NCBI RefSeq assembly: GCF_048403405.1
Contig: NZ_CP183129.1
DNA length: 64,000 nucleotides
From: Escherichia coli
Lineage (GTDB): Bacteria; Pseudomonadota; Gammaproteobacteria; Enterobacterales; Enterobacteriaceae
Reading direction: 5' to 3' (one strand)
Part shown: positions 1 through 64,000 of the stretch, piece by piece
How the letters are laid out: every line of letters starts with the position of its first letter
Numbering within the stretch: the stretch's first letter is position 1
Program-made: the position numbers and the translations under genes
The notes under the pieces: generated by a model
What the model saw: the letters and a program-made list of their open reading frames with translations, nothing else
Databases searched by the model: none
What the model was told of the DNA's origin: nothing

Positions 1-80
1 CGTCGGCTAGCCTGACGCTGCATGCGCCAGCGCCCCACTTCCGTTCTACTCCGCTTCATGTTAACTACTCTATGCAATAA
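1..80 (+). CDS. 3' end of an ORF running off the window start (possibly kch by synteny with cls)
   Basis: Frame 3 is open from position 3 to a TAA at 78-80; only 26 codons visible, so identity cannot be verified. Confidence 0.25.
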   Translation, partial: SASLTLHAPAPHFRSTPLHVNYSMQ

Positions 81-201
81 CAGAATGGTCATTATACCCC
101 CGCCCCCGACGCTGACCAGTGCTTTTCCCGCGTTTTTATTTGCCAGATGAATCCATATGCGTAAACTCATAACAATGCGCTTTCAAAAGGATTTCTAATC
201 T

Positions 202-2026
<1,825 letters not shown>

Positions 2027-2043
2027 ATAATCGCTTTCGGCGT

Positions 2044-2761
2044 AATAAATATCCTCCGGCATAGCCGGAGGTTTTTCAAATGCGCCTATAAGGCTCTCTT
2101 ACCAGCCGCGCCCTAACAGGCGCACACGATCTGACATTTGCATCCAACTTCGTTACTTACGGCCCGTAAACGGGCTGCCCGGATAGGGAATCGATAACTG
2201 CTCTCCCATTTTATCCTCTTCAAGCTGGTGCTTTATGTAATCCTGTATCTTCGCCGTGTTCTTACCCACCGTATCGACGTAGTACCCTCTGCACCAGAAC
2301 TCCCTGTTCCTGTATTTGAATTTCAAATCACCAAACTGCTCGTAAAGCATCAGACTGCTTTTCCCTTTCAGATATCCCATAAAGCCGGATACGCTCATTT
2401 TGGGCGGGATCTCCACAAGCATATGGATATGATCTGCACAGCATTCAGCTTCCAGAATCCGTACACTTTTCCACTCACACAGCTTTCTCAAAATACTGCC
2501 TATTGCTCTACGCTTCTCTCTGTAGAACACCTGTCTTCGGTATTTTGGCGCAAAAACTATGTGATATTTACAGTTCCATCGGGTGTGCGCTAAGCTCTTT
2601 TCGTTCCCCATTGGGACCCCCTTTTGATTTCTTGTTTGACACTTGCAGTTGCCAGACCGCAAGGTGTTTTAACAAATCAAAAGGGGTTTTAATAACTGGC
2701 TTAAAGCTGAAAGCTTTCCGGAACCCCCAGCCTAGCTGGGGGTTTTCTGTGCACAAAAAAG
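2044..2761 (-). mobile_element. IS200-family insertion sequence, copy 1 (about 718 bp, no terminal inverted repeats)
   Basis: Segment is identical to 37105..37822; encodes a Y1 HuH transposase; imperfect palindromes near both ends (cctccggcatagccggagg and cccccagcctagctggggg). Confidence 0.9.
2153..2611 (-). CDS. tnpA: IS200/IS605-family Y1 (HuH) transposase TnpA
   Basis: Translation MGNEKSLAHTRWNCKYHIVFAPKYRRQVF...; HuH motif (HIHML) and C-terminal tyrosine; start taken at the internal Met of the 169 aa ORF-track entry to give about 152 aa. Confidence 0.9.
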   Translation of the reverse strand: MGNEKSLAHTRWNCKYHIVFAPKYRRQVFYREKRRAIGSILRKLCEWKSVRILEAECCADHIHMLVEIPPKMSVSGFMGYLKGKSSLMLYEQFGDLKFKYRNREFWCRGYYVDTVGKNTAKIQDYIKHQLEEDKMGEQLSIPYPGSPFTGRK

Positions 2762-2786
2762 GGCTGACAACTGTCAGCCCTTATTT
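2761..2786 (-). terminator. oppF intrinsic terminator (hairpin gggctgacagttgtcagccc then T-run on minus strand)
   Basis: 9 bp perfect stem seen in sequence directly after the oppF stop; the T-run lies at the IS200 boundary. Confidence 0.6.
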
Positions 2787-2789
2787 TGT

Positions 2790-3794
2790 TTAAAGCGGAT
2801 CGACTTTCAGGCAAGAAACGGCGTGTCTGAAACTCCCCTCCAGCACAGGACGTGTTTTGGCACACTCCGGACCGGCAATCGGACAACGGGTACGGAAAAC
2901 ACAACCGGAAGGCGGGTTGATCGGCGACGGTAATTCCCCTTCCAGTAACTGGATGGTTTTGTTCTTCTCCAGATCCGGATCAGGTATGGGAACTGCCGAC
3001 ATCAATGCCCGGGTGTAAGGATGTAGTGGATTGTGGTAGACCTCATCATAGGTCCCCAGTTCTACCGCATGGCCGAGATACATCACCAGCACACGATCGG
3101 AAATGTGTTTTACCACGGCCAGGTCGTGAGCGATAAAAATTAATGACAATCCCATCTCGCGTTGCAGCTGCTGGAGCAAGTTGACCACCTGCGCCTGAAT
3201 TGACACGTCCAGCGCCGACACCGGCTCATCACAGATAATCAGCTTCGGTTCAAGAATAAGAGCACGAGCAATCCCGATACGCTGGCACTGCCCACCAGAG
3301 AACTCATGCGGATAGCGGTTAATCAGGTTAGGCAATAACCCGACTTTCAGCATCATCGCCTTCACGCGCTCGCGAACTTCCTGGCGTGACATTTTCGGAT
3401 GATAAGTACGCAGTGGTTCAGCGATGATCTCGCCGATGGTCATACGCGGGTTAAGCGATGCCAACGGATCCTGGAAAATCATCTGAATATCACTGCGAAC
3501 GGCACGCCATTCATCGGGCTTCATGCCCAGCAACTCTTTACCTAACCAGGCAACATGACCGTCGGTCGCCTTGACCAAACCGATGATGGCGCGAGCAAAG
3601 GTGGACTTACCGCATCCCGATTCCCCTACCACACCTAATGTTTCCCCTTCATACAGACGAAGAGTGACACCATCGACGGCTTTGAGCGTTTTCGGCGGTT
3701 GCCAGAACCACTGTTTGCCATCTTTGATTTCAAAGTGCACTTTCAGATCGGCGATTTCAAGGAGGACTTTTCTTCCTTCAGTTACAGCATTCAT
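2790..3794 (-). CDS. oppF: oligopeptide ABC transporter ATP-binding protein
   Basis: 334 aa; Walker A GESGCGKST, ABC signature LSGGQ; synteny with oppDCBA. Confidence 0.95.
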   Translation of the reverse strand: MNAVTEGRKVLLEIADLKVHFEIKDGKQWFWQPPKTLKAVDGVTLRLYEGETLGVVGESGCGKSTFARAIIGLVKATDGHVAWLGKELLGMKPDEWRAVRSDIQMIFQDPLASLNPRMTIGEIIAEPLRTYHPKMSRQEVRERVKAMMLKVGLLPNLINRYPHEFSGGQCQRIGIARALILEPKLIICDEPVSALDVSIQAQVVNLLQQLQREMGLSLIFIAHDLAVVKHISDRVLVMYLGHAVELGTYDEVYHNPLHPYTRALMSAVPIPDPDLEKNKTIQLLEGELPSPINPPSGCVFRTRCPIAGPECAKTRPVLEGSFRHAVSCLKVDPL

Positions 3795-4804
3795 AACAGT
3801 TCCTCCACCGGTTTAAAGCAAGCACGCAGACGGCCAGGCGTAAACTCTTCCAGCGGCGGTGCGCTACTACAAATTTCCATCGCATGTGGACAACGTGGCT
3901 GGAACGGGCAACCTTTCGGTAATCGCAGCAAGTTTGGCGGATTACCCGGGATGGTCAACATTGTTTCACCTTCCGCATCAAGACGCGGCACCGCGTTGAG
4001 CAAACCGATAGAATAAGGATGAACGGGTTGATAAAAGACATCGCGCGCATTGCCATATTCCATCGTGCGCCCGGCGTACATTACCAGCACTTTGTCGCAG
4101 ATCCCTGCCACCACGCCAAGATCGTGGGTGATCATAATGATGGCGGTATTAAATTCCCGCTTCAGTTCATTTAATAGCGTCATGATCTGTGCCTGTACGG
4201 TGACGTCCAGCGCAGTAGTGGGTTCATCCGCAATCAGCAGCTTAGGTCGACATAGCAATGCCATCGCAATCATGACTCGCTGACGCATGCCGCCAGAAAA
4301 TTCGTGCGGGTACATTTTCATGCGTTTACGCGCTTCCGGCATTTTTACCGCATCGAGCATCCGCACCGACTCTTCAAACGCCTCAGCTTTGCTCATGTTC
4401 TTATGCAGCATCAGCACTTCCATCAACTGCTCACCGACACGCATATAGGGATTCAACGAAGTCATTGGGTCCTGAAAAATCATTGAGATTTGTTCAGCGC
4501 GCAGTTTATTGAGTTCACGCTCTGGCAAATTGAGGATTTCACGCCCATTGAAGGTTGCCGATCCGCCAATACGTCCGTTGGCAGCCAACAGGCCCATCAA
4601 CGCAAATGCAGTTTGCGATTTACCCGAACCAGACTCACCTACAATGCCCAGCGTTTCTCCGGCACGTAGGGAAAAATTCAAATCATTGACCGCCGTGACG
4701 TCGCCGTCCGGGGTACTAAAGGTGACACGCAAATCTTTCACGTTCAGCAGTGCGTCAGCCTGTTGTTGTGCGAGCGGCACAGTTGCAGTTTCAATTACGC
4801 TCAT
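3791..4804 (-). CDS. oppD: oligopeptide ABC transporter ATP-binding protein
   Basis: 337 aa; Walker A GESGSGKSQ, FSGGMRQR signature; 4 nt overlap with oppF. Confidence 0.95.
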   Translation of the reverse strand: MSVIETATVPLAQQQADALLNVKDLRVTFSTPDGDVTAVNDLNFSLRAGETLGIVGESGSGKSQTAFALMGLLAANGRIGGSATFNGREILNLPERELNKLRAEQISMIFQDPMTSLNPYMRVGEQLMEVLMLHKNMSKAEAFEESVRMLDAVKMPEARKRMKMYPHEFSGGMRQRVMIAMALLCRPKLLIADEPTTALDVTVQAQIMTLLNELKREFNTAIIMITHDLGVVAGICDKVLVMYAGRTMEYGNARDVFYQPVHPYSIGLLNAVPRLDAEGETMLTIPGNPPNLLRLPKGCPFQPRCPHAMEICSSAPPLEEFTPGRLRACFKPVEELL

Positions 4805-4815
4805 GGCTGCACTCC

Positions 4816-5724
4816 TTAACGATCTTTCGGGTCGAGGGCATCACGCAAGCCATCGCCGATAAAGTTGAAACAAAACAGCGTCACCACGAGGAATCCCGCT
4901 GGGAACAACAGTAACCATGGAGAGACTTCCATCGAGTTCGCGCCATCACTCAGCAATGCACCCCAGCTGCTTAACGGCTCTTGCGTACCCAACCCCAGGA
5001 AGCTAAGGAAAGATTCAAAGAGGATCATGCTGGGCACCAGAAGTGATGCGTAGACCACCACCACACCGAGTACATTCGGCACAATGTGGCGAATAACAAT
5101 GCCCGACGTCGATACACCGCCAACTTGTGCCGCCTCAATAAACTCCTTGCGCTTCAGACTCAGGGTTTGCCCACGCACAATACGAGCCATATCCAGCCAG
5201 GAAACCATGCCTATCGCCACGAAAATCAGCAGGATGTTTTGACCGAAAAAGGTCACCAGCAAAATGACGAAGAACATGAATGGGAAGGAGTTGAGGATTT
5301 CCAGCAGACGCATCATTACCGAATCCACTTTACCGCCCAGATAACCGGAAAGCGAACCATAAAGTGTCCCGACGACCACAGCCACCAGTGCCGCAGCAAC
5401 ACCGACCATGAGTGAGATACGCCCGCCAATCGCAACGCGTACAAGCAGGTCGCGACCGGATGAGTCAGTACCAAAGTAGTGACCGGACTCCATATCCGGG
5501 GCGCTGGACATCATCGCCCAGTCAGTATCGTCATAGGCAAACTGCGAAAGCATCGGTGCCAGGATTACAAATAACGCGATCAGCACCAGCACTATCAGAC
5601 TGGCAACCGCCGCACGGTTATGCATAAAACGTCGACGTGCGTCCTGCCACAAGCTGCGCCCTTCGACCTCCAGCTTTTCACTGAAATTTTCCAGCGTCTC
5701 GCTGTTTTTCTTACTTAACATCAT
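4816..5724 (-). CDS. oppC: oligopeptide ABC transporter permease
   Basis: 302 aa multi-TM protein of the BPD permease type, synteny. Confidence 0.93.
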   Translation of the reverse strand: MMLSKKNSETLENFSEKLEVEGRSLWQDARRRFMHNRAAVASLIVLVLIALFVILAPMLSQFAYDDTDWAMMSSAPDMESGHYFGTDSSGRDLLVRVAIGGRISLMVGVAAALVAVVVGTLYGSLSGYLGGKVDSVMMRLLEILNSFPFMFFVILLVTFFGQNILLIFVAIGMVSWLDMARIVRGQTLSLKRKEFIEAAQVGGVSTSGIVIRHIVPNVLGVVVVYASLLVPSMILFESFLSFLGLGTQEPLSSWGALLSDGANSMEVSPWLLLFPAGFLVVTLFCFNFIGDGLRDALDPKDR

Positions 5725-5738
5725 CGCGAGCTCCAGTA

Positions 5739-6659
5739 TCAGTAACGGATTTTCGGGTCGATAACCGCATATAGCACATCGACAATGGCATTAAACAAAA
5801 TGGTTAACGCACCAACCAGAATGGTCAGACTTAACACTAAGGAATAGTCACGGTTCAATGCGCCATTAACGAACAATTGCCCAATCCCCGGTAAACCATA
5901 AATGGTTTCGATGACCATAGAACCGGTAATAATGCCGACAAATGCAGGGCCCATATAGGAGAGCACGGGTAACAGAGCTGGTTTTAATGCGTGGCGTAAA
6001 ATGATCCGCCGCATAGGTAACCCTTTCGCCCGGGCAGTACGAATAAAGTTGGAGTGTAAAACCTCAATCATAGAGCCACGGGTAATACGCGCAATACTGG
6101 CGATATAGGCGAGTGACAACGCCACCATCGGCAATATCATGAATTTAAGCGCCCCACCATTCCAGCCACCGCCCGGCAGCCAATGCAAAATGATCGCAAA
6201 TATCATGACTAATAATGGCGCAACCACAAAACTGGGGATAACAACCCCGGTCATTGCCAGCCCCATCACGGTATAGTCCCATTTGGTGTTTTGTTTTAAT
6301 GCGGCAATAACGCCAGCACTAACACCCAGTATTACCGCAAGGAAAAATGCTGCGGCTCCCAGTTTGGCAGAAACGGGAAAACTGGATGCAACCAGGTCGT
6401 TGACCGAATAATCTTTATATTTAAACGATGGACCGAAATCGCCATGCGCCAGTTGTTTCAGGTAGCTGAAATACTGTGTCATGATCGGATCATTTAGATG
6501 ATATTTCGCTTCGATATTGGCCATCACTTCTGGCGGTAAAGTACGTTCGCCGGTAAAAGGGCTTCCCGGCGCGAGGCGCATCATGAAGAACGAAATAGTA
6601 ATAAGAATAAATAGCGTCGGAATCGCTTCCAGACAGCGACGTAGAATAAATTTTAACAT
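5739..6659 (-). CDS. oppB: oligopeptide ABC transporter permease
   Basis: 306 aa multi-TM protein, synteny. Confidence 0.93.
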   Translation of the reverse strand: MLKFILRRCLEAIPTLFILITISFFMMRLAPGSPFTGERTLPPEVMANIEAKYHLNDPIMTQYFSYLKQLAHGDFGPSFKYKDYSVNDLVASSFPVSAKLGAAAFFLAVILGVSAGVIAALKQNTKWDYTVMGLAMTGVVIPSFVVAPLLVMIFAIILHWLPGGGWNGGALKFMILPMVALSLAYIASIARITRGSMIEVLHSNFIRTARAKGLPMRRIILRHALKPALLPVLSYMGPAFVGIITGSMVIETIYGLPGIGQLFVNGALNRDYSLVLSLTILVGALTILFNAIVDVLYAVIDPKIRY

Positions 6660-6744
6660 TGCCCTACCTTCTGGCCTGTGCCTTCTGTAATGCGATAAAA
6701 ATCAGACACCGTGGAGCAGGACACGCCTGCCCCACGTATTGCCA

Positions 6745-8376
6745 TTAGTGCTTCACAATGTACATATTCCGGGTGTAGGTATTATCCAGCGGATCTTTGC
6801 CGGTATAGCCACCAACCCACGGTTTCACCAGACGCGCATTCACGTAGTAATAAACAGGAACAATGGCCGAATCCTTATCCAGCTGTTGTTCTGCTTTAGT
6901 GTACAGAGCTGTGCGCTGCGCCTCGTCAGTCGCTTTCAGCGTTTCCGCCATAATGCTGTCAAAGGCCGGGCTCTTATAATGCGCGGTATTCATCGAGCTG
7001 TTCGACAGCATGGTGTTCAGGAAGGAAGTTGGTTCGTTGTAGTCTGCACACCAGCCTGCACGGGCCACATCAAAAGTGCCCTGGTGACGGGTGTCGAGGA
7101 ATGTTTTCCACTCCTGGTTAACCAGTTTGACGTTTACACCAATGTTTTTCTTCCACAATGAAGAGGCAGCAATCGCCAGCTTTTTATGCAGATCGGAGGT
7201 GTTATACAACAGGTTGATGGTTAACGGTTTGTCTGCGGTATAACCCGCTTCAGCCAGCAGTTTTTTCGCTTCTTCGTTACGTTTTTCCTGGCTCCAGCCA
7301 AACCATTCCGGCTGAGTCAATTTTGCGCCATCAGTATACGGTGGAGTGTAACTATAGGCGGGCATGTCGCCCTGCGCTTTCACTTTATTAACAATGATAT
7401 CGCGGTCCATACCCAGTTTCAGTGCGGTACGCACACGTACATCGTTAAATGGCGGTTTCTGGTTGTTAATTTCGTAATAATAAGTGCACAGGTATGGATC
7501 AACGTGAACTTCGTCCGGGATCTCTTTTTTCAGCTTCTGGAACAATTCGATCGGCATGTTGTTATAAGTCATGTCGATTTCACCACTACGGTAGCGATTG
7601 ACATCGGTAACTTCAGAAGCAATAGGCAAATAGGTTACCTGGTTAATAACGGTTTTCGCGTTGTTCCAGTAGGTCGGGCTGCGTTCAAGAACGATTCGTT
7701 CGTTTACGACCCAATCTTTTAAGGTATAGGCACCGTTGGTGACGATATTACCAGGCTGGGTCCATTTTTCGCCGAATTTCTCGATAGCGGCTTTTGGCAC
7801 CGGTGAAGTTGACGGGTGAACAAGTAATTTATAGAAGTACGGAACGGGTTCACTTAAGGTGACTTCTAATGTGTGATCATCAATAGCTTTCACGCCGAGA
7901 TCGGTAATCGGTTTTTTCCCTTCAAGAATTTCATCAATACCGGCGATATGCCCATATTGCAGATAACTGGCATACGGAGAAGCGGTGTTCGGATCAACAG
8001 AACGTTGCCAGCTATACACAAAGTCTTGGGCTGTGACTGGCGTGCCATCAGACCATTTCGCATCTTTACGCAAATGGAAGGTCCAGACTTTCGCGTCTTT
8101 ATTATCCCAGGATTCAGCGACGCCAGGTGCCGGATGGCCGTCAAGATCGCTGACCAGTAAGCCTTCAAACAGGTCTCGGCTGATATTAGACTCCGGAACA
8201 CCTTCAATTTTGTGCGGATCTAATGACTGAACTTCTGAACCATTGTTACGTACCAGCGTTTGTTTTTCCGCCAGTGTGACGCCTGCGGGTACATCAGCTG
8301 CCAGCGCGACATTCCCTGCCATAAGCGCAGCCAGAACGCCAGCTGCTACTAAACTTCTCTTGGTGATGTTGGTCAT
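6745..8376 (-). CDS. oppA: periplasmic oligopeptide-binding protein
   Basis: Start taken at MTNITKRSLVAAGVLAALMAGNVALA (signal peptide) inside the 567 aa ORF-track entry, giving 543 aa; family 5 solute-binding protein. Confidence 0.93.
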   Translation of the reverse strand: MTNITKRSLVAAGVLAALMAGNVALAADVPAGVTLAEKQTLVRNNGSEVQSLDPHKIEGVPESNISRDLFEGLLVSDLDGHPAPGVAESWDNKDAKVWTFHLRKDAKWSDGTPVTAQDFVYSWQRSVDPNTASPYASYLQYGHIAGIDEILEGKKPITDLGVKAIDDHTLEVTLSEPVPYFYKLLVHPSTSPVPKAAIEKFGEKWTQPGNIVTNGAYTLKDWVVNERIVLERSPTYWNNAKTVINQVTYLPIASEVTDVNRYRSGEIDMTYNNMPIELFQKLKKEIPDEVHVDPYLCTYYYEINNQKPPFNDVRVRTALKLGMDRDIIVNKVKAQGDMPAYSYTPPYTDGAKLTQPEWFGWSQEKRNEEAKKLLAEAGYTADKPLTINLLYNTSDLHKKLAIAASSLWKKNIGVNVKLVNQEWKTFLDTRHQGTFDVARAGWCADYNEPTSFLNTMLSNSSMNTAHYKSPAFDSIMAETLKATDEAQRTALYTKAEQQLDKDSAIVPVYYYVNARLVKPWVGGYTGKDPLDNTYTRNMYIVKH

Positions 8377-9113
8377 TGTTTTTTGGACTCCCTCATTATA
8401 ATTACTGGTATTAACCAGCATGTGTAATCCCGGATTGGGACCCTGCACAGGCTCGGAGACTTTCTGCTGTCAGGTTACTTTATCGTTACGTATTACTATC
8501 ACCGACTTTATTTATTCTGGTGATTCAGACGATCACCTTATGTCGATTCGTACTGTGTCTCCCCTGTCGAGACACATTATTCTTTCGCGACGCTCTTTAA
8601 TTGTTAATTATTCTCATTACCAATAAAGAATCGTCTGGCGGTTGCCCGGAAAGTACCAAATGCGCTTCTTACTCGCCAATACATTTTGCAAAATTGTTAA
8701 GCAATTCTCTTTTATTGACCGTATCAGAATCTATAGCTTGCATCCATGTCTTAACAAACATCTTTTAATTCAATCAAATAGAGATTGGTTAAGCATGTCT
8801 CTCTTTTCTGATTACAGTTCCAGTAGTGAAATGCACAATAATTTAACAATTGATTATTATTTAGCACTTTCCTCTACCAAAGGCAGTGGAATTACTAATA
8901 TCATTTCAATTATTCTTCAGCAAGCCCAGGATTATGATGTGGCGAAAATAACATGATGGTGAGGAGAAGCAGTTACGGAAATCCTTATAACTAACTGTAA
9001 TTTGAGAAGAATATTTTTACCTATTCCTTTTGCTTTTGATAACTGCACCGGAACAAAGTAAAAATAATGACGAAGTAAACGGAGCATGGCAGCTCCGTTT
9101 CATTTGAAAGGAA

Positions 9114-9761
9114 TTAATTAAGCAGGCCGGGGAAAATCCCCTTAATACCAGTAACGATAAATTCAATCCCCAATGCCATCAGCAATAGCCCCATAATACG
9201 CGTGATCACGTTGATGCCGGTTTGGCGTAAAACCCGTACCAGCCACGGTGCCATGCGGAACAATCCCCAGCAACATAAAGCGAACAATGCAATAGCCACA
9301 AAGAAACCAAACAGATAGCTAATGCTGTGATAACGCGTACCCCAGACGATGGTAGAACTGATCGCCCCTGGCCCCGCCATCAACGGCAACGCCAGTGGCA
9401 CCACACCAATGCTTTCACGTACCGCGGTTTCTGATTTTTCTTGCTTGTTCTGTTTATCCTCGCCAAGCTTGCCGCTGATCATCGACATCGCTATCGTCAC
9501 CACCAGGATGCCCCCGGCGATACGGAACGAATCAATTGATATACCAAAAAGTTGCAGAATCGTGTCGCCGAGAAAAAGCGAGATCCACAAGATAATGGCC
9601 ACAGACAGGTTGGCTGTAAGGTTAGTTTTGTTTCGCGCTGCCGCTGTCTGATAACTGGTCATGCTGATAAAGACGGGAATAATCCCTACCGGGTTGACCA
9701 GCGCAAATAACCCGATGAAAAATTTGAAGTAAACGGGAAAATCAAAAAGGGTCTGAATCAC
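9114..9761 (-). CDS. ychE: MarC-family inner membrane protein
   Basis: 215 aa, multiple TM helices, position between oppA and adhE. Confidence 0.85.
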   Translation of the reverse strand: MIQTLFDFPVYFKFFIGLFALVNPVGIIPVFISMTSYQTAAARNKTNLTANLSVAIILWISLFLGDTILQLFGISIDSFRIAGGILVVTIAMSMISGKLGEDKQNKQEKSETAVRESIGVVPLALPLMAGPGAISSTIVWGTRYHSISYLFGFFVAIALFALCCWGLFRMAPWLVRVLRQTGINVITRIMGLLLMALGIEFIVTGIKGIFPGLLN

Positions 9762-10237
9762 GGTTAGCTCCGAAGCAAAAGCCGGATAATGTTAGCCATA
9801 AATAAGGTTAAAAAGACGCGCTGACAATACGCCTTTTGACAGCATTTTTCACCTCCTAACTACTTAAAATTGCTATCATTCGTTATTGTTATCTGGTTGT
9901 GCAAAACATGATAATGTAGCCAACAAATCATACTACAATTTATTAACTGTTAGCTATAATGGCGAAAAGCGATGCTGAAAGGTGTCAGCTTTGCAAAAAT
10001 TTGATTTGGATCACGTAATCAGTACCCAGAAGTGAGTAATCTTGCTTACGCCACCTGGAAGTGACGCATTAGAGATAATAACTCTAATGTTTAAACTCTT
10101 TTAGTAAATCACAGTGAGTGTGAGCGCGAGTAAGCTTTTGATTTTCATCGGTTAAGCAAATCATCACCGCACTGACTATACTCTCGTATTCGAGCAGATG
10201 ATTTACTAAAAAAGTTTAACATTATCAGGAGAGCATT

Positions 10238-12913
10238 ATGGCTGTTACTAATGTCGCTGAACTTAACGCACTCGTAGAGCGTGTAAAAAAAGCCCAGCGT
10301 GAATATGCCAGTTTCACTCAAGAGCAAGTAGACAAAATCTTCCGCGCCGCCGCTCTGGCTGCTGCAGATGCTCGAATCCCACTCGCGAAAATGGCCGTTG
10401 CCGAATCCGGCATGGGTATCGTCGAAGATAAAGTGATCAAAAACCACTTTGCTTCTGAATATATCTACAACGCCTATAAAGATGAAAAAACCTGTGGTGT
10501 TCTGTCTGAAGACGACACTTTTGGTACCATCACTATCGCTGAACCAATCGGTATTATTTGCGGTATCGTTCCGACCACTAACCCGACTTCAACTGCTATC
10601 TTCAAATCGCTGATCAGCCTGAAGACCCGTAACGCCATTATCTTCTCCCCGCACCCGCGTGCAAAAGATGCAACCAACAAAGCAGCTGATATCGTTCTGC
10701 AGGCTGCTATCGCTGCCGGTGCTCCGAAAGATCTGATCGGCTGGATCGATCAACCTTCTGTTGAACTGTCTAACGCACTGATGCACCACCCAGACATCAA
10801 CCTGATCCTCGCGACTGGTGGTCCGGGCATGGTTAAAGCCGCATACAGCTCCGGTAAACCAGCTATCGGCGTAGGCGCGGGCAACACTCCAGTTGTTATC
10901 GATGAAACTGCTGATATCAAACGTGCAGTTGCATCTGTACTGATGTCCAAAACCTTCGACAACGGCGTAATCTGTGCTTCTGAACAGTCTGTTGTTGTTG
11001 TTGACTCTGTTTATGACGCAGTACGTGAACGTTTCGCAACCCACGGCGGCTATCTGTTGCAGGGTAAAGAGCTGAAAGCTGTTCAGGACGTTATCCTGAA
11101 AAACGGTGAGCTGAACGCGGCTATCGTTGGTCAGCCAGCCTATAAAATTGCTGAACTGGCAGGCTTCTCTGTACCAGAAAACACCAAGATTCTGATCGGT
11201 GAAGTGACCGTTGTTGATGAAAGCGAACCGTTCGCACATGAAAAACTGTCCCCGACTCTGGCAATGTACCGCGCTAAAGATTTCGAAGACGCGGTAGAAA
11301 AAGCAGAGAAACTGGTTGCTATGGGCGGTATCGGTCATACCTCTTGCCTGTACACTGACCAGGATAACCAACCGGCTCGCGTTTCTTACTTCGGTCAGAA
11401 AATGAAAACGGCTCGTATCCTGATTAACACCCCGGCTTCTCAGGGTGGTATCGGTGACCTGTATAACTTCAAACTCGCACCTTCCCTGACTCTGGGTTGT
11501 GGTTCCTGGGGTGGTAACTCCATCTCTGAAAACGTTGGTCCGAAACACCTGATCAACAAGAAAACCGTTGCTAAGCGAGCTGAAAACATGTTGTGGCACA
11601 AACTTCCGAAATCTATCTACTTCCGCCGTGGCTCCCTGCCAATCGCGCTGGATGAAGTGATTACTGATGGCCACAAACGTGCGCTCATCGTGACTGACCG
11701 CTTCCTGTTCAACAATGGTTATGCTGATCAGATCACTTCCGTACTGAAAGCAGCAGGCGTTGAAACTGAAGTCTTCTTCGAAGTAGAAGCTGACCCGACC
11801 CTGAGCATCGTTCGTAAAGGTGCAGAACTGGCAAACTCCTTCAAACCAGACGTGATTATCGCGCTGGGTGGTGGTTCCCCGATGGACGCCGCGAAGATCA
11901 TGTGGGTCATGTACGAACATCCGGAAACTCACTTCGAAGAACTGGCGCTGCGCTTTATGGATATCCGTAAACGTATCTACAAGTTCCCGAAAATGGGCGT
12001 GAAAGCGAAAATGATCGCTGTCACCACCACTTCTGGTACAGGTTCTGAAGTCACTCCGTTTGCGGTTGTAACTGACGACGCTACTGGTCAGAAATATCCG
12101 CTGGCAGACTATGCGCTGACCCCGGATATGGCGATTGTCGATGCCAACCTGGTTATGGACATGCCGAAGTCCCTGTGTGCTTTCGGTGGTCTGGACGCAG
12201 TAACTCACGCCATGGAAGCTTATGTTTCTGTACTGGCATCTGAGTTCTCTGATGGTCAGGCTCTGCAGGCGCTGAAACTGCTGAAAGAATATCTGCCAGC
12301 GTCCTACCACGAAGGATCTAAAAATCCGGTAGCGCGTGAACGTGTTCACAGTGCAGCAACTATCGCGGGTATCGCGTTTGCGAACGCCTTCCTGGGTGTA
12401 TGTCACTCAATGGCGCACAAACTGGGTTCCCAGTTCCATATTCCGCACGGTCTGGCAAACGCCCTGCTGATTTGTAACGTTATTCGCTACAACGCGAACG
12501 ACAACCCGACCAAGCAGACTGCATTCAGCCAGTATGACCGTCCGCAAGCTCGCCGTCGTTATGCTGAAATTGCTGACCACCTGGGTCTGAGCGCACCGGG
12601 CGACCGTACTGCTGCTAAGATCGAGAAACTGCTGGCATGGCTGGAAACGCTGAAAGCTGAACTGGGTATTCCGAAATCTATCCGTGAAGCTGGCGTTCAG
12701 GAAGCAGACTTCCTGGCGAATGTGGATAAACTGTCTGAAGATGCATTCGATGACCAGTGCACCGGCGCTAACCCGCGTTACCCACTGATCTCCGAGCTGA
12801 AACAGATTCTGCTGGATACCTACTACGGTCGTGATTATGTAGAAGGTGAAACTGCAGCGAAAAAAGAAGCCGCTCCGGCTAAAGCTGAGAAAAAAGCGAA
12901 GAAATCCGCTTAA
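10238..12913 (+). CDS. adhE: bifunctional acetaldehyde-CoA/alcohol dehydrogenase
   Basis: 891 aa; N-terminal aldehyde dehydrogenase domain and C-terminal iron-type alcohol dehydrogenase domain; C-terminal lysine-rich tail. Confidence 0.97.
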
Positions 12914-12937
12914 TCAGTAGCGCTGTCTGGCAACATA

Positions 12938-12965
12938 AACGGTCCCTTCTGGGGCCGTTTTTTTG
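12938..12965 (+). terminator. adhE intrinsic terminator
   Basis: aaacggtcccttctggggccgttttttt hairpin plus T-run 25 nt after the stop. Confidence 0.6.
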
Positions 12966-13215
12966 TTTTACCCAAAGCAACTTTCCCATAAACCGACAGC
13001 ATTTGCCTTCATCATATTTACGGCGATGTATAACGCCTACACACAGCGATATTGTACTTTACAGGTCACAAGTCAACGTCACTGTAAAAGCGCTCTGTGA
13101 GGGGTATAGTGGCGTTAAAGAACTGTCGAGAAGGGTATATACACCGGATGAAGTGAGTAAAACGAACTGACAGGATAAAAGCGCCCTGCTCACCCTGTCA
13201 GTAAAGAAATTCTTA

Positions 13216-13833
13216 TTAATCGTGGCGATGCCTTTCCTGAATAGCCGTTAATGAACCGACTTCTAACGCCTCTTTATAGTGTTTACGGCATACAGAAACG
13301 TAGCGTTCATTACCACCAATAACCACCTGCTCACCTTCGTTATAAGGTCTGCCTGCTTGATCAAGACGCAGCACCATGCTTGCTTTGCGGCCACAAAAAC
13401 AGATGGTTTTTAATTCAACCAGTTTGTCGGACCATGCCAGTAAGTATTGGCTGCCAATAAATAACTCACCTCGAAAATCGGTACGTAAACCATAACAAAG
13501 TACGGGTATATCGAGTTGATCGACAACCTCCGATAATTCATATACTTGTTGTCTGGTTAAAAACTGGCATTCATCAACCAGTACGCAATGAATTGCCTGC
13601 TGTTCATGTTCCGCACGAATCTCATCAAATAATGATGAATTTTGGTTAAATAATTTTGCAGGCGATGACAAACCTATACGCGAGCTGACTTTCCCGGCAC
13701 CAAAGCGATCATCAATTTCTGCCGTATATACGACAGTGCGCATGCCGCGTTCCTGGTAATTGTATGAAGATTGCAACAATGCTGTAGACTTACCCGCATT
13801 CATTGCGGAATAGTAGAAATATAGCTGTGCCAT
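13216..13833 (-). CDS. tdk: thymidine kinase
   Basis: 205 aa, [21 protein letters not shown]-loop, C-terminal zinc-ribbon cysteines. Confidence 0.95.
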
Positions 13834-14436
13834 CAGCCACAGGCCCTCAATGATATGAATTAAAGTTGGCTGGAGTTTATCATAATTCGTCAGTTTTTCA
13901 GCTCAACAGTATGCACAGAAGTGGTATATGCGTTCTCCCTTACGAAGCCTTGCATAATCCTTCTGAGCTATCATTACAACTGCCTCGCTTGTTATAAGCG
14001 GGTAAATGACTGCTGGTAACTATTCACAATCTTTAACCTGTTGCGCAAGTAATAGCCCTCTGTTGACCTCCAGGAGATAGTGCAATACTAAGTCCCTGCT
14101 CTTATTGCGACTGTTCTACTTTTCATCATTCGCTTAATAGGGAATTCTCGTAAACACGACTAATACAGAAGACTGAAAGGTCGTCAGCCTACGATAATCT
14201 CCCCATAAAATGTGACATGAATCAGGAAGTTTTAACCTCACGTGCTGCGAAATCATCGGCGCAAATAGGGCTATATGCCGCGTCTTTTCTGGCTAATTTT
14301 ATGAAAAGATATTTATTGGCGGCACAAAATAAAGAACAATTTTGAATTCCTTACATTCCTGGCTATTGCACAACTGAATTTAAGGCTCTATTATTACCTC
14401 AACAAACCACCCCAATATAAGTTTGAGATTACTACA

Positions 14437-14850
14437 ATGAGCGAAGCACTTAAAATTCTGAACAACATCCGTACTCTTCGTGCGCAGGCAAGAGAATGTA
14501 CACTTGAAACGCTGGAAGAAATGCTGGAAAAATTAGAAGTTGTTGTTAACGAACGTCGCGAAGAAGAAAGCGCGGCTGCTGCTGAAGTTGAAGAGCGCAC
14601 TCGTAAACTGCAGCAATATCGCGAAATGCTGATCGCTGACGGTATTGACCCGAACGAACTGCTGAATAGCCTTGCTGCCGTTAAATCTGGCACCAAAGCT
14701 AAACGTGCTCAGCGTCCGGCAAAATATAGCTACGTTGACGAAAACGGCGAAACTAAAACCTGGACTGGTCAGGGCCGTACTCCAGCTGTAATCAAAAAAG
14801 CAATGGATGAGCAAGGTAAATCCCTCGACGATTTCCTGATCAAGCAATAA
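14437..14850 (+). CDS. hns: nucleoid-associated protein H-NS
   Basis: 137 aa, [20 protein letters not shown]..., C-terminal [12 protein letters not shown]-binding motif. Confidence 0.97.
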
Positions 14851-14873
14851 TCTTTTGTAGATTGCACTTGCTT

Positions 14874-14903
14874 AAAAATCCCGCCATCGGCGGGATTTTT
14901 TAT
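14874..14903 (+). terminator. hns intrinsic terminator
   Basis: aaaaatcccgccatcggcgggatttttt hairpin plus T-run. Confidence 0.7.
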
Positions 14904-14940
14904 TGTCCGGTTTAAGACAATTTAATAAGAATAAGCTATA

Positions 14941-14970
14941 AAAAAACGGCGTCGATTGCTCAACGCCGTT
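14941..14970 (-). terminator. galU intrinsic terminator
   Basis: On the minus strand, hairpin cggcgttgagcaatcgacgccg followed by a T-run, directly after the galU stop. Confidence 0.6.
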
Positions 14971-14994
14971 TCGTGGATAACACCGATACGGATG

Positions 14995-15903
14995 TTACTT
15001 CTTAATGCCCATCTCTTCTTCAAGCCAGGCTTTAAATTCCGTGCCAAGGGTGTTATGACGAATACCGTATTCAACGAAGGCCTGCATGTAACCTAATTTA
15101 TTACCGCAGTCATGGCTCTTCCCTTTCATATGATAGGCTTCCACCGTTTCTTTTTCGATCAGCATATCAATTGCGTCGGTGAGCTGAATTTCATCACCAG
15201 CTCCCGGAGGAGTTTTTGCCAGCAACGGCCAAATATCCGCGCTAAGTACGTAACGACCCACAATAGCGAGATTAGACGGCGCAACATCCGCTTTCGGTTT
15301 TTCTACCACACCAACCATCGGTACGCTTTCACCCGGCGCTAATTCAACGCCTTTGCAATCCACAACGCCATATGCGGTAACATCAGCAACCGGTTCAACC
15401 ATGATCTGGCTATGACCCGTTTCATCAAAGCAGCGGATCATCTCTGCCAGGTTATCCTGTGACAAATCGGATTCATATTCATCCAGAATAACGTCAGGCA
15501 AAATAACAGCCACAGGTTCATCACCCACTACCGGGTGAGCACACAATACCGCATGTCCCAGGCCTTTCGCCAGCCCCTGACGAACTTGCATAATAGTCAC
15601 GTGCGGCGGACAAATAGACTGCACTTCATCAAGCAGTTGACGTTTTACACGTTTTTCCAGCATTGCTTCCAGTTCAAAACTGGTATCAAAGTGGTTTTCA
15701 ATCGAGTTTTTAGATGAGTGAGTAACCAGCACAATTTCAGTAATGCCAGCCGCAATACATTCATTCACGACGTATTGAATTAATGGCTTATCGACAAGTG
15801 GCAGCATCTCTTTCGGGATGGCTTTCGTCGCCGGCAACATCCTGGTTCCTAATCCCGCAACGGGGATAACGGCTTTTTTGACTTTCGTATTAATGGCAGC
15901 CAT
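14995..15903 (-). CDS. galU: UTP--glucose-1-phosphate uridylyltransferase
   Basis: 302 aa, N-terminal [26 protein letters not shown] nucleotidyltransferase motif. Confidence 0.96.
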
Positions 15904-16104
15904 TTAAATTCTCCTGGACTGTTCGTGTTTTGAACGTGTTCATATTTCTGTATCGCATCCCAGTATATCAGCACCCCGAAGGGGCTAAGTTCTGAAAAGG
16001 AGGCGAGTTAGCATAATTAAGACAATTACTTATACGAATGGCGACGATAGTAACACCAGCCGACATTAGCAGGTAATGCAAATTTAGCCCGCGTTATCGT
16101 TTGC

Positions 16105-17118
16105 TCATTCTGCAGACAACATCAAGCGAAGCCGACCACCGGTTCCCCATATTTGGCATTGCCAGGCATCGCATCGCTGGCTCAATTGATTCAAATAAGC
16201 GTTACCTAAAGTGCCTAACGGAACACCATTACTGATTTGCACCTGGTGTTCGCCAGTATTTAATGTCGCATTCAGACCCGCAGAAACCAGAATGAGATTT
16301 TTCAGTTCGCGATGATAATAGCCAACTAATAGCGGAAACTGCCCCGGTAGATTGGCCTGACGGAGTAAATGGTTTACCTGCTTCAATAACGCGCCCAACT
16401 CTGGCAACCGTTGATTTTGATGTGCAAGCTGTTCCTGTAATAATCCGTTAAACAATGCGCGTAATAACAAGGCAGCAAGTACGCCATTATGTCCAGCTCG
16501 GGTGACATCAAGGCAATAAAATGCCAGATCGTTTTCCGAAAGTGCGGCAATATCAAGCACCAGGCCGGGTTTGTCCGCGGCAACCAATTGACGATAATTA
16601 ACCCGGCAATGGGAAATCACCTGCTGAACCGGCGGTTGCAATTCCTGTAATAATTTCGCCGCTGCGGCAGGGTTATCAACCATTGCATCCCAGTCGCGAA
16701 AAAGCCTCTCCTCTTCCTCAACGCGGGAATTAAACATGCTGGGATAGAGACAGGCAAAAACCATCTCGCGCAAGCGATTCAGATCTTTAACTGGTTTCAG
16801 CAAAACATCTTCAACGCCCAGACGTAACGCTTTGGCAATATCTGCCATATTTTCAGTGGCAGATATCACCAGAACAGGTGTCTGGTCGCCTCTGTTACGT
16901 ATATGCTCCAGCAGTTTAAGCCCGTTCATTCGTGGCATCGCGATATCACATATCATCAGGTCTGGAGTGAAACCTCCCAGCAACTCAAGGGCATCCACCC
17001 CATCAGCCGCCAGTACCGTTGTCGCTCCCAATGAGGAAAACCACGAATCCAGAAGCGAGCGAAATACCTGCTCATCTTCAACAATGAGAATCTGTTTTCC
17101 GACCAATGGCTGCGTCAT
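16105..17118 (-). CDS. rssB: response regulator RssB (RpoS proteolysis adaptor)
   Basis: 337 aa; N-terminal receiver domain (ILIVEDEQ...D) with C-terminal PP2C-like domain. Confidence 0.93.
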   Translation of the reverse strand: MTQPLVGKQILIVEDEQVFRSLLDSWFSSLGATTVLAADGVDALELLGGFTPDLMICDIAMPRMNGLKLLEHIRNRGDQTPVLVISATENMADIAKALRLGVEDVLLKPVKDLNRLREMVFACLYPSMFNSRVEEEERLFRDWDAMVDNPAAAAKLLQELQPPVQQVISHCRVNYRQLVAADKPGLVLDIAALSENDLAFYCLDVTRAGHNGVLAALLLRALFNGLLQEQLAHQNQRLPELGALLKQVNHLLRQANLPGQFPLLVGYYHRELKNLILVSAGLNATLNTGEHQVQISNGVPLGTLGNAYLNQLSQRCDAWQCQIWGTGGRLRLMLSAE

Positions 17119-17209
17119 GTTCTCTCCCCTGACTGGCTTTACTCAATAGTGGCATGCTATTGCCACCTGCGCCTGTCAGAATTAACTTAAGTGTAGATAA
17201 AAATTCTGG

Positions 17210-18115
17210 TCAAATGTTGGTGCGTACCAACGGCAAAAGTTCATCCATTTTCTTTTCCACTGCCAGCTGCCCAGCCGCAATGGCAGCGTGCGCGCGATGG
17301 AAATCAAGCGTAGATATTTGCGGGCAAACAGGTTGAATCAGAATATCGGGCGGATCACCTGCCATGCGGTTCCTTTTAAGGCGGTTCTCCAGCACCTGGA
17401 TAGAAGTGGTCATAATCTCTGTTGCCGTTGGCGCTGTCACCGCCCGACGTGTCGTTATGCTGCCCAACCTTTCTTTCAGACGCGCATGCCACGGCAGAGA
17501 ATCACCATTCTCGCTATTTTCTTCACTAACATTAAAGGAGAGCAGATCTTGTTGCATCAAATGAGCATCGTGCTGCAGGTCGACCGCTATCACAATATCA
17601 GCACCCAATGCACGCGTGAGCGAAATAGGAATTGGGTTAACTACAGCGCCATCAACCAGCCAGTAGCCGTTATGCGCAACGGGTGCCATTAGTCCTGGAA
17701 TACTGCATGATGCACGAATAGCAAGATGGAGATCGCCTTCAGTAAACCATAATTCGCGCCCAGTACTTAAATTGGTGGCAACAGCCGCGAAGCGACGGGA
17801 ACAATTTTCGATCTCTGTTTCCGGCATTATTTCGCGATATTGATTGAAGACACGCTCGCCGCGCAGTAACCCACCGCGCTGCCAGGAGAGATCCATCAGG
17901 CGTAAAACATCCCAATAACTGAAAGAGGTCACCCAATCTTCCAGCGCAGATAGTCGATCGCATGCATAGGCAGCGCCCACCAGCGAACCAATTGAACATC
18001 CTGCAACGATATCAATTTCAATACCCACTTTTTTTAGCGCATTAATAACGCCAATATGCGACCAACCTCTCGCCGCGCCAGATCCCAGCGCCAGCCCTAT
18101 TTTTATCTTTCTCAT
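17210..18115 (-). CDS. rssA: patatin-like phospholipase
   Basis: 301 aa, GSGAARG oxyanion motif and GCSIGS nucleophile motif. Confidence 0.9.
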   Translation of the reverse strand: MRKIKIGLALGSGAARGWSHIGVINALKKVGIEIDIVAGCSIGSLVGAAYACDRLSALEDWVTSFSYWDVLRLMDLSWQRGGLLRGERVFNQYREIMPETEIENCSRRFAAVATNLSTGRELWFTEGDLHLAIRASCSIPGLMAPVAHNGYWLVDGAVVNPIPISLTRALGADIVIAVDLQHDAHLMQQDLLSFNVSEENSENGDSLPWHARLKERLGSITTRRAVTAPTATEIMTTSIQVLENRLKRNRMAGDPPDILIQPVCPQISTLDFHRAHAAIAAGQLAVEKKMDELLPLVRTNI

Positions 18116-18227
18116 TATTCCCGCAAGATTCCCCTGGAATGCAATCGTAGCAACATCGCTACTGCTCGGTTAACATAGTGCTACTCAGGCGGTTAATACG
18201 CCGTTATTGTTTCCAGGGAGATTATTT

Positions 18228-18686
18228 GTGTCTCAGCTTTGTCCCTGTGGTAGTGCTGTCGAGTATAGCCTATGTTGCCACCCTTATGTGTCTGGTGAAA
18301 AGGTTGCACCTGATCCAGAACATCTCATGCGTTCGCGTTACTGCGCTTTTGTGATGAAAGACGCAGATTATTTAATAAAGACCTGGCATCCATCTTGTGG
18401 AGCGGCGGCGTTACGTGCCGAATTGATTGCCGGATTTGCGCATACTGAATGGTTAGGATTGACCGTATTTGAACATTGTTGGCAGGACGTCGACAATATC
18501 GGATTTGTCAGTTTTGTTGCGCGATATACCGAAGGTGGCAAAACAGGTGCAATCATTGAACGTTCGCGATTTTTGAAAGAAAACGGTCAATGGTACTATA
18601 TTGACGGTACACGTCCGCAGTTTGGCCGCAACGATCCCTGCCCTTGTGGTTCAGGTAAAAAATTTAAAAAGTGCTGCGGCCAATAA
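18228..18686 (+). CDS. ychJ: SEC-C metal-binding domain protein YchJ
   Basis: GTG start giving (M)SQLCPCGS...; two CPCGS SEC-C motifs at N- and C-termini; the ORF-track entry begins 21 nt upstream. Confidence 0.85.
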
Positions 18687-18735
18687 TGGTTGACGGTACG
18701 GTTTAGCAAACACTCTCAACAAGGTTTTTCCAGCA

Positions 18736-19578
18736 ATGCATTCACTCCAACGTAAAGTTCTGCGTACTATTTGTCCGGACCAAAAAGGTCTGATCGCACG
18801 TATTACCAATATTTGCTACAAGCACGAGTTAAATATCGTGCAGAACAATGAATTTGTTGATCACCGTACCGGGCGCTTTTTTATGCGCACGGAACTGGAA
18901 GGAATTTTTAATGATTCCACCCTGCTGGCGGATCTCGATAGCGCATTGCCAGAAGGCTCCGTACGTGAGCTGAATCCTGCCGGTCGTCGCCGGATAGTGA
19001 TTCTGGTCACTAAAGAGGCGCATTGCCTCGGCGATTTGTTGATGAAAGCCAATTATGGCGGCCTGGATGTCGAAATCGCGGCAGTTATTGGTAACCACGA
19101 TACTTTACGTTCTCTGGTTGAGCGTTTTGATATTCCATTTGAGCTGGTAAGCCATGAAGGGTTAAGCCGCAACGAGCACGATCAAAAGATGGCGGATGCC
19201 ATTGATGCTTATCAACCTGACTATGTGGTACTGGCGAAGTATATGCGGGTATTAACGCCGGAATTTGTGGCACGCTTCCCGAATAAGATCATCAATATTC
19301 ACCATTCATTCCTGCCAGCGTTTATCGGCGCACGTCCTTATCACCAGGCCTATGAACGTGGCGTGAAGATTATTGGCGCAACCGCTCACTATGTGAATGA
19401 CAATCTGGACGAAGGTCCAATCATCATGCAGGACGTTATTCATGTCGATCATACCTACACAGCTGAAGATATGATGCGCGCAGGTCGTGACGTCGAGAAA
19501 AACGTCTTAAGTCGCGCACTCTACAAAGTACTGGCGCAGCGCGTCTTTGTTTACGGTAATCGGACGATTATTCTTTAA
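18736..19578 (+). CDS. purU: formyltetrahydrofolate deformylase
   Basis: 280 aa, N-terminal ACT domain plus formyltransferase domain (HHSFLP). Confidence 0.95.
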   Translation: MHSLQRKVLRTICPDQKGLIARITNICYKHELNIVQNNEFVDHRTGRFFMRTELEGIFNDSTLLADLDSALPEGSVRELNPAGRRRIVILVTKEAHCLGDLLMKANYGGLDVEIAAVIGNHDTLRSLVERFDIPFELVSHEGLSRNEHDQKMADAIDAYQPDYVVLAKYMRVLTPEFVARFPNKIINIHHSFLPAFIGARPYHQAYERGVKIIGATAHYVNDNLDEGPIIMQDVIHVDHTYTAEDMMRAGRDVEKNVLSRALYKVLAQRVFVYGNRTIIL

Positions 19579-19659
19579 TCGCCAGCAAAAATAACTGGTT
19601 ACCTTTAATCCGTTACGGATGAAAATTACGCAACCAGTTCATTTTTCTCAACGTAACAC

Positions 19660-19687
19660 TTTACAGCGGCGCGTCATTTGATATGAT
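19660..19687 (+). promoter_or_regulatory. tyrT promoter (-35 tttaca, 16 bp spacer, -10 tatgat, GC-rich discriminator gcgccccgc)
   Basis: Hexamers read directly in sequence about 50 nt upstream of the first tRNA-Tyr. Confidence 0.75.
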
Positions 19688-19737
19688 GCGCCCCGCTTCC
19701 CGATAAGGGAGCAGGCCAGTAAAAAGCATTACCCCGT

Positions 19738-19822
<85 letters not shown>

Positions 19823-19856
19823 TCTCAAGCATTACCTCAAAATTTGAATTACCCTT

Positions 19857-19941
<85 letters not shown>

Positions 19942-20160
19942 TCACTTTCAAAAGTCCCTGAACTCTCAAACGAATCCGTAATTAAATATTCTGCCCAAGC
20001 GGGGAAGGATGAGAAGCTTCGACCAAGGTTCGACTCGAGCGCCAGCGAGAGAGCGTTGCCGCAGGCAACGACCCGAAGGGCGAAGCGCGCAGCGCTGAGT
20101 AATCCTTCCCCCACCACCATCACTTCCTGTAAATACTCAAAACCTGTTACTCCGAGCTAA
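19942..20160 (+). ncRNA. rtT: rtT-like tRNA-operon distal repeat region (contains tpr)
   Basis: Contains a second copy of the tRNA 3'-end-like motif aatccttcccccaccaccatcac (about 20100..20122) and repeated attctgcccaa; extent approximate. Confidence 0.45.
20009..20098 (+). CDS. tpr: protamine-like small basic protein
   Basis: 29-codon [32 protein letters not shown] inside the rtT repeat; arginine-rich. Confidence 0.5.
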
Positions 20161-20303
20161 TTCTGCCCAATGGCACCGCGTTTACCGGACCTACAATATC
20201 CTCCCCTGAAGTTCGGATAAGCGAAGCGCATCCGACAACTCACCCCGTACCGTGCCCATAAAAAAACCCCGCCGAAGCGGGGTCTATGCAAACTAAAATT
20301 CGC

Positions 20304-20981
20304 TTAGTGACGAGCGCGCACCAGCTGATACTTACGTGTCAAATACTCCACCGGTACGCTCCAGATGTGCACCAGACGTGAGAACGGGAACAGCAAGAAT
20401 AACGTCATCCCCAGCACCAGGTGCAGACGGAAGATAAACGCCACACCATCAAGGTGTTGAGAAGCGCCACCGTGGAAGGTCACTACCGACTGCGCCCAGC
20501 CAACCAGTTTCATCATCTCGCTACCGTCCATATGCTGGGCTGAGAACGGAATGGTCAGCAAGCCCAGCGCGCACTGGATAACGAGCAGCGACAGGATCAG
20601 GATATCCGCTCCGGTAGTCGTTGCACGCACGCGTGGGCTGAACAGACGACGTTTCAGCAACAGCACGCCGCCAATCAGACACAGCACGCCGCTGGCACCA
20701 CCAGCAAACATCGCCATTTTTTGTTTCACTTCAATCGGCAGCCAGGCTTCATACATCCAGTGCGGCGTCAGCATACCGAAGAAGTGACCGACAAAAATCC
20801 CCAGAATACCGATATGGAACAGGTTCGACGCCAGGTTCATCCCTTTGCGATCCAGCATCTGGCTGGACGCCGCGCGCCAGGTGTACTGCCCGTAGTCATA
20901 ACGCAGCCAGCTACCAATCAGGAAGACCGCCCCGGCTATGTACGGGTAGATATCAAAGAAGAACATATTCAGGAATTGCAT
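20304..20981 (-). CDS. narI: respiratory nitrate reductase gamma subunit (cytochrome b)
   Basis: 225 aa, 5 TM helices, heme-ligand histidines. Confidence 0.95.
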
Positions 20982-21691
20982 TAGTGCTGTCCTCCGGTGG
21001 TGATATTCAGATATTGCGGCGCGACGGCACCAGCAAAGCGACGCTGATGAGCAGTGATTGCTGAATCACCGCAGCCTTTGTCAGCAAAAAACTTAACCTG
21101 CTCTTCTTCCCAGACGGCATCCAGCGCCTGCGGCGTATCGTCGCGCGCTTCGTCGGCAATTTTTTCCGCCACTTTGTCGCTGTCGATTGCGGTATTCGCC
21201 AGTTTCAGCAGCAGATCAAACAGCACGGCATAACGGCTTTCACGCTGTTGCAGACGCGCACTCAGCAATGCCAGAATCGGCGCAATATCTTTCAAACCCT
21301 CCACGGCTTCGATTTGCGGCAGCTGCGCCAGGTACTCCAGATACAGCGGCAGATGGTCGGGCAATTCGCGGCTGTTTAACTGCAAGCCGTGCTGCTCGTA
21401 CTGTGCCAGCAGGTCAACCATTGCCTGACCACGGTCGCGGGATTCCCCGTGAACATGTTCAAACAGCAACAGCGACGTGGCACGACCACGGTCGAACAGT
21501 TCGCTGTACTGCGCCTGAGCATCGAGCGGATCCATCGCCGTTAAATCGCGCAGGAAAATGCCCAGCGCATGGGCATCTTCTTTCGACAGATTTTTCGACG
21601 CGGCAATCGCCTCAAACATCTCTTGTTGATGCTGCCATAAGGCAGCATCCGGATATTCAAGGAGACGCGATACAATCACGAGTTCGATCAT
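20981..21691 (-). CDS. narJ: nitrate reductase assembly chaperone
   Basis: 236 aa; overlaps narI and narH starts and stops. Confidence 0.95.
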
Positions 21692-23226
21692 GGGTGCGGC
21701 TCCGTTTTGCTCGTTACGTCAATGGCATCGATACGGCGGCTGTTGAACAGATTGAATTTGGTATCTGAACCGTGGCAGCCATCACCAAAGGTAAAGCCGC
21801 AGCCATTTTTCTCCGGGAAGGCTTCCCGCGCCAATTCACGATGACTGCTCGGGACCACAAAGCGATCTTCGTAGTTAGCAATCGCCAGATAACGGTACAT
21901 CTCCTGTGCCTGGGCTTCGGTCAGACCGACCTCTTCCAGCGCACGGGTATCGACTTTACCGTCAACGGTTTCAGCACGTTTGTAATGACGCATCGCCAGC
22001 ATACGTTTCAGCGCGCGCAGTACTGGTTTGGTATCACCGGCGGTCAGCAGATTCGCCAGATACTGTACCGGAATACGCAGACTTTCGACGTCTGGCAGAA
22101 TGCCATTGCTGCCCAGTTCACCCGCATCTGCCGCAGACTGAATCGGCGACAGAGGCGGCACGTACCAGACCATCGGCAGTGTGCGATATTCCGGATGCAG
22201 CGGCAGCGCCAGTTTCCATTCCATCGCCATTTTATAAACCGGCGACTGCTGTGCGGCTTCAATAACGCTCAGCGGAATACCGTCTTTAATTGCCTGCTCG
22301 ATGACTTTCGGATCGTTCGGATCGAGGAACACCTCCAGCTGACGCTGGTAGAGATCTTTCTCGTTCTCGGTGCTGGCTGCACGTTCAATGGCGTCCGCAT
22401 CGTACAGCAGCACGCCGAGATAACGGATACGACCGACACAGGTTTCAGAGCACACCGTCGGCTGACCGGCTTCAATACGCGGATAGCAGAAGATGCACTT
22501 CTCAGACTTACCGCTCTTCCAGTTGAAGTAGATTTTTTTGTACGGGCATCCGGTGATGCACATACGCCAGCCACGGCATTTATCCTGGTCGATCAGGACG
22601 ATGCCATCTTCTTCACGCTTGTAAATCGCACCGCTCGGGCAGGTCGCCACACATGCCGGGTTCAGGCAGTGTTCGCACAGGCGCGGCAAATACATCATGA
22701 AGGTGTTTTCGAACTGGCTATACATCGCCTTCTGGATGTTGTCGAAGTTCTTGTCTTTCGCCAGCTTGTCAAACTCACCGCCCAGGTCATCTTCCCAGTT
22801 CGGCCCTTTTTCGATTTTCGCCATCCGTTCGCCGGTAATCAGCGAACGCGGACGGGCAATCGGCTGCGATTTGCTGCCTTCCGGCGCGGTATGCAGGTTC
22901 TGATAATCAAAATCGAACGGCTCGTAATAATCGTCGATACCCGGCAGATGCGGGTTAGCAAAGATTTTACCCAGCAGCATGGCGCGGTTACCCATGCGCG
23001 GCTGCAGTTTGCCGTTGATTTTACGAATCCAGCCGCCTTTGTATTTTTCCTGGTTTTCCCAGTCAGTCGGGAAGCCCTGGCCCGGCTTGGTTTCCACGTT
23101 GTTGAACCACGCGTATTCCACGCCTTCGCGGCTGGTCCAGACGTTTTTACAGGTAACTGAACAGGTGTGGCAGCCGATGCACTTATCGAGATTCAGCACC
23201 ATGCCGACTTGTGAACGAATTTTCAT
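21688..23226 (-). CDS. narH: respiratory nitrate reductase beta subunit (Fe-S)
   Basis: 512 aa with four Cys clusters (CxxCxxCxxxC type). Confidence 0.96.
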   Translation of the reverse strand: MKIRSQVGMVLNLDKCIGCHTCSVTCKNVWTSREGVEYAWFNNVETKPGQGFPTDWENQEKYKGGWIRKINGKLQPRMGNRAMLLGKIFANPHLPGIDDYYEPFDFDYQNLHTAPEGSKSQPIARPRSLITGERMAKIEKGPNWEDDLGGEFDKLAKDKNFDNIQKAMYSQFENTFMMYLPRLCEHCLNPACVATCPSGAIYKREEDGIVLIDQDKCRGWRMCITGCPYKKIYFNWKSGKSEKCIFCYPRIEAGQPTVCSETCVGRIRYLGVLLYDADAIERAASTENEKDLYQRQLEVFLDPNDPKVIEQAIKDGIPLSVIEAAQQSPVYKMAMEWKLALPLHPEYRTLPMVWYVPPLSPIQSAADAGELGSNGILPDVESLRIPVQYLANLLTAGDTKPVLRALKRMLAMRHYKRAETVDGKVDTRALEEVGLTEAQAQEMYRYLAIANYEDRFVVPSSHRELAREAFPEKNGCGFTFGDGCHGSDTKFNLFNSRRIDAIDVTSKTEPHP

Positions 23227-26200
23227 TTTACGCTCTCCTGTACCTGGTCATTGCCTTCGCCATCTAACCAGTCAATGTTCTTCATCTTACGCACTACAAC
23301 AAACTCATCGCGGTTAGAACCTACGGTGCCGTAGTAGTTAAAGCCGTATGCCAGATGGGCATAGCCGCCAATCATATGCGTCGGTTTCGGCGTGATACGG
23401 GTGACCGAGTTATGGATACCACCACGCTGTTGGGTAATTTCCGAACCCGGCAGGTTAACGATACGTTCCTGCGCGTGGTACATCATGGTCATCCCTGCCG
23501 GAACACGCTGGCTGACAACCGCACGGGCAGTCAGAGCACCGTTGCTGTTGAAGACTTCAATCCAGTCGTTATCGGCAATGCCCAGATCTTTGGCATCGGC
23601 TTCACTCAGCCAGACCACCGGACCACCGCGACCTAAAGTCAGCATCAGCAGGTTGTCGCTGTAGGTGGAGTGGATACCCCACTTCTGGTGCGGCGTCAGG
23701 AAGTTGAGCGCTTTTTCCGGGTTGCCGTTGGATTTCTGGCCTATCACTTCTTTCACCGAACGGGTGTCGATCGGCGGACGATAAACCAGCAGGCTTTCAC
23801 CGAAATCACGCATCCACTGGTGATCCTGATACAGCTGCTGACGGCCAGAGAGCGTACGCCACGGGATCAGCTCGTGAACGTTGGTGTAACCGGCGTTGTA
23901 AGAAACGTGTTCATCTTCAAGGCCAGACCAGGTCGGGCTGGAGATGATTTTGCGCGGCTGTGCCTGAATATCGCGGAAGCGAATCTTCTCGTCTTCTTTA
24001 TTCAGCGCCAGATGCGTATGGTCACGACCGGTAAACTCGCTCAGGGCAGCCCAGGCTTTCACGGCTACCTGACCGTTGGTTTCCGGTGCCAGCGTCAGGA
24101 TCATCTCTGCCGCATCAATGGCGGTGTTCAGCATCGGCTGACCTTTCGCCGGACCTTCCGCTTTGGTGTAGTTGAGCTTACGCAGCAGATCCATCTCGCT
24201 CTGGGTGTTCCAGGCAATCCCTTTACCGCCATTACCGATTTTCTCCATCAGCGGGCCGATAGAGGTAAAGCGTTCGTAAGTTGCCGGATAATCGCGCTCT
24301 ACGACCATAATGTGCGGTGCAGTTTTACCTGGGATCAGGTCGCATTCGCCTTTTTTCCAGTCTTTCACATCCAGCGGCTGCGCCAGTTCAGCGGCAGAGT
24401 CGTGCTGGATAGGCAGCGTGACGATGTCAGTTTCTTTACCCAGATGACCAACGCACACTTCGGAGAATTTCTTCGCGATGGCTTTGTAGATTTCCCAGTC
24501 GCTTTTCGCTTCCCAGGCCGGATCGACCGCCGCAGACAGCGGGTGAATAAACGGATGCATATCCGAAGTATTCATGTCGTCTTTTTCGTACCAGGTCGCC
24601 GTCGGCAAAATGATGTCGGAATAGAGACAGGTGCTCGACAGACGGAAGTCCAGCGTCACCACCAGATCCAGCTTGCCTTCCAGACCGTTGTCCTGCCAGT
24701 CCACTTCTTCCGGCTTCACGCCGCCCTGCTGCCCCAGGTCTTTGCCCTGGATACCGTGCTCCGTCCCCAGCAGGTACTTGAGCATAAACTCATGACCTTT
24801 ACCGGAAGAACCGAGCAGGTTAGAACGCCAGATGAACAGGTTACGCGGGTGGTTTTTACCGTTTTCCGGCTGTTCTGCCGCAAAACGGATAGAACCCTCT
24901 TTCAGGGATTTCACGGTGTAATCCACCGGATTCATGCCCGCTTTTTCCGCTTCGCGAGCGATAGTTAGCGGGTTAGTGCCTAACTGCGGCGCAGACGGCA
25001 GCCAGCCCATACGTTCTGCACGGACGTTAAAGTCGATCAGATGTCCGGTATAACGGGATTTATCCGCCATCGGCGACAACAACTCTTCTGCGGTCACGGT
25101 TTCATAACGCCACTGGCTGGAGTGGTTATAGAAGTACGAGGTGCTGTTCATGTGACGCGCCGGACGCTGCCAGTCAAGAGCAAACGCCAGCGGCTGCCAG
25201 CCAGTTTGCGGACGCAGTTTTTCCTGACCTACATAGTGCGCCCAGCCACCACCGCTCTGACCGACACAGCCGCAGAAAATCAGCATGTTGATCAGACCAC
25301 GATAGTTCATATCGAGGTGATACCAGTGGTTCAGCCCCGCACCGACGATAATCATCGAACGACCGTGCGTTTTATCCGCGTTATCGGCAAATTCACGGGC
25401 GATGCGAATAATCTGGCTGCGAGAAACGCCGGTAATCTGCTCGGCCCACGCAGGGGTGTAAGCTTTCACGTCGTCATAACTGGTTGCACAATTAACGTCG
25501 TTCAGGCCACGTTCCAGACCGTAGTTTGCCAGCGTCAGATCATAAACGGTGGTCACCAGGGCGGTGCTGCCATCAGCCAGTTGCAGGCGTTTCACCGGCA
25601 GCTTGTGCAGCAGCACGTTTTCCAGTTCCACTTTGTTGAAGTGTTCCGTGCCGTCGCCACCAAAGTACGGGAAGCCCACCTCAGCGATCTCATCCTGGCT
25701 ACCCAGCAGACTCAGTTGCAGCTCGGTTTCTTCGCCAGTTTTGCCGTCGCGCTGCTCAAGATTCCATTTGCCCTTCTCGCCCCAGCGGAAGCCAATAGAA
25801 CCGTTCGGCGCAACCATTTCGCCATTGGTATTAAAGGCGACAGTTTTCCATTCCGGATTGTTTTCCTGGCCCAGCGCATCCACCAGATCGGCAGCGCGCA
25901 GCATACGACCTGCGGCGTAGTAACCGTCGCGTTCTTCCAGCATCACCAGCATCGGCATGTCGGTGTAGCGACGCACATAGTCGGTGAAATACTGGCTTGG
26001 GTTGTCGAGGTGGAATTCACGCAGCATTACGTGGCCCATCGCCAGCGCCATTGCCGCATCGGTGCCCTGTTTCGGTGCCAGCCACAGATCGCACAGTTTG
26101 GCGATTTCAGCGTAGTCTGGTGTGACGGCAACAGTTTTGGTGCCTTTGTAACGCACTTCAGTAAAGAAGTGAGCATCCGGGGTACGCGTCTGCGGCACGT

Positions 26201-26966
26201 TTGAACCCCAGGCGATGATGTAGCTGGAGTTGTACCAGTCAGCAGATTCCGGTACGTCAGTTTGCTCGCCCCAGGTTTGCGGAGACGCAGGAGGCAGGTC
26301 GCAGTACCAGTCGTAGAAGCTTAAGCAAGTACCGCCAAGCAGCGAGAGATAGCGCGCCCCCGATGCGTAAGAAACCATCGACATTGCCGGAATTGGCGAG
26401 AAACCAGCGACACGGTCCGGGCCGTAGTTTTTGATGGTGTAAACGTTAGATGCGGCGATCAGTTCGTTCACTTCCTGCCAGGAAGAACGAACAAAACCAC
26501 CGCGTCCACGCGCCTGCTTAAAGCTTTTCGCTTTATCGGCGTCTTCAATGATAGAAGCCCATGCCTCAACCGGATCGCTATGCAGCGCCTTCGCTTCACG
26601 CCACATTTTCATCAGGCGTTTGCGCATCATCGGGTATTTCAGGCGGTTGGCACTGTAAAGATACCAGGAGTAGCTGGCACCGCGCGGGCAGCCGCGAGGT
26701 TCATGGTTTGGCAGATCCGGACGGGTACGCGGATAGTCAGTCTGCTGGGTTTCCCAGGTGACCAGACCGTTTTTGACGTAGATTTTCCAGCTGCAGGAGC
26801 CGGTGCAGTTTACCCCGTGGGTAGAGCGGACGATTTTGTCATGCTGCCAACGCTGGCGATATCCATCCTCCCAGTCGCGGTTGGTATTGAGAAGCTGGCC
26901 ATGCCCATCGGCAAAGGTTTCACCCTTCTGTTTGAAGTAGCGAAACCGGTCCAGGAATTTACTCAT
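23223..26966 (-). CDS. narG: respiratory nitrate reductase alpha subunit (molybdopterin)
   Basis: 1247 aa; N-terminal HGVNCTGSCSW Fe-S motif, molybdopterin oxidoreductase domains. Confidence 0.97.
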   Translation of the reverse strand: MSKFLDRFRYFKQKGETFADGHGQLLNTNRDWEDGYRQRWQHDKIVRSTHGVNCTGSCSWKIYVKNGLVTWETQQTDYPRTRPDLPNHEPRGCPRGASYSWYLYSANRLKYPMMRKRLMKMWREAKALHSDPVEAWASIIEDADKAKSFKQARGRGGFVRSSWQEVNELIAASNVYTIKNYGPDRVAGFSPIPAMSMVSYASGARYLSLLGGTCLSFYDWYCDLPPASPQTWGEQTDVPESADWYNSSYIIAWGSNVPQTRTPDAHFFTEVRYKGTKTVAVTPDYAEIAKLCDLWLAPKQGTDAAMALAMGHVMLREFHLDNPSQYFTDYVRRYTDMPMLVMLEERDGYYAAGRMLRAADLVDALGQENNPEWKTVAFNTNGEMVAPNGSIGFRWGEKGKWNLEQRDGKTGEETELQLSLLGSQDEIAEVGFPYFGGDGTEHFNKVELENVLLHKLPVKRLQLADGSTALVTTVYDLTLANYGLERGLNDVNCATSYDDVKAYTPAWAEQITGVSRSQIIRIAREFADNADKTHGRSMIIVGAGLNHWYHLDMNYRGLINMLIFCGCVGQSGGGWAHYVGQEKLRPQTGWQPLAFALDWQRPARHMNSTSYFYNHSSQWRYETVTAEELLSPMADKSRYTGHLIDFNVRAERMGWLPSAPQLGTNPLTIAREAEKAGMNPVDYTVKSLKEGSIRFAAEQPENGKNHPRNLFIWRSNLLGSSGKGHEFMLKYLLGTEHGIQGKDLGQQGGVKPEEVDWQDNGLEGKLDLVVTLDFRLSSTCLYSDIILPTATWYEKDDMNTSDMHPFIHPLSAAVDPAWEAKSDWEIYKAIAKKFSEVCVGHLGKETDIVTLPIQHDSAAELAQPLDVKDWKKGECDLIPGKTAPHIMVVERDYPATYERFTSIGPLMEKIGNGGKGIAWNTQSEMDLLRKLNYTKAEGPAKGQPMLNTAIDAAEMILTLAPETNGQVAVKAWAALSEFTGRDHTHLALNKEDEKIRFRDIQAQPRKIISSPTWSGLEDEHVSYNAGYTNVHELIPWRTLSGRQQLYQDHQWMRDFGESLLVYRPPIDTRSVKEVIGQKSNGNPEKALNFLTPHQKWGIHSTYSDNLLMLTLGRGGPVVWLSEADAKDLGIADNDWIEVFNSNGALTARAVVSQRVPAGMTMMYHAQERIVNLPGSEITQQRGGIHNSVTRITPKPTHMIGGYAHLAYGFNYYGTVGSNRDEFVVVRKMKNIDWLDGEGNDQVQESVK

Positions 26967-27057
26967 CGGTTTTCTCCTGTGGGAGCCTGTCGGCCCTCTG
27001 ATAAATCGACATTGCTAATGTTTAAGGGCAAGGTAACGCTCTGAAACAGCGTGGGAA

Positions 27058-27071
27058 TTGATAACGATCAA
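27058..27071 (-). promoter_or_regulatory. FNR box upstream of narG (ttgat-N4-atcaa)
   Basis: Perfect FNR consensus about 92 nt upstream of the narG start codon; NarL-type heptamers (tacccct, tacccat) further upstream at about 27102 and 27215. Confidence 0.7.
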
Positions 27072-27310
27072 GAGTGATGGGGATGAAAAATAAAGTAAAT
27101 TCCTAAGATACCCCTTTAGGATAATTAACAGCCACCACATAACAGACTGTAAATTAAGACGTTTTATACCTGTAGTTATTTAAACTATTAAGATTTTTAT
27201 GCAGATGGGTATTAAGGAGTATTCCCCATGGGTAACATATTAATGGCTCTTAATGAAATCCGGCGAAATAAGCCACTCACACATAAGTATGTTGTAACTA
27301 AAAGACAGAT

Positions 27311-27336
27311 AAAAAAAGCGCGACATCATGCCGCGC
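27311..27336 (-). terminator. narK intrinsic terminator
   Basis: Minus strand hairpin gcgcggcatgatgtcgcgc followed by TTTTTTT, 25 nt after the narK stop. Confidence 0.7.
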
Positions 27337-27359
27337 AAAGGATAATCAAATATTAAGAT

Positions 27360-28751
27360 TTATTTTTTAGAATGCCGACCATATACCGCCCAGGTAATCA
27401 CTACGCAGGCGATATAGAAAATCAAAAATACTTTCATTGCGCCGACTGGAGAACCCGTTAATGCCAGCGAGCTACCGAACGCTTTCGGGATAAAGAAGCC
27501 ACCAATCGCGCCAATCGCAGAGATGAAACCCAGCGCCGCCGCCGTGTCGGTTGCCGCTTCACGCATCGCACGTTCGTCAGAACCCCCTTCTGCTTTCACG
27601 CGATCCATTGTCAGTTTACGGAAGATCACGGAAATCATCTGGAAAGTGGAACCACTACCCAGCCCAGCTGTCAGGAACAGCGCCAGGAAGACTGCGAAGA
27701 ACGCCATGAAGCTTCCGCCCTGCCCGTCAGTCGGTAAGGTCAGGAACAGCAGGCCGCTGAAAATCGCCATCAGGATAAAGTTCACCAGTGTAACACGAGT
27801 TCCGCCCAGACGGTCAGATAATGCACCACCTGCAGAACGCGCCAGCGCACCAATAAACGGCCCGAAGAAAGCGTATTGCAGAATCTGAACATCCGGGAAC
27901 TGCGTTTTTGACAGCATCGCAAAGCCCGCGGAGAAGCCGATGAAGGAGCCGAAGGTTGCCAGATACAGCAGGCTCATAATCCACAGATGACCCCGTTTGA
28001 GTACCGGCAACTGCTCCTTGATGGAGGCTTTCGAGGTAGCAAGATCGTTCATGCCAAACCACGCCGCAATGGTGAAGATGGCAAGGAACGGCACCCATAC
28101 CCAGGACGCATTCGCCAGATACAGCTCACTCCCATCCGGCTGTTTGACACCCTGGCTACCAAATACTGCGAAAATCGACAGTGATACCACCAGCGGAGCA
28201 ACCAACTGCATGACGCTGACGCCCATGTTGCCCAGACCACCATTCAGGCCCAGCGCGCCACCCTGCTTCTGTTTCGGAAAGAAGAAGCTGATGTTTGCCA
28301 TACTGGATGCGAAGTTCGCGCCAGCAAAGCCGCACAGCAGAGAGATGATGATGAAGACGCTATAAGGCGTGGAGGTATCCTGCACGGCAAAACCCAGCCA
28401 GACGCAAGGAATAATCAGAATACCGGTGCTGAACGCCGTCCAGCGACGACCACCGAAGATAGGAACCATAAAGGAGTATGGAACACGTAATAACGCGCCA
28501 GAAACCGAAGGCAGCGCAGTCAACATAAATAGCTGATCTGTCGTAAAATTAAAACCAACTTTTGGTAAGTTCACCGCAACAGCGCTGAACAACATCCATA
28601 CGCAAAACGCCAGCAGCAGACAGGGAACGGAAATCCACAGGTTGCGGCTGGCAATACGTTGACCGCGTTGTTGCCAGAACGCAGGATCTTCCGGTCGCCA
28701 ATCTGTAATGACAGCTCCAGTAGCCCTTTCGGGGGCGGATGAGTGACTCAT
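27360..28751 (-). CDS. narK: nitrate/nitrite antiporter (MFS)
   Basis: 12-TM MFS protein; start taken at MSHSSAPERATG (third Met of the 465 aa ORF-track entry). Confidence 0.95.
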   Translation of the reverse strand: MSHSSAPERATGAVITDWRPEDPAFWQQRGQRIASRNLWISVPCLLLAFCVWMLFSAVAVNLPKVGFNFTTDQLFMLTALPSVSGALLRVPYSFMVPIFGGRRWTAFSTGILIIPCVWLGFAVQDTSTPYSVFIIISLLCGFAGANFASSMANISFFFPKQKQGGALGLNGGLGNMGVSVMQLVAPLVVSLSIFAVFGSQGVKQPDGSELYLANASWVWVPFLAIFTIAAWFGMNDLATSKASIKEQLPVLKRGHLWIMSLLYLATFGSFIGFSAGFAMLSKTQFPDVQILQYAFFGPFIGALARSAGGALSDRLGGTRVTLVNFILMAIFSGLLFLTLPTDGQGGSFMAFFAVFLALFLTAGLGSGSTFQMISVIFRKLTMDRVKAEGGSDERAMREAATDTAAALGFISAIGAIGGFFIPKAFGSSLALTGSPVGAMKVFLIFYIACVVITWAVYGRHSKK

Positions 28752-28810
28752 AGACACCTCTGATACTCGTTTCGATGTCTGCCACCTTAGTGTCTGTAGC
28801 TAAAGGCAAT

Positions 28811-28824
28811 TTGATGTAAATCAA
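28811..28824 (-). promoter_or_regulatory. FNR box upstream of narK (ttgat-N4-atcaa)
   Basis: Perfect consensus about 60 nt upstream of the narK start, in the narK/narX divergent region; a weaker second box near 28849. Confidence 0.65.
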
Positions 28825-29089
28825 ACGATAAGATAACTTTATCTATCATTGATATTTATCATTACCCATAGTGAGTACAGTGATTTCATAAAAATTATGA
28901 GATTTTTCACGGTGCTGTAGAATCCCTACCCTTACCGATGTAAAGCGACTAACCACACGGCAAATAAGGAGTAACTCTTTCCGGGTATGGGTATACTTCA
29001 GCCAATAGCCGAGAATACTGCCATTCCAGAATGTATCGTCACATTCATTAAGGTTATTGCTCATTTAAAGCCTGAAGGAAGAGGTTTAC

Positions 29090-30886
29090 ATGCTTAAACG
29101 TTGTCTCTCTCCGCTCACCCTGGTTAATCAGGTTGCGCTTATTGTGTTGCTTTCTACTGCTATTGGACTGGCAGGGATGGCAGTTTCTGGCTGGCTGGTG
29201 CAAGGCGTTCAGGGCAGCGCCCATGCGATCAACAAAGCGGGATCGCTGCGCATGCAAAGTTACCGTCTGTTGGCAGCAGTGCCATTAAGCGAGAAAGACA
29301 AGCCCTTAATTAAAGAAATGGAACAAACGGCATTTAGCGCCGAGTTAACCCGAGCAGCAGAACGAGACGGACAACTGGCGCAATTACAGGGTTTACAAGA
29401 TTACTGGCGTAATGAACTGATCCCTACGCTGATGCGTGCACAAAACCGCGAAACGGTGTCAGCGGATGTCAGCCAGTTTGTTGCCGGGCTTGATCAGCTG
29501 GTGTCTGGTTTTGACCGCACCACGGAAATGCGTATTGAGACAGTGGTGCTGGTCCATCGGGTAATGGCGGTATTTATGGCACTTTTACTGGTGTTCACTA
29601 TTATCTGGTTGCGGGCGCGATTGCTACAACCGTGGCGGCAACTGCTGGCAATGGCGAGTGCCGTCAGCCATCGCGATTTTACCCAACGCGCGAACATCAG
29701 CGGGCGCAACGAAATGGCGATGCTTGGAACTGCGTTGAACAATATGTCTGCAGAACTGGCCGAAAGTTATGCCATACTTGAGCAGCGGGTTCAGGAGAAA
29801 ACCGCCGGGCTGGAGCATAAAAATCAGATCCTCTCTTTTTTATGGCAGGCCAACCGCCGATTGCATTCCCGCGCCCCGCTGTGTGAACGCCTGTCACCTG
29901 TACTCAACGGCTTACAGAATTTGACCCTGCTACGTGATATTGAACTGCGGGTGTATGACACTGATGATGAAGAGAATCATCAGGAGTTTACCTGCCAGCC
30001 AGATATGACTTGTGATGATAAAGGCTGCCAGCTCTGCCCGCGCGGCGTATTACCCGTTGGCGATCGCGGCACAACCCTGAAGTGGCGGCTGGCTGACTCT
30101 CATACGCAGTACGGTATTTTGCTGGCGACCCTGCCGCAGGGGCGTCATCTTAGCCATGATCAACAACAACTGGTGGATACCCTGGTTGAACAACTCACCG
30201 CCACGCTGGCGTTGGATCGCCATCAGGAACGTCAGCAACAGTTGATCGTGATGGAAGAGCGTGCCACCATTGCGCGCGAACTGCATGATTCTATTGCCCA
30301 ATCTCTCTCTTGCATGAAGATGCAGGTGAGTTGTTTACAGATGCAGGGCGATGCGCTGCCAGAAAGCAGTCGCGAACTGTTAAGTCAGATCCGTAACGAA
30401 CTGAATGCATCCTGGGCGCAGTTGCGTGAATTGCTCACCACATTCCGTTTGCAGCTCACCGAGCCTGGATTACGTCCGGCGCTGGAGGCGAGTTGCGAAG
30501 AGTACAGCGCCAAATTTGGCTTCCCGGTGAAGCTGAATTATCAATTGCCGCCTCGTCTGGTGCCTTCGCATCAGGCAATCCACTTGTTGCAAATTGCCCG
30601 TGAGGCATTAAGTAACGCCCTCAAACATTCGCAAGCGAGTGAAGTCGTGGTGACGGTGGCGCAAAACGATAATCAGGTCAAACTGACCGTCCAGGATAAC
30701 GGCTGCGGCGTGCCTGAAAATGCCATCCGCAGCAATCACTACGGCATGATAATAATGCGCGACCGTGCGCAAAGTTTACGAGGCGATTGCCGCGTCCGCC
30801 GTCGTGAATCAGGTGGCACCGAAGTGGTGGTCACCTTTATTCCCGAAAAAACTTTCACAGACGTCCAAGGAGATACCCATGAGTAA
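29090..30886 (+). CDS. narX: nitrate/nitrite sensor histidine kinase
   Basis: 598 aa; two TM helices, [14 protein letters not shown]-box, C-terminal ATPase domain. Confidence 0.96.
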
Positions 30887-31529
30887 TCAGGAACCGGCTA
30901 CTATCCTGCTGATCGACGATCACCCGATGCTGCGAACTGGCGTAAAACAGCTTATCAGTATGGCACCAGATATCACCGTGGTTGGCGAAGCGAGTAATGG
31001 CGAACAGGGTATTGAACTGGCGGAATCTCTTGATCCCGATTTGATCCTGTTAGATCTCAATATGCCCGGCATGAACGGTCTGGAAACGCTGGATAAACTG
31101 CGCGAAAAGTCCCTCTCCGGGCGCATTGTGGTATTCAGCGTTTCTAACCATGAAGAAGATGTGGTCACCGCACTGAAACGCGGCGCGGATGGCTATCTGT
31201 TAAAAGATATGGAACCGGAAGATCTGCTGAAAGCGTTACATCAGGCAGCTGCTGGCGAAATGGTATTAAGCGAAGCATTAACGCCTGTTCTGGCCGCCAG
31301 CTTGCGTGCTAACCGTGCCACTACTGAGCGCGATGTTAACCAGTTAACCCCACGCGAGCGCGATATTCTCAAGCTGATTGCCCAGGGTTTGCCGAACAAG
31401 ATGATTGCCCGCCGCCTGGACATCACCGAAAGCACAGTAAAAGTGCACGTCAAGCACATGCTGAAGAAAATGAAGCTCAAGTCTCGCGTGGAAGCAGCGG
31501 TATGGGTGCATCAGGAGCGCATTTTCTGA
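30879..31529 (+). CDS. narL: nitrate/nitrite response regulator (LuxR/FixJ type)
   Basis: Start at ATG giving [18 protein letters not shown] (216 aa), overlapping the narX stop; the ORF-track entry begins upstream inside narX. Confidence 0.95.
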
Positions 31530-32960
31530 TTACGGTTCCCAGCGCAGTTCGTCGTTTGACAATGCATCGAACGGTTCGACAAGCGTTAGCGTGATCTCAT
31601 TGGAGGAGACACGCTGCCCCTGGTTATCTTCCACCACCACCGACAATCGCCAGTGATTGCTCGCCCCTTCCCCGTTCTGCCAGTCAGGCATGATCAGCGT
31701 CCAGCCCTCCACGCTGTTGGCTTGTGCGCCCGGCGTCAAACTTAATATCTGCGTATCGCCCTGCCAAATCAGTTGCCGAATACCGTAACGACTGCGGATT
31801 TGTAATTTCAGCGGCACTGTTTCGCCAGGTTTTAGATCCCACGGAGGTGTCGCCAGAAACACCGTTAACGTTTTTCGCTGTCGGTACTCAAGAGTCGGTA
31901 GATTATTTCGCTGCGGATTGTCATAGCGACTACCACGTAACGACTGACTTTCGGCAACCTCGCCCGCAGAAAGTTGTTTTTTGAGCGGTACACCAAAGCG
32001 GTAATTAAGATTCAGCCCGAGGTTATTTTGATTTTCGCCACTTTCACCCTGTTTATGCTGGGCCGTCACAGTGACTAATGGCACTGGGGTGTAATTTAAT
32101 CCCAGACTCAACGCGACGGGATTGTGATAACCCGTACCAGAGTTAAACAAATCAACACGATCACCAAAATACTGTTCTACGCTGACACTGGTATTGAGGT
32201 GTTGATAGAACGGCATGCGCATCCGGGCTGTCAGGTCGTACCCGCGCGCCATCCGTTGTTCCTGCGTGGCTGTCTGTTCGTGCCATGCAGCAAACGGCTG
32301 GTAAAAGTTTGCCGATAGTCGCAAATATTCGCCCCACGCTTCGGCACCAAAGCCCGCTCGCTGAAGATTTTCGTCCAGCAAGTAGTCATAAAAAGTGTTA
32401 TAACCCACCAGCCAGCTGCCGCGCGCCCAGCGTTGCCCAACGCCCACATTGCTCACCAACCCATCATCCTGCTGAGTAAGCCCCAGCTGGCTCCAGGTGA
32501 GATAACGATCATTATCTTGTAACGGCACAAACCAGCTTCCACGACTGCCGGTGAAATGTCCTTCGTTATCCAGTTTGACGTCAACACTGGCATTTCCCCA
32601 CGGTGATAGCCAGGACTCTACGTGCTGATTAACCTGTTGACTAAGCGCATCGCGGACTTTTCCCAATGCGAAAGCTTTTGCCTGCTCGCCAGTATCCAGC
32701 CCGTTATCATTCATACTGGTTTCGCCGAAATCTTTCACAATTTCAGCAAAGTGTTTTTCCCCATCATGATTTTCAGGTGCCATGCCTAAATCCGGCAGAC
32801 CATCATTGTTATTATCAAAGGGATTTGCCGCTTTTTGCTCGAAGGTAGATTGTGCGTTAGCTGTACCGCCTGCCGCCAGCAAGAGTAAATAAAACGGAAT
32901 AATGCGAGGAACGAAACGGCTCAAAACGTCGGTAACTTCCGGTAAAAAATGAAAAACCAT
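31530..32960 (-). CDS. ychO: invasin/intimin-like outer membrane protein YchO
   Basis: 476 aa ORF with N-terminal signal peptide and intimin/invasin-like beta domain; exact start not resolved. Confidence 0.8.
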   Translation of the reverse strand: MVFHFLPEVTDVLSRFVPRIIPFYLLLLAAGGTANAQSTFEQKAANPFDNNNDGLPDLGMAPENHDGEKHFAEIVKDFGETSMNDNGLDTGEQAKAFALGKVRDALSQQVNQHVESWLSPWGNASVDVKLDNEGHFTGSRGSWFVPLQDNDRYLTWSQLGLTQQDDGLVSNVGVGQRWARGSWLVGYNTFYDYLLDENLQRAGFGAEAWGEYLRLSANFYQPFAAWHEQTATQEQRMARGYDLTARMRMPFYQHLNTSVSVEQYFGDRVDLFNSGTGYHNPVALSLGLNYTPVPLVTVTAQHKQGESGENQNNLGLNLNYRFGVPLKKQLSAGEVAESQSLRGSRYDNPQRNNLPTLEYRQRKTLTVFLATPPWDLKPGETVPLKLQIRSRYGIRQLIWQGDTQILSLTPGAQANSVEGWTLIMPDWQNGEGASNHWRLSVVVEDNQGQRVSSNEITLTLVEPFDALSNDELRWEP

Positions 32961-32988
32961 AGCCCTAAAGAATAACGATTACTGGCAA

Positions 32989-33092
<104 letters not shown>

Positions 33093-33109
33093 GAATACAG
33101 GAGTAAATA

Positions 33110-33463
33110 ATGCAAAAAATCGTGATCGTTGCCAATGGCGCACCTTACGGGAGCGAATCCTTGTTTAACAGCTTGCGGCTGGCCATTGCGTTACGAGAGC
33201 AGGAGAACAATCTGGATCTGCGTCTGTTCCTGATGTCTGATGCGGTCACAGCCGGGTTGCGCGGGCAAAAACCAGGGGAAGGCTACAACATTCAGCAAAT
33301 GCTGGAGATCCTTACCGCTCAGAATGTACCGGTGAAATTGTGCAAAACCTGTACCGACGGGCGCGGGATTAGCACACTTCCTCTGATTGATGGGGTGGAA
33401 ATCGGTACTCTTGTGGAACTGGCGCAATGGACGCTGTCAGCCGATAAAGTGCTCACATTTTAA
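33110..33463 (+). CDS. ychN: DsrE/DsrF-like protein YchN
   Basis: 117 aa MQKIVIVANGAPYGSE... Confidence 0.88.
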   Translation: MQKIVIVANGAPYGSESLFNSLRLAIALREQENNLDLRLFLMSDAVTAGLRGQKPGEGYNIQQMLEILTAQNVPVKLCKTCTDGRGISTLPLIDGVEIGTLVELAQWTLSADKVLTF

Positions 33464-33506
33464 TGTTTGAGGGGGCGTCTGACGCCCCACTATGAGGGAA
33501 GTTTAC

Positions 33507-34202
33507 TCAGGCGAATCCCGGCCGTAACACACCATCCGGATAATTCTCCGCCAGCAGTTTTTTTACCGATACCAGCAAATCATTCAGCCCATCGTCCTGC
33601 ATTCCCAGTTTGATAAGCTCCTGTTCCAGTGAAAACAGGTATTGTGCGTTGGTTCCCAGTGGACCGCTCGCCGCTGCAATCAACGGCGCGATGACCTGAG
33701 CGCGAGTGTCAGATTCATATTCTGGATGTCGCGGGTCCATAATAAACACAATGGCGTTTACTGTGCGTCCATCATCAAGATCAAGCTGACACCAGGTTGG
33801 CAGATAACAGCCGGTAATCATCTCGCGCTTCCACAACAGGGTTAGTTCCTGCTCCAGCGTCTCTTCTGGCAGTCGATAGGCGACGCCTGTGGTGCGTCCG
33901 CCCTCTTTCAGTGCAAGCATCCGTCCCGGCTGGTGCGCAGTCCCACGCCCGGCGGTCAGGCGCAGGCAAAACGCGCGATGCCATCCAACCAGTGTACCGG
34001 TGCACGACTCGGTAAACTCCAGTGCCGGATTCCACATCAACGATCCATAACCGAAGATCCACACCGGTCCCTCATCAGGTCGACAAGCCAGCGTCGCCGC
34101 CAGCGAAGCCGCCCGTTGCTCTGCTGACCATAAGAGTGATTCTTCAATGGCACCAAATGCCGTTTTACAATCGGCATTCATCAAGAAATCACGCGTTATC
34201 AC
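33507..34202 (-). CDS. chaC: gamma-glutamylcyclotransferase ChaC
   Basis: GTG start giving (M)ITRDFLMNADCK..., 231 aa; the ORF-track entry is 12 codons longer; YGSLMW motif. Confidence 0.85.
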   Translation of the reverse strand: MITRDFLMNADCKTAFGAIEESLLWSAEQRAASLAATLACRPDEGPVWIFGYGSLMWNPALEFTESCTGTLVGWHRAFCLRLTAGRGTAHQPGRMLALKEGGRTTGVAYRLPEETLEQELTLLWKREMITGCYLPTWCQLDLDDGRTVNAIVFIMDPRHPEYESDTRAQVIAPLIAAASGPLGTNAQYLFSLEQELIKLGMQDDGLNDLLVSVKKLLAENYPDGVLRPGFA

Positions 34203-34359
34203 CTTACACCTCCGCCACTGCATACTTCCCTGCGACAACTTTTTGGTGTCTTCCGGACATTTTTACTGCTCATTTTGAAACCACTAACGGGACAATATGC
34301 AATCCACGGACCACTTGCAAGGCAACACCGCACGAATAGCTTTAACTAAGCTACCGGTT

Positions 34360-34590
34360 TTACGATTTTTTATGCCATTTATCATCATCCCCTTTGGCAT
34401 ATTCATGCTTCACAGCAGCCCAGGCCACTTTATGCGAGGTTTCTTCGCGACTGGCGTCATCACGCCGATCTTCTTTATCTTTATATTGCTCCCATGCGCT
34501 GTTAAACGCTTCTTTATAGATATCCTGAGCATGAGACGGTAGCACGTGCTTTACGCTTTCCGGCAGATCGCTTTTCGTTTTATACGGCAT
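34360..34590 (-). CDS. chaB: cation transport regulator ChaB
   Basis: 76 aa MPYKTKSDLPESVKHVLPSHAQDIYKEAFNSAW... Confidence 0.9.
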   Translation of the reverse strand: MPYKTKSDLPESVKHVLPSHAQDIYKEAFNSAWEQYKDKEDRRDDASREETSHKVAWAAVKHEYAKGDDDKWHKKS

Positions 34591-34859
34591 CGTTGACTCC
34601 TTTTACAAAGTTGAACATTAAGTGTGGTCAACAATATCCACTCTTGCCAAAACATAAGAATTTTCATGTCAGACTCTTCTTAAGAAACGCTAAAACAAAC
34701 ATTGTCTAAACGCATTGCTTATTTTTATGGCCCGATGAGTAAAAAATCGACAGCGGGGTAAAAATTCGTAAAATGTTACCGATATCCAGACACTTTCTGT
34801 TATTTTTCCTACCTATTTTTTACATTTTCGATAAATTCATCTGCAAAGGGATAACCATA

Positions 34860-35960
34860 ATGTCAAATGCTCAAGAGGCGGTAAAAACCCGCCACAAGGA
34901 GACTTCGCTTATTTTCCCGGTTCTGGCGCTGGTAGTGCTGTTCCTGTGGGGAAGCAGCCAGACACTACCAGTGGTCATTGGCATCAATCTTCTTGCTCTT
35001 ATTGGTATTTTAAGTAGCGCCTTTAGTGTTGTCCGTCATGCGGACGTATTAGCCCATCGCCTGGGAGAACCTTACGGTTCGCTTATTCTTAGCCTTTCAG
35101 TGGTTATTCTTGAAGTCAGTTTGATTTCAGCTTTAATGGCAACCGGCGACGCCGCGCCAACGCTAATGCGTGATACGCTCTATTCAATCATTATGATTGT
35201 TACCGGTGGGCTGGTTGGCTTTTCATTATTGTTGGGCGGACGCAAGTTTGCCACCCAATATATGAATCTGTTTGGTATCAAGCAGTATTTAATTGCGTTG
35301 TTCCCCCTGGCGATAATCGTACTGGTATTTCCAATGGCTCTGCCTGCGGCGAATTTTTCAACCGGTCAGGCGTTACTGGTAGCATTAATTTCTGCGGCAA
35401 TGTATGGCGTATTTTTGCTGATCCAGACCAAAACGCATCAAAGTTTATTTGTCTACGAGCACGAAGATGACAGTGATGATGACGACCCGCACCACGGTAA
35501 ACCGTCTGCCCATAGCAGCCTTTGGCATGCTATCTGGTTGATTGTCCATCTGATTGCCGTTATTGCAGTCACCAAAATGAACGCCAGCCCGCTGGAGACA
35601 TTGCTCGACAGCATGAATGCCCCTGTCGCCTTTACTGGCTTCCTGGTGGCTCTGTTGATTCTGTCGCCGGAAGGTTTAGGTGCGTTAAAAGCAGTGTTGA
35701 ACAACCAGGTCCAGCGCGCGATGAATCTGTTCTTTGGTTCAGTGTTAGCAACCATTTCGCTTACCGTACCTGTCGTCACGCTAATTGCCTTTATGACGGG
35801 TAACGAATTGCAGTTTGCACTTGGTGCGCCAGAAATGGTAGTGATGGTGGCCTCTTTAGTGCTGTGCCATATCTCCTTCTCCACCGGACGTACTAACGTG
35901 CTCAATGGCGCAGCGCATCTGGCACTGTTTGCCGCCTATTTGATGACGATATTTGCCTGA
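34860..35960 (+). CDS. chaA: Ca2+/H+ (Na+/H+) antiporter
   Basis: Start at MSNAQEAVKTRHKE (366 aa) inside the 395 aa ORF-track entry; CaCA-family multi-TM protein. Confidence 0.93.
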   Translation: MSNAQEAVKTRHKETSLIFPVLALVVLFLWGSSQTLPVVIGINLLALIGILSSAFSVVRHADVLAHRLGEPYGSLILSLSVVILEVSLISALMATGDAAPTLMRDTLYSIIMIVTGGLVGFSLLLGGRKFATQYMNLFGIKQYLIALFPLAIIVLVFPMALPAANFSTGQALLVALISAAMYGVFLLIQTKTHQSLFVYEHEDDSDDDDPHHGKPSAHSSLWHAIWLIVHLIAVIAVTKMNASPLETLLDSMNAPVAFTGFLVALLILSPEGLGALKAVLNNQVQRAMNLFFGSVLATISLTVPVVTLIAFMTGNELQFALGAPEMVVMVASLVLCHISFSTGRTNVLNGAAHLALFAAYLMTIFA

Positions 35961-36249
35961 CAGTTATATCTCCTCCGATGACAGAAATCGGGGGAGATAA
36001 TATAAATTCCTGCTTATTGTATTTCTTCATACTACCTGAACAGGTTGTTAATCAGAATTGCGAGCCTGTACCAGAACCTGCACGAAACCACTGCAACAGC
36101 TGTTGAAAAGCCGGAATGTACTCTTTATTGCAAACATTTCAGGGATGAAGTGAAGATGAATTGAGACGTAGTATCCACACCAAGCCGGCGTTATCCGGTG
36201 AGGCGCAATGTTGCGGGGGCTTTATCCCTGGTGGCATTGGTTGCTGGAA

Positions 36250-36317
36250 AGAGAAAACCCCCGCACGTTGAGAGGTAAAACCTGACAACAGAACGGGGGC
36301 TAATCTTGAACCATCAA
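36250..36317 (-). ncRNA. rdl: predicted Rdl antisense RNA, copy A (coordinates approximate)
   Basis: Minus-strand promoter ttgtaa-N17-tattct (-10 at 36325..36330), stem cccccg/cggggg plus T-rich tract about 67 nt downstream; antisense to the ldr leader. Confidence 0.4.
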
Positions 36318-36365
36318 CAATTCAAGAATAGCCGCAAAATGTTGTCATTACAACAAGGCGGCTAT

Positions 36366-36473
36366 ATGACGCTCGCGCAGTTTGCCATGATTTTCTGGCA
36401 CGACCTGGCAGCACCGATCCTGGCGGGAATTATTACCGCAGCGATTGTCAGCTGGTGGCGTAACCGGAAGTAA
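36366..36473 (+). CDS. ldr: Ldr type I toxin (35 aa membrane peptide)
   Basis: MTLAQFAMIFWHDLAAPILAGIITAAIVSWWRNRK; followed by hairpin ggccgcaggtgtaacagcctgcggcc plus TTTTTT (36523..36554). Confidence 0.9.
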   Translation: MTLAQFAMIFWHDLAAPILAGIITAAIVSWWRNRK

Positions 36474-36784
36474 GGTGAAAACGGGCGTCAGGCTGCCGTG
36501 ATGGCAATATGCGCCCGAAACCGGCCGCAGGTGTAACAGCCTGCGGCCTTTTTTGTCTTTATCTCTTCCACAAGTAAATATTGGCAACCCGAGCTGGAAG
36601 CATCATCCAGAGCACTCATGAAACGACTGTAACAGCTGTTGAAAAACCGGAATGCACTCTTCATTGCATACATTTCAGGGATGAAGTGAAGATGAATTGA
36701 GTCGTAGTATCCACACCAAGCCGGCGTTATCCGGTGAGGCGCAATGTTGCGGGGGCTCTATCCCTGGTGGCATTGGTTGCTGGA

Positions 36785-36852
36785 AAGAGAAAACCCCCGC
36801 ACGTTGAGAGGTATAACCTGACAACAGAACGGGGGCTAATCTTGAACCAGAA
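36785..36852 (-). ncRNA. rdl: predicted Rdl antisense RNA, copy B (coordinates approximate)
   Basis: Same promoter and terminator-like elements as copy A, shifted by 535 bp. Confidence 0.4.
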
Positions 36853-36900
36853 CAATTCAAGAATAGCCGCAAAATGTTGTCATTACAACAAGGCGGCTAT

Positions 36901-37008
36901 ATGACGCTCACGCAGTTTGCCATGACTTTCTGGCACGACCTGGCAGCACCGATCCTGGCGGGAATTATTACCGCAGCGATTGTCAGCTGGTGGCGTAACC
37001 GGAAGTAA
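36901..37008 (+). CDS. ldr: Ldr type I toxin (35 aa), second copy
   Basis: MTLTQFAMTFWHDLAAPILAGIITAAIVSWWRNRK (two substitutions relative to copy A); terminator hairpin 37058..37089. Confidence 0.9.
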   Translation: MTLTQFAMTFWHDLAAPILAGIITAAIVSWWRNRK

Positions 37009-37104
37009 GGTGAAAACGGGCGTCAGGCTGCCGTGATGGCAATATGCGCCCGAAACCGGCCGCAGGAGTAACAGCCTGCGGCCTTTTTTGTATCCGGCCC
37101 CATG

Positions 37105-37822
37105 AATAAATATCCTCCGGCATAGCCGGAGGTTTTTCAAATGCGCCTATAAGGCTCTCTTACCAGCCGCGCCCTAACAGGCGCACACGATCTGACATTT
37201 GCATCCAACTTCGTTACTTACGGCCCGTAAACGGGCTGCCCGGATAGGGAATCGATAACTGCTCTCCCATTTTATCCTCTTCAAGCTGGTGCTTTATGTA
37301 ATCCTGTATCTTCGCCGTGTTCTTACCCACCGTATCGACGTAGTACCCTCTGCACCAGAACTCCCTGTTCCTGTATTTGAATTTCAAATCACCAAACTGC
37401 TCGTAAAGCATCAGACTGCTTTTCCCTTTCAGATATCCCATAAAGCCGGATACGCTCATTTTGGGCGGGATCTCCACAAGCATATGGATATGATCTGCAC
37501 AGCATTCAGCTTCCAGAATCCGTACACTTTTCCACTCACACAGCTTTCTCAAAATACTGCCTATTGCTCTACGCTTCTCTCTGTAGAACACCTGTCTTCG
37601 GTATTTTGGCGCAAAAACTATGTGATATTTACAGTTCCATCGGGTGTGCGCTAAGCTCTTTTCGTTCCCCATTGGGACCCCCTTTTGATTTCTTGTTTGA
37701 CACTTGCAGTTGCCAGACCGCAAGGTGTTTTAACAAATCAAAAGGGGTTTTAATAACTGGCTTAAAGCTGAAAGCTTTCCGGAACCCCCAGCCTAGCTGG
37801 GGGTTTTCTGTGCACAAAAAAG
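37105..37822 (-). mobile_element. IS200-family insertion sequence, copy 2
   Basis: Identical to 2044..2761 over the full length; flanks differ (ldr terminator on one side, kdsA terminator on the other). Confidence 0.9.
37214..37672 (-). CDS. tnpA: IS200/IS605-family Y1 (HuH) transposase TnpA
   Basis: Same protein as 2153..2611. Confidence 0.9.
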   Translation of the reverse strand: MGNEKSLAHTRWNCKYHIVFAPKYRRQVFYREKRRAIGSILRKLCEWKSVRILEAECCADHIHMLVEIPPKMSVSGFMGYLKGKSSLMLYEQFGDLKFKYRNREFWCRGYYVDTVGKNTAKIQDYIKHQLEEDKMGEQLSIPYPGSPFTGRK

Positions 37823-37847
37823 CCTTAACGCAGAACGCTAAGGCTTT
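37822..37847 (-). terminator. kdsA intrinsic terminator
   Basis: Minus strand hairpin gccttagcgttctgcgttaaggc then T-run; the T-run lies at the IS200 boundary. Confidence 0.55.
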
Positions 37848-37866
37848 AGTTTTCAAGCAAAAAAGT

Positions 37867-38730
<864 letters not shown>

Positions 38731-38756
38731 TTAATCTTGAGTAAAATGTCGATTAA

Positions 38757-39566
38757 TTAATGCAGCACAATATGTTTATGCGCGATGTTATTTATTTGCG
38801 CACGGATCATTTCGCTGATCGGGTCTTCCGGACACTGTTCAACGAAATAACTTAAATCGTTCAACGCAACGTGTTCGCAATCCAGTTGCGCATAAATCAA
38901 CCCGCGATCGCGAATTTCATAGGGATCTTCCGGGTTGAATTGTAATAAAGCTTCGCTGGTGCGTAACGCCAGCTCCATCTGATTTTCTTCCATCAACGAA
39001 GCTTTGAGTGTATCCAGCAATTTGCGGATTACCTCAATGTTATCAGCTTCATCAAGGTCTTCATAAAACAGTTCCGCCGACGGGCTGATATTTCCCTTTA
39101 ACCATACATCCAGCATATGTTCGCTTAACGATTCACCGTTAAAAGGATTAATCAGCCAAATTTCGCCATCCGGACATTCAATGCGCAATATCAGCTGCGT
39201 CGGGAAAATCACCGGCAATAGCGGCAAATCGAGACGATTCGCGACCCATAATAAAACGGCACCTAATGATACCGCACTGCCCTGTCGATTCTTTAACACC
39301 TGGTCCAGCCATAATGCATCGGAAAGGCGATAAACGCCGCGTGAGGCTTTAAATCCCCAGTCGCCGTAAAACAGCGCGATCAGTTTTTCCAACTGCTCTT
39401 CTAAAGGCAGAAGCTGGCTGATTTCTTCCTTCGCCAGACTAACGAGACGCTCCAGTTCGTCGTAAACATCTTGCGAGGGAAAATCGCGGCGGATTGCTTC
39501 GCAAGCCAGGATCATGCCTTCGCACAATGGCGCTTTATTAAATTCGAAATCAGCTAACGATCTCAT
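38757..39566 (-). CDS. ychA: transglutaminase-like/TPR protein YchA (SirB1)
   Basis: 269 aa, synteny between kdsA and ychQ. Confidence 0.85.
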   Translation of the reverse strand: MRSLADFEFNKAPLCEGMILACEAIRRDFPSQDVYDELERLVSLAKEEISQLLPLEEQLEKLIALFYGDWGFKASRGVYRLSDALWLDQVLKNRQGSAVSLGAVLLWVANRLDLPLLPVIFPTQLILRIECPDGEIWLINPFNGESLSEHMLDVWLKGNISPSAELFYEDLDEADNIEVIRKLLDTLKASLMEENQMELALRTSEALLQFNPEDPYEIRDRGLIYAQLDCEHVALNDLSYFVEQCPEDPISEMIRAQINNIAHKHIVLH

Positions 39567-39569
39567 GAC

Positions 39570-39962
39570 TTACCCCAGTAACGGTACTTTTGTGGTGGCG
39601 AGTTTAATGATGATGTACAGCACCACCAACGCCAGCGGGAAGGCAATAATGCGCGCCTGCTGACTGTGCATACGACGATAATCGAATGCAATAAAACCCA
39701 AAACGATATAAATGATAACTCCAAACAGCTTTTCAGTCAGCCACTGTGCCTGCCCGGAAAATGGCAGGATGTGCGCTTTAGCCATCAACGCAATGCCGCT
39801 TAACAATAACACCGTATCGACAACCGGCGGCACAATGCGCGTCCAACGAGCAAATGCCTGTGGATGCTTCTGATAACGTAGCCAGAAACGTAAGGTTAAT
39901 AGCCCTACAGAAAGCGCAATGCTAATGAGATGAACGCTAAGCAGTGTAGAAAAACTTGTCAT
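39570..39962 (-). CDS. ychQ: small inner membrane protein YchQ (SirB2)
   Basis: 130 aa, four TM helices. Confidence 0.85.
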   Translation of the reverse strand: MTSFSTLLSVHLISIALSVGLLTLRFWLRYQKHPQAFARWTRIVPPVVDTVLLLSGIALMAKAHILPFSGQAQWLTEKLFGVIIYIVLGFIAFDYRRMHSQQARIIAFPLALVVLYIIIKLATTKVPLLG

Positions 39963-40792
39963 TGATAATAGCGGCCGAGCGTTACGCGCTCGTTATCACC
40001 ATAGTCCCGACAGGTTTCGACGTCATGATATCCCGCGTGGATAAATGCCTGTCGCACCGCTTCGCCCTGCTGCCAACCATGTTCCAGAAGCAGAAAGCCG
40101 CCGGATACCAGCGCGTTACGCGACTGTTCGATGATATGCACAATGTCTGCCATTCCACTGTCTGCCGCAACCAGCGCAGTGAGCGGCTCAAAGCGAACAT
40201 CGCCTTGTTGAAGATGTGGGTCCTGCTCGTCAATATACGGCGGATTACTGACAATCATCGCAAACTGCTGCCCGGCTAGCGCGCTAAACCAGTCGCTTTG
40301 CAGAATATGGATGTTTTTGATCGCCAGATTCTGGGCATTACGTTGCGCCAGGGCGACAGCATCGGGCATACGATCTACAGCGGTAATTTCGCAGTCCGGG
40401 CGCTCGCTAGCCAGCGCCAGCGCAATCGCCCCGGTACCCGTCCCGAGATCGAGAATACGGCAAGGTTGTTCAGGCAACCGCGCCAGTGCCTGCTCCACCA
40501 GACACTCCGTATCCGGGCGCGGAATTAAGGTCGCTGGCGAAACAAATAACGGCAACGACCAGAATTCTCGCACCCCGGTTAAATGAGCAATGGGTTCACC
40601 ATCGCGACGACGTGTCAGTAGCGCATCAAGTTGCTGACATTGTTCGTCAGTCAGCTGCGTTTCACCAAAGGCGAGAATAAAAGTACGCCCTCTGCCGGTA
40701 ACATGCTCCAGCAGGATTTCAGCATCACGCCGCGGGCTTTCGCTCGCCTGAAGTTGGCTTATTGCTTCACGTAACCAGTGTTGATATTCCAT
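39959..40792 (-). CDS. prmC: release factor glutamine N5-methyltransferase
   Basis: 277 aa, SAM-binding DLGTGTGAIA and NPPY catalytic motif. Confidence 0.95.
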   Translation of the reverse strand: MEYQHWLREAISQLQASESPRRDAEILLEHVTGRGRTFILAFGETQLTDEQCQQLDALLTRRRDGEPIAHLTGVREFWSLPLFVSPATLIPRPDTECLVEQALARLPEQPCRILDLGTGTGAIALALASERPDCEITAVDRMPDAVALAQRNAQNLAIKNIHILQSDWFSALAGQQFAMIVSNPPYIDEQDPHLQQGDVRFEPLTALVAADSGMADIVHIIEQSRNALVSGGFLLLEHGWQQGEAVRQAFIHAGYHDVETCRDYGDNERVTLGRYYQ

Positions 40793-41874
40793 TATTCCTG
40801 CTCGGACAACGCCGCCAGTTGGTCGGCCTGATGTTCCTGGATAATCGGTTCAATCAGCATATCCAGCTTACCTTCCATCACTTCATCCAGGCGGTAGAGC
40901 GTCAGGTTGATGCGGTGATCGGTAACGCGCCCCTGCGGGAAGTTGTAAGTACGGTTACGGTCGCTGCGATCGCCACTCCCCAGCAGGTTACGACGGGTAG
41001 ACGCTTCGGCCTGTTGCCGTTTTGCCATTTCTGCAGCGTGGATGCGAGCACCGAGTACAGAAAGTGCTTTAGCTTTGTTTTTATGTTGTGAACGTTCGTC
41101 CTGACATTCAACAACAATCCCAGTCGGCAAGTGAGTAATACGAATTGCCGAATCGGTGGTGTTAACGTGCTGACCACCCGCCCCTGACGAGCGGAAAGTA
41201 TCAATGCGTAAATCTGCCGGGTTGATGTCCGGCAGTTCTGCGTCAGGCAGTTCTGGCATTACCGCAACGGTACAAGCAGAAGTATGAATACGCCCCTGCG
41301 ATTCCGTAGCAGGAACACGTTGCACGCGATGACCGCCAGATTCGAATTTCAAACGACCATATACACCATCACCGCTAATTTTGGCGATGATCTCTTTATA
41401 GCCACCATGTTCACCCTCGCTGGCGCTCATGATTTCTACACGCCAGCGGCGGGCTTCGGCGTAACGGCTGTACATACGGAACAGATCGCCAGCGAAGAGC
41501 GCCGCTTCGTCGCCGCCGGTTCCGGCACGGACTTCGAGGAAGGCGTTACGTTCGTCATCAGGATCTTTTGGTAGTAACAGAACCTGTAATTGCTGTTCCA
41601 GTTGCTCGCTTTTTTCTTTAGCTTCGCGCAGTTCATCCTGCGCCATCTCACGCATTTCAGGATCGTCGAGCATCATCTGTGCGGTTTCGATATCTTCCTG
41701 AACCTGTTGCCAGTCGGTAAAACAGCGCGAAACATCACTTAACTGCGCATATTCGCGTGATAATGCGCGAAAACGTTCCTGGTCGGCGATAGTTTGCGCG
41801 TCACCCAGCAACGCCTGAACTTCTTCATGGCGTTCATGCAGGGCTTCCAGTTTGGCAACGATAGAAGGCTTCAT
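40792..41874 (-). CDS. prfA: peptide chain release factor 1
   Basis: 360 aa; GGQ motif ([11 protein letters not shown]) and PxT-type region. Confidence 0.97.
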
Positions 41875-41915
41875 AGGCGTAAATGCACCCTGTAAAAAAA
41901 GAAAATGATGTACTG

Positions 41916-43172
41916 CTACTCCAGCCCGAGGCCGTCGCGCAGAATATTCAGGCGTTCGTTATCCCCGTCACGGGCGGCCTGTTGAAGTGATTTCGTTGGC
42001 GCATGGATCAGGCGGTTAGTCAGTTTCCATGCCAGATCCTGCATAATGGCTTGCGCGTCGCCGCCCTGCTCAAGGGCCGCTAACGCTTTGGCGGTTAACT
42101 CATCGCGAACTTGCTCTGCCTGGCTGCGATACTCGCGAATGGTTTCGCTGGCGCTTTGTGCACGCAGCCACGCCATAAATTCGCTGGTTTCCTGGGCGAC
42201 AATAGTTTCCGCCTCAACTGCTGCGGCTTTACGCTGCGCCAGGTTATGCGAAATGATGCTTTGCAGATCGTCAACGCTATAAAGATAAGCATTCGCCAGT
42301 TTACCTACTTCCGGCTCAACATCGCGCGGAACTGCAATATCCACCAACAGCATCGGTTGGTTACGACGACTTTTTAATGCGCGCTCCACCATGCCTTTCC
42401 CGATAATCGGTAACGGGCTGGCGGTGGAACTAATGATGATATCGGCTTCGCGCAGACGCTCGTCGATATCGCTCAGGGCAATAACTTCCGCGCCGACTTC
42501 ATCTGCCAGAATTTGGGCACGTTCGCGAGTGCGGTTGGCGATAATCATCTTCTGTACTTTGTGTTCGCGCAGATGACGCGCCACCAGCTCGATGGTTTCG
42601 CCCGCACCCACCAGCAGTACCGTCACCGTAGAGAGCGATTCAAAGATCTGCCGCGCCAGCGTACAAGCCGCAAAAGCGACAGACACAGCACTGGCACCGA
42701 TATCTGTTTCAGTGCGAACGCGTTTCGCTACAGAGAAAGATTTCTGGAACATGCGTTCCAGTTCGCTGGCCTTCATATGACCTTTTTGCGAATCAGCAAA
42801 GGCTTTTTTTACCTGACCGAGGATCTGCGGCTCCCCCAGAACCAGTGAATCCAGGCCGCTGGCAACACGCATCAGATGGCTAACCGCGTCGTTATCCTGA
42901 TGCCAGTAGAGGCTTTTACGCAGGTCTTCTTCATTAAGATTGTGATAATCGCAAAGCCAGCGGATTAACGCCTCTTGCAGGTTATCCTGCTCTTCAACGC
43001 TAAGATAAAGTTCCGTGCGATTGCACGTCGACAGCACCACGCCGCCCTGCACCATCGGCTGCGCAAGCAGGCTGTCAAGCGCCTGATCGAGCTTATCCGG
43101 CGAAAACGATACACGTTCTCGCAGCGATACAGGTGCCGTTTTATGGTTAATACCGAGCGCTAAAAGGGTCAT
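41916..43172 (-). CDS. hemA: glutamyl-tRNA reductase
   Basis: Start at [19 protein letters not shown] (418 aa) inside the 484 aa ORF-track entry; NADP-binding GAGETIE. Confidence 0.95.
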
Positions 43173-43316
43173 GTCTGCGGGAAATAATACCAACGTTGAT
43201 AGGGTTAGTCTGCTTGCATCATACAGGATGCGTAAGATCAATAAAAGAGAGCGCCCCCTTTTGGAGTAATTGCCGAAAGCCGTTAGATTCTGGCAATTAA
43301 GACAACTTGAACATAG

Positions 43317-44008
<692 letters not shown>

Positions 44009-44009
<1 letters not shown>

Positions 44010-44860
44010 TGCGGACACAGTGGCCCTCTCCGGCAAAACTTAATCTGTTTTTATACATTACCGGTCAGCGTGCGGATGGTTACCACACGCTGCAAACGCT
44101 GTTTCAGTTTCTTGATTACGGCGACACCATCAGCATTGAGCTTCGTGACGATGGGGATATTCGTCTGTTAACGCCCGTTGAAGGCGTGGAACATGAAGAT
44201 AACCTGATCGTTCGCGCAGCACGGTTGTTGATGAAAACTGCGGCAGACAGCGGGCGTCTTCCGACGGGAAGCGGTGCGGATATCAGCATTGACAAGCGTT
44301 TGCCGATGGGCGGCGGTCTCGGCGGTGGTTCTTCCAATGCCGCGACGGTTCTGGTGGCGTTAAATTATCTCTGGCAATGCGGACTAAGCATGGATGAGCT
44401 GGCGGAAATGGGGCTGACGCTGGGCGCAGATGTTCCTGTCTTTGTTCGGGGGCATGCCGCGTTTGCCGAAGGCGTTGGTGAAATACTAACGCCGGTGGAT
44501 CCGCCAGAGAAGTGGTATCTGGTGGCGCACCCTGGTGTAAGTATTCCGACACCGGTGATTTTTAAAGATCCTGAACTCCCGCGCAATACGCCAAAAAGGT
44601 CAATAGAAACGTTGCTAAAATGTGAATTCAGCAATGATTGCGAGGTTATCGCAAGAAAACGTTTTCGCGAGGTTGATGCGGTGCTTTCCTGGCTGTTAGA
44701 ATACGCCCCGTCGCGCCTGACTGGGACAGGGGCCTGTGTCTTTGCTGAATTTGATACAGAGTCTGAAGCCCGCCAGGTGCTAGAGCAAGCCCCGGAATGG
44801 CTCAATGGCTTTGTGGCGAAAGGCGTTAATCTTTCCCCATTGCACAGAGCCATGCTTTAA
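44009..44860 (+). CDS. ispE: 4-diphosphocytidyl-2-C-methyl-D-erythritol kinase
   Basis: 283 aa GHMP kinase, [14 protein letters not shown] motif. Confidence 0.95.
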
Positions 44861-44884
44861 GCCGGGCAAGCTGAGTTTCGGTGA

Positions 44885-45958
<1,074 letters not shown>

Positions 45959-46082
45959 TCGAACCCGGCTCAAAGACCCGCTGCGGCGGGTTTTTTTGTC
46001 TGTAATATCCATTTGTATGACCTATGCCTCCTTCACCTGCCATTTAGTTGACAGATGATGCGCTCACGGATGAAACATTATT

Positions 46083-47762
46083 GTGAACAAAATATTTTCC
46101 TCACATGTGATGCCTTTCCGCGCTCTGATCGACGCTTGCTGGAAAGAAAAATATACTGCCGCACGGTTTACCCGTGACCTGATTGCCGGGATAACCGTCG
46201 GGATTATTGCTATCCCGCTGGCAATGGCGTTGGCTATTGGTAGTGGTGTGGCACCCCAGTACGGTTTATATACCGCAGCTGTTGCGGGGATTGTCATTGC
46301 TCTGACGGGTGGGTCACGCTTTAGCGTTTCCGGTCCGACTGCGGCATTTGTGGTAATTCTCTATCCCGTTTCGCAACAGTTTGGACTGGCAGGACTGCTG
46401 GTCGCGACACTCATGTCAGGTGTCTTTTTGATCCTGATGGGGCTGGCACGTTTTGGACGCTTGATTGAATATATTCCGGTTTCCGTGACCTTAGGTTTCA
46501 CCTCGGGTATCGGGATCACCATCGGTACCATGCAGATTAAAGATTTTCTCGGTCTGCAAATGGCCCATGTCCCGGAGCATTATCTACAAAAAGTCGGCGC
46601 ATTATTTATGGCGTTGCCGACCATTAATGTGGGTGATGCTGCCATTGGCATTGTGACGCTTGGCATTCTGGTTTTCTGGCCGCGTCTGGGCATTCGTTTG
46701 CCTGGTCACCTTCCGGCCTTGCTGGCTGGTTGCGCGGTGATGGGGATTGTTAACCTGCTCGGCGGGCATGTTGCTACCATCGGATCGCAATTCCACTACG
46801 TTCTGGCAGATGGTTCTCAGGGTAACGGTATTCCGCAACTGCTGCCGCAACTGGTACTACCGTGGGACCTGCCCAATTCAGAATTTACCCTCACCTGGGA
46901 TTCTATTCGCACACTGCTGCCTGCGGCATTCTCAATGGCAATGCTCGGCGCAATCGAATCTCTGCTCTGCGCCGTGGTACTGGATGGTATGACCGGAACG
47001 AAACACAAAGCGAACAGCGAACTGGTTGGACAGGGACTGGGGAATATCATCGCCCCGTTCTTTGGTGGTATTACCGCTACAGCTGCCATCGCGCGTTCTG
47101 CCGCTAACGTCCGTGCCGGGGCAACTTCCCCTATCTCGGCGGTGATCCACTCTATTCTGGTTATTCTTGCCCTGCTGGTACTGGCACCGCTGCTCTCCTG
47201 GCTGCCGCTTTCCGCCATGGCTGCCCTGCTGTTGATGGTGGCGTGGAACATGAGTGAAGCGCACAAAGTGGTCGACTTGCTGCGTCATGCGCCGAAAGAT
47301 GACATCATCGTCATGCTGCTGTGCATGTCGCTGACTGTGCTGTTTGATATGGTTATTGCCATCAGCGTGGGGATCGTGCTGGCATCGCTACTGTTTATGC
47401 GTCGTATCGCACGTATGACTCGCCTGGCACCGGTAGTCGTAGACGTTCCAGACGATGTTCTGGTTCTGCGCGTTATTGGTCCGCTGTTTTTTGCTGCCGC
47501 TGAAGGCTTGTTCACGGACCTGGAGTCACGTCTTGAAGGCAAACGGATTGTGATTCTGAAGTGGGATGCCGTTCCGGTACTTGATGCTGGTGGTCTTGAT
47601 GCGTTCCAGCGTTTTGTGAAGCGTCTGCCCGAAGGATGTGAACTGCGCGTGTGCAACCTGGAATTCCAGCCACTGCGCACTATGGCTCGCGCAGGCATTC
47701 AACCGATCCCGGGCCGCCTTGCTTTCTTCCCGAATCGTCGCGCGGCGATGGCGGATTTATAA
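46083..47762 (+). CDS. dauA: SulP-family C4-dicarboxylate transporter with STAS domain
   Basis: 559 aa, multi-TM core plus C-terminal STAS domain. Confidence 0.9.
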
Positions 47763-47816
47763 GTACGAGATTGACCAGTCAGCGCAAACTGACTGGTCAG
47801 CAAACTGCATTATTTG

Positions 47817-48095
47817 TTAGCTATGACGGCGATTATCGCTACGGCGGCAACGTTTGTCATAGTGGCGAACCCACCAGTAACGGTCGCACACCTGTTCATG
47901 CCCGCCAACACGGGCACCCGCCAGCCAGAGAATGGCACCGACGAAAATACTTAGCACTGCACCATGTGCGAAATACTGGGGCATATTAAACTGTGGTAAC
48001 TGGTTGAGGATTGAATACCCCACGCCGACCACCATTACCACCAGACCCAACCCCATGAGCACGTTACCGAGTAACGAAGCGTTTTTGCGTTTCAT
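47817..48095 (-). CDS. ychH: small membrane protein YchH
   Basis: 92 aa, two TM helices, synteny. Confidence 0.8.
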   Translation of the reverse strand: MKRKNASLLGNVLMGLGLVVMVVGVGYSILNQLPQFNMPQYFAHGAVLSIFVGAILWLAGARVGGHEQVCDRYWWVRHYDKRCRRSDNRRHS

Positions 48096-48372
48096 ATGTC
48101 ACCTCCGGAACTTTCTGGGTTGTAACAGGGAATACCCCTCTTCCTTATGTGTAAAGTATAGACAACACCCTGTGGGTTATGTGCGGGCGTGATCACAATT
48201 ACAACCCTTATTTCAACAAAACTTTACAAATAAACGCCTGAACACCTTGACTTTCTAATAGTCCACTCAGGCAATTATTGCGTTATCTGCATTTGATACG
48301 CAGTTTTTTGTCAAGCGGGGCCGCAACCAGTAAACTACGCGCCAGTTATGTACACACTCAGGACAAAAAAAC

Positions 48373-48957
48373 GTGACGATTAAATTGATTGTCGGCCTGG
48401 CGAACCCCGGCGCTGAATACGCCGCAACGCGACATAATGCTGGTGCCTGGTTCGTTGACTTACTGGCAGAGCGATTGCGCGCTCCGCTGCGCGAAGAGGC
48501 TAAATTCTTTGGTTATACTTCGCGAGTCACCCTTGGAGGCGAAGATGTCCGCCTGTTAGTCCCGACTACATTTATGAATCTCAGCGGCAAAGCCGTTGCG
48601 GCGATGGCCAGTTTTTTCCGCATTAATCCGGACGAAATTCTGGTGGCCCACGACGAACTGGATCTGCCTCCTGGCGTCGCCAAATTTAAGTTGGGCGGTG
48701 GCCATGGTGGTCACAATGGACTGAAAGACATCATCAGTAAATTGGGTAATAACCCTAACTTTCACCGTTTACGCATCGGAATCGGTCATCCGGGCGATAA
48801 AAATAAAGTTGTTGGTTTTGTATTAGGCAAACCGCCTGTTAGTGAACAGAAGTTAATTGATGAAGCCATCGACGAAGCGGCGCGTTGTACTGAAATGTGG
48901 TTTACAGATGGCTTGACCAAAGCAACGAACCGATTGCACGCCTTTAAAGCGCAATAA
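48373..48957 (+). CDS. pth: peptidyl-tRNA hydrolase
   Basis: 194 aa from a GTG start, (M)[26 protein letters not shown]. Confidence 0.95.
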
Positions 48958-49073
48958 GTCGTTGTCTGCGGCATTTTTGCCGAGTGCCGTGTATAATAGG
49001 CAAAGTTATTTCCATTTCTGCAATCTGTTAGCAATAACAGGTTGATTATTAAGATATTAAGGTGATTTAAATC

Positions 49074-50165
49074 ATGGGATTCAAATGCGGTATCGTCGGT
49101 TTGCCCAACGTCGGGAAATCTACCCTGTTCAACGCGCTGACCAAAGCCGGTATTGAAGCGGCCAACTTTCCATTCTGCACCATCGAGCCGAACACAGGCG
49201 TCGTACCAATGCCTGACCCTCGCCTGGATCAACTGGCTGAAATCGTAAAACCGCAGCGTACGCTTCCCACGACCATGGAATTTGTCGATATCGCCGGTCT
49301 GGTAAAAGGCGCATCGAAAGGCGAAGGTCTGGGTAACCAGTTCCTGACCAACATCCGTGAAACCGAAGCGATCGGTCACGTTGTTCGCTGCTTTGAAAAT
49401 GACAACATCATTCACGTTTCCGGCAAAGTTAACCCGGCTGATGATATTGAAGTTATCAACACCGAACTGGCGCTGGCGGACCTCGACACCTGCGAACGTG
49501 CGATTCATCGCGTACAGAAGAAAGCCAAAGGTGGCGATAAAGACGCGAAAGCTGAGCTGGCGGTCCTGGAAAAATGCCTGCCCCAGCTGGAAAACGCAGG
49601 TATGCTGCGCGCGCTGGATTTAAGCGCTGAAGAGAAAGCGGCTATTCGTTACCTGAGCTTCCTGACGCTGAAACCAACAATGTACATCGCCAACGTCAAC
49701 GAAGACGGTTTTGAAAACAACCCGTATCTTGACCAGGTGCGTGAAATCGCGGCGAAAGAAGGTTCTGTTGTGGTTCCGGTTTGTGCTGCTGTTGAAGCAG
49801 ACATTGCCGAACTGGACGACGAAGAACGTGACGAGTTTATGCAGGAGCTTGGGCTGGAAGAGCCGGGCCTGAACCGTGTGATCCGTGCCGGTTATAAGCT
49901 GCTGAACCTGCAAACTTACTTCACCGCTGGGGTGAAAGAAGTACGTGCATGGACCATTCCGGTTGGTGCAACCGCGCCGCAGGCCGCTGGCAAAATCCAT
50001 ACTGATTTTGAAAAAGGCTTTATCCGTGCACAAACTATTTCGTTCGAAGATTTCATCACTTACAAAGGTGAACAAGGCGCGAAAGAAGCAGGCAAAATGC
50101 GTGCAGAAGGCAAAGATTACATCGTTAAAGATGGCGATGTAATGAACTTCCTGTTCAATGTCTAA
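49074..50165 (+). CDS. ychF: ribosome-binding ATPase YchF (Obg family)
   Basis: 363 aa, G1 motif [10 protein letters not shown]-terminal TGS domain. Confidence 0.96.
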
Positions 50166-50220
50166 TTAATTTGTTGTCTCATGAGGTTTCGCTAAATCTC
50201 ATGAAGAGCGCAAAAGTATA

Positions 50221-50254
50221 TAAAATCCACGCAATTGCGTGGATTTTTCATTTT
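50221..50254 (+). terminator. ychF intrinsic terminator
   Basis: aaaatccacgcaattgcgtggatttttcatttt, perfect 9 bp stem plus T-run. Confidence 0.75.
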
Positions 50255-51009
50255 ACCGAGTCCTAACCATTCTTATAACATCCTACACTTTTGTGCTTAT
50301 TGCCTATAGTGAACCACCAGAATAATTAAAGACATAAGTGTTCAGATGAGGGATATCTCATTAGCAATGAGATAACGTAAGTTTGTGTTCCACTGCACAT
50401 CAGACACCTTTTACAGCTGATCAATATTGATCACGCTCCAATATGCTGGCGAGAAAAGGACTTGCCTGAAGGGCAATATCCAGCAGATAAAGCCCCCGAA
50501 TAACGTGATTACGTGCGATCCTGGCAAGATGAAAATGATAACCAGTAGCACGATAATAACGATAAGCCAGAAAATCCATTGATCAAAAATGAATATCGAT
50601 GTTTTTTGCTTTTTCTTATTAGTAATGCAAAAATGGCTCATATTGTTTTTGTTATGCAGATACATCAAGCGAAAATCCCATAACTAATTAGGATTATTAC
50701 CAAAAATATTCACCAAATTATTTAACCGCTGTTTGTTGTAATGTTTTTGTCATATTCATAGTAACGAATTGGAATAAGTAACGACAACTTAGGGAATAAC
50801 TCGATCTAAACTCACCTTTGTAAGGAGGATGTTAAATATATATTAATTCCTGTGTTCCTGATTTTGCCCGGTAATAGAGAATTATTCTCAGAGCAGCTCA
50901 TCATGATTGCACCATACAAATATCATGATGATAAGAGGATATTATTCATTGACTTAAACAAAATGACAAAATCCATAGACCCATAGCCTGGGTACTATAT
51001 AGGAGTGGT

Positions 51010-53895
51010 ATGGGCATCAAACAACACAATGGGAATACCAAAGCCGATCGTCTCGCTGAATTAAAAATCCGTTCGCCCTCCATTCAACTGATAAAATATG
51101 GCGCTATTGGTTTGAATGCAATTATCTTTTCCCCCCTGCTGATAGCTGCTGATTTAGGAAGTCAAAATGGCACCACTATTACTATTAGTGATGGTGACAG
51201 AATTACAGGAGATACCGCCGATCCATCAGGAAACCTCTATGGTGTAATGACCCCAGCAGGAAACACGCCTGGCAATATCAACCTGGGTAATGATGTCACC
51301 GTCAATGTCAACGACGCCTCTGGATATGCAAAGGGAATCGTTATTCAGGGCAAGAACAGCTCCCTGACAGCTAACCGACTTACAGTAGATGTTGTTAGTC
51401 AAACCTCTGCCATCGGCATTAATTTAATTGGTGACTATACCCATGCTGACTTAGGCACAGGCAGCACCATTAAGAGTAACGATGACGGCATCATTATTGG
51501 ACATAGCTCAACACTAACAGCCACTCAATTCACCATTGAAAACTCGAACGGTATAGGCCTAACCATCAATGACTATGGCACCAGTGTCGATCTTGGAAGC
51601 GGAAGTAAAATCAAGACCGATGGAAGTACAGGTGTTTATATCGGTGGTCTCAACGGCAATAACGCCAATGGTGCTGCGCGTTTTACGGCGACAGACCTGA
51701 CAATCGATGTTCAGGGCTACAGCGCCATGGGAATAAACGTACAGAAAAACTCTGTTGTCGATCTCGGAACAAACAGTACCATTAAAACCAATGGCGATAA
51801 TGCGCACGGCCTCTGGAGCTTTGGCCAGGTGAGCGCGAATGCACTCACTGTTGATGTAACTGGATCCGCGGCCAATGGCGTCGAAGTTCGTGGTGGTACA
51901 ACCACTATCGGTGCTGATAGCCATATTTCTTCCGCGCAGGGCGGTGGCCTCGTAACCAGTGGTTCAGACGCGACAATCAATTTTTCTGGCACGGCAGCGC
52001 AACGAAACAGCATCTTTTCCAGCGGTTCTTATGGTGCCTCAGCCCAGACGGCAACGGCTGTTGTCAACATGCAAAATACCGATATTACGGTTGATCGTAA
52101 TGGCAGTCTGGCGCTGGGTTTGTGGGCGCTCAGCGGCGGTAGAATAACCGGAGACAGTTTGGCTATCACCGGCGCGGCAGGAGCCAGGGGGATTTATGCC
52201 ATGACCAACAGCCAGATCGATCTCACGAGCGATCTGGTCATTGATATGAGTACACCCGACCAGATGGCCATTGCAACGCAACATGACGATGGTTATGCCG
52301 CCAGCCGCATCAACGCCTCGGGTCGTATGCTTATCAACGGTAGCGTTCTTTCCAAAGGTGGGCTAATCAATCTGGATATGCACCCTGGGTCGGTTTGGAC
52401 AGGTTCTTCCCTCAGCGATAATGTCAATGGCGGGAAACTGGACGTTGCAATGAATAACAGCGTCTGGAACGTAACAAGTAATTCTAATCTCGACACGCTG
52501 GCGCTGAGCCATTCAACTGTCGATTTTGCCAGCCACACGTCAACTGCCGGCACATTTACCACATTAAACGTAGAGAACCTGAGCGGTAACAGTACCTTTA
52601 TTATGCGTGCTGATGTTGTTGGCGAGGGTAATGGCGTTAATAATAAAGGGGATTTATTGAATATCAGCGGGAGTAGTGCTGGTAATCACGTATTGGCTAT
52701 CCGTAACCAGGGCAGCGAGGCCACAACGGGAAATGAAGTTCTGACAGTGGTAAAAACCACTGACGGCGCGGCCTCGTTCAGCGCGTCTTCTCAGGTTGAG
52801 TTGGGAGGATATCTGTATGATGTGCGTAAAAATGGCACTAACTGGGAGCTCTACGCTTCCGGGACAATTCCGGAGCCGACTCCAAATCCTGAGCCCACAC
52901 CAGCTCCCGCTCAGCCTCCCATAGTCAACCCCGATCCTACGCCTGAACCCGATCCTACGCCTAACCCCGCTCCCACGCCTAAACCCACCACGACTGCAGA
53001 TGCTGGCGGCAATTATCTCAATGTCGGTTACTTATTGAACTATGTTGAAAACCGTACGCTGATGCAACGGATGGGTGACCTGCGAAATCAGAGTAAAGAC
53101 GGTAATATCTGGTTGCGCAGTTATGGGGGAAGCCTGGACTCCTTTGCCAGTGGCAAACTGAGCGGCTTTGACATGGGTTACAGCGGTATCCAGTTTGGTG
53201 GGGATAAACGTCTCTCTGATGAAATGCCGTTGTATGTCGGTCTGTATATTGGCTCAACACATGCATCGCCGGACTATAGCGGAGGCGACGGTACCGCACG
53301 TTCAGACTACATGGGAATGTACGCCAGTTACATGGCACACAACGGTTTTTACAGCGATCTCGTAGTAAAAGCATCGCGCCAGAAAAATAGTTTCCACGTA
53401 CTGGACAGTCAGAACAACGGCGTTAACGCCAACGGCACTGCGAATGGAATGAGTATCTCCCTGGAAGCCGGGCAGAGGCTCAACCTGTCCCCTACTGGTT
53501 ATGGGTTCTATATAGAGCCGCAAACCCAGCTCACATACAGCCACCAGAATGAGATGGCTATGAAGGCGAGTAATGGCCTCAATATACATCTGAATCACTA
53601 CGAATCGCTGCTGGGGCGTGCCAGCATGATACTGGGGTATGACATCACCGCAGGCAACAGCCAGCTGAATGTCTATGTGAAGACTGGCGCTATCCGCGAG
53701 TTTTCAGGGGATACCGAATATCTGTTGAACAACTCCCGGGAGAAGTACAGTTTCAAAGGTAATGGCTGGAATAATGGCGTGGGAGTCAGTGCACAGTATA
53801 ACAAACAGCACACATTCTATCTCGAAGCGGATTACACGCAGGGTAACCTCTTTGATCAGAAGCAAGTCAACGGAGGATATCGCTTCAGCTTTTAA
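51010..53895 (+). CDS. ycgV: AIDA-I-type autotransporter adhesin (ycgV-like)
   Basis: 961 aa; N-terminal signal region, repetitive Gly/Thr/Asn-rich passenger, Pro-Thr-rich linker, C-terminal beta-barrel ending ...NGGYRFSF. Confidence 0.9.
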   Translation: MGIKQHNGNTKADRLAELKIRSPSIQLIKYGAIGLNAIIFSPLLIAADLGSQNGTTITISDGDRITGDTADPSGNLYGVMTPAGNTPGNINLGNDVTVNVNDASGYAKGIVIQGKNSSLTANRLTVDVVSQTSAIGINLIGDYTHADLGTGSTIKSNDDGIIIGHSSTLTATQFTIENSNGIGLTINDYGTSVDLGSGSKIKTDGSTGVYIGGLNGNNANGAARFTATDLTIDVQGYSAMGINVQKNSVVDLGTNSTIKTNGDNAHGLWSFGQVSANALTVDVTGSAANGVEVRGGTTTIGADSHISSAQGGGLVTSGSDATINFSGTAAQRNSIFSSGSYGASAQTATAVVNMQNTDITVDRNGSLALGLWALSGGRITGDSLAITGAAGARGIYAMTNSQIDLTSDLVIDMSTPDQMAIATQHDDGYAASRINASGRMLINGSVLSKGGLINLDMHPGSVWTGSSLSDNVNGGKLDVAMNNSVWNVTSNSNLDTLALSHSTVDFASHTSTAGTFTTLNVENLSGNSTFIMRADVVGEGNGVNNKGDLLNISGSSAGNHVLAIRNQGSEATTGNEVLTVVKTTDGAASFSASSQVELGGYLYDVRKNGTNWELYASGTIPEPTPNPEPTPAPAQPPIVNPDPTPEPDPTPNPAPTPKPTTTADAGGNYLNVGYLLNYVENRTLMQRMGDLRNQSKDGNIWLRSYGGSLDSFASGKLSGFDMGYSGIQFGGDKRLSDEMPLYVGLYIGSTHASPDYSGGDGTARSDYMGMYASYMAHNGFYSDLVVKASRQKNSFHVLDSQNNGVNANGTANGMSISLEAGQRLNLSPTGYGFYIEPQTQLTYSHQNEMAMKASNGLNIHLNHYESLLGRASMILGYDITAGNSQLNVYVKTGAIREFSGDTEYLLNNSREKYSFKGNGWNNGVGVSAQYNKQHTFYLEADYTQGNLFDQKQVNGGYRFSF

Positions 53896-53994
53896 GTGCG
53901 GGATAGACAAGCCCTTAAACGATGCTGAAAAATGTTAGCGTGCGCCGGAATGAAATACAGATCTCTCTGATGTATCAGAAATCGTTTCTGTCTT

Positions 53995-55923
53995 TCATAC
54001 CCGGCGCTTAAACTGCCCTGCATCAATGCCATGTTGCTTCATTTTCCGCCACAGCGTAGTGCGGCCGATTCCAAGTAAAGCCGACATTTCCTGAATGCGA
54101 CCGCCTGTGACCTGGGCTGCGTTAATAATTGCCTCTTTTTCAACTTCCGCAAATGACAGACTGGTGGAAAGGCGGGTGGCGCTGACATCATCTGTCGCCT
54201 GCTCGGTAAACAGATGTTCAGGTAAATCACTGACGCGAATGCGCCCGTTATCACTACTCAGAGCAAGATTCTCGATGACGCTGTAAAGTTCAAAATCGTT
54301 GCCAGGCCATGCACAGGAAACCAGGCGAGCGAGGGCATCGTCATCAATTTTCAGCCGCGTAGAGAAGCGTTTTTCAAGACTGTGTAATTTGTTATTCACC
54401 AGCGCCGGAATGCTGCCACGCCGCATACGCAGAGGCGGGATGGTAATTTCAAATGCATGCAGCGCGTAATACAGCTGGCGACTAAAGCGATTTTGTTCCA
54501 CCAGCATTGCGAGGTCCGCGGTCGTTGTGGCAATCACTTTGACATCAATGGGTATTAAACGCCGCGCATCCAGTCGCGTGATAACACCCTGCTTGATAAC
54601 CTGAAGCAAAGCAGACTGTAACTCCACCGCCAGATATTCAATCTTTTCAAGAAACAGCGTGCCGCCGTGCGCCAGTTCCAGCCGACTCAGACGGCCATTT
54701 TCATTATCCGTGCGATCGCCACCAATAAATTCTTCCGCCAGCGCCGCATCACCATATAACTCACAATTGACGGCAATATAAGGCCCCGCTGCACGCTCGC
54801 TTTCATTATGAATTGCCTGACTTAGCAGTGCCTTGCCCACGCCCTCCTCTCCACAAAGCAGGACAGGAAAGCTACTGCGCGCCGCCTGGCGACCAAAATG
54901 AATCAAGCGGCGGGTTTGCGGATCCTCTTGTGGCATATGAGCGAAAGTATGGCTGACTTTTCCTAATTGACTGGTCATTAACTGCCGCATCTGTTCCACA
55001 GGATGGAGCAACAAAATAAAGCTGGTTCCCTGCGTTTCTATTATCGGTTTAAGGGTTATCACCGCATCAATAAACTGATGCTGACTTTCAAAGGTTGCTT
55101 CTACGTGTTTGAGCGGATGTGCCTGTTTTATTGCTTGTTGCAATACGGCGGGTAACGTTAAGAGTTCAGTGATTGCCCTTCCCTGACTTGCCGTCGCGTC
55201 AAGGCGCAAGACCCGCGCCGCCTGGGCGTTGATAAATTGCAAATTACCCTGCTCGTCCCAGCTAATCACCCCATCATCCATACTTTCTAACAGGGCATTA
55301 AGTTGATTTAAATGACGGTTAGTTTCAGCGAGCAAACTGTCCGTCAGCAGTAAATTACCGACCTCTCGGGCGATTGCCAACGTCAACGGCAAATCAGCTG
55401 CGGTAGTTTGCTCAACCGGACACGCCAGCGCTATTGTTCCCGTCAATCGGCCCTTGCTGTCAAACAACGGCGTTGCACAAAAGGCCCAGTTCCAGAGTGC
55501 CTGTTTGAAATGTTGATCGGCCATCGTTTTCACGGCCTGACCAGAGATAGCCGCTAACGATAGCGCACAAGTACCAATAATTCCCTCGGCGCAATACGTG
55601 CCGTCATTGAATCCCAGTGCACTTAGCTGCTGCAAGGTTTGCGGATCGCCATTACGGCTGAGAATGCAGGCGGTTTCATCGAGGATAAACAGCGCACACT
55701 CTCGCGGTGCCATATATTCCCAGGCATCTTCCAGCGCAGCCTGCCCGAGCGTCAGCATCGCTTTCTTACGCCGATAAATAGACGCAAATGTCACGCCCTG
55801 GGCCTGGTGTGGTACGTTCCATGTCTCCCGTTTCATCAGCTTAATGCATCGCTCCCAGGAGGTTGCAATTAAGGGAGATATGTCCCGACCATCGTTGTTA
55901 AAAGCGCTACTCATATCCCGCAT
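53995..55923 (-). CDS. dhaR: sigma-54-family (AAA+) transcriptional activator of the dha operon
   Basis: 642 aa; GAF/PAS N-terminus, AAA+ core (GEEGVGK), C-terminal HTH. Confidence 0.93.
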   Translation of the reverse strand: MRDMSSAFNNDGRDISPLIATSWERCIKLMKRETWNVPHQAQGVTFASIYRRKKAMLTLGQAALEDAWEYMAPRECALFILDETACILSRNGDPQTLQQLSALGFNDGTYCAEGIIGTCALSLAAISGQAVKTMADQHFKQALWNWAFCATPLFDSKGRLTGTIALACPVEQTTAADLPLTLAIAREVGNLLLTDSLLAETNRHLNQLNALLESMDDGVISWDEQGNLQFINAQAARVLRLDATASQGRAITELLTLPAVLQQAIKQAHPLKHVEATFESQHQFIDAVITLKPIIETQGTSFILLLHPVEQMRQLMTSQLGKVSHTFAHMPQEDPQTRRLIHFGRQAARSSFPVLLCGEEGVGKALLSQAIHNESERAAGPYIAVNCELYGDAALAEEFIGGDRTDNENGRLSRLELAHGGTLFLEKIEYLAVELQSALLQVIKQGVITRLDARRLIPIDVKVIATTTADLAMLVEQNRFSRQLYYALHAFEITIPPLRMRRGSIPALVNNKLHSLEKRFSTRLKIDDDALARLVSCAWPGNDFELYSVIENLALSSDNGRIRVSDLPEHLFTEQATDDVSATRLSTSLSFAEVEKEAIINAAQVTGGRIQEMSALLGIGRTTLWRKMKQHGIDAGQFKRRV

Positions 55924-56141
55924 CCCTTATGACAAAAGGTGTTCCGGCTCGCAATTTTAAGTATTAATACACGTAAAAGTTTCAATATGGAACATTCATT
56001 AAAGAATATGTTTCACTATGAAACATAATTTGGGCTAATTTTCTTTTCCCTTGCCTGATGCACAATGGATTCATCGGCAGTCAGTGGTCGCCGTGTCGTT
56101 GAACATCATCCATGCCCTACCGTAATTGCTGGAGCAAAATA

Positions 56142-57212
56142 ATGAAAAAATTGATCAATGATGTGCAAGACGTACTGGACGAACAACTGGCAGGACTAGC
56201 GAAAGCGCATCCATCGCTGATACTGCACCAGGATCCGGTGTATGTCACCCGAGCTGATGCCCCCGTTGCAGGTAAAGTCGCCCTGCTGTCGGGTGGCGGC
56301 AGCGGACACGAGCCGATGCATTGTGGTTATATCGGTCAGGGGATGCTTTCGGGGGCCTGTCCGGGCGAAATTTTCACCTCACCGACGCCCGATAAAATCT
56401 TTGAATGCGCCATGCAAATTGATGGCGGCGAAGGTGTACTGTTGATTATCAAAAATTACACCGGCGATATTCTTAACTTCGAAACAGCAACCGAGTTACT
56501 GCACGATAGCGGCGTAAAAGTGACCACTGTGGTCATTGATGACGACGTTGCAGTAAAAGACAGTCTTTATACCGCCGGGCGGCGCGGCGTTGCCATCACC
56601 GTATTAATTGAAAAACTCGTAGGCGCAGCGGCGGAGCGTGGCGACTCACTGGACGCCTGTGCGGAACTGGGGCGTAAGTTGAATAATCAAGGCCACTCAA
56701 TAGGTATTGCTCTCGGTGCCTGTACCGTTCCTGCCGCGGGCAAACCTTCTTTTACCCTGGCGGACAATGAGATGGAGTTTGGCGTCGGCATTCATGGTGA
56801 GCCAGGTATTGACCGCCGTCCCTTCTCTTCCCTTGATCAAACCGTCGATGAAATGTTCGACACCCTGCTGGAAAATGGCTCATACCATCGCACTTTGCGT
56901 TTCTGGGATTATCAACAAGGCAGCTGGCAGGAAGAACCACAAACCAAACAACCGCTCCAGTCTGGCGATCGGGTGATTGCGCTGGTTAACAATCTTGGCG
57001 CAACTCCGCTTTCTGAGCTATACGGCGTCTATAACCGCCTGACCACACGTTGCCAACAAGCGGGATTGACTATCGAGCGTAATTTAATTGGCGCGTACTG
57101 TACCTCACTGGATATGACCGGTTTCTCAATCACCTTACTGAAAGTTGATGACGAAACGCTGGCACTCTGGGACGCCCCGGTCCACACCCCGGCCCTTAAC
57201 TGGGGTAAATAA
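56142..57212 (+). CDS. dhaK: dihydroxyacetone kinase, DhaK subunit
   Basis: Start at MKKLINDVQDV (356 aa) inside the 366 aa ORF-track entry; Dak1 domain. Confidence 0.95.
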   Translation: MKKLINDVQDVLDEQLAGLAKAHPSLILHQDPVYVTRADAPVAGKVALLSGGGSGHEPMHCGYIGQGMLSGACPGEIFTSPTPDKIFECAMQIDGGEGVLLIIKNYTGDILNFETATELLHDSGVKVTTVVIDDDVAVKDSLYTAGRRGVAITVLIEKLVGAAAERGDSLDACAELGRKLNNQGHSIGIALGACTVPAAGKPSFTLADNEMEFGVGIHGEPGIDRRPFSSLDQTVDEMFDTLLENGSYHRTLRFWDYQQGSWQEEPQTKQPLQSGDRVIALVNNLGATPLSELYGVYNRLTTRCQQAGLTIERNLIGAYCTSLDMTGFSITLLKVDDETLALWDAPVHTPALNWGK

Positions 57213-57222
57213 GGAGAAAGCA

Positions 57223-57855
57223 ATGTCACTGAGCAGAACTCAAATTGTTAACTGGCTCACTCGTTGTGGCGATATTTTCAACACCGAGAGCGAGTATCTT
57301 ACCGGACTGGATCGCGAAATTGGCGACGCTGACCACGGGCTAAATATGAACCGAGGCTTTAGCAAAGTGGTGGAAAAACTCCCTGCTATCGCAGATAAAG
57401 ATATCGGTTTCATTCTCAAGAATACCGGTATGACGCTACTTTCCAGCGTCGGTGGTGCCAGTGGTCCGCTTTTCGGTACCTTCTTTATCCGCGCCGCACA
57501 GGCGACCCAGGCACGGCAAAGCCTGACGCTGGAAGAGCTTTATCAGATGTTCCGCGATGGCGCGGACGGCGTAATCAGTCGCGGTAAAGCCGAACCTGGC
57601 GATAAAACCATGTGTGATGTGTGGGTGCCGGTGGTGGAATCGTTACGTCAGTCCAGCGAGCAAAATCTCTCTGTTCCGGCGGCGCTCGAAGCTGCCAGTA
57701 GCATCGCCGAGTCCGCTGCACAAAGTACGATTACGATGCAAGCCCGCAAAGGCCGCGCCAGTTATCTCGGTGAACGCAGTATTGGTCACCAGGACCCCGG
57801 TGCGACCTCGGTGATGTTTATGATGCAAATGTTGGCGTTAGCCGCAAAAGAGTAA
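57223..57855 (+). CDS. dhaL: dihydroxyacetone kinase, ADP-binding DhaL subunit
   Basis: Start at MSLSRTQIVNWL (210 aa); the ORF-track entry is extended upstream into dhaK; Dak2 domain. Confidence 0.95.
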   Translation: MSLSRTQIVNWLTRCGDIFNTESEYLTGLDREIGDADHGLNMNRGFSKVVEKLPAIADKDIGFILKNTGMTLLSSVGGASGPLFGTFFIRAAQATQARQSLTLEELYQMFRDGADGVISRGKAEPGDKTMCDVWVPVVESLRQSSEQNLSVPAALEAASSIAESAAQSTITMQARKGRASYLGERSIGHQDPGATSVMFMMQMLALAAKE

Positions 57856-57865
57856 GGAATTGGTG

Positions 57866-59284
57866 ATGGTAAACCTGGTCATAGTTTCACATAGCAGCCG
57901 ACTGGGAGAAGGTGTCGGTGAACTAGCCCGTCAGATGTTAATGAGTGATAGTTGTAAAATCGCCATTGCCGCGGGAATTGACGATCCACAAAATCCCATT
58001 GGTACCGATGCCGTCAAAGTGATGGAGGCCATCGAATCTGTTGCCGATACCGACCATGTGCTGGTCATGATGGATATAGGAAGCGCATTATTGAGTGCTG
58101 AAACTGCGCTGGAATTGCTGGCTCCCGAGATCGCCGCAAAAGTACGTTTGTGTGCTGCGCCGTTGGTCGAAGGTACACTGGCAGCAACGGTCAGCGCGGC
58201 CTCGGGGGCGGAGATCGACAAAGTTATCTTTGACGCCATGCATGCGCTGGAAGCCAAACGTGAACAACTGGGTTTACCCTCCTCCAACACTGAAATCTCT
58301 GACACATGTCCTCCGTACGATGAAGAAGCCCGTTCTCTGGCGGTGGTCATAAAAAACCGTAACGGCCTGCATGTACGTCCGGCCTCCCGGCTGGTTTATA
58401 CCTTATCGACATTTAATGCCGATATGTTGCTGGAGAAAAACGGCAAATGCGTCACACCGGAGAGTATTAACCAGATTGCGTTACTACAAGTTCGCTATAA
58501 CGATACGCTGCGCCTGATTGCGAAAGGGCCAGAAGCTGAAGAGGCACTGATCGCTTTCCGTCAGCTGGCTGAAGATAACTTTGGTGAAACGGAGGAAGTT
58601 GCTCCACCTATTCTGCGTCCCGTTCCGCCTGTTTCGGGTAAAGCCTTTTATTATCAACCGGTTTTATGTACGGTACAGGCAAAATCAACCCTGACCGTGG
58701 ATGAAGAACAAGAACGATTACGCCAGGCCATTGACTTCACGTTATTAGATCTGATGACGTTAACAGCGAAAGCAGAAGCCAGCGGGCTTGACGATATTGC
58801 CGCAATCTTTTCTGGTCACCATACACTGTTAGATGATCCGGAACTGCTGGCGGCGGCAAGCGAACTCCTTCAGCATGAACATTGCACGGCAGAATATGCC
58901 TGGCAGCAAGTTCTTAAAGAACTTAGCCAGCAATACCAGCAACTGGATGATGAATATCTACAGGCTCGCTATATTGATGTGGACGATCTTCTGCATCGCA
59001 CCCTGGTCCACCTGACCCAAACGAAAGAAGAACTCCCGCAGTTTAACTCGCCAACTATTCTACTGGCGGAGAACATCTATCCCTCCACAATACTGCAACT
59101 GGATCCGGCGGTTGTAAAAGGTATCTGCCTTAGCGCCGGAAGTCCGCTATCCCACAGCGCCCTGATCGCCCGTGAACTGGGGATTGGCTGGATTTGCCAG
59201 CAGGGTGAGAAACTGTATGCGATACAACCAGAAGAAACGCTAACGCTGGACGTTAAAACGCAACGTTTCAGCCGTCAGGGTTAA
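57866..59284 (+). CDS. dhaM: dihydroxyacetone kinase phosphotransfer subunit (EIIA-HPr-EI-like)
   Basis: Start at MVNLVIVSHSS (472 aa); multi-domain PTS-like protein. Confidence 0.93.
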   Translation: MVNLVIVSHSSRLGEGVGELARQMLMSDSCKIAIAAGIDDPQNPIGTDAVKVMEAIESVADTDHVLVMMDIGSALLSAETALELLAPEIAAKVRLCAAPLVEGTLAATVSAASGAEIDKVIFDAMHALEAKREQLGLPSSNTEISDTCPPYDEEARSLAVVIKNRNGLHVRPASRLVYTLSTFNADMLLEKNGKCVTPESINQIALLQVRYNDTLRLIAKGPEAEEALIAFRQLAEDNFGETEEVAPPILRPVPPVSGKAFYYQPVLCTVQAKSTLTVDEEQERLRQAIDFTLLDLMTLTAKAEASGLDDIAAIFSGHHTLLDDPELLAAASELLQHEHCTAEYAWQQVLKELSQQYQQLDDEYLQARYIDVDDLLHRTLVHLTQTKEELPQFNSPTILLAENIYPSTILQLDPAVVKGICLSAGSPLSHSALIARELGIGWICQQGEKLYAIQPEETLTLDVKTQRFSRQG

Positions 59285-59293
59285 ACCACCGTT

Positions 59294-59327
59294 CGGATGG
59301 CATCGTTCTGATGCCATCCGGCTATTT
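59294..59327 (+). terminator. dhaM terminator-like hairpin
   Basis: cggatggcatcgttctgatgccatccg, 11 bp stem, weak T tract after it. Confidence 0.55.
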
Positions 59328-59604
59328 ACTCTGCACGGATGATTTTTAACTACCTGTTATATTTTTCACCAAATCATGATGATTTTTTCTGCGCTAATCG
59401 CGAACCCAACGCCGCTGGCTGGCTAACAAACAGACGTTATTTGATCACTCTATTTCGCCGTTATTTATCCCTTTAATTCCCTTTTCTAAAATGCCTGACC
59501 GTTCGCAGAATGAGATTTCGATCATGCAGCTAGTGCGATCCTGAACTAAGGTTTTCTGATACTTGAATACCGTTTTATTCGGTTTCGCCAAAGGAGAATG
59601 ATTG

Positions 59605-61302
59605 ATGAAATCCCCCGCAGCTTCTCGCCCGCTAAAAATGGCGTTAATTCCAGCCTGCATTTTTTTGTGTTTCGCTGCGCTATCGGTGCAGGCAGAAGAA
59701 ACACCGGTAACGCCACAGCCGCCTGATATTTTATTAGGGCCGCTGTTTAATGATGTGCAAAACGCCAAACTTTTTCCGGACCAAAAAACCTTTGCCGATG
59801 CCGTGCCGAACAGCGATCCGCTGATGATCCTTGCTGATTATCGGATGCAGCAAAACCAGAGCGGATTTGATCTGCGCCATTTCGTTAACGTCAATTTCAC
59901 CCTGCCGAAAGAGGGCGAGAAATATGTTCCGCCAGAGGGGCAATCACTACGCGAACATATTGACGGACTTTGGCCGGTATTAACGCGTTCTACCGAAAAT
60001 ACCGAAAAATGGGATTCTCTGTTACCGCTGCCGGAACCTTATGTCGTGCCGGGCGGACGTTTTCGCGAGGTATATTACTGGGACAGTTACTTCACCATGT
60101 TAGGACTTGCCGAAAGCGGTCACTGGGATAAAGTCGCGGATATGGTGGCCAATTTTGCTCATGAAATAGACACTTACGGTCATATTCCCAACGGCAACCG
60201 CAGTTACTATTTAAGTCGCTCGCAGCCGCCCTTCTTTGCCCTGATGGTAGAGTTACTGGCGCAGCATGAAGGTGATGCCGCGTTGAAGCAATACCTGCCG
60301 CAAATGCAAAAAGAATATGCTTACTGGATGGACGGTGTTGAAAACCTGCAAGCCGGACAACAGGAAAAACGCGTTGTAAAACTTCAGGATGGTACCCTTC
60401 TCAACCGCTACTGGGACGATCGCGATACGCCACGACCAGAGTCATGGGTGGAAGATATTGCCACCGCCAAAAGCAATCCGAATCGACCTGCCACTGAAAT
60501 TTACCGCGACCTGCGCTCTGCCGCTGCGTCTGGCTGGGATTTCAGCTCGCGCTGGATGGACAACCCGCAGCAGTTAAATACCTTACGCACCACCAGCATC
60601 GTACCGGTCGATCTGAACAGCCTGATGTTTAAAATGGAAAAAATCCTCGCCCGCGCCAGCAAAGCTGCCGGAGATAACGCGATGGCAAACCAGTACGAAA
60701 CGCTGGCGAATGCCCGTCAAAAAGGGATCGAAAAATACCTGTGGAACGATCAACAAGGCTGGTATGCCGATTACGACCTGAAAAGTCATAAAGTGCGCAA
60801 TCAGTTAACCGCGGCCGCCCTGTTCCCGCTGTACGTCAATGCGGCAGCGAAAGATCGCGCCAGCAAAATGGCGACGGCGACGAAAACACATCTGCTGCAA
60901 CCAGGCGGCCTGAACACCACGTCGGTGAAAAGTGGGCAACAATGGGATGCGCCAAACGGCTGGGCACCGTTGCAGTGGGTCGCGACAGAAGGGTTACAAA
61001 ACTACGGGCAAAAAGAGGTGGCGATGGACATTAGCTGGCACTTCCTGACCAATGTTCAGCACACCTATGACCGGGAGAAAAAGCTGGTGGAAAAATATGA
61101 TGTCAGCACCACCGGAACAGGGGGCGGCGGTGGCGAATATCCATTACAGGATGGCTTTGGCTGGACCAATGGCGTGACGCTGAAAATGCTGGATTTGATC
61201 TGCCCGAAAGAGCAACCGTGTGACAATGTTCCGGCGACGCGTCCACTCAGTGAATCAACAACACAGCCGCTAAAACAAAAAGAGGCGGAACCTACGCCTT
61301 AA
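59605..61302 (+). CDS. treA: periplasmic trehalase
   Basis: 565 aa from the second Met (MKSPAASRP...), signal peptide, glycoside hydrolase family 37 motifs. Confidence 0.95.
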
Positions 61303-61316
61303 CTTTACTGTATATC

Positions 61317-61360
61317 GAGCAATGCCATTACGTGCATAAAATTGGCATTGCTCTTTCTTC
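61317..61360 (+). terminator. treA intrinsic terminator
   Basis: gagcaatgcca...tggcattgctc stem followed by tttcttc. Confidence 0.6.
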
Positions 61361-61638
61361 ATCACGAAATACCAAATACCACTCTTTCTACGGTCTATGC
61401 CTTTATTTTCTTTTATTAGAGAAGATTTTAATTTTATTTTATCAACTTGTTAATCATTACACCTCTATTTATATTTTCCCCCACTCCCCATTCTCCCTGA
61501 CAATTTTCTTGTGGAACAAAGTGTTATTTAAGAAACAAGCAAATCATTCTGTCTCTTTAGACAAATTTTGACATCAAACATGATCTTTTTCGCTATATGT
61601 GTAAGTATATATCGGTTTTAATTATCAGGATATTACTT

Positions 61639-62661
61639 ATGTCACTAACCAGACGGAGGTTTACACAGATTCTTGCGTCGACATTGTTCCTGCATCATCT
61701 GCCGTCCTTTGCACTATCAGTCAAATTCTGGGCCTCACTGACGCTTCCCGAAGCCCAAAACATTACACGCATCGTCAGCGCAGGCGCGCCCGCCGATTTA
61801 CTATTGCTGGCTGTCGCGCCAGAAAAAATGGTCGGTTTTTCCTCTTTTGATTTTGCCCGTCAGGCATTAATTCCATTGCCAAAGCACATTCGCCAGTTCC
61901 CCAGGCTGGGACGACTCGCCGGGCGCGCCAGCACACTCTCGCTGGAAGGGCTTATGGCGTTACATCCCGATTTGGTCGTTGATTGCGGCAATACGGATGA
62001 AACCTGGATCTCCCAGGCACGGCAGGTTAGCGAACAGACACAAATACCCTGGTTATTGCTTAACGGGAAACTGGAACAATCAGCAGAACAGTTAACAACG
62101 CTTGGCAAAACGTTAGGCGAAGAGCACCGCACCGCAGAACAAGCCAATCTCGCCAGCCGCTTCGTTGGTGAAGCTCAGGCATTCGCCACCTCACCCGCCG
62201 CTAACCTCAGCTTTTATGCTGCGCGCGGTCCTCGAGGGCTGGAAACGGGCTTACAGGGTTCGTTGCATACCGAGGCGGCGGAATTATTAGGTTTGCACAA
62301 CGTCGCGCAAATAGCCGATCGCCACGGTCTGACACAGGTTTCCATGGAAAATCTCCTGCGCTGGCAGCCGGATATTATTCTGGTTCAGGAGGCCGTTACT
62401 GCAGATTTTATTCGTCGTGATCCTCTCTGGCAGGGCGTGAAAGCGGTTGCGGAACAACGCATCTTATTTTTAAGTGGCCTGCCCTTTGGCTGGCTGGATG
62501 CCCCGCCGGGAATCAACCGTCTTCTGGGATTACGCAGACTTCACGCCTGGCTGGATCCCGCCATCAATCGCCAGTTTAAAAGTGACATGCAGCATTACGC
62601 CCAACTGTTCTGGCATTGCCTATTAAGTGACGCCGACTATCAAAAATTGGTGGCGAGCTAA
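61639..62661 (+). CDS. ABC transporter periplasmic substrate-binding protein (iron-siderophore/hemin/B12 class)
   Basis: Start at MSLTRRRFTQILASTL (arginine-rich, Tat-like signal) inside the 354 aa ORF-track entry; composition and operon context of class III binding proteins. Confidence 0.75.
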   Translation: MSLTRRRFTQILASTLFLHHLPSFALSVKFWASLTLPEAQNITRIVSAGAPADLLLLAVAPEKMVGFSSFDFARQALIPLPKHIRQFPRLGRLAGRASTLSLEGLMALHPDLVVDCGNTDETWISQARQVSEQTQIPWLLLNGKLEQSAEQLTTLGKTLGEEHRTAEQANLASRFVGEAQAFATSPAANLSFYAARGPRGLETGLQGSLHTEAAELLGLHNVAQIADRHGLTQVSMENLLRWQPDIILVQEAVTADFIRRDPLWQGVKAVAEQRILFLSGLPFGWLDAPPGINRLLGLRRLHAWLDPAINRQFKSDMQHYAQLFWHCLLSDADYQKLVAS

Positions 62662-63641
62662 TGAGAACCGTAAACGGATGTATTTTGCTGCTGGCAGCTA
62701 TCAGTATCACTTTTGCCGCCGTAAGTGGGGCTTATCATCTCGATATACAGCAACTGCTGGCGCTCATTCTTCGTCAAGAAAATGTTCCTGTGCAGGAACA
62801 AATTGTCTTCTGGCAAATCCGCGTGCCGCGTATTCTTGCTGCGCTGTTTCTGGGCGCGGCGCTGGCAGGGGCCGGAACCACCTATCAGGGAATGTTCCGT
62901 AATCCCTTAGTGTCACCGGATATTTTAGGCGTCTCCGCCGGTGCCGGACTTGGTGCCTGCGCGGCAATCCTGTGGGGATTATCCATTGTTTACATCCAGC
63001 TGTACGCATTTTGCGGCGGGCTGATGGTGGTCGCGGGCGTCTGGTTGATTACGCGTCGGGTGACCCGCCACGATCCGATCTTAACCCTGGTGCTGGTAGG
63101 CATTGCGTTAGGAACGTTGTGCGGAGCGGGGATATCGCTAATAAAAACGCTGGCCGATCCTTACACCCAGTTACCGTCAATTACCTTCTGGTTGCTGGGG
63201 GGGCTGTCCACCGTGACCTTACGCGATCTCTGCTATGCTGCACCGATCATTCTCATAGGCTCCTTGCCCCTGTTTTTTCTCCGCTGGCGTATGAATTTAC
63301 TCACGCTTTCCGACGACGAAGCCCGTTCGCTGGGACTGAACGTGACACGTCTGCGCTTTGGATTAATTGTCTGCGCCACACTAATCACCGCCAGCACGGT
63401 AGCAATAGCGGGCATAATTGGTTGGGTCGGCCTGGTCGTTCCGCACATTGCCCGCTTGTTGACCGGTCATAACCATCAGCAGCTGTTGCCCATGGCAATG
63501 TGTACTGGCGCGATTCTGCTCCTGCTTACCGATACGCTGGCACGCAGCATTGGAACAACAGAAATCCCACTTGGCATTCTGACCGCTTTTGTTGGTGCAC
63601 CGTTTTTCCTGTTTTTGTTGTTACGCGGAGGTCGCCAGTGA
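62661..63641 (+). CDS. ABC transporter permease, FecCD/BtuC family
   Basis: 326 aa multi-TM protein, start overlaps the binding-protein stop. Confidence 0.8.
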   Translation: MRTVNGCILLLAAISITFAAVSGAYHLDIQQLLALILRQENVPVQEQIVFWQIRVPRILAALFLGAALAGAGTTYQGMFRNPLVSPDILGVSAGAGLGACAAILWGLSIVYIQLYAFCGGLMVVAGVWLITRRVTRHDPILTLVLVGIALGTLCGAGISLIKTLADPYTQLPSITFWLLGGLSTVTLRDLCYAAPIILIGSLPLFFLRWRMNLLTLSDDEARSLGLNVTRLRFGLIVCATLITASTVAIAGIIGWVGLVVPHIARLLTGHNHQQLLPMAMCTGAILLLLTDTLARSIGTTEIPLGILTAFVGAPFFLFLLLRGGRQ

Positions 63642-64000
63642 CTTTGCTTGCCGTCCGTCATGCGTCTCTGGGTTACTCCCGCCATCCGGTGCTACGCGAC
63701 GTGTCCTTCACCCTGTCGCAAGGAACAATTTGTTGTCTGTTAGGAGCCAATGGTTGCGGCAAAACCACACTCATGCGCTCCATTCTTGGCGTTATACCGT
63801 TATTAAAAGGCGAGATCTTACTGGATAGCCTCCCTGTGCAGACACTCAGCCATCGCCAGCGCGCGCAGGCTATTGCCTGGGTGCCGCAGGCGCACGACGG
63901 CATTTTTGCTTTTAGTGTGCTGGATATGGTGTTGATGGGCCTGGCCCCCACCATAGGCGCTTTTTCCGTTCCCGGTAAGCAAGAACGCCTGAAAGCAACG
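63638..64000 (+). CDS. ABC transporter ATP-binding protein (5' part; runs off the window end)
   Basis: GTG start overlapping the permease stop; Walker A GANGCGKTT; open to the end of the window. Confidence 0.8.
   Translation, partial: MTLLAVRHASLGYSRHPVLRDVSFTLSQGTICCLLGANGCGKTTLMRSILGVIPLLKGEILLDSLPVQTLSHRQRAQAIAWVPQAHDGIFAFSVLDMVLMGLAPTIGAFSVPGKQERLKAT

Follow-up and report, generated by a model that had tools for sequence, protein, structure and literature searches.

A recently gained IS200C-type insertion directly after the oppF terminator of Escherichia coli, and the hairpin-plus-T-tract flank of IS200 left ends

The 64,000-nucleotide stretch of Escherichia coli contig NZ_CP183129.1 analysed here (the window) carries a complete IS200C-type element of 711 bp on its minus strand at 2044-2754, between the convergent genes yciU and oppF. 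We are close to certain that this is an intact IS200C copy, belonging to the IS200 group of the IS200/IS605 family, and that it was probably active recently. Comparison of the sequences indicates that the insertion between yciU and oppF is a very recent gain inside a clone already bearing the element. Here, we describe the identity, borders and empty site of this element, its rarity and recency, its hairpins, the pattern of its target and its strand orientation. Throughout, the top strand is the tnpA-sense strand, i.e. the minus strand of the window; LE and RE denote the left and right ends. The element, its surroundings and its second copy in the window are as follows.

1697..2026, plus strand: yciU, the left neighbour (stop codon 2024-2026, 17 nt before RE; as annotated by PGAP in strain 4621, where the region is identical)
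2044..2754, minus strand: complete IS200C-type insertion sequence (LE at 2754, RE at 2044; border ambiguity 2 nt)
2755..2760, minus strand: T-tract used as target (top strand TTTTTT), immediately 5' of LE; chromosomal and unduplicated
2759..2782, no strand assigned: intrinsic terminator hairpin of oppF, flagged on both strands by the terminator scan
2790..3794, minus strand: oppF, the right neighbour, co-oriented with tnpA, with its terminator directly before LE
37105-37815, minus strand: second copy, with 100% identity and like orientation, immediately behind the hairpin and T6 of the kdsA terminator

The insert borders were first read from an alignment with K-12 MG1655. An empty-site probe of 300 nt, in which 1894-2043 was joined to 2755-2904, was searched against 5426 complete E. 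coli genomes. Strains TUM14771 and GN02461 match this rebuilt junction, from which 2044-2754 has been removed, at 300/300 nt, and 5410 of the 5426 genomes cover it contiguously. The empty-site comparison reveals no target duplication at the borders of 2044-2754 and leaves an ambiguity of 2 nt, as AA opens the element and an A-run comes after it. The original prediction had placed an element of 718 bp at 2044-2761. An element does begin at 2044, but the predicted right border lies 7 nt too far and was rejected: AAAAAAG (2755-2761) is kept in the empty sites and is thus chromosomal, forming part of the T-tract of the oppF terminator. These seven nucleotides looked element-borne because other copies have the same kind of flank. 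The remaining statements on location agree with our results, namely that the element lies between the convergent yciU (plus strand) and oppF (minus strand), begins 17 bp past the yciU stop and adjoins the oppF terminator, LE sitting directly on the T-tract.

The 718-bp interval is 100% identical to stretches of many complete E. coli genomes, by which a chance resemblance is excluded, and identical copies carry the PGAP label 'IS200/IS605-like element IS200C family transposase'. The isoform name used here follows the PGAP annotation of the identical protein WP_000526135.1, an IS200C family transposase placed at the same position in strain 4621. The IS200 isoforms of ISfinder are IS200A-G, from Salmonella enterica and E. 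coli. The tnpA gene is the sole long sense ORF of the 711-bp element, which lacks tnpB; two plus-strand ORFs inside it (121 and 96 aa) were discarded as antisense artefacts. Our results support the earlier interpretation as an IS200-family insertion, and the copy is an ordinary, intact one; Pfam, NCBIfam, the relatives in the PDB and the PGAP name of identical copies all agree on this assignment, and we found nothing at odds with it.

The encoded protein had been predicted to be a Y1 HuH transposase of about 152 aa with an HIHML motif and a C-terminal tyrosine, and it is one. It matches the Pfam family Y1_Tnp with E=4.4e-38 over model positions 2-121 of 121, and the NCBIfam model NF033573 ('IS200/IS605 family transposase') with 147.7 bits, where the curated cutoff is 55. 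In the protein, the HUH motif (H61-I-H63) falls within CADHIHMLVEI and the catalytic tyrosine, Y125, within IQDYIKHQ, which belongs to the conserved xxYIxxQ helix. The PDB alignment had offered Y110 (RGYYVD) as the catalytic tyrosine; this candidate is ruled out by the Y125F mutant, the catalytically dead control for IS200 TnpA (PMC4513863). PDB relatives include 2ec2, 2f4f and 2a6m (IS608 TnpA), with E=4e-23 to 4e-19, and the solved TnpA structures of Sulfolobus, IS608 and ISDra2 are matched with E=4e-23 to 1e-14.

No inverted repeat joins the two termini (2044-2060 compared with 2740-2754), and subterminal hairpins are present at both ends (2053-2071 and 2722-2744). Inverted-repeat and fold scans thus bear out what had been anticipated for the ends. 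From LE to RE, the parts of the element are as follows.

2754-2745, minus strand: LE nt 1-10 of the top strand, GTGCACAGAA
2722..2744, minus strand: LE subterminal hairpin AACCCCCAGC-TAG-GCTGGGGGTT, top-strand nt 11-33, with a 10-bp perfect stem
2621..2744, minus strand: match, on the tnpA-sense strand, to Rfam RF01405 (STnc490), taking in both the LE hairpin and the 5'UTR stem-loop
2618..2686, minus strand: tnpA 5'UTR stem-loop, top-strand nt 69-137, which hides the Shine-Dalgarno sequence AAGGGGG
2601..2691, plus strand: art200 antisense RNA region, placed by homology only
2153..2611, minus strand: tnpA, encoding the 152-aa Y1 HUH transposase
2611, minus strand: ATG of tnpA, top-strand nt 144
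2155-2153, minus strand: stop of tnpA, top-strand nt 600-602
2044..2076, minus strand: RE, hairpin and tail, ending the element
2071-2053, minus strand: RE hairpin CCTCCGGC-TAT-GCCGGAGG, top-strand nt 684-702
2052-2044, minus strand: RE tail ATATTTATT, 9 nt, top-strand nt 703-711

The known control devices of IS200 are all present: the LE terminator hairpin, the 5'UTR stem-loop and the art200-encoding region. The LE hairpin, whose single-stranded DNA fold has z=-8.1, agrees in position with the IS200 hairpin at nt 12-34, which acts as the element's own bidirectional terminator (PMC4513863); by analogy with IS608, it is likely to be the hairpin bound by TnpA. The 5'UTR stem-loop, published for IS200 at nt 69-138 (PMC4513863), is built here on a 16-nt inverted repeat of 94% complementarity and folds as RNA at -40 kcal/mol (z=-3.6) with the Shine-Dalgarno sequence paired. 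The 5' ends of art200 map to IS200 nt 153/154 and its length is 90 nt (PMC4513863), and by homology the RNA would be expressed from 2601..2691. The RF01405 match scores 146.1 bits (gathering score 56; E=2e-31) over the full model, 1-124. It lies on the tnpA-sense strand, whereas STnc490/art200 is described as antisense to tnpA, and the two strands appear not to coincide. The RE hairpin folds with z of about -4.2. RE also bears a weak Rfam similarity to the 3' hairpin of Ysr202; the matches to Ysr202, mir-2755 and STnc320 were set aside, as they fall far under their gathering scores and reflect generic terminator hairpins.

Occupied sites were searched with 300-bp flanks in the same 5426 complete genomes, and the yciU-oppF site is occupied in seven. 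Four of these (4621, MS 69-1, TUM1226 and OX030728) are 100% identical, and the other three are ST2747 genomes, at 97.9%. The site is uninterrupted in MG1655, as expected from the original prediction that the element is absent from K-12, and in K-12-derived records (e.g. C600) the flanks are the single match place, with no IS200 copy at megablast sensitivity. The further claim that the element marks a non-K-12 lineage has to be recast. The presence of IS200 says little, IS200-like sequence being found in 3097 of the 5426 genomes and in up to 35 places per genome, but this particular insertion, with only seven carriers, marks a very narrow clone. Strain TUM14771, compared with window positions 1-40000, differs by 2 SNPs in 37.2 kb; it has the copy next to kdsA and an empty yciU-oppF site. 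A clone-mate this close with an empty site means that the insertion is very recent. Genomes of the occupied clone have 13-20 element match places each.

The kdsA site is occupied in 254 of the 5426 genomes. In the window, the copy at 37105-37815 is flanked by kdsA and an Ldr-type toxin gene, and two repeats of ~487 bp (36071-36556 and 36607-37091), each with an Ldr-type toxin gene, adjoin it. The two repeats cross-match at ~96% in BLAST against relatives, and we take them to be the LDR repeats known from K-12.

In ST2747 (NZ_CP007394.1), the yciU-oppF interval is occupied at the identical nucleotide by a different IS200 variant, which has the same orientation. The flanks are identical to the window over 600/600 nt, and all 27 differences lie inside the 711-bp element (3.8% divergent). 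Copies 100% identical to this variant occur elsewhere in ST2747 and in other genomes, e.g. near yddM in other strains, and ST2747 has no copy next to kdsA. The two genomes are ~0.5% diverged over 30 kb. Within window 1-8000, only 2 SNPs are found outside the IS, against ~10 per 2 kb further on, which suggests that 1-8000 may be a recombination tract shared with ST2747. ST2747 also lacks ~1.6 kb of the opp operon (window 5398-7002), with oppB and oppC missing, and its record annotates an elongated oppA adjoining oppD.

Two independent insertions into one preferred target are the more economical account of this coincidence. We regard as unlikely the alternative of a single insertion whose IS was later overwritten by gene conversion in each genome. 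The possible shared tract around the locus would suit it, as would the many copies of its own variant that each genome holds as possible conversion donors; nevertheless, the same flank allele is empty in the clone-mates of the window, and the kdsA copy, common to the wider clade of the window, is missing from ST2747. Gene conversion also needs an insertion, a near-full-length conversion and excisions, where the alternative needs two insertions. Far less credible is an ancestral element between yciU and oppF that K-12 and the majority of other E. coli have lost. Excision of IS200/IS605 elements is seamless (PMC5027513) and leaves scarless empty sites, so that an empty close relative could in principle reflect loss, and ST2747 is occupied at the same nucleotide despite its divergence. 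However, the site is uninterrupted in nearly all of the genomes searched, among the 254 genomes that carry the kdsA copy just 4 have an element here as well, TUM14771 and GN02461 are both empty, the former 2 SNPs in 37 kb away, and the ST2747 copy is the other variant. A dead relic or non-autonomous derivative is just as improbable. IS200 has been described as mostly dormant and its transposition as notoriously rare in the laboratory (PMC4513863), but this copy retains an untruncated ORF with its HUH motif and Y125, along with both ends and every regulatory structure; it matches the second copy, and further copies in many genomes, at 100% identity, and within one clone the site is polymorphic. 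Our preferred reading, an intact element that inserted recently, draws for its activity on population evidence only, that is, on identical copies and a polymorphic site.

Harm to the neighbouring genes is probably slight. In window 1500-3300, cls lies on the plus strand together with yciU. The terminator hairpin of oppF and its T6 tract are the same in occupied and empty sites; this hairpin is bidirectional, and at the empty site it also faces yciU. In the occupied site, the RE hairpin, which on the plus strand is followed by TTTTTC, is terminator-like in the scan and faces yciU, and from its sequence, hairpin and T5 look like a replacement terminator for this gene. As oppF keeps its terminator and yciU meets the terminator-like RE hairpin, little effect is expected, and we infer that the insertion is probably close to neutral for both genes. 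With regard to replication, the plus-strand GC skew is negative in every 8-kb bin of the whole 64 kb. Replication direction was read from this skew only, and the negative sign makes the minus (tnpA-sense) strand the lagging-strand template sequence for both copies. A top strand on the lagging-strand template is the orientation reported for the IS200/IS605 family (PMC5027513).

The position of LE relative to a terminator recurs at other sites. At four E. coli sites (oppF, kdsA, bamC and pyrD, the last two in other strains), LE comes directly after a GC-rich hairpin and T-run, and the co-oriented gene upstream has this hairpin as its intrinsic terminator. BLAST matches reaching into the oppF hairpin had raised the idea of flank transduction, which was rejected, as bamC and pyrD have their own similar terminators. 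We surveyed LE by an exact scan for its 23-nt hairpin in one-genome-per-species contigs. The hairpin, AACCCCCAGCTAGGCTGGGGGTT, occurs exactly in at least 120 DNA stretches from many taxa, including Yersinia pestis, Vibrio, Brenneria, Dickeya, Edwardsiella, Oxalobacter, Mailhella/Desulfovibrio, and Bacillota and Peptococcaceae MAGs. It is also exact in Elusimicrobiaceae and Saccharibacteria MAGs, and element nt 1-10 vary. Its presence in distant taxa points to wide horizontal spread, or to contamination in some MAGs.

A flank was called terminator-like when it had a stem of at least 5 pairs, at least 3 of them G-C, with a loop of 3-8 nt, when the stem ended at most 9 nt before the junction and when at least 4 of the last 6 nt were T. 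This rule was applied to the 122 unique LE flanks of at least 50 nt among the matches listed, including those of Yersinia, Vibrio, Mailhella, Bacillota MAGs and other taxa, and 94 of these 122 (77%) were terminator-like. Of the control positions, 0.4% qualified when drawn at random, 9.3% when T-rich and 12.3% when at the end of a T-run outside long ORFs. The other 28 flanks among the matches listed have no perfect stem, and most show an imperfect one by eye. Over the 122 unique flanks among the matches listed, the consensus from -6 to -1 is TTT(T/A)TT, with T at -2 in 120 and at -1 in 109. On the element side, all variants compared among the matches listed keep GAAAA unchanged immediately 5' of the LE stem, and TTTTTT-GTGCAC-AGAAAA, which joins target and LE, is a palindrome. 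By analogy with the pairing of guide and cleavage site in IS608, we infer that GAAAA would be the guide that reads the T-rich target; both are invariant and leave no covariation signal.

Two further LE contexts deserve mention. In Yersinia pestis NCTC5923, tandem IS1541 copies have LE exactly after the RE hairpin and ATATTTATT of the other copy, and at these junctions RE behaves as an insertion target. In Dickeya undicola (~2110-2180 of the stretch concerned), a solo LE hairpin without an IS body stands after a terminator-like hairpin and T6 and lies within a longer palindrome, also perfect, GTCTATAGAA-[hairpin]-TTCTATAGAC; such a solo hairpin may represent what remains of an IS, or else a derivative consisting of the hairpin only.

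It is conceivable, and we put it forward tentatively at somewhat less than even chances, that TnpA of the IS200 clade recognises a structured single-stranded DNA target, a GC-rich hairpin with a T-tract, beyond a word of 4-6 nt. Such a reading would fit the shared shape of intrinsic terminators and of the element's own RE (hairpin and ATATTTATT), both being a hairpin plus T. If true, it would provide the element with an inherent safe haven behind genes and explain both the tandem copies and the repeated independent insertions at the same nucleotide. We give the same, not quite even, chance to an account in which a simple T-rich target combines with purifying selection and the hairpin is unread by TnpA; the terminator preference could then come partly from selection against insertions elsewhere instead of from recognition by TnpA. 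Harmless insertions after terminators survive, known family members use targets of 4-5 nt without a structural requirement (PMC5027513), and 28 of the 122 flanks among the matches listed fail the strict stem rule. A preprint in which terminator-like sequences are the most enriched upstream of IS200/IS605 elements likewise reads the association as a context limiting transposase expression (10.1101/2025.07.22.666184). Against this account, hairpins are found at only 12.3% of non-ORF T-run ends, compared with 77% of LE junctions among the matches listed; most of the 28 failing flanks, again among the matches listed, have an evident imperfect stem; the RE hairpin and its tail served as target in the tandem Y. 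pestis copies; and the same nucleotide was entered by two IS200 variants.

The course of events can be modelled on better-studied relatives. In IS608 and ISDra2, TnpA binds the single-stranded top strand at its subterminal hairpins and cuts it out precisely as a circle, a single-stranded intermediate established for both elements; the circle is then inserted into single-stranded DNA, for the most part the lagging-strand template, on the 3' side of a short specific target, in a 'peel and paste' manner (PMC5027513). By analogy, TnpA of IS200C would excise the top strand as a single-stranded DNA circle and paste it elsewhere. Here, the T6 tract ending the oppF intrinsic terminator was the target, LE being set against the T-tract without base duplication and with the terminator hairpin spared. 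Expression of tnpA would be kept very low by the LE terminator hairpin, the 5'UTR stem-loop over the ribosome-binding site, and art200.

The element itself is already known, a textbook IS labelled by standard pipelines, and the impact on annotation is small. The yciU-oppF insertion is of practical use as a clone marker, splitting genomes that are ~2 SNPs in 37 kb apart, and as a recent event it is evidence for continued movement of IS200C in natural E. coli. A modest lead is offered by the terminator-targeting pattern. Its occurrence in many phyla, the reuse of the same nucleotide and the use of RE as a target are moderately interesting with regard to the choice of harmless sites by single-strand transposons, and they also bear on TnpA-type enzymes as site-specific tools, although this has been partly anticipated in the literature. 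Our literature search for explicit targeting of intrinsic terminators by IS200 or IS1541 returned only the family-level preprint (10.1101/2025.07.22.666184) and an incidental case of an IS1541 copy lying between pheL and pheA. The terminator pattern is partly published, and only the reading by structural recognition and RE mimicry would be new.

Compared with known systems, the element resembles IS200 in its single 152-aa tnpA, in the placement, as published, of its LE terminator hairpin, its 5'UTR stem-loop and its art200/STnc490 region, and in lacking inverted repeats and target duplication. The one difference detected from IS200 of Salmonella LT2 is length, 711 bp here as against 707 bp (PMC4513863). 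It shares the 23-nt LE hairpin, the RE hairpin and tail, and the hairpin-plus-T-run LE flank with IS1541 of Yersinia pestis and Y. pseudotuberculosis, from which it differs in LE nt 1-10 (GTGCCCAGAA in IS1541, GTGCACAGAA here); IS1541 also has a much higher copy number and tandem copies. Like IS608 of Helicobacter pylori and ISDra2 of Deinococcus radiodurans, it has a Y1 HUH TnpA (2a6m, E=3.9e-19; 2xm3, E=1.9e-16), subterminal hairpins, insertion 3' of a short LE-abutting target, no duplication and the lagging-strand-template orientation. Unlike it, those elements have tnpB and use TTAC or TTGAT as targets with no known hairpin context, in place of the T-tract after a hairpin seen here. A more distant Y1 HUH relative is RAYT/TnpA-REP, to which a weak match was obtained (NCBIfam NF047646, 32 bits, under the cutoff of 80). 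RAYTs act on extragenic hairpins and are single-copy domesticated genes flanked by REPs, whereas the element between yciU and oppF is a mobile element of 0.7 kb.

Follow-up and report, generated by a model that had tools for sequence, protein, structure and literature searches.

Both IS200C copies in the window, which is the whole stretch of 64,000 nucleotides of Escherichia coli DNA analysed here, lie directly behind the intrinsic terminator of a host gene, one behind oppF and the other behind kdsA. Comparison with empty sites shows that the six-T run is native at both loci and that IS200C sits immediately 3' of this run, at its distal end and not at the junction between hairpin and T-run, where a preliminary description of this DNA had placed it, 6 nt away from the true point. 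The explanation that we consider probable is single-strand insertion by the TnpA transposase 3' of a T-rich motif beside a terminator hairpin, with the terminators left intact. A survey of other junctions showed that a hairpin with a T-tract is the near-universal context of IS200-group left ends, and the window pair is an ordinary instance of an already published association between IS200 and terminators.

The two copies in the window are 711 bp each, lie on the minus strand and are 100% identical to each other. The gene of copy 1 is labelled in RefSeq as IS200/IS605-like element IS200C transposase, and its product matched the NCBIfam model NF033573 (transpos_IS200) with 147.7 bits, for a cut-off of 55. 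The element carries a single small Y1 HUH transposase (about 150 aa, with a catalytic tyrosine) and no tnpB, and has subterminal hairpins at both ends without terminal inverted repeats. The left-end regulatory region specific to IS200, with its terminator hairpin and the art200/STnc490 small RNA, is present in both copies, each of which matched Rfam STnc490 (RF01405) with 146.1 bits (at 2621-2744 in copy 1). An AAAA stands 5' of both end hairpins, and the cleavage sites are T-rich. In a similarity search, the IS200 sequence was matched at 18 places in NZ_CP103479.1. The features of the element and of its flanks are as follows.

2044..2754, minus strand: IS200C copy 1, 711 bp, with ends known to within 2 nt; missing from the empty sites.
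37105..37815, minus strand: IS200C copy 2, 711 bp, with the same sequence as copy 1.
2153..2611, minus strand: tnpA, a 152-aa Y1 HUH transposase with HIH and the YY tyrosine motif in its translation.
2724..2742, minus strand: left-end subterminal hairpin of copy 1, CCCCCAGC-TAG-GCTGGGGG, from sequence, fold and Rfam STnc490.
37785-37803, minus strand: left-end hairpin of copy 2.
2743-2746, minus strand: AAAA of copy 1, 5' of the left-end hairpin, in the position of the guide tetranucleotide.
2747-2754, minus strand: element tip GTGCACAG of copy 1, the outermost left-end bases, 5' of AAAA.
2044..2071, minus strand: right end of copy 1, hairpin CCTCCGGC-TAT-GCCGGAGG (2053-2071) and 9-nt tail ATATTTATT (2044-2052).
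37114-37132, minus strand: right-end hairpin of copy 2.
2755..2760, minus strand: TTTTTT of the oppF terminator, native, adjoining the IS left end; present in the empty site of near-identical strains.
2759..2782, minus strand: oppF terminator hairpin, with core GGGCTGACA-GTTG-TCAGCCC at 2761-2780.
2790-2792: oppF stop codon; the hairpin starts 9 nt later.
37816..37821, minus strand: TTTTTT of the kdsA terminator, native; the same six bases are in the ST2747 empty site.
37822..37847, minus strand: kdsA terminator hairpin, from fold and annotation.
37867-37869: kdsA stop codon; the hairpin starts 20 nt later.

Read on the tnpA strand, the left junction of copy 1 is AAGGGCTGACAGTTGTCAGCCC-TTTTTT-GTGCACAGAAAACCCCC (2782 down to 2724) and that of copy 2 is AAAGCCTTAGCGTTCTGCGTTAAGGC-TTTTTT-GTGCACAG (37847 down to 37808), both T-runs being followed by GTGCACAGAAAA and the left-end hairpin CCCCCAGCTAGGCTGGGGG. 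This confirms the earlier reading of hairpin, c and T-run at both left ends; the shared c is the final stem base of two unrelated hairpins and not a common element sequence. Both loci have the anatomy of an intrinsic terminator, with a G+C-rich stem-loop and a T-tract directly after it on the sense strand. Each follows closely on the stop codon of a gene in the same orientation and is also found in the empty sites, where the IS is lacking. Folded as RNA, the oppF hairpin reaches -22.4 kcal/mol (z -5.3 against shuffles) and the kdsA hairpin -19.4 kcal/mol (z -3.5 against shuffles). The oppF hairpin was flagged as terminator-like on both strands by a consensus scan, and by this prediction it is a bidirectional terminator common to oppF and the convergent gene yciU. 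The simple consensus terminator scan passed over the kdsA hairpin, and its call is based on folding.

The insertions are absent at both sites in most E. coli genomes; the oppF site was filled in 7 of 5,426 and the kdsA site in 255. The empty kdsA site of strain ST2747 reads ccccatgAAAAAAgccttaacg, and the filled site in the window reads ccccatg[IS]AAAAAAgcc, that is, ccccatg[711 bp]AAAAAAgccttaacg. The rebuilt empty site of oppF (gcgt+AAAAAAggg, 202 nt) was found with 100% identity in TUM14771 and GN02461. It is the presence of T6 in the empty sites of both loci that identifies the run as native and places the element 3' of it. Reconstruction of empty sites from IS-free strains, which the preliminary description had proposed, found the T-run native at both loci and not at one, and its suggestion of an insertion immediately 3' of a T-run target common to both is correct.

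Filled and empty sequences at kdsA and oppF differ by the element itself, with no target duplication and no base lost, as is characteristic of the family, and therefore the hairpin and the six T remain upstream and the terminators are whole. The junction can slide by up to 2 nt, since both the right end and the target have TT as their last bases. The boundary had been described as uncertain within about 8 nt; the empty sites narrowed this to 2 nt, an ambiguity that stays and that persisted in all sequence comparisons, tandem copies included. The TT was assigned to the flank because the family model sets the recognised target outside the left end (PMC6006769, PMC7290912). The empty oppF site of strain E04, with five A preceded by g (TTTTTC), was considered as a misfit to precise insertion and rejected as a strain polymorphism, near-identical strains having T6.

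The T-run of the oppF/yciU terminator is polymorphic (2755-2761 in the window, 745-751 in L001), being TTTTTC in most E. coli and TTTTTT in the lineage that acquired the IS, and the TTTTTT allele creates at oppF the terminal TT found at every IS200 target. Over 2 kb the oppF region shows 100% identity with that of E. coli strain 4621, as does the kdsA region with that of strain TUM14771. TUM14771 carries the kdsA copy and has an empty oppF site.

Other IS200-group junctions were surveyed in two scans. The first, with one genome per species and a left-end hairpin pattern, returned at least 120 loci from Y. pestis (IS1541), Vibrio, Enterococcus, Ruminococcus, other Bacillota, Mailhella/Desulfovibrio, Oxalobacter, Saccharibacteria and others, a sample in which a few genomes (Y. 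pestis, Vibrio ruber and one Bacillota metagenome-assembled genome) weigh heavily; four loci, L007, L030, L062 and L069, were left out as palindromic host terminators and not IS ends. The second scan covered metagenomes with the exact E. coli-type 42-nt left end and added 67 further distinct flanks. Since the search pattern included the left-end AAAA, its conservation over the survey is by construction. A junction was counted as passing when the fold was -12 kcal/mol or lower and the 3' end of the hairpin lay at most 10 nt from the insertion point.

Among the matches listed, 107 of 115 non-redundant, non-tandem junctions from the first scan passed the hairpin criterion, as did 65 of the 67 metagenome flanks, the failing two having hairpins of -11.0 and -11.8 kcal/mol. 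Pooled non-redundant junctions from many phyla passed in 175 of 182 cases among the matches listed (96%), which strongly supports the earlier idea of terminator-like structures as targets. Control T-run ends at the same loci, including non-coding runs of at least five T as delimited by a crude ORF filter, passed in 6-11% (binomial p ~2e-92 against the highest control rate, among the matches listed); at these rates the window's two of two would arise by chance with a probability of about 1% or less. Nearly every surveyed left end was preceded by a different G+C-rich hairpin with a T-rich tail, and these hairpins are diverse in sequence, stem (mostly 8-14 pairs) and loop size. A few sites, such as L024 and L028, lack a convincing hairpin, indicating that the hairpin is not absolutely required.

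The survey also yielded observations on the left end itself. A 25-nt left-end hairpin pattern (AAAACCCCCAGC, three variable loop bases, GCTGGGGGTT) recurs across phyla in loci L004-L087, being found in Bacillota, Desulfovibrionaceae, Elusimicrobiaceae, Saccharibacteria, Vibrio and Enterobacterales, while the 8-10 nt to the element tip vary; this recurrence points to either a strong constraint on the hairpin or wide horizontal spread. In Dickeya undicola (L072, 687-729) a 43-bp perfect palindrome, GTCTATAG-AAAA-hairpin-TTTT-CTATAGAC, joins an IS200-type left end to its own mirror image, and lies between two convergent host terminators without a transposase gene; it may be the remnant of recombination between two oppositely oriented copies. 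Three loci from Dickeya and Mangrovibacter (L057 at ~900-960, L070 and L086) show the left-end hairpin after a terminator and T-run, followed by sequence unlike the usual IS200 leader, and may be solo or truncated left ends.

The flanks share the consensus TTTNTT (115 sites and 67 more, among the matches listed), the insertions being 3' of a short specific target that abuts the left end. Positions -1 and -2 were T at every site, position -3 was variable (T 63%, A 14%, G 12%, C 10%), and positions -4, -5 and -6 were T in 87%, 96% and 77% of the sites, respectively, all among the matches listed. The right end of the element has the same arrangement, a hairpin followed by ATATTTATT, which finishes in TTTATT and fits TTTNTT. 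Among relatives, the right-end tail varies only inside the motif and the stem has a compensatory T/A change. The distance from the insertion point to the last paired G/C of the target hairpin has a median of 7 nt (IQR 6-8, among the matches listed), and is 9 nt in the right end. At four loci of Y. pestis NCTC5923 (L089, L090, L092 and L106), IS1541 copies are in tandem, with the left end directly after the right end of another copy (GCCGGAGGATATTTATT) and, at L106, one extra T between the copies; since a copy can lie directly behind another's right end, the right end itself is usable as a target.

In the explanation favoured here, IS200C would have been inserted in the ordinary way by TnpA, a single-strand "peel and paste" transposase, the element being joined left end first and immediately 3' of a T-rich motif (TTTNTT), which in both cases is the native T-tract, on the sense strand, of the upstream gene's intrinsic terminator. 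The AAAA 5' of the left-end hairpin would read this motif, by analogy with the guide tetranucleotide of IS608, and the neighbouring hairpin, formed in the single-stranded lagging-strand template, would help make the site usable, whether by loosely mimicking the right end or by leaving the T-tract accessible and free of pairing. We infer active recognition of the hairpin by TnpA, against which stands the heterogeneity of the target hairpins, unlike the specific recognition of left- and right-end hairpins described for IS608. All the surveyed sites are survivors in genomes, and selection contributes to them to some degree. The association of about 96% makes hairpin sensing versus selection directly testable.

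The target of ISDra2 is TTGAT and that of IS608 is TTAC, and to our knowledge neither element needs a neighbouring hairpin, whereas IS200 sites nearly always have one. In other respects IS200C resembles both, with a Y1 HUH TnpA, subterminal hairpins and insertion 3' of a short target beside the left end (PMC6006769, PMC7290912), as well as the absence of duplication and a preference for the lagging strand (PMC6006769, PMC3971601, PMC7290912); the guide tetranucleotide that the two models have 5' of the hairpin foot would have its candidate counterpart in the AAAA of IS200C. The guide tetranucleotide and the target flanking the left end belong to the mechanism described for the family (PMC6006769, PMC7290912). 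A wider proposal, which we put forward tentatively and regard as somewhat doubtful, is that IS200-group TnpA has a composite target, namely any stable single-stranded hairpin with TTNTT 5-9 nt later, loosely copying the right end, which would make intrinsic terminators near-obligate landing sites in many phyla. If this were true, part of the known orientation bias of IS200 would stem from the orientation of terminators. Such capture of a target by structure plus sequence is not known to be part of the IS608/ISDra2 model.

The plus strand of the window has a GC skew of -0.033, and therefore the minus strand, with both copies, is the G-rich strand. Of 118 surveyed junctions flanked by 3 kb or more, 98 (83%, among the matches listed) had the IS top strand as the G-rich strand, against 63% of unoccupied terminator-like sites at the same loci (Fisher p 6e-4). 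The test is a rough one, given the noise in local skew and control sites that are themselves neighbours of occupied ones. This strand bias beyond that of unoccupied sites suggests a replication effect added to gene orientation. By GC skew the insertions are on the lagging-strand template, the skew being an indirect measure, as the origin and terminus lie outside the window; a lagging-strand bias of IS200 is known (PMC3971601).

Targeting by sequence only, in which a short T-rich motif suffices and selection removes the insertions in genes and promoters, leaving the survivors seen today, appears unlikely. The T-rich motif is indeed what the family model requires (PMC6006769), sites without a clear hairpin exist and the data all come from standing genomes. 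However, a hairpin was found at 6-11% of non-coding T-run ends versus 96% of occupied sites, and selection would need to purge nearly all other intergenic insertions, while rare insertions, such as that at oppF in 7 of 5,426 genomes, share the pattern with the 67 flanks of the exact 42-mer. Purifying selection is expected to be weak in Y. pestis, yet 31 of 32 IS1541 junctions of strain NCTC5923 passed the hairpin criterion among the matches listed. The accessible part of a 2025/26 preprint gives upstream terminators at 40% of IS200 copies versus 0.6-4% in the other families shown there (bioRxiv 10.1101/2025.07.22.666184). Selection alone is therefore a poor explanation of the hairpin association.

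Insertion coupled to transcription would take place where RNA polymerase pauses or releases at a terminator with the non-template T-tract exposed, and not on replication-fork single strands. The target strand is always the sense (non-template) strand, and the median of 7 nt past the stem is close to where transcripts usually end at intrinsic terminators. Moreover, 140 of 177 sites followed an ORF of 80 aa or more in the same orientation, the insertion being a median of 55 nt past the stop codon (among the matches listed), a test that is weakly discriminating, as stop-to-stop ORFs give 39-51% in the controls. Against this coupling, the bias towards the G-rich strand (83% of occupied versus 63% of unoccupied sites) points to replication, and the DNA of the upstream hairpin would be re-annealed in a transcription bubble; we consider it quite improbable.

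Similarly low odds attach to an effect of silencing, in which the upstream terminator limits the transposase and copies behind terminators persist better. This is how the preprint reads the pattern, as a context limiting transposase expression (bioRxiv 10.1101/2025.07.22.666184), and the expression of IS200 is known to be held very low (PMC4513863, PMC5435999). However, the IS200 left-end hairpin is a published bidirectional terminator (PMC4513863, PMC5435999), reported to stop ~85% of incoming transcripts (PMC5435999), to which a host terminator adds little, and both the invariant TT and the exact junction with the last T reflect insertion chemistry and not persistence. The possibility, raised in the preliminary description, that the element provides the U-run to two unrelated terminators is refuted, as is the related one that it carries the hairpin along; in their favour there is the shared cTTTTTTGTGCACAG string and nothing beyond, whereas hairpin and T6 are already in the empty sites of both loci and the hairpins differ at all 182 sites (among the matches listed).

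The tendency of IS200 relatives to lie behind terminators has precedents. Odaert et al. in 1998 reportedly described that IS1541 of Y. pestis had inserted downstream of genes and that 8 of 14 sites had terminator-like stem-loops, which were proposed as hot spots; the exact position at the distal T-tract end, the TTTNTT consensus and the likeness to the right end are said to be absent from that work. IS1541 is the Y. pestis ortholog of IS200, and the window element is the E. coli variant IS200C. Another published case is an IS1541 copy between pheL and pheA in Yersinia. In its accessible part, the preprint reports that sequences resembling terminators are enriched immediately upstream of ISs, most strongly for IS200/IS605, and that 40.2% of 20,314 IS200 copies have such a sequence outside the element; resolution of the insertion point and empty sites were not found in that part (bioRxiv 10.1101/2025.07.22.666184). 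The exact insertion point, the TTTNTT consensus, the right-end resemblance and the near-universality were not found in the literature examined.

Outside the family, the nearest parallels in mechanism are group IIC introns and REP-targeting ISs. Group IIC introns insert after terminator stem-loops, but are retroelements that use RNA-DNA pairing and stem-loop recognition, with protein and chemistry unrelated to those of IS200. REP-targeting ISs and REP-associated tyrosine transposases, the latter being relatives of IS200 TnpA, have extragenic hairpins as substrates or targets; however, REPs are one repeated sequence family, whereas the hairpins targeted by IS200 are unrelated, with only their structure and T-tail in common.

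An altered termination of oppF or kdsA, which had been suggested earlier, is unlikely to judge from the anatomy, since the hairpin and six T are intact and the left-end terminator hairpin of the element follows 12 nt later. The change is confined to the bases after the T-tract, where GTG replaces ACG or CAT, and the expression of oppF and kdsA should be unaffected. For the convergent gene yciU the shared terminator is now 711 bp farther away. Read on the plus strand, the right-end hairpin resembles a terminator (hairpin and TTTTT) and could be a replacement terminator for yciU. This hairpin (2053-2071 and 37114-37132) is in fact terminator-like on both strands, being followed by ATATTTATT on the tnpA strand and by TTTTTCAAAT on the opposite one, and with its left-end terminator and right-end hairpin IS200C looks insulated at both ends from outside transcription.

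These results imply that IS200 lands at harmless sites just past gene ends, where the host terminator and its own left-end terminator shield it from read-through. Landing past gene ends accounts for the tens of copies that IS200 can attain in a genome with genes almost never disrupted. For annotation, the T-run is to be taken as host sequence, which fixes the boundary of the element, and the hairpin beside an IS200 left end as a host terminator outside the element.

Two other regions of the window deserve mention. The kdsA copy adjoins tandem repeats of ~535 bp (36014-37091, 87-99% identical) with Ldr-family toxin genes, in which matches to the rdlD antitoxin RNA were found on the minus strand at 36252-36317 and 36788-36853. 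The final repeat ends in its own hairpin and TTTTTT (37058-37089), a potential IS200 target that is ~20 nt from the occupied site and has itself stayed free. The plus strand at 19738-20119 has two tRNA genes and, after them, an RtT RNA element (Rfam RF00391, 137 bits).

Follow-up and report, generated by a model that had tools for sequence, protein, structure and literature searches.

The 737-bp spacer between ychE and oppA (8377..9113 by RefSeq gene boundaries; the window is a 64,000-nt stretch of Escherichia coli DNA, NZ_CP183129.1) is the control region of oppA, already known and well studied. That it serves as the regulatory region of oppABCDF, and that the 53-codon open reading frame (ORF) antisense to it is a chance frame, is held with a probability of roughly 0.9, and we infer that the ORF is not translated. 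The initial annotation had preferred much the same reading, a chance ORF within a long oppA leader or promoter, and it is supported both by the experimental mapping of promoters P1 and P2 and of a 511-nt leader to this interval, and by conservation across genera, which corresponds to promoter elements and oppA-sense RNA structure.

The positions of genes, promoters and leader elements are collected in Table 1; the neighboring adhE gene is annotated on the + strand. The spacer is 100% identical to that of E. coli strain A10 and shows 95–99% identity in almost every one of 5424 complete-genome records, 67 of which lack a contiguous match to a 321-nt query. The region upstream of oppA had been described as AT-rich and this is borne out, with a GC content of 37% for the spacer as a whole and 0.31–0.37 across 8600..9100, versus about 0.45–0.55 in oppA and ychE (about 0.5 for the flanking genes). 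The left boundary first given for the spacer (8449, for a length of 665 bp) was 72 nt too short because the ORF-track entry for oppA is GTG-extended to 8448; the RefSeq start codon of oppA gives 737 bp. Those 72 nt (8377..8448) are part of the structured leader, and a CTGGT..ACCAG hairpin within them adjoins the ribosome-binding site and covaries across genera. An out-of-frame internal initiation site at the oppA coding start, giving a 7-aa ORF, has been reported from Ribo-RET and INRI-seq (PMC9825163).

At the other end of the spacer, the hairpin following ychE is likely the terminator of that gene, judging from its sequence and placement; it was not called in a terminator scan because its T-run is not adjacent to the stem. 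The gene ychT is a bona fide small ORF located 0.8 kb away from the 53-codon ORF. One of the loci compared, from E. coli strain 510016, has an IS1A element within ychE, which is there labeled a partial MarC-family pseudogene. An Rfam scan of 8000..10400 (E≤1) returned nothing credible, with only chance matches to plant miRNA and scaRNA families; to our knowledge, OppX-type leader RNA has no Rfam family.

Table 1. Features of the ychE–oppA interval and its flanks, in window coordinates.
Feature	Position	Strand	Basis or remark
oppA	6745..8376	−	RefSeq annotation; start ATG 8376
AU-rich putative translational enhancer (+399..+418)	8470..8489	−	Deleted in published oppA delta-399
MicF sRNA pairing site AAUAAAUAAAGUCGGUGAUAG (+372..+392)	8496..8516	−	Published footprint; RNAduplex
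Second stem-loop, directly 5′ of MicF site	8519..8537	−	Covariation
RNase E site (+341)	about 8547	−	PMC9988348 coordinate converted
Stem-loop with conserved loop GACAGGG, just upstream of RNase E site	8554..8576	−	Covariation
oppA 5′ untranslated leader from P1, 511 nt, AUG at +512	8377..8887	−	EM5064 5′ end
P2 start	about 8642	−	Published +246 converted; extended −10 ends 8 nt before
P2 core promoter	8650..8679	−	Conserved; −35 TTGGCG, 18-nt spacer, extended −10 TGGTACTTT
Conserved block AAAAGAGAAnnnnTTAACAAATTTGCAAAnTG upstream of P2	8680..8713	−	Identity 0.89–0.93 across genera
Conserved early-leader block AGAnnAATGTGCTAAATAAT..TGTTAAATT, +15..+54	8834..8873	−	Identity 0.81–0.84 in 74 non-Escherichia loci
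P1 start (+1)	8887	−	5′ end of P1-fusion reverse primer EM5064
P1 core promoter	8894..8924	−	Nearly invariant across genera; −35 CTTGCTG (8924..8918), 17-nt spacer
Conserved upstream element TGTTA-N6-(T/C)CACA	8938..8953	−	Conservation in 79 loci; centered near −58.5 of P1
53-codon ATG ORF, 53 aa (MSLFSDYSSSSEMHNNLTIDYYLALS...)	8795..8956, stop TGA	+	Judged a non-functional chance ORF
Long form of the ORF, 98 aa from ATG 8660 (WP_001211512.1) or 104 aa from TTG 8642	8660..8956 / 8642..8956	+	
Hairpin AAACGGAGC-N6-GCUCCGUUU, likely ychE terminator	9077..9100	−	Read from sequence, just past ychE stop
ychE	9114..9761	−	RefSeq annotation
ychT (b4771), 17-aa small protein gene	~9792..9845	−	RefSeq annotation, just upstream of ychE

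The P1 and P2 start sites (+1 and +246) and the 5′ untranslated region of E. coli oppA have been described previously (Igarashi et al. 1997, as cited; Masse laboratory, RNA Biol 2023, PMC9988348), and the interval analyzed here is the same locus with essentially the same sequence. It shows no structural difference from the published E. coli region, other than that this strain has a TATTAG −10 and is without the IS5 of MG1655. Features were placed by mapping the published primers of PMC9988348 onto the window with 0–1 mismatch. Three independent routes give 8887 as the P1 start: the end of primer EM5064, the delta-399 deletion, and the MicF footprint. Primer EM5096 matches the window in two halves, at 8448..8469 and 8490..8519, such that delta-399 removes 8470..8489, and the published MicF footprint (+372..+392) agrees with the best RNAduplex site (+360..+394) when +1 is set at 8887. 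Both mapped starts are preceded by appropriately spaced −35 and −10 elements of the sigma-70 type, and at P1 the extended −10 (TGATATTAGT, 8903..8894) ends 7 nt before the start.

An OppA-based scan with one genome per species recovered 80 loci from about 30 enterobacterial genera, 79 of which were used in the conservation analyses. At every locus with both genes on one contig, the ychE–oppA synteny is retained and the spacer measures 713–878 nt. Conservation is concentrated in blocks at 8953–8894, 8873–8834, 8713–8674 and 8513–8494, and near the ribosome-binding site; the segment at 8833–8794, which corresponds to the first 13 codons of the ORF, has only about 30% identity. The conserved letters inside the ORF are those of the sigma-70 promoter elements, in the orientation of oppA, together with the early-leader block.

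Several of the conserved blocks resemble regulatory sites. The element upstream of P1 looks like a CRP-type site or a pair of CRP half-sites, a likeness of motif only. The early-leader block is probably a protein-binding DNA site, given its conservation across genera. Its 8873..8859 portion has the consensus CAGATGAATGTGCTA (TAGAGGAAAGTGCTA in the window), which agrees at ~10 of 15 positions with the Lrp SELEX consensus and is a resemblance only. A ChIP signal for Lrp has been reported at the oppA promoter (bioRxiv 10.1101/276808), and Lrp may bind at this block. A strongly conserved AAAAGAGAA..TTAACAAATTTGCAAA block precedes the −35 of P2 (TTGGCG), and the conserved segment at 8680..8713 is a presumed regulator-binding site. 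The literature names Lrp, ArcA, Nac, Fur and ModE as regulators of oppA, and any pairing of particular factors with particular conserved blocks is tentative.

The leader carries conserved RNA structure in the oppA sense. In a dedicated alignment of 79 leader sequences analyzed with RNAalifold, the stem-loop at 8554..8576 has compensatory double changes at four of four predicted pairs (in 14–33 of the 79 sequences) and the stem-loop at 8519..8537 has compensatory changes at four pairs (in 12–40 sequences); over two oppA-sense hairpins, nine pairs in total have double compensatory changes, and the structure of the leader is thus backed by covariation. According to published work (PMC9988348), the leader has an RNase E site at +341 and pairs with MicF at +372..+392, some 120 nt ahead of the AUG, and an AU-rich enhancer lies downstream of the MicF site. 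The predicted MicF:leader duplex at +360..+394 has an energy of −24.8 kcal/mol, and the core of the MicF site (AAGUCGGUGAUAG) is nearly invariant in the 79 loci. RNAalifold also pairs AUCGAC (8542..8547, − strand), at the reported RNase E site, with GUCGGU (8501..8506), inside the MicF site; neither segment varies among the 79 loci, and covariation thus speaks neither for nor against this pairing. If formed, the predicted pairing might couple the binding of MicF to cleavage or enhancer access.

This leader is orthologous to Salmonella OppX, a 5′-UTR-derived sponge of MicF (Matera et al. 2022, as presented in PMC9988348). The Salmonella locus aligns throughout, with the MicF site and the covarying hairpins in common with the E. 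coli leader. Processed forms OppX-L, -M and -S are reported in Salmonella, and a stable leader fragment is reported as not detected in E. coli, where MicF is reported to activate oppA translation instead of being sponged (PMC9988348). An Hfq-dependent “ychE-oppA” sRNA was found by RNA-seq in 2011 (Raghavan, as cited in PMC6505713, PMC4070566 and PMC4152368), which is most simply a fragment of the oppA-sense leader matching Salmonella OppX. In the RIL-seq paper, oppA is absent from the main text.

Taken together, the − strand carries, in order from ychE to oppA, the likely ychE terminator hairpin, a variable spacer, P1, the early-leader block, P2 with its upstream block, and the structured leader. 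The leader in turn comprises the RNase E site, the MicF site, the AU-rich enhancer, and a GcvB-, Hfq- and polyamine-responsive region adjoining the ribosome-binding site. The ORF is most likely a stop-free frame that has arisen by chance on the strand opposite P1.

The 53-codon ATG ORF is present exactly as first described, nested in a 104-aa TTG ORF, although it is not part of the oppA leader in the sense orientation: it lies on the opposite strand, antisense to the leader and promoter, which the initial annotation missed. It is antisense to both oppA and ychE and overlies positions −69 to −1 of P1 and +1 to +93 of the leader; the N-terminal part of the long form overlaps the conserved block upstream of P2. 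In some RefSeq genomes the 53-aa ORF is labeled “hypothetical protein” (WP_000051910.1), and this accession and WP_001211512.1 (98 aa) match the ORF and the long form, respectively, exactly in position and in sequence; both are automatic calls with no name, family or supporting evidence. PGAP calls the ORF as a coding sequence in 41 of 60 evenly sampled genomes, starting at either the 53-aa or the 98-aa position, and labeling is inconsistent, as some genomes with an identical ORF carry no annotation. A search of 5.8 billion protein sequences found matches essentially only in Escherichia and Shigella, all “hypothetical” or “uncharacterized”; the remainder are two weak unnamed metagenome fragments and one record labeled Enterobacter hormaechei, which is probably a mislabel. 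Pfam and NCBIfam searches with the 53-aa and 104-aa translations gave nothing above threshold, and no paper found mentions the peptide or its accession numbers. The small-ORF Ribo-seq supplement of Stringer et al., a study that targeted proteins of ≤50 aa in MG1655, has no entry for oppA, ychE or nearby coordinates.

The ORF is no more than chance yields. Among 5000 dinucleotide-preserving shuffles of the 737-bp spacer, an ATG ORF of at least 53 codons arises in 44%, an open frame of at least 104 codons in 7%, and an ATG ORF of at least 98 codons in 2%; the long open frame is thus mildly unusual in a single spacer and expected somewhere in a genome. At the observed divergences, the frame has a probability of 0.34–0.76 of staying open if substitution is neutral. 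Substitutions are spread evenly over the three codon positions (8/8/6 and 11/12/8), pN/pS values are 0.33, 0.69, 1.38 and 2.93, no different from those of the two other frames and based on small counts, and neither measure gives a signal of purifying selection on the ORF. The Shine-Dalgarno match is weak, with anti-SD duplexes of −2.9 kcal/mol at ATG 8795 and −3.5 kcal/mol at ATG 8660 versus −5.8 to −8.4 kcal/mol at neighboring genes and a median of −1.95 kcal/mol over all ATGs in the window. A promoter scan of the + strand found no sigma-70-like match upstream of the ORF.

Within E. coli the frame is stable, being intact in 17 of 17 aligned E. coli and metagenome sequences as well as in an IS5-free reconstruction of K-12, with the aligned E. 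coli ORFs differing by a few amino-acid variants; a metagenome scan with the P1 block yielded 13 loci only. The ORF persists within the species because promoter and operator function fixes about half of its bases and strains differ by only ~1–2%. In both O157:H7 and Escherichia sp. L006 the longer form is broken by an in-frame stop. Interruption of the frame in close relatives had been named at the outset as the finding that would count against a small protein, and it occurs: of four other Escherichia species, two lack the ATG (AAG in L004, ATA in L006), and in L004 and L005 (E. whittamii) the C-terminal sequence is altered by a nearby 1-nt insertion. Open frames in E. albertii and E. whittamii use different ATGs. 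In other genera the P1 block either falls in other reading frames (..ITNIISIILQQ.. versus ..LKLLISFRLS..) or has no ORF, and at the Salmonella locus no ORF spans it. Frame and start, the conservation of which would be expected of a small protein, are thus not conserved in related species.

The frame is also interrupted in K-12 MG1655 (NC_000913.3 1299499..1300693), where an IS5U element splits the ORF. Its target, TTAG 8861..8864, falls within the early-leader block, 23 nt past the P1 start and between P1 (8887) and P2 (8642). The element is flanked by CTAA/TTAG, the duplicated 4-bp YTAR target; the window itself is IS-free. The insertion puts 1.2 kb between P1, the stronger promoter, and oppA. 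The strain used in PMC9988348 is presumably without this IS5 copy, because its P1 primer-extension primer (8833..8852) and P1 flank the insertion site. A further difference is at position 8895, which on the + strand is A in K-12 and C here and in the other sampled E. coli, so that the −10 of P1 is TATTAT in K-12, nearer to consensus, versus TATTAG here; in the frame of the ORF the change is T35N.

A real, young, Escherichia-restricted small protein (53 aa, or 98 aa for the long form), made from a transcript antisense to P1 and the leader, is very unlikely. It would accord with the intact ORF in every sampled E. coli sequence, the same-frame ORFs with other ATGs in E. albertii and E. whittamii, PGAP annotation in about two thirds of sampled genomes, and the occurrence of the long open frame in just 2–7% of shuffles. 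However, retention of an open frame is expected under neutrality, two Escherichia species lack the start and two have a frameshifted C-terminus, and selection, Shine-Dalgarno match, upstream promoter and family membership all fail to set the ORF apart. Most known small proteins of E. coli are hydrophobic helices, which the peptide does not read as, and disruption of the ORF by IS5 in MG1655 has no known consequence; absence from the Ribo-seq supplement counts weakly, as that study aimed at ≤50 aa in MG1655. A more elaborate form, in which expression across P1 of a young small protein specific to Escherichia, or of an antisense transcript that is translated, would couple its own synthesis to the repression of oligopeptide uptake, is likewise highly improbable.

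A non-coding antisense RNA running across P1, to which the ORF is incidental and which would dampen oppA through either transcriptional interference or leader pairing, has only a slim chance of being correct. AT-rich DNA often carries spurious or antisense promoters, and one promoter-like match on the + strand lies inside the ORF (8832..8860), but such matches are not above the shuffled expectation (4 found versus 2.7±1.9). The Hfq-dependent ychE-oppA sRNA (PMC6505713, PMC4070566, PMC4152368) could be taken as such a transcript but is most simply an oppA-sense leader fragment, and oppA-sense elements account for all of the detected conservation and covariation. It is scarcely credible that the open frame is a decayed remnant of an ancestral gene between ychE and oppA: a stop-free frame of 104–109 codons is moderately long for 37% GC, yet the same spacer length and promoter blocks occur in about 30 genera without a gene there, there is no Pfam match above threshold, and outside Escherichia and Shigella only the two weak metagenome fragments and the single Enterobacter-labeled record are found. 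This remnant-pseudogene reading was rejected, as no homologue was found. A chance frame opposite the promoter of oppA remains the preferred reading.

The value for discovery is small, as this is the characterized oppA region, in which inputs from Lrp, ArcA, Nac and other regulators are combined with those from GcvB, MicF, polyamines and RNase E. If the ORF did prove to be translated, it would exemplify the birth of a gene over a promoter, of moderate interest for research on de novo genes. The practical value lies in annotation: comparison lends no support to the “hypothetical protein” that RefSeq places on the opposite strand in about two thirds of the E. coli genomes sampled, and the conservation inside it belongs to promoter elements.

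What the first reader, a model, noticed from the sequence alone, without database searches (positions are those of the whole stretch)
27058..28824. Perfect FNR consensus boxes upstream of both narG and narK
ttgataacgatcaa (27058..27071) and ttgatgtaaatcaa (28811..28824) both match ttgat-N4-atcaa exactly and are placed appropriately upstream of narG and narK. NarL-type heptamers are present further upstream of narG. This is the expected anaerobic/nitrate control architecture; it is noted because the sites are directly readable.
Basis: partly seen in the sequence, partly recalled or inferred. Interest (0 to 1): 0.2.

Follow-up and report, generated by a model that had tools for sequence, protein, structure and literature searches.

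The report
Known FNR sites at narG, narK
The two perfect 14-base motifs are the well-known binding sites through which the oxygen sensor FNR switches on the E. coli nitrate-respiration genes narG and narK, so the finding is correct but ordinary.

Summary
Both motifs are present exactly as described: 27058-27071 TTGATAACGATCAA and 28811-28824 TTGATGTAAATCAA. The window is E. coli chromosome (purU-tyrTV-narIJHG-narK / narXL).

- **Chance:** the window holds three perfect TTGAT-N4-ATCAA matches, against 0.07 expected.
- **Match to K-12:** the narG control region is identical to K-12 MG1655 from about -290 to the ATG. The narX-narK spacer differs at two bases, neither in a box.
- **Published evidence:** K-12 ChIP-seq (Myers 2013) lists these two 14-mers as FNR-bound, centred at -41.5, at FNR-activated operons.
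- **Promoter geometry:** with FNR at -41.5, conserved -10 hexamers fall at the right place, and NarL heptamers fall at -89, -185, -195 and -208, matching the published -89 and -195 footprints.
- **New evidence here:** 46 of 46 orthologous loci from other species keep a perfect box before narK, and 38 of 39 keep one before narG, while the N4 spacer and flanks drift. The same loci have no perfect site in 258,485 other positions, and the narU/narZ paralogues lack the box.

Verdict: observation confirmed, interpretation supported, already known, low interest. Side observations: a third perfect box inside purU is unbound in K-12, and this strain lacks a 123-bp repeat element that K-12 has after the narK stop codon.

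The parts
27058..27071 (-). FNR box of the narG promoter (TTGATCGTTATCAA on the gene strand). Perfect consensus; centre 98.5 bp upstream of the narG ATG, which is -41.5 from the inferred start site.
   Evidence: Identical to K-12. ChIP-seq bound and placed at -41.5 in K-12. Perfect box in 38 of 39 orthologous loci.
27030..27035 (-). Inferred narG -10 hexamer TACCTT (-12 to -7 if FNR is at -41.5).
   Evidence: Read from the sequence. The T, A and final T are conserved at a fixed distance from the box across 39 species (consensus TAcctT).
27023..27023 (-). Inferred narG transcription start (A). Derived from the published -41.5 position, not measured here.
   Evidence: arithmetic with Myers 2013 Table 1.
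27109..27115 (+). NarL heptamer TACCCCT centred at -89, inverted relative to narG. This is the high-affinity NarL-P footprint region.
   Evidence: published footprint at -89; loosely conserved across species as 'gG.gGTAt'.
27205..27234 (-). Cluster of three NarL heptamers: TACCCAT (-185, 27205-27211), TACTCCT (-195, 27215-27221) and TACCCAT (-208, 27228-27234). This is the -195 NarL-P footprint region.
   Evidence: published footprint at -195. The -195 heptamer sits at the same ungapped distance from the FNR box in 32 of 39 species.
23223..26966 (-). narG coding sequence (nitrate reductase A alpha subunit), the first gene of narGHJI.
28811..28824 (-). FNR box of the narK promoter (TTGATTTACATCAA on the gene strand). 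Perfect consensus; centre 66.5 bp upstream of the narK ATG, which is -41.5 from the inferred start site.
   Evidence: Identical in K-12. ChIP-seq bound and placed at -41.5. Perfect box in 46 of 46 orthologous loci. PWM rank 1 in the window.
28784..28789 (-). Inferred narK -10 hexamer TAAGGT (-13 to -8 if FNR is at -41.5); inferred start site at 28776.
   Evidence: Read from the sequence; conserved as 'Taa.gT' at a fixed distance from the box.
28849..28862 (-). Distal FNR-like site (ATGATAAATATCAA on the gene strand, 1 mismatch), 38 bp upstream of the main box, which would be -79.5.
   Evidence: PWM rank 6. At <=2 mismatches it is found only in the E. coli and E. albertii loci, not in other genera. 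Myers Table 1 counts only one FNR site at narK.
28863..28869 (+). NarL-consensus heptamer TACCCAT at about -90 of narK, inverted. Further heptamers lie at 28967-28973 (TACTCCT, -194) and 28987-28993 (TACCCAT, -214).
   Evidence: Enrichment in this spacer is modest: 3 observed against 0.56 expected, reached by 34 of 2000 shuffles. Their function at narK was not checked against primary footprints.
27360..28751 (-). narK coding sequence (nitrate/nitrite antiporter, 463 aa from the ATG at 28751), with stop codon.
27318..27336 (-). Intrinsic terminator hairpin after narK. [quoted passage not shown]
   Evidence: stem, loop and T-run; K-12 annotation of narS; Wang et al..

Best explanation
The two boxes are the FNR operators of two separate class II FNR-dependent promoters in the E. 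coli nitrate-respiration locus. Without oxygen, the [4Fe-4S] FNR dimer binds each palindrome centred at -41.5. There it overlaps the position of a -35 element and recruits RNA polymerase to a promoter that has a recognisable -10 hexamer (narG TACCTT, narK TAAGGT) but no good -35. Nitrate adds a second layer of control. NarX phosphorylates NarL, and NarL-P binds heptamers at -89 and around -195 of narG; in K-12, IHF is required for this activation. NarL-P also binds heptamers upstream of narK. Full expression therefore needs both anaerobiosis and nitrate. Shown here: sequence identity with the mapped K-12 sites, statistical non-randomness, promoter geometry, and strong cross-species purifying selection on the ten specified bases. 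Taken from the literature for K-12: FNR occupancy, the -41.5 position, FNR- and NarL-dependent expression, and the NarL footprints. Inferred: that the same holds in this particular strain.
For: Sequence and statistics: (3 perfect sites against 0.07 expected). Identity: the narG region is identical to K-12 from about -290 to the ATG, and the narK region has 2 SNPs at -144 and -108, outside the boxes. Literature: Myers 2013 Table 1 lists narGHJI and narK as directly FNR-activated with the site at -41.5, and Table S6 lists both exact 14-mers as ChIP-positive. In their fnr-mutant to wild-type expression table, narG is 0.02 and narK 0.07 (file 12). NarL-P footprints lie at -89 and -195, and FNR and IHF are required. 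narK/NarS expression is lost in fnr and narL mutants of Salmonella. Footprint: a perfect box in 46 of 46 narK and 38 of 39 narG orthologous promoters, at near-constant distance from the ATG, with varying N4 spacers. Information content is 2.00 and 1.98 bits at the half-sites, 1.56 and 1.36 at the spacer, and 0.71 and 0.65 in the flanks. There are 0 perfect sites in 258,485 other positions, and the narU/narZ paralogues lack the box. PWM without narG/narK: ranks 1 and 4. The -10 hexamers are conserved at the distance expected for -41.5.
Against: Nothing contradicts it. Three limits apply. No start site, occupancy or expression was measured for this strain. The generic sigma-70 scan did not call either promoter, as expected for class II promoters lacking a -35. 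No strict IHF consensus (WATCARNNNNTTR) was found in either spacer, so the IHF part rests on the literature only. A perfect motif alone does not guarantee binding, because the equally perfect purU site is unbound in K-12.
Confidence: 0.96

Rival explanations
1. The boxes are chance matches or 'silent' motifs that FNR does not occupy, like many predicted FNR sites in E. coli.
For: Myers 2013 found that 124 of 187 predicted sites are unbound. The third perfect site in this window, inside purU, is one of them.
Against: Both 14-mers are explicitly ChIP-positive in K-12. They are perfectly conserved in 46 of 46 and 38 of 39 species while their surroundings drift. Both sit at -41.5 from known start sites.
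Confidence: 0.01
2. The palindromes are bound mainly by another CRP/FNR-family regulator (for example CRP) rather than FNR.
For: CRP and FNR sites share the same palindrome geometry (general knowledge).
Against: Both half-sites read TTGAT/ATCAA, the published FNR consensus; the CRP core TGTGA/TCACA is recalled from general knowledge and is absent. FNR ChIP-seq peaks and loss of expression in fnr mutants are documented.
Confidence: 0.01
3. The narK-proximal box also, or instead, controls the divergent narXL operon, since it lies in the shared 338-bp spacer and a palindrome has no direction.
For: Myers labels the site 'narX/narK'. The box is 272.5 bp from the narX ATG.
Against: Across 46 species the box keeps a near-constant distance to the narK ATG (64.5-68.5 bp in Enterobacteriaceae), while the spacer length to narX varies from 299 to 376 bp. 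Myers Table 1 assigns it to narK at -41.5, and narX is not in their FNR-activated list excerpts. The conserved -10 hexamer faces narK.
Confidence: 0.04

Closest known systems
E. coli K-12 narGHJI promoter (class II FNR site at -41.5; NarL-P footprints at -89 and -195; FNR and IHF also required)
   Same: Identical sequence from about 290 bp upstream of the inferred start site to the ATG. This includes the box TTGATCGTTATCAA, the -10 hexamer TACCTT and all four NarL heptamers.
   Different: Only further upstream. K-12 carries a 122-123-bp repeat element just after the narK stop, about 330 bp upstream of the narG start site, that this strain lacks. There are also a few SNPs between -250 and -300. 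One of these creates an extra TACYYMT match at 27283-27289 (TACTTAT) that K-12 lacks (TACTAAT).
E. coli K-12 narK promoter (FNR at -41.5; NarL-dependent)
   Same: Box TTGATTTACATCAA, the distal 1-mismatch site, the heptamers and the -10 region are all identical. The box is ChIP-positive at -41.5.
   Different: Two SNPs, at window 28920 (-144; C here, T in K-12) and 28884 (-108; A here, G in K-12). Neither is in a recognised FNR or TACYYMT element.
nirB and ydhY promoters of E. coli K-12
   Same: nirB uses exactly the same 14-mer as narK (TTGATTTACATCAA), and ydhY exactly the same 14-mer as narG (TTGATCGTTATCAA). Both are ChIP-positive; Myers Table 1 places the site at -41.5 for nirB and -42.5 for ydhY.
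   Different: Different operons and different arrangements of co-regulator sites, which were not examined here.
narUZYWV paralogous locus
   Same: Homologous transporter and reductase genes in the same order.
   Different: No FNR box. The best match upstream of narU has 3-4 mismatches in 24 of 28 loci, and upstream of narZ 3-5 mismatches in all 28. The K-12 predicted site 'narZ (within narU)' is ChIP-negative.

Membership tests
Class II FNR-activated promoter | Inverted repeat matching TTGAT-N4-ATCAA | tested here: met
   10 of 10 specified bases at both sites. PWM scores are 20.5 and 14.9 bits, ranks 1 and 4 in 64 kb.
Class II FNR-activated promoter | Site centred near -41.5 relative to the transcription start | tested here: met
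   No start site was measured here. The sequence is identical to K-12, where Myers Table 1 gives -41.5 for both. Conserved -10 hexamers lie at -12 to -7 (narG) and -13 to -8 (narK) on that numbering.
Class II FNR-activated promoter | FNR occupancy in vivo or in vitro | not testable with these tools
   Documented for the identical K-12 sequences by ChIP-seq; inferred for this strain.
Class II FNR-activated promoter | FNR-dependent anaerobic activation of the downstream operon | not testable with these tools
   From the K-12 and Salmonella literature: category 1 direct activation, with fnr-mutant to wild-type expression ratios of 0.02 (narG) and 0.07 (narK).
Class II FNR-activated promoter | Evolutionary conservation of the operator at orthologous promoters | tested here: met
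   46 of 46 (narK) and 38 of 39 (narG) loci are perfect. The half-sites are invariant while the spacer and flanks vary, and there are 0 perfect sites elsewhere in 258 kb.
NarL-activated promoter (nitrate control) | TACYYMT heptamers upstream of the core promoter, at mapped footprint positions | tested here: met
   narG has heptamers at -89, -185, -195 and -208, matching the footprints at -89 and -195. Enrichment is 5 observed against 0.54 expected, reached by 0 of 2000 shuffles, and the -195 heptamer is conserved in 32 of 39 species. For narK the enrichment is weaker (34 of 2000 shuffles), and the positions were not checked against primary footprints.
NarL-activated promoter (nitrate control) | IHF site between the distal NarL sites and the core promoter (narG) | tested here: inconclusive
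   No strict WATCARNNNNTTR match in either spacer. The IHF requirement is known only from the literature. Myers marks IHF ChIP-chip enrichment at the narX/narK site.

The most novel reading that the evidence does not exclude
Both operators have stayed at a full 10 of 10 match in essentially every sampled Enterobacterales species (46 of 46 and 38 of 39), whereas most bound FNR sites in E. coli are imperfect. This could mean selection for maximal FNR affinity at these two promoters. One possible reason is to make FNR occupancy saturating, so that NarL/nitrate alone sets the output. Another is to outcompete nucleoid proteins, since IHF is enriched at the narK site. This would be a quantitative refinement of a known system, not a new mechanism.
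Probability: 0.3. Interest if true: 0.2.

Novelty: already known. Interest (0 to 1): 0.06.

Why it matters
It matters little as a discovery, because these are among the best-characterised FNR operators in E. coli. The value of the check is as a positive control. A reader working from raw sequence located two experimentally mapped transcription-factor sites and the associated NarL heptamers at single-base accuracy. The cross-species analysis gives a clean example of a phylogenetic footprint: invariant half-sites, a drifting spacer, and absence from the paralogous locus. The same window also shows the limit of motif reading, because an equally perfect box inside purU is not bound by FNR in K-12.

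Tried and rejected
- **Generic sigma-70 and terminator scan.** It did not call either FNR-dependent promoter, and the promoter-like count was no higher than in shuffles. That is expected for class II promoters without a -35, so it does not count against the interpretation.
- **Literature searches.** Searches for 'narK promoter'+FNR+NarL+IHF and narK+FNR+'79.5' found nothing useful. I recall from memory that the distal narK site is annotated at -79.5, but I could not confirm this from a paper, and Myers counts only one site at narK.
- **Two malformed calls.** Both were rejected by the tool.
- **Rfam scan of 26900-29150 at E<=0.01.** No family matched, so the NarS sRNA annotation rests on the K-12 record and Wang et al.
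- **Strict IHF consensus scan.** No match.
- **More distant loci.** The Pseudomonas hits have no box within 400 bp of the matched narK-like gene, and Yersinia nurmii has none at <=1 mismatch. These loci are not syntenic (no adjacent narX), so they were left out of the footprint counts.
- **Rejected readings.** Chance, CRP binding and control of narXL are dealt with under the rival explanations.

Full report
**Observation.** The sequence reads TTGATAACGATCAA at 27058-27071 and TTGATGTAAATCAA at 28811-28824. A pattern search for TTGATNNNNATCAA finds three perfect matches in the 64-kb window. Dinucleotide-preserving shuffles give a mean of 0.07, and none of 100 reached three. Relaxing to two mismatches gives 51 matches against about 36 expected, so only the near-perfect class is informative.

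**What the region is.** The ORF map and a megablast against complete E. coli genomes identify the segment as E. coli chromosome. A 2,251-bp query around the finding is 100% identical to strain TUM14771 and is present in 5,415 of 5,426 genomes. The annotation there gives narI, narJ, narH and narG on the minus strand (narG is 23223-26966), narK on the minus strand (27360-28751, ATG at 28751), and narX/narL on the plus strand from 29090. purU and tyrTV lie beyond narI. The box centres lie 98.5 bp upstream of the narG ATG and 66.5 bp upstream of the narK ATG.

**Comparison with the mapped K-12 sites.**
- Aligned to MG1655, the narK-narG spacer is identical from about 290 bp upstream of the inferred start site down to the narG ATG.
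- The narX-narK spacer differs at two bases (window 28920 and 28884), neither in a box.
- Myers et al. 2013 (PMC3688515) Table 1 lists narGHJI and narK among operons directly activated by FNR, each with its top-scoring site at -41.5.
- Their Table S6 gives the exact 14-mers, TTGATTTACATCAA (narX/narK) and TTGATCGTTATCAA (narG), both under FNR ChIP-seq peaks.
- The Table S6 coordinates (older genome version) are lower than the positions I compute in NC_000913.3 by exactly 777 bp for both sites. The distance between the two sites (1,875 bp) equals the window distance (1,753 bp) plus the 122-bp block that K-12 has and this strain lacks.
- In their expression table the fnr-mutant to wild-type ratios are 0.02 for narG and 0.07 for narK.

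**Promoter geometry.** With FNR at -41.5, the starts fall at 27023 (narG) and 28776 (narK), both A on the gene strand. The hexamers TACCTT (27030-27035, -12 to -7) and TAAGGT (28784-28789, -13 to -8) then occupy the -10 position. A generic sigma-70 scan does not call these promoters. That fits class II activator-dependent promoters, which lack a -35.

**NarL heptamers.**
- On the same numbering, the NarL consensus TACYYMT occurs at -89 (inverted), -185, -195 and -208 of narG.
- Published DNase I footprints place NarL-P at a high-affinity region around -89 and a lower-affinity region around -195. Both are needed for induction, together with FNR and IHF (PMC4549865).
- The heptamers are enriched in the narK-narG spacer: 5 observed against 0.54 expected, reached by 0 of 2000 shuffles. 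They are only modestly enriched in the narX-narK spacer: 3 against 0.56, reached by 34 of 2000.
- A fifth match at 27283-27289 (-263) is specific to this strain's sequence, since K-12 reads TACTAAT there. It lies outside the mapped footprints.

**PWM scan.** I built a symmetric matrix from the 61 other ChIP-positive sites of Myers Table S6, leaving out the narG and narK entries. The narK box scores 20.5 of a possible 21.6 bits and ranks first in the window. The narG box scores 14.9 bits and ranks fourth. Between them are the adhE/ychE site at 10001-10014, which was in the training set and is ChIP-positive in K-12, and the purU site.

**Independent evidence from other species.** A scan of one genome per species with the NarK protein returned 80 loci. 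By synteny, 46 are orthologous narX<>narK(-narG) loci, from Escherichia through Citrobacter, Klebsiella, Raoultella, Enterobacter and Kosakonia to Rahnella and Limnobaculum. Another 29 were classed as narU-narZ-like paralogues (one of them is the Vibrio ruber narK-narG locus noted below), and 5 are non-syntenic.
- Every one of the 46 has a perfect box upstream of narK. It lies 64.5-68.5 bp from the ATG in Enterobacteriaceae and 88.5-90.5 bp in Rahnella and Limnobaculum.
- 38 of the 39 loci that include narG have a perfect box 93.5-113.5 bp upstream of it. Limnobaculum has one mismatch.
- The N4 spacer varies: TTAC, TTAT, ATAC, TCAT, TTGC and GTGC at narK; CGTT, CATT, CCCC, CGCC, CATC and CGTC at narG.
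- Information content is 2.00 and 1.98 bits per position at the half-sites, 1.56 and 1.36 in the spacer, and 0.71 and 0.65 in the flanking columns.
- Outside the two spacers, the same loci contain no perfect site in 258,485 positions. The narU/narZ-like loci mostly have nothing better than 3-5 mismatches.
- The -195 NarL heptamer sits at exactly the same ungapped distance from the FNR box in 32 of 39 species. This fits a constrained geometry between the distal NarL sites and the core promoter.

**Mechanism.** The evidence fits the textbook model. Anaerobically active FNR dimers bind at -41.5 and recruit RNA polymerase. NarX/NarL adds nitrate dependence through upstream heptamers, with IHF at narG. 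Salmonella data show that narK and its 3'-UTR sRNA NarS disappear in fnr or narL mutants (PMC7038943). What I showed directly is the sequence identity, non-randomness, geometry and conservation. Occupancy and regulation come from the K-12 and Salmonella literature and are inferred for this strain.

**Rivals.**
- Chance or silent motifs are excluded by ChIP-seq and conservation.
- Binding by CRP is unlikely because both half-sites read TTGAT/ATCAA, the FNR consensus, and because of the fnr-mutant phenotypes.
- Use of the narK box for the divergent narXL operon is unlikely. The box keeps a near-constant distance to narK while the distance to narX varies (spacer 299-376 bp), and the conserved -10 hexamer faces narK.

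**Verdict.** The feature is already known, so interest is low.

**Seen in passing.**
- The perfect box at 19202-19215 lies inside purU (codons 156-160). In Myers Table S6 it is a predicted site without a ChIP peak and without Fis, H-NS or IHF overlap. Only 13 of the 124 silent sites lack such an explanation.
- K-12 carries a 122-123-bp block immediately after the narK stop, inside the annotated narS sRNA, that this strain lacks. It is present at >=99% identity in 2,457 of 5,426 complete genomes and has a central inverted repeat. From memory it resembles an ERIC/IRU element. Wang et al. mention an insertion at this place in E. coli. It lies about 330 bp upstream of the narG start, beyond all mapped control sites.
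- The distal narK site (28849-28862, one mismatch) is found only in the E. coli and E. albertii loci.
- Vibrio ruber has a one-mismatch box before narK and none before narG, which follows after only 169 bp.

Noticed in passing
window 19202-19215: A third perfect FNR consensus (TTGATGCTTATCAA) lies inside the purU coding sequence (codons 156-160, peptide IDAYQP). In K-12 it is a predicted site with no FNR ChIP-seq peak and no Fis, H-NS or IHF overlap, so it is one of the few 'silent' sites not explained by occlusion. It is probably a chance intragenic match.
   Followed up: partly
window ~27357 (junction just after the narK stop codon); K-12 L001:3844-3966: This strain lacks a 122-123-bp block that K-12 carries right after the narK stop, inside the annotated narS sRNA (184 nt in K-12). 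The block is present at >=99% identity in 2,457 of 5,426 complete E. coli genomes, so it is a common presence/absence polymorphism. It has a central inverted repeat CCCAGTCACTTACT/AGTAAGCTCCTGGG and, from memory, resembles an ERIC/IRU element. It could change the length or processing of the narK 3' UTR and NarS precursor, but it lies upstream of all narG control sites.
   Followed up: partly
window 28849-28862: A distal FNR-like site at narK (ATGATAAATATCAA on the gene strand, 1 mismatch, would be -79.5). At <=2 mismatches it is found only in the E. coli and E. albertii loci, and is absent from another Escherichia sp. and all other genera. It is therefore a recent, lineage-specific addition or a chance match.
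   Followed up: partly
window 10001-10014: TTGATTTGGATCAC in the adhE/ychE intergenic region ranks 2nd by PWM. Its reverse complement, GTGATCCAAATCAA, is listed as an FNR ChIP-positive site in K-12 (Myers Table S6).
   Followed up: partly
window 49062-49075: GTGATTTAAATCAT (PWM rank 5, 14.65 bits) lies in the pth-ychF intergenic region, about 12-25 bp upstream of the ychF start. I did not see it in the part of Myers Table S6 that I read. Its significance is unknown.
   Followed up: no
window 28920 and 28884: The only two differences from K-12 in the narX-narK spacer are C for T at about -144 and A for G at about -108 of narK. Neither falls in an FNR box or a TACYYMT heptamer. The -108 position is near where IHF enrichment is reported.
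   Followed up: no
window 19215-27071 and 10014-19215, compared with K-12: The distances between the mapped FNR sites are shorter here than in K-12. From the narG box to the purU site is 7,856 bp here against 8,386 bp (530 bp less). From the purU site to the adhE site is 9,201 bp against 10,200 bp (999 bp less). These imply indels, perhaps in the tyrT/rtT repeat region and near tdk-adhE, which I did not locate.
   Followed up: no
loci L042-L072 (narU-narZ paralogues); L074 (Vibrio ruber): The paralogous narU-narZ loci lack FNR boxes (best match 3-5 mismatches in nearly all). Vibrio ruber has a 1-mismatch box 68.5 bp before narK and none before narG, which follows after only 169 bp. This suggests a single narK-narG operon there, whereas Enterobacterales have two FNR-dependent promoters.
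   Followed up: partly
window 27283-27289: An extra TACYYMT match (TACTTAT, about -263 of narG) exists in this strain but not in K-12 (TACTAAT). It lies outside the mapped NarL footprints and is probably fortuitous.
   Followed up: no

Follow-up and report, generated by a model that had tools for sequence, protein, structure and literature searches.

Does the 3′ end of narK in Escherichia coli carry only a transcription terminator, or is it also the source of a small regulatory RNA? The question is raised by a 64,000-nucleotide stretch of E. coli DNA (the window), in which an initial annotation had placed a narK 3′UTR with a strong intrinsic terminator, and with it a candidate 3′UTR-derived sRNA of the NarS type, at 27200-27360. 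The assignment to NarS is upheld by orthology with K-12 b4813, an identical seed and terminator, complementarity to nirC and the presence of FNR boxes. The element is the E. coli narS locus, already published and annotated in K-12, here in a compact form without an ERIC repeat. The joint explanation that we consider best, and very probably correct, is that compact NarS is driven by FNR and NarL, released by RNase E, stabilised by Hfq, and blocks translation of nirC.

NarS of Salmonella (STnc2040) is an Hfq-dependent sRNA that RNase E excises from the narK mRNA's 3′ end (Wang et al. 2020, PMC7038943). Its major form, NarS-S, has 63 nt and its precursor, NarS-L, about 110 nt (PMC7038943). The RNase E cleavage motif UCAUUC, for which a UUC-to-CAG mutant is described, lies inside the narK coding sequence, and the seed (nt 21-33), adjoining the terminator on its 5′ side, base-pairs with the Shine-Dalgarno region of nirC, where positions -12 to +1 were footprinted (PMC7038943). 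Function is backed by Salmonella genetics (PMC7038943) and by E. coli RIL-seq, and a RIL-seq-based paper gives K-12 NarS-L as 1279286-1279520 (PMC8175672). The wet-lab basis for NarS comprises Salmonella and K-12, the latter being a carrier of the ERIC allele.

At the orthologous place, K-12 MG1655 annotates the ncRNA narS (b4813, 1279337-1279520), which aligns end to end with the window apart from a 123-nt insert. K-12 has these extra nucleotides after the narK stop codon and before the seed, and the window lacks them; the last narK codons, seed, hairpin and U7 show 100% identity. The seed and terminator likewise match those of other Escherichia species with 100% identity. The 501 nt around the hairpin have 100% identity to several complete E. 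coli genomes, and a match to this stretch was found in 5415 of 5426 complete E. coli genomes. The minus-strand ORF listed at 28757..27360 is narK, although identical E. coli records use the start given in Table 1, where the K-12 ends of NarS are transferred to the window.

Table 1. Features of the narS locus and its surroundings, in window coordinates.
Feature	Position	Strand	Basis or remark
narX	29090..30886	plus	
Second narK promoter FNR box, TTGATATTTATCAT	28849-28862		1 mismatch
narK promoter FNR box, TTGATGTAAATCAA	28811-28824		perfect match
narK coding sequence, parent mRNA of NarS	28751..27360	minus	annotation of identical E. coli records
NarS-L equivalent, 112 nt, presumed precursor reaching into the narK coding sequence	27311..27422	minus	K-12 NarS-L mapped by alignment
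GCAUUC in the last narK codons	27370..27375	minus	corresponds to the RNase E site UCAUUC mapped in Salmonella
NarS-S equivalent, 61 nt, UCUAAAAAAUAAAUCUUAAUAUUUGAUUAUCCUUUGCGCGGCAUGAUGUCGCGCUUUUUUU	27311..27371	minus	K-12 narS ends mapped by alignment
narK stop codon	27362..27360	minus	
Empty ERIC insertion site	27354..27355	minus	alignment with K-12
Seed AUUUGAUUAUCCUUU, NarS nt 21-35	27337..27351	minus	perfect nirC complement
Terminator stem-loop, GCGCGGCATGATGTCGCGC	27336..27318	minus	terminator scan, checked on the sequence
U7 tail (TTTTTTT in DNA)	27317..27311	minus	termination point, presumed Hfq-binding 3′ end
42-aa ORF, AAGGAG-N8-ATG, antisense to the NarS terminator	27228..27356	plus	ORF list
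Heptamers TACCCAT and TACTCCT	27206..27234		inferred narG start about 185-210 nt downstream
Perfect FNR palindrome, TTGATAACGATCAA	27058-27071		narG control DNA
narG	26966..23223	minus	

The interval first proposed for the sRNA needs correction at both ends. Its part 27311..27360 stands, but the RNA continues to 27371, into narK, and 27200..27310 lies downstream of the terminator, within the upstream regulatory region of narG. The two heptamers found there presumably belong to the NarL region known to lie around -200 of narG, the narG start being inferred from the perfect FNR box. Two aspects had gone unnoticed: the start of the RNA inside the coding sequence, and the lack of the 123-nt K-12 repeat in this strain. 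The 5′ end annotated in K-12 maps to U27371, within GCAUUC and 11 nt inside the narK coding sequence. Subtracting the 123-nt insert from the 235 nt of K-12 NarS-L leaves the 112 nt of the window equivalent, in agreement with the ~110 nt of Salmonella NarS-L.

No promoter-like site was predicted on the minus strand within the narK 3′ end, which fits a processed rather than a primary transcript. An independent sRNA promoter was accordingly rejected, in agreement with deletion analysis in Salmonella (PMC7038943). The initial annotation had cautioned that sequence alone cannot show processing, and rightly so: the evidence for processing found here consists of this lack of an internal promoter-like site and of GCAUUC, a short and degenerate match to the RNase E motif that is not kept in all seed-positive genera. 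Upstream of narK, the sequence itself offers two FNR boxes together with NarL-type heptamers. These boxes would drive NarS jointly with narK, consistent with the published FNR/NarL control, which was demonstrated for NarS in Salmonella (PMC7038943).

A GC-rich hairpin followed by U7 does indeed follow narK, as first noticed, but the distance from the stop codon to the base of the stem is 23 nt instead of the 25 nt claimed. The hairpin, spelled GCGCGGCA-UGA-UGUCGCGC on the minus strand, has a stem of 8 bp (6 G-C, 1 G·U and 1 A-U) and a 3-nt loop. A terminator with U7 and an AU-rich stretch upstream is the usual Hfq-binding module. The loose terminator scan was not enriched overall (6 sites against 4.9 expected), and the narK hairpin was clearly its top match. 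The 61-nt RNA folds with -13.6 kcal/mol, compared with -7.6±2.7 for shuffled sequences (z = -2.25, with 6 of 200 shuffles at least as stable). Its predicted fold comprises a single-stranded 5′ region and the terminator, with the seed mostly unpaired apart from weak predicted pairing of GAU at NarS nt 25-27. In other species, a terminator occupies the same position in essentially all of 80 narK loci, and the stem is retained from genus to genus, with A-U and G·U pairs replacing G-C. The GCGCG core of the stem is nearly invariant, and at the sixth pair A-U replaces G-C in 9 sequences and G·U does so in 7. As covariation is modest, with double changes in one of six consensus pairs, support for the hairpin comes mainly from conservation and thermodynamics.

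A search of 26900-27800 against all Rfam families (E ≤ 10) found no family at its gathering threshold. The top scores were L20_leader with 25.6 bits (threshold 58.7), rseX with 24.3 (50) and PrrF with 17.7 (90), all three rejected as spurious on the grounds that the alignment covers only the generic terminator. No NarS model was among the scoring families, and Rfam 15 has no NarS family. With no Rfam family above threshold, and with nothing annotated at the site by PGAP in one non-K-12 record examined, standard pipelines miss NarS.

The match between the seed and nirC was examined with target sequences from K-12 and a derivative of EcN. The K-12 nirC leader ends with ...UAAAGGAUAAUCAAAUGUUU, and the seed is a perfect 15-nt complement of nirC -13 to +2, AAAGGAUAAUCAAAU. 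With one G·U pair included, the pairing can be extended to 18 bp, as far as NarS nt 18 (27354), and the paired nirC stretch, -13 to +5, then spans the footprint of the Salmonella study. The duplex of NarS nt 1-35 with nirC -30 to +20 has an energy of -21.2 kcal/mol, against -6.0±2.1 for shuffled NarS (0 of 2000 as good). This restricted calculation replaces a full-length RNAduplex run of NarS against nirC -60 to +30, which was dropped: its -23.3 kcal/mol was inflated by large loops, and the mononucleotide-shuffle minimum was -26.4. Of 5426 E. coli genomes, 5425 contain the nirC 5′ region. Both K-12 and the EcN-derived strain have an intact site, EcN itself having the compact narS allele. The most divergent nirC leader examined, that of E. 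coli GmF052, has an A-run shortened by one base before GGAUAAUCAAAUG, leaving AAGGAUAAUCAAAUG, and its predicted duplex with NarS is one edge pair shorter.

From the published work on Salmonella and K-12 we infer RNase E processing, Hfq dependence and nirC repression for the compact form as well, and the course of events would be as follows. Under anaerobic conditions with nitrate, FNR and NarL would activate the narK promoter, and transcription would stop at the intrinsic terminator (27336..27311). RNase E would then cut the narK mRNA in its last codons, at or near GCAU/UC (~27371), and also upstream (~27422). The RNA so released, of ~61 nt, would consist of an AU-rich single-stranded 5′ part, the terminator hairpin and the U7 tail, and would be bound and stabilised by Hfq. 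Its seed is predicted to pair with the Shine-Dalgarno and start-codon region of nirC within the nirBDC-cysG mRNA, which would keep the nitrite importer NirC from being translated during NarK synthesis.

The likeness to Salmonella NarS is close. The two RNAs share the parent gene, a position spanning the last codons and the 3′UTR, a similar size (61 nt in the window, 63 nt in Salmonella), a CAUUC motif at the 5′ end, the seed core UUGAUUAUCC directly 5′ of the terminator and U-tail, and the nirC Shine-Dalgarno sequence as predicted target. They differ in that the narK ORF of Salmonella extends for two more codons, with the result that the Salmonella seed begins right after the stop codon, and in the upper stem and loop (GCGCGG-cgttaga-CCGCGC in Salmonella, GCGCGGCA-tga-TGTCGCGC in the window). 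Salmonella NarS has moreover been tested by experiment, whereas the compact E. coli form is known here from sequence. K-12 narS is orthologous and identical in its functional parts, but its NarS-S of 184 nt and NarS-L of 235 nt include the insert, and the window RNA is one-third as long. More distant parallels are CpxQ, SdhX, SroC, MalH and RaiZ, likewise RNase E-processed ("type II") 3′UTR sRNAs in which the parent's terminator doubles as the Hfq module, with the seed just upstream of it (PMC9438474), but which have unrelated parent genes, sequences and targets.

Conservation was assessed in 80 narK loci gathered by NarK protein similarity alone, with one genome per species and without the seed as a selection criterion. 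The exact octamer TGATTATC is present in 51 of these loci, and a further locus, from Cedecea, differs from it at one position; the chance of an exact 8-mer in the 285-nt search region is about 0.4% per locus. In seed-positive loci the octamer always lies 0-5 nt 5′ of a GC-rich hairpin that is followed by a T-run, while the 10 nt upstream of it, the upper stem and the loop are all variable. Seed-positive loci occur in Escherichia, Salmonella, Citrobacter, Enterobacter, Leclercia, Cedecea, Lelliottia, Pseudocitrobacter, Trabulsiella, Huaxiibacter, Silvania, Phytobacter, Kosakonia, Entomohabitans and some Pluralibacter. Alignment of the narK 3′UTRs of E. coli with those of the Salmonella loci in the set (L010 and L018), suggested at the outset as a check, revealed a shared terminator core and seed core, the latter also common to Citrobacter, Enterobacter and others. 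The seed is lacking from 28 loci, in Klebsiella, Raoultella, Kluyvera, Rahnella, Atlantibacter, Intestinirhabdus, two Citrobacter and others, in which the terminator is still present. The hairpin is thus universal and the seed specific to one clade, in agreement with the published distribution of NarS (PMC7038943). A narK-anchored rule, namely TGATTATC within 5 nt 5′ of the narK terminator, would detect NarS across Enterobacteriaceae.

Some departures from this pattern can be noted. In two Citrobacter loci (L013, L023), Atlantibacter (L072) and Intestinirhabdus (L031), a NarS-type terminator is kept and the seed has degenerated, e.g. to ATGTATTACCC or TGTTATCC; these may be cases of recent NarS loss or retargeting. 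The record CACSKA010000003.1, labelled "Chryseobacterium sp. 18061", contains an enterobacterial narK/NarS locus with a 3′UTR identical to that of "Citrobacter sp. 18056" from the same project, and is probably a mislabelled or contaminated assembly.

The presence of the terminator at every narK locus examined, including the 28 seedless ones (Klebsiella, Kluyvera, Raoultella and Rahnella among them), implies that termination is the primary role of the hairpin, whether or not an sRNA is made. It also lends itself to the reading that the hairpin does nothing else, insulating narK from the separately regulated narGHJI, and that any 3′ fragment is a decay intermediate without a regulatory role here. 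We consider this improbable, as it leaves unexplained both an octamer that is invariant next to the hairpin in 51 of 80 species, between variable flanks, and the perfect complementarity over 15 nt to the ribosome-binding site of nirC; the Salmonella genetics (PMC7038943) and E. coli RIL-seq likewise favour function. The roles of terminator and sRNA are not mutually exclusive.

If the conserved block TGATTATCC acted in DNA rather than RNA, it would be a protein-binding site, for example a far-upstream control element of narG. The block is about 330 bp upstream of the presumed narG start, with NarL, IHF and FNR sites dense further downstream, and the ERIC insertions of K-12 and Citrobacter lie on its narK side and never part it from narG. 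However, the complementarity to nirC extends over 15-18 nt, well past the conserved core, and the block always adjoins the terminator on the narK strand, an architecture typical of Hfq-dependent sRNAs. The block also lies beyond the farthest NarL sites known for narG, around -200. A DNA-level binding site is not favoured, and we judge it very improbable. Even less credit, next to none, can be given to the idea that the plus strand encodes a 42-aa protein. The ORF is listed, and a strong AAGGAG Shine-Dalgarno sequence 8 nt before its ATG is visible in the sequence, but a 1-nt indel cuts the ORF to 22 aa in K-12, the start context is kept in no other Escherichia or Salmonella locus, and a search for a promoter-like site found none. 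The ORF was rejected as frameshifted in K-12 and absent from other species. In this narG upstream region, AAGGAG is the reverse complement of TACTCCTT, a heptamer of the NarL type.

Given that NarS is already published and annotated in K-12, its recognition as a compact sRNA in the window adds little. What it contributes, modestly, is a set of corrected coordinates, recognition of the K-12 insert as an ERIC element, and a split of about 55:45 between alleles, of which the window has the compact, Salmonella-like one. The insert, at 555-677 of the K-12 locus L002, matches the ERIC2 primer at 20 of 22 positions and the ERIC1R primer save for a 1-nt deletion; these two primer sequences are found in 233 papers. 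Copies with 88-90% identity exist elsewhere in E. coli genomes, and within the 184-nt RNA the insert folds as a long hairpin that leaves the seed unpaired. By these primer matches, genomic recurrence and fold it is recognised as ERIC. The NarS paper mentions a "170-nt insertion" in K-12, does not name it, makes no mention of a polymorphism and represents the clade by K-12 and Shigella flexneri only (PMC7038943). A literature search on ERIC and narK returned only unrelated typing papers. The 64-kb window has no ERIC copy detectable by blastn with the K-12 and Citrobacter inserts.

Two complementary searches of the 5426 complete E. coli genomes found the ERIC allele in 2457 and the compact junction in 2957 (sum 5414). 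The compact form is most likely ancestral, since the representatives of all other Escherichia species have it. Six Citrobacter species (L014, L016, L019, L022, L024 and L026; ~1894-2025) carry ERIC in the corresponding gap, after the stop codon and before the seed, in the orientation opposite to K-12, which suggests independent insertions at a hotspot. With ERIC in one orientation in 45% of E. coli and in the other in at least six Citrobacter species, we offer as a tentative and rather doubtful proposal that this gap of ~10 nt is a recurrent ERIC landing site, where the change in size might alter the processing, stability or potency of NarS. If so, E. coli lineages would differ in the strength with which nitrate transport cross-represses nitrite import. 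The 61-nt and 184-nt alleles provide a natural experiment on the effect of an ERIC hairpin inside a 3′UTR-derived sRNA on its biogenesis. The E. coli NarS of the literature (~184-235 nt) is the form of the ERIC allele, sampled here in K-12, BL21, W, O104:H4 and E24377A, and most sequenced E. coli, O157:H7 and Nissle among them, carry the 61-nt allele, which resembles the well-studied Salmonella RNA.

Follow-up and report, generated by a model that had tools for sequence, protein, structure and literature searches.

Positions 36084-37091 of the window, i.e. the whole stretch of 64,000 nucleotides of Escherichia coli DNA that was analysed, are occupied by two tandem Ldr/Rdl type I toxin-antitoxin modules at the canonical chaA-kdsA site of this species, an identification that we regard as nearly certain. 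Each module lies inside a long direct repeat (LDR) of about 530 bp and the array has chaA and kdsA on its flanks, as is characteristic of Ldr/Rdl loci. The toxin ORFs, the antisense RNAs, the terminators, their arrangement and the orthology of the two units to LDR-C and LDR-A of strain K-12 are established at the sequence level. The features are listed in Table 1.

Table 1. Features of the two-unit Ldr/Rdl locus and of its immediate neighbourhood
Feature	Position in the window	Strand	Basis
LDR unit 1, repeated core, 473 nt	36084..36556	+	Repeat finder and gapped alignment
rdl antisense RNA (antitoxin) of unit 1, 66 nt	36252..36317	-	Rfam RF01813 rdlD
ldr ORF of unit 1, 35 aa plus stop, MTLAQFAMIFWHDLAAPILAGIITAAIVSWWRNRK	36366..36473	+	Pfam, RefSeq, identity with K-12
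Intrinsic terminator of the unit-1 ldr mRNA	36523..36554	+	10-bp GC-rich stem, then T6
Inter-unit spacer	36557..36619	+	Alignments; not repeated upstream of unit 1
LDR unit 2, repeated core, 472 nt	36620..37091	+	Repeat finder and gapped alignment
rdl antisense RNA (antitoxin) of unit 2, 66 nt	36788..36853	-	Rfam RF01813 rdlD
ldr ORF of unit 2, 35 aa plus stop, MTLTQFAMTFWHDLAAPILAGIITAAIVSWWRNRK	36901..37008	+	Pfam, RefSeq, PDB
Intrinsic terminator of the unit-2 ldr mRNA	37058..37089	+	9-bp stem, then T6
IS200C insertion	~37105..37815 (boundaries good to a few nt)	-	NCBIfam, RefSeq, K-12 spacer comparison

Repeat architecture and the IS200C neighbour

A repeat finder was run over positions 34000-40000, and the boundaries of the repeated cores were taken from gapped pairwise alignment. 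Direct repeats with a start-to-start distance of 535/536 nt were detected between 36014-36313 and 36550-36849 (87% identity) and, for the 3' part, between 36316-36556 and 36851-37091 (99%). The initial annotation had described units of about 473 bp with a periodicity of 535 bp and outer boundaries at 36084 and 37091, and these values proved to be accurate. The two cores differ at 14 of 473 alignment columns (13 substitutions and one 1-nt indel), corresponding to 97.0% identity. This likeness ends abruptly upstream of 36084 and 36620, where the 23 columns next to the core contain 10 differences, since unit 1 has the chaA flank on this side and unit 2 the inter-unit spacer. This spacer is the counterpart of those that precede LDR-B and LDR-A in K-12. 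Eight of the 14 core differences precede the rdl-complementary stretch, in the region of the promoter and 5' leader. Three are located within rdl, where the antisense RNA of unit 2 departs from that of unit 1 by one apical-loop base (36814 versus 36278) and at two 5'-tail positions (the indel at 36314, and 36315). The two differences within the CDS are both nonsynonymous, and the last one lies in the terminator loop (36532).

Compared with the ldrA-kdsA spacer of K-12, the corresponding region of the window carries an IS200C element between unit 2 and kdsA. It begins about 15 nt beyond the T-run of the unit-2 terminator, and the LDR is left intact. Its tnpA gene, at the equivalent of 37214-37672 on the minus strand, matches NCBIfam NF033573 (transpos_IS200, E 2.6e-43) and is named 'IS200C family transposase' in RefSeq. 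The insertion splits the K-12 spacer at 37110/37816, and collinearity is retained on either side of it. We also considered, and rejected, that IS200 had mediated the loss or disruption of a third unit, as the insertion is located downstream of the terminator, in the ldrA-kdsA spacer, with flanks collinear with K-12. Two-unit loci without IS200 are found in O157:H7, 873.10 and KBN10P04869. An Rfam match to STnc490 lies inside the element (37682-37805), and a second, 100% identical copy of IS200C is present at positions 2044-2761 of the window. Neither the insertion beside unit 2 nor the coordinates of the rdl genes were part of the initial annotation.

Toxin ORFs, antisense RNAs and terminators

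Both peptides match the Pfam family PF13940 (Ldr_toxin) over positions 1-35 of 35, with 85.9 bits (E 1.8e-24) for unit 1 and 87.1 bits (E 7.7e-25) for unit 2. This profile describes peptides of about 35 aa with a hydrophobic transmembrane helix, the FWHDLAAP motif and a basic C-terminus. Their sole relative of solved structure is LdrD (PDB 5LBJ; E 3.7e-10, residues 1-35). In RefSeq both ORFs carry the label "type I toxin-antitoxin system toxin Ldr family protein", the accessions in strain 4621 being WP_000170955.1 for the ORF of unit 1 and WP_000176713.1 for that of unit 2. An NCBIfam HMM scan of the two 35-aa peptides returned no family, and the peptides are therefore assigned on the basis of Pfam, PDB and the RefSeq naming; the NCBIfam library apparently lacks a usable model for peptides of this kind. 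From unit 1 to unit 2, the substitution A4T corresponds to GCG to ACG at 36375/36910, and I9T to ATT to ACT at 36391/36926.

The 66-nt antisense RNAs fit the Rfam model RF01813 over positions 1-66 of 66, with 83.6 bits in unit 1 and 87.0 bits in unit 2 (gathering score 50), and no further rdlD match to RF01813 was found in the whole 64-kb window. Both rdl are fully complementary to a stretch of the ldr 5' UTR that lies 49-114 nt ahead of the start codon (ATG at 36366 and 36901). They are thus encoded in cis on the opposite strand and overlap the 5' UTR while staying clear of the ribosome binding site and start codon, which is the arrangement of a type I system. Each Rdl is predicted to fold into a long, GC-rich stem-loop that leads into a U-run, with -27.3 kcal/mol (z -4.5) for unit 1 and -26.7 kcal/mol (z -5.3) for unit 2, and the stem-loop and U-run of unit 1 scored as terminator-like. 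The ldr mRNA terminators consist of hairpins at 36523-36548 and 37058-37083 with 9-10 pairs, 8 of them G-C, followed by TTTTTT; their predicted folds reach -24.9 kcal/mol (z -3.9) in unit 1 and -22.7 kcal/mol (z -3.7) in unit 2. Shuffled controls fold much less well than either the terminators or the Rdl stem-loops.

These results agree with what had initially been proposed from the DNA itself. The two 35-aa ORFs with their quoted sequences and the A4T and I9T differences are borne out by the ORF list and its translation. The proposed relationship to the Ldr family is confirmed by Pfam over all 35 positions of both peptides, and that to the rdlD RNA model by Rfam over all 66 positions in both units. 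A terminator of its own had also been attributed to each unit, and a GC-rich hairpin with T6 indeed ends each copy. The RefSeq/PGAP records of this locus annotate the ldr ORFs and leave the rdl antisense RNAs without annotation; the K-12 record has both. Because only the ldr ORFs are annotated by RefSeq/PGAP, the rdl genes at 36252-36317 and 36788-36853 are easily overlooked.

Origin, distribution and integrity of the two units

Orthology was assessed from aligned 535-nt frames of the window units and those of K-12 MG1655. Unit 1 is the orthologue of the chaA-proximal LDR-C (96.6% identity), with the chaA-side flank common to both, and unit 2 is the orthologue of the kdsA-proximal LDR-A (98.3% identity), with the kdsA-side flank in common. 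Over the same frames, units 1 and 2 are 91.6% identical to each other. Because each unit has its best match in a different K-12 unit, at an identity above that between the two units, the LDR duplication is old and predates the split of these strains. The initial annotation had spoken of diverging paralogues. That the units differ stands; the description is to be refined in that they are orthologues of two different K-12 units, LDR-C and LDR-A.

In a megablast search of positions 35900-37900 against 5,426 complete E. coli genomes, all 2001 bases were found with 100% identity in many chromosomes, and 259 genomes had at least 80% of this 2-kb query in one place. The gene order in the 100%-identical RefSeq chromosomes is chaA, two Ldr family toxin genes, IS200C tnpA and kdsA. 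Strains 4621 and MS 69-1 are examples of carriers of this locus. When a single unit was used as query, LDR units were present in 5,425 of the 5,426 complete genomes, at 1 to 12 places per genome (median 4), which amounts to some 23,000 units in total. The chaA-kdsA locus contained 1, 2 or 3 units in eight sampled strains: one in NC101, two in O157:H7 TT12B, 873.10 and KBN10P04869, and three in 2014C-3051 and 789. As the sampled lineages carry 1-3 units and the genomes 1-12 places, the two-unit array represents ordinary copy-number variation. The locus described here is real and was read correctly, and it is previously known and annotated in public genomes: RefSeq already contains this exact sequence, together with the A4T/I9T peptide WP_000176713.1, for hundreds of E. 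coli genomes. Its significance beyond correct annotation is small; Ldr/Rdl has been a textbook chromosomal type I family since 2002.

One of the two units might be a decaying, non-functional relic, the likeliest candidates being unit 2 with its A4T and I9T substitutions, or unit 1 with its leader indel. The inter-unit CDS differences (36375 and 36391) are all nonsynonymous, and most CDS polymorphisms among 18 A/B/C-type LDR units sampled from eight strains alter the peptide, which is compatible with relaxed constraint. Within this sample A4T is private to unit 2 of the window, and residue A4 falls in the N-terminal segment, which is reported to be important for the toxicity of LdrA (PMC8309996). 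In unit 1, the 1-nt insertion at 36314 removes a short leader ORF that ends at the ATGA overlap. However, both ORFs are intact with 35 aa and score equally in Pfam, both rdl are full-length and above the gathering threshold with intact stems, and both terminators are intact. I9T occurs in 7 of the 18 sampled units, K-12 LdrB among them, and S29G in 13 of the 18. Moreover, the unit-2 allele is kept at 99% identity or more in about 440 records (single-unit query). We consider decay of either unit to be unlikely.

It is even harder to believe that the second unit is an artefact of assembly or repeat collapse, i.e. a false tandem duplication of a single LDR. Mis-assembly is a well-known risk with near-identical tandem repeats of about 0.5 kb, and over their 3' 241 nt the two units share 99% identity. 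But the 14 unit-to-unit differences include a 1-nt indel and two codon changes, each unit has a separate best K-12 orthologue, and other lineages have 1, 2 or 3 units at chaA-kdsA. In addition, the 100%-identical two-unit layout recurs in many independent complete assemblies, mostly of the long-read era. The initial annotation had argued against an assembly duplication, and the 14 differences together with the 100%-identical 2001-bp stretch in many independent complete genomes show that it was right.

That the repeats would constitute a Hok-type locus of the hok/sok family has virtually no probability: sub-threshold Rfam 'sok' matches on the plus strand (36215-36368, 27.0 bits; 36751-36903, 30.1 bits), the predicted pairing of the 3' UTR with the start region, which resembles the hok fbi element, and the comparison of Ldr/Rdl regulation with hok/sok in reviews (PMC4147584, PMC8167048) point in this direction, but the sok matches attain half of the gathering score of 59 and lie on the sense strand, Pfam gives only Ldr_toxin and the antisense RNA fits rdlD over its full length, so that membership is refuted by the Rfam and Pfam results and the likeness is one of regulatory logic, not of family.

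Predicted regulation and comparison with known systems

For the two Ldr/Rdl modules, a consensus sigma-70 scan of 35950-37250 found no site at threshold (1.1 expected by chance), and both promoters were for this reason deduced from weaker hexamers and from conservation with ldrD. A -10-like TAGTAT is present at 36169-36174 and 36705-36710 (TAGAAT in ldrD), and ldr transcription would start at about 36181 and 36717, 7 nt after this conserved hexamer. The putative rdl promoter, on the minus strand just upstream of the rdl 5' end, consists of TTGTAA and TATTCT separated by 17 nt. Each unit would then produce a stable, highly structured plus-strand mRNA that extends for about 370 nt to the intrinsic terminator of that unit and encodes Ldr, predicted to be a 35-aa single-pass inner-membrane peptide. 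From the literature on K-12 LdrA and LdrD, overproduced Ldr would lead to the collapse of ATP synthesis and membrane integrity and to growth arrest. The 66-nt Rdl transcribed from the minus strand would pair with the ldr leader and thereby hold off translation of the toxin.

Overproduction of LdrD kills E. coli, and co-expression of RdlD relieves this effect (PMC4147584). LdrA is an alpha-helical inner-membrane peptide, upon production of which ATP falls within 2 min and growth stops; the primary phenotypes differ, with nucleoid condensation for LdrD and a drop in ATP for LdrA, and the mechanism by which LdrA is regulated by its antitoxin 'remains to be deciphered' (PMC8309996). LdrA has also been described as a pore-forming toxin that is subject to translational repression by rdlA and to specific neutralisation by YajC (PMC12643268). 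The exact way in which Rdl would block translation at the present locus is something that we infer, and the A4T/I9T variant encoded by unit 2 is presumed to be toxic.

The predicted 373-374-nt mRNAs fold with z-scores of -6.2 and -6.4 versus shuffles. In these folds, the region that begins with the upstream hairpin and takes in the Shine-Dalgarno sequence and the ATG pairs with the 3' UTR, in the segment between the stop codon and the terminator, at 36479-36516 in unit 1. When ldrD is compared with the A/B/C units, this 3' UTR segment is among the stretches that are best conserved, although the encoded peptides are only about 57% identical. Because the start region is predicted to pair with a 3' UTR segment that is strongly conserved with ldrD, the folding model suggests a hok-like fold-back that would keep the full-length ldr mRNA translationally inert.

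Coupling of toxin translation to a leader ORF (ldrX), which would start within the antisense target and have a stop codon overlapping that of the toxin start, was proposed by Gerdes & Wagner 2007 as a hypothesis that 'needs further work' (PMC4147584; restated in PMC8167048). The candidate ldrX frames are the single feature in which units 1 and 2 differ structurally. A GTG leader ORF at 36198 (VRRNVAGALSLVALVAGKRKPPHVER) has 26 aa in unit 1 and stops at TAA 36276-36278, the same stop being found in K-12 LDR-B. In K-12 LDR-C it is frameshifted. In unit 2, with TAT, and in K-12 LDR-A, with TAC, this ORF extends to 56 codons, and its TGA stop overlaps the ATG of ldr (ATGA). In K-12 ldrD the leader frame and the toxin ORF form an in-frame fusion. 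A shorter candidate of 20 aa, with a TTG start inside the Rdl target and its end at ATGA, is present in K-12 LDR-B and LDR-C. In unit 1, the frame that ends at ATGA lacks a canonical start because of the 1-nt insertion at 36314, and the TTG is instead in frame with ldr. Among the units compared, no single leader frame is kept across the LDR family. This argues against a conserved leader peptide; translational coupling is not thereby disproved. The non-conserved ldrX frame, along with the 1-3 units per site and 1-12 per genome, could serve as comparative data on the mechanism of Rdl repression.

It is quite improbable that the few differences between units 1 and 2 are functional and not neutral. 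The loop base, A at 36278 versus T at 36814 (C in K-12 rdlA), could tune cognate recognition between Rdl and ldr, by analogy with the Sib/Ibs paralogues for which cognate recognition of this kind has been shown. The same base also creates or abolishes the stop codon of the GTG leader ORF, and it could in this way switch a unit between coupled and uncoupled leader translation. If true, a loop-base effect of either kind would result in tandem copies with different toxin-release thresholds. The lineage-specific A4T substitution, in the N-terminal (periplasmic) segment, may alter toxicity.

The closest known system is the K-12 array LDR-A/B/C described by Kawano et al. 2002, Mol Microbiol 45:333 (as cited in PMC4147584). 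It occupies the same chaA-kdsA site with the same orientation (chaA, units, kdsA), unit length and period of about 535 nt, the order in the K-12 record being kdsA-ldrA/rdlA-ldrB/rdlB-ldrC/rdlC-chaA. The internal layout of the K-12 units is also found here, with the ldr ORF, rdl about 48 nt upstream of its ATG, a terminator and an equal spacing from CDS to rdl. K-12 has three units versus two in the window, where an LDR-B-like middle unit is missing (or, equivalently, was gained by K-12). The peptide of unit 1 is identical to that of K-12 LdrA/LdrC. For unit 2, A4T is absent from K-12, and the I9T residue is the state found in LdrB.

The K-12 LDR-D (ldrD-rdlD) sits elsewhere in the chromosome, between bcsG and yhjV, and has about 72% nucleotide identity over the unit. 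It matches the same Pfam and Rfam models, the peptides align over 35 of 35 residues, and its leader/Rdl region and 3' UTR are highly conserved with the window units. The ldrD-rdlD pair is the experimentally characterised founding member of the family, and PDB 5LBJ is an NMR structure. The hok/sok system of plasmid R1, with mok, has no sequence-family relationship to Ldr/Rdl, the peptide of the latter being an Ldr_toxin. The proposed logic is nevertheless alike, with a long structured 5' UTR and an antisense RNA that targets the leader and not the RBS of the toxin. In this comparison mok would correspond to the proposed ldrX, a leader ORF with toxin-coupled translation, which for ldr is a hypothesis, and the predicted folding of the 3' end back to the ldr translation start would likewise be hok/sok-like.

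Genomic layout and public annotation

Among 5,426 complete genomes of E. coli, 259 share the arrangement of two LDR repeat units followed by an IS200C element; the arrangement is therefore a lineage marker. The rdl antitoxin genes, each specifying a 66-nt RNA antisense to the ldr leader region, are systematically unannotated in non-K-12 genomes. In the window, the two rdl genes lie at 36252-36317 and 36788-36853. PGAP-annotated E. coli RefSeq records that match these positions (e.g. NZ_CP103479.1) list both Ldr toxin CDSs without rdl ncRNA features; by contrast, rdlA, rdlB and rdlC are annotated in the curated K-12 record.

It is also observed that the window contains two IS200C copies, 100% identical to each other. 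Elsewhere in the window, a tRNA/RtT cluster (19738-20119, + strand) presumably corresponds to the tyrT-tyrV-tpr/RtT arrangement that the K-12 map places near this chromosomal region.

Coordinates of leader ORFs, IS200C copies and structured RNA matches in the window
Feature	Position	Strand	Remarks
GTG leader ORF, unit 1	36198-36278	+	26 aa; stop TAA at 36276-36278
GTG leader ORF, unit 2	36734-36904	+	56 aa; TAT in place of the unit-1 TAA
IS200C	37105-37815	-	in the ldr-kdsA spacer, directly past the unit-2 terminator
IS200C, second copy	2044-2761		100% identical to the 37105-37815 copy
STnc490 (Rfam)	37682-37805	-	full-length, 146 bits; over tnpA 5' region of IS200C
STnc490 (Rfam)	2621-2744	-	full-length, 146 bits; over tnpA 5' region of second IS200C
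tRNA gene 1	19738-19819	+	Rfam tRNA, 53.4 bits
tRNA gene 2	19857-19938	+	identical to gene 1; Rfam tRNA, 53.4 bits
RtT RNA element	19988-20119	+	RF00391, 137 bits; after both tRNA genes

Variation in the toxin, the leader ORF and the Rdl loop

Within the 108-nt ldr CDS (36366-36473 in unit 1), nearly all nucleotide polymorphisms among the 18 sampled A/B/C-type units are nonsynonymous, giving the variants A4T, M8V, I9T, P17S, L19P, S29G and R32C; a single polymorphism (36410) is clearly synonymous. This near-absence of silent changes suggests that the Ldr toxin is under relaxed or diversifying selection, although dN/dS would need a larger sample than these 18 units.

The GTG leader frame in the ldr 5' UTR was compared in six units, i.e. 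the two of the window and K-12 LDR-A to LDR-D. Depending on the unit it is truncated, frameshifted, coupled to ldr or fused to it, so that, judged from sequence, the 'ldrX' leader ORF proposed in the literature is not conserved as a frame across these units. In unit 2 its terminal TGA overlaps the ldr ATG (ATGA). The base that makes or abolishes the leader stop codon (36278 / 36814) also occupies the middle of the apical loop of Rdl. With rdl on the - strand, this base shows three states among the 18 sampled units (+ strand: A, T or C), and it could have an effect on the specificity of Rdl-ldr kissing between paralogues.

Candidate alternative ldr starts and predicted mRNA folding

All A/B/C-type units carry an in-frame ATG 27 nt 5' of the annotated ldr start (36339-36341 and 36874-36876, + strand), from which a 44-aa form beginning MLSLQQGGY-MTLAQF would result; in unit 1, a TTG at 36306 lengthens the frame to 55 aa. 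The Shine-Dalgarno sequence AAGGCGG is better placed for the annotated 35-aa start than for the upstream ATG, and the Pfam model spans the 35 aa only, not the upstream extension.

In the predicted ldr mRNA fold, 36339-36372, i.e. the upstream hairpin through the Shine-Dalgarno sequence and the ATG, pairs with 36479-36516, a 3' UTR stretch between stop codon and terminator, and the equivalent segments pair in unit 2. Whole-mRNA fold z-scores are -6.2 and -6.4 for the two ldr mRNAs. The 3' UTR partner is strongly conserved between the A/B/C-type units and ldrD, the K-12 LDR-D toxin gene at a separate locus. The predicted pairing of the start region with the 3' UTR would resemble the fold-back inhibition of hok.
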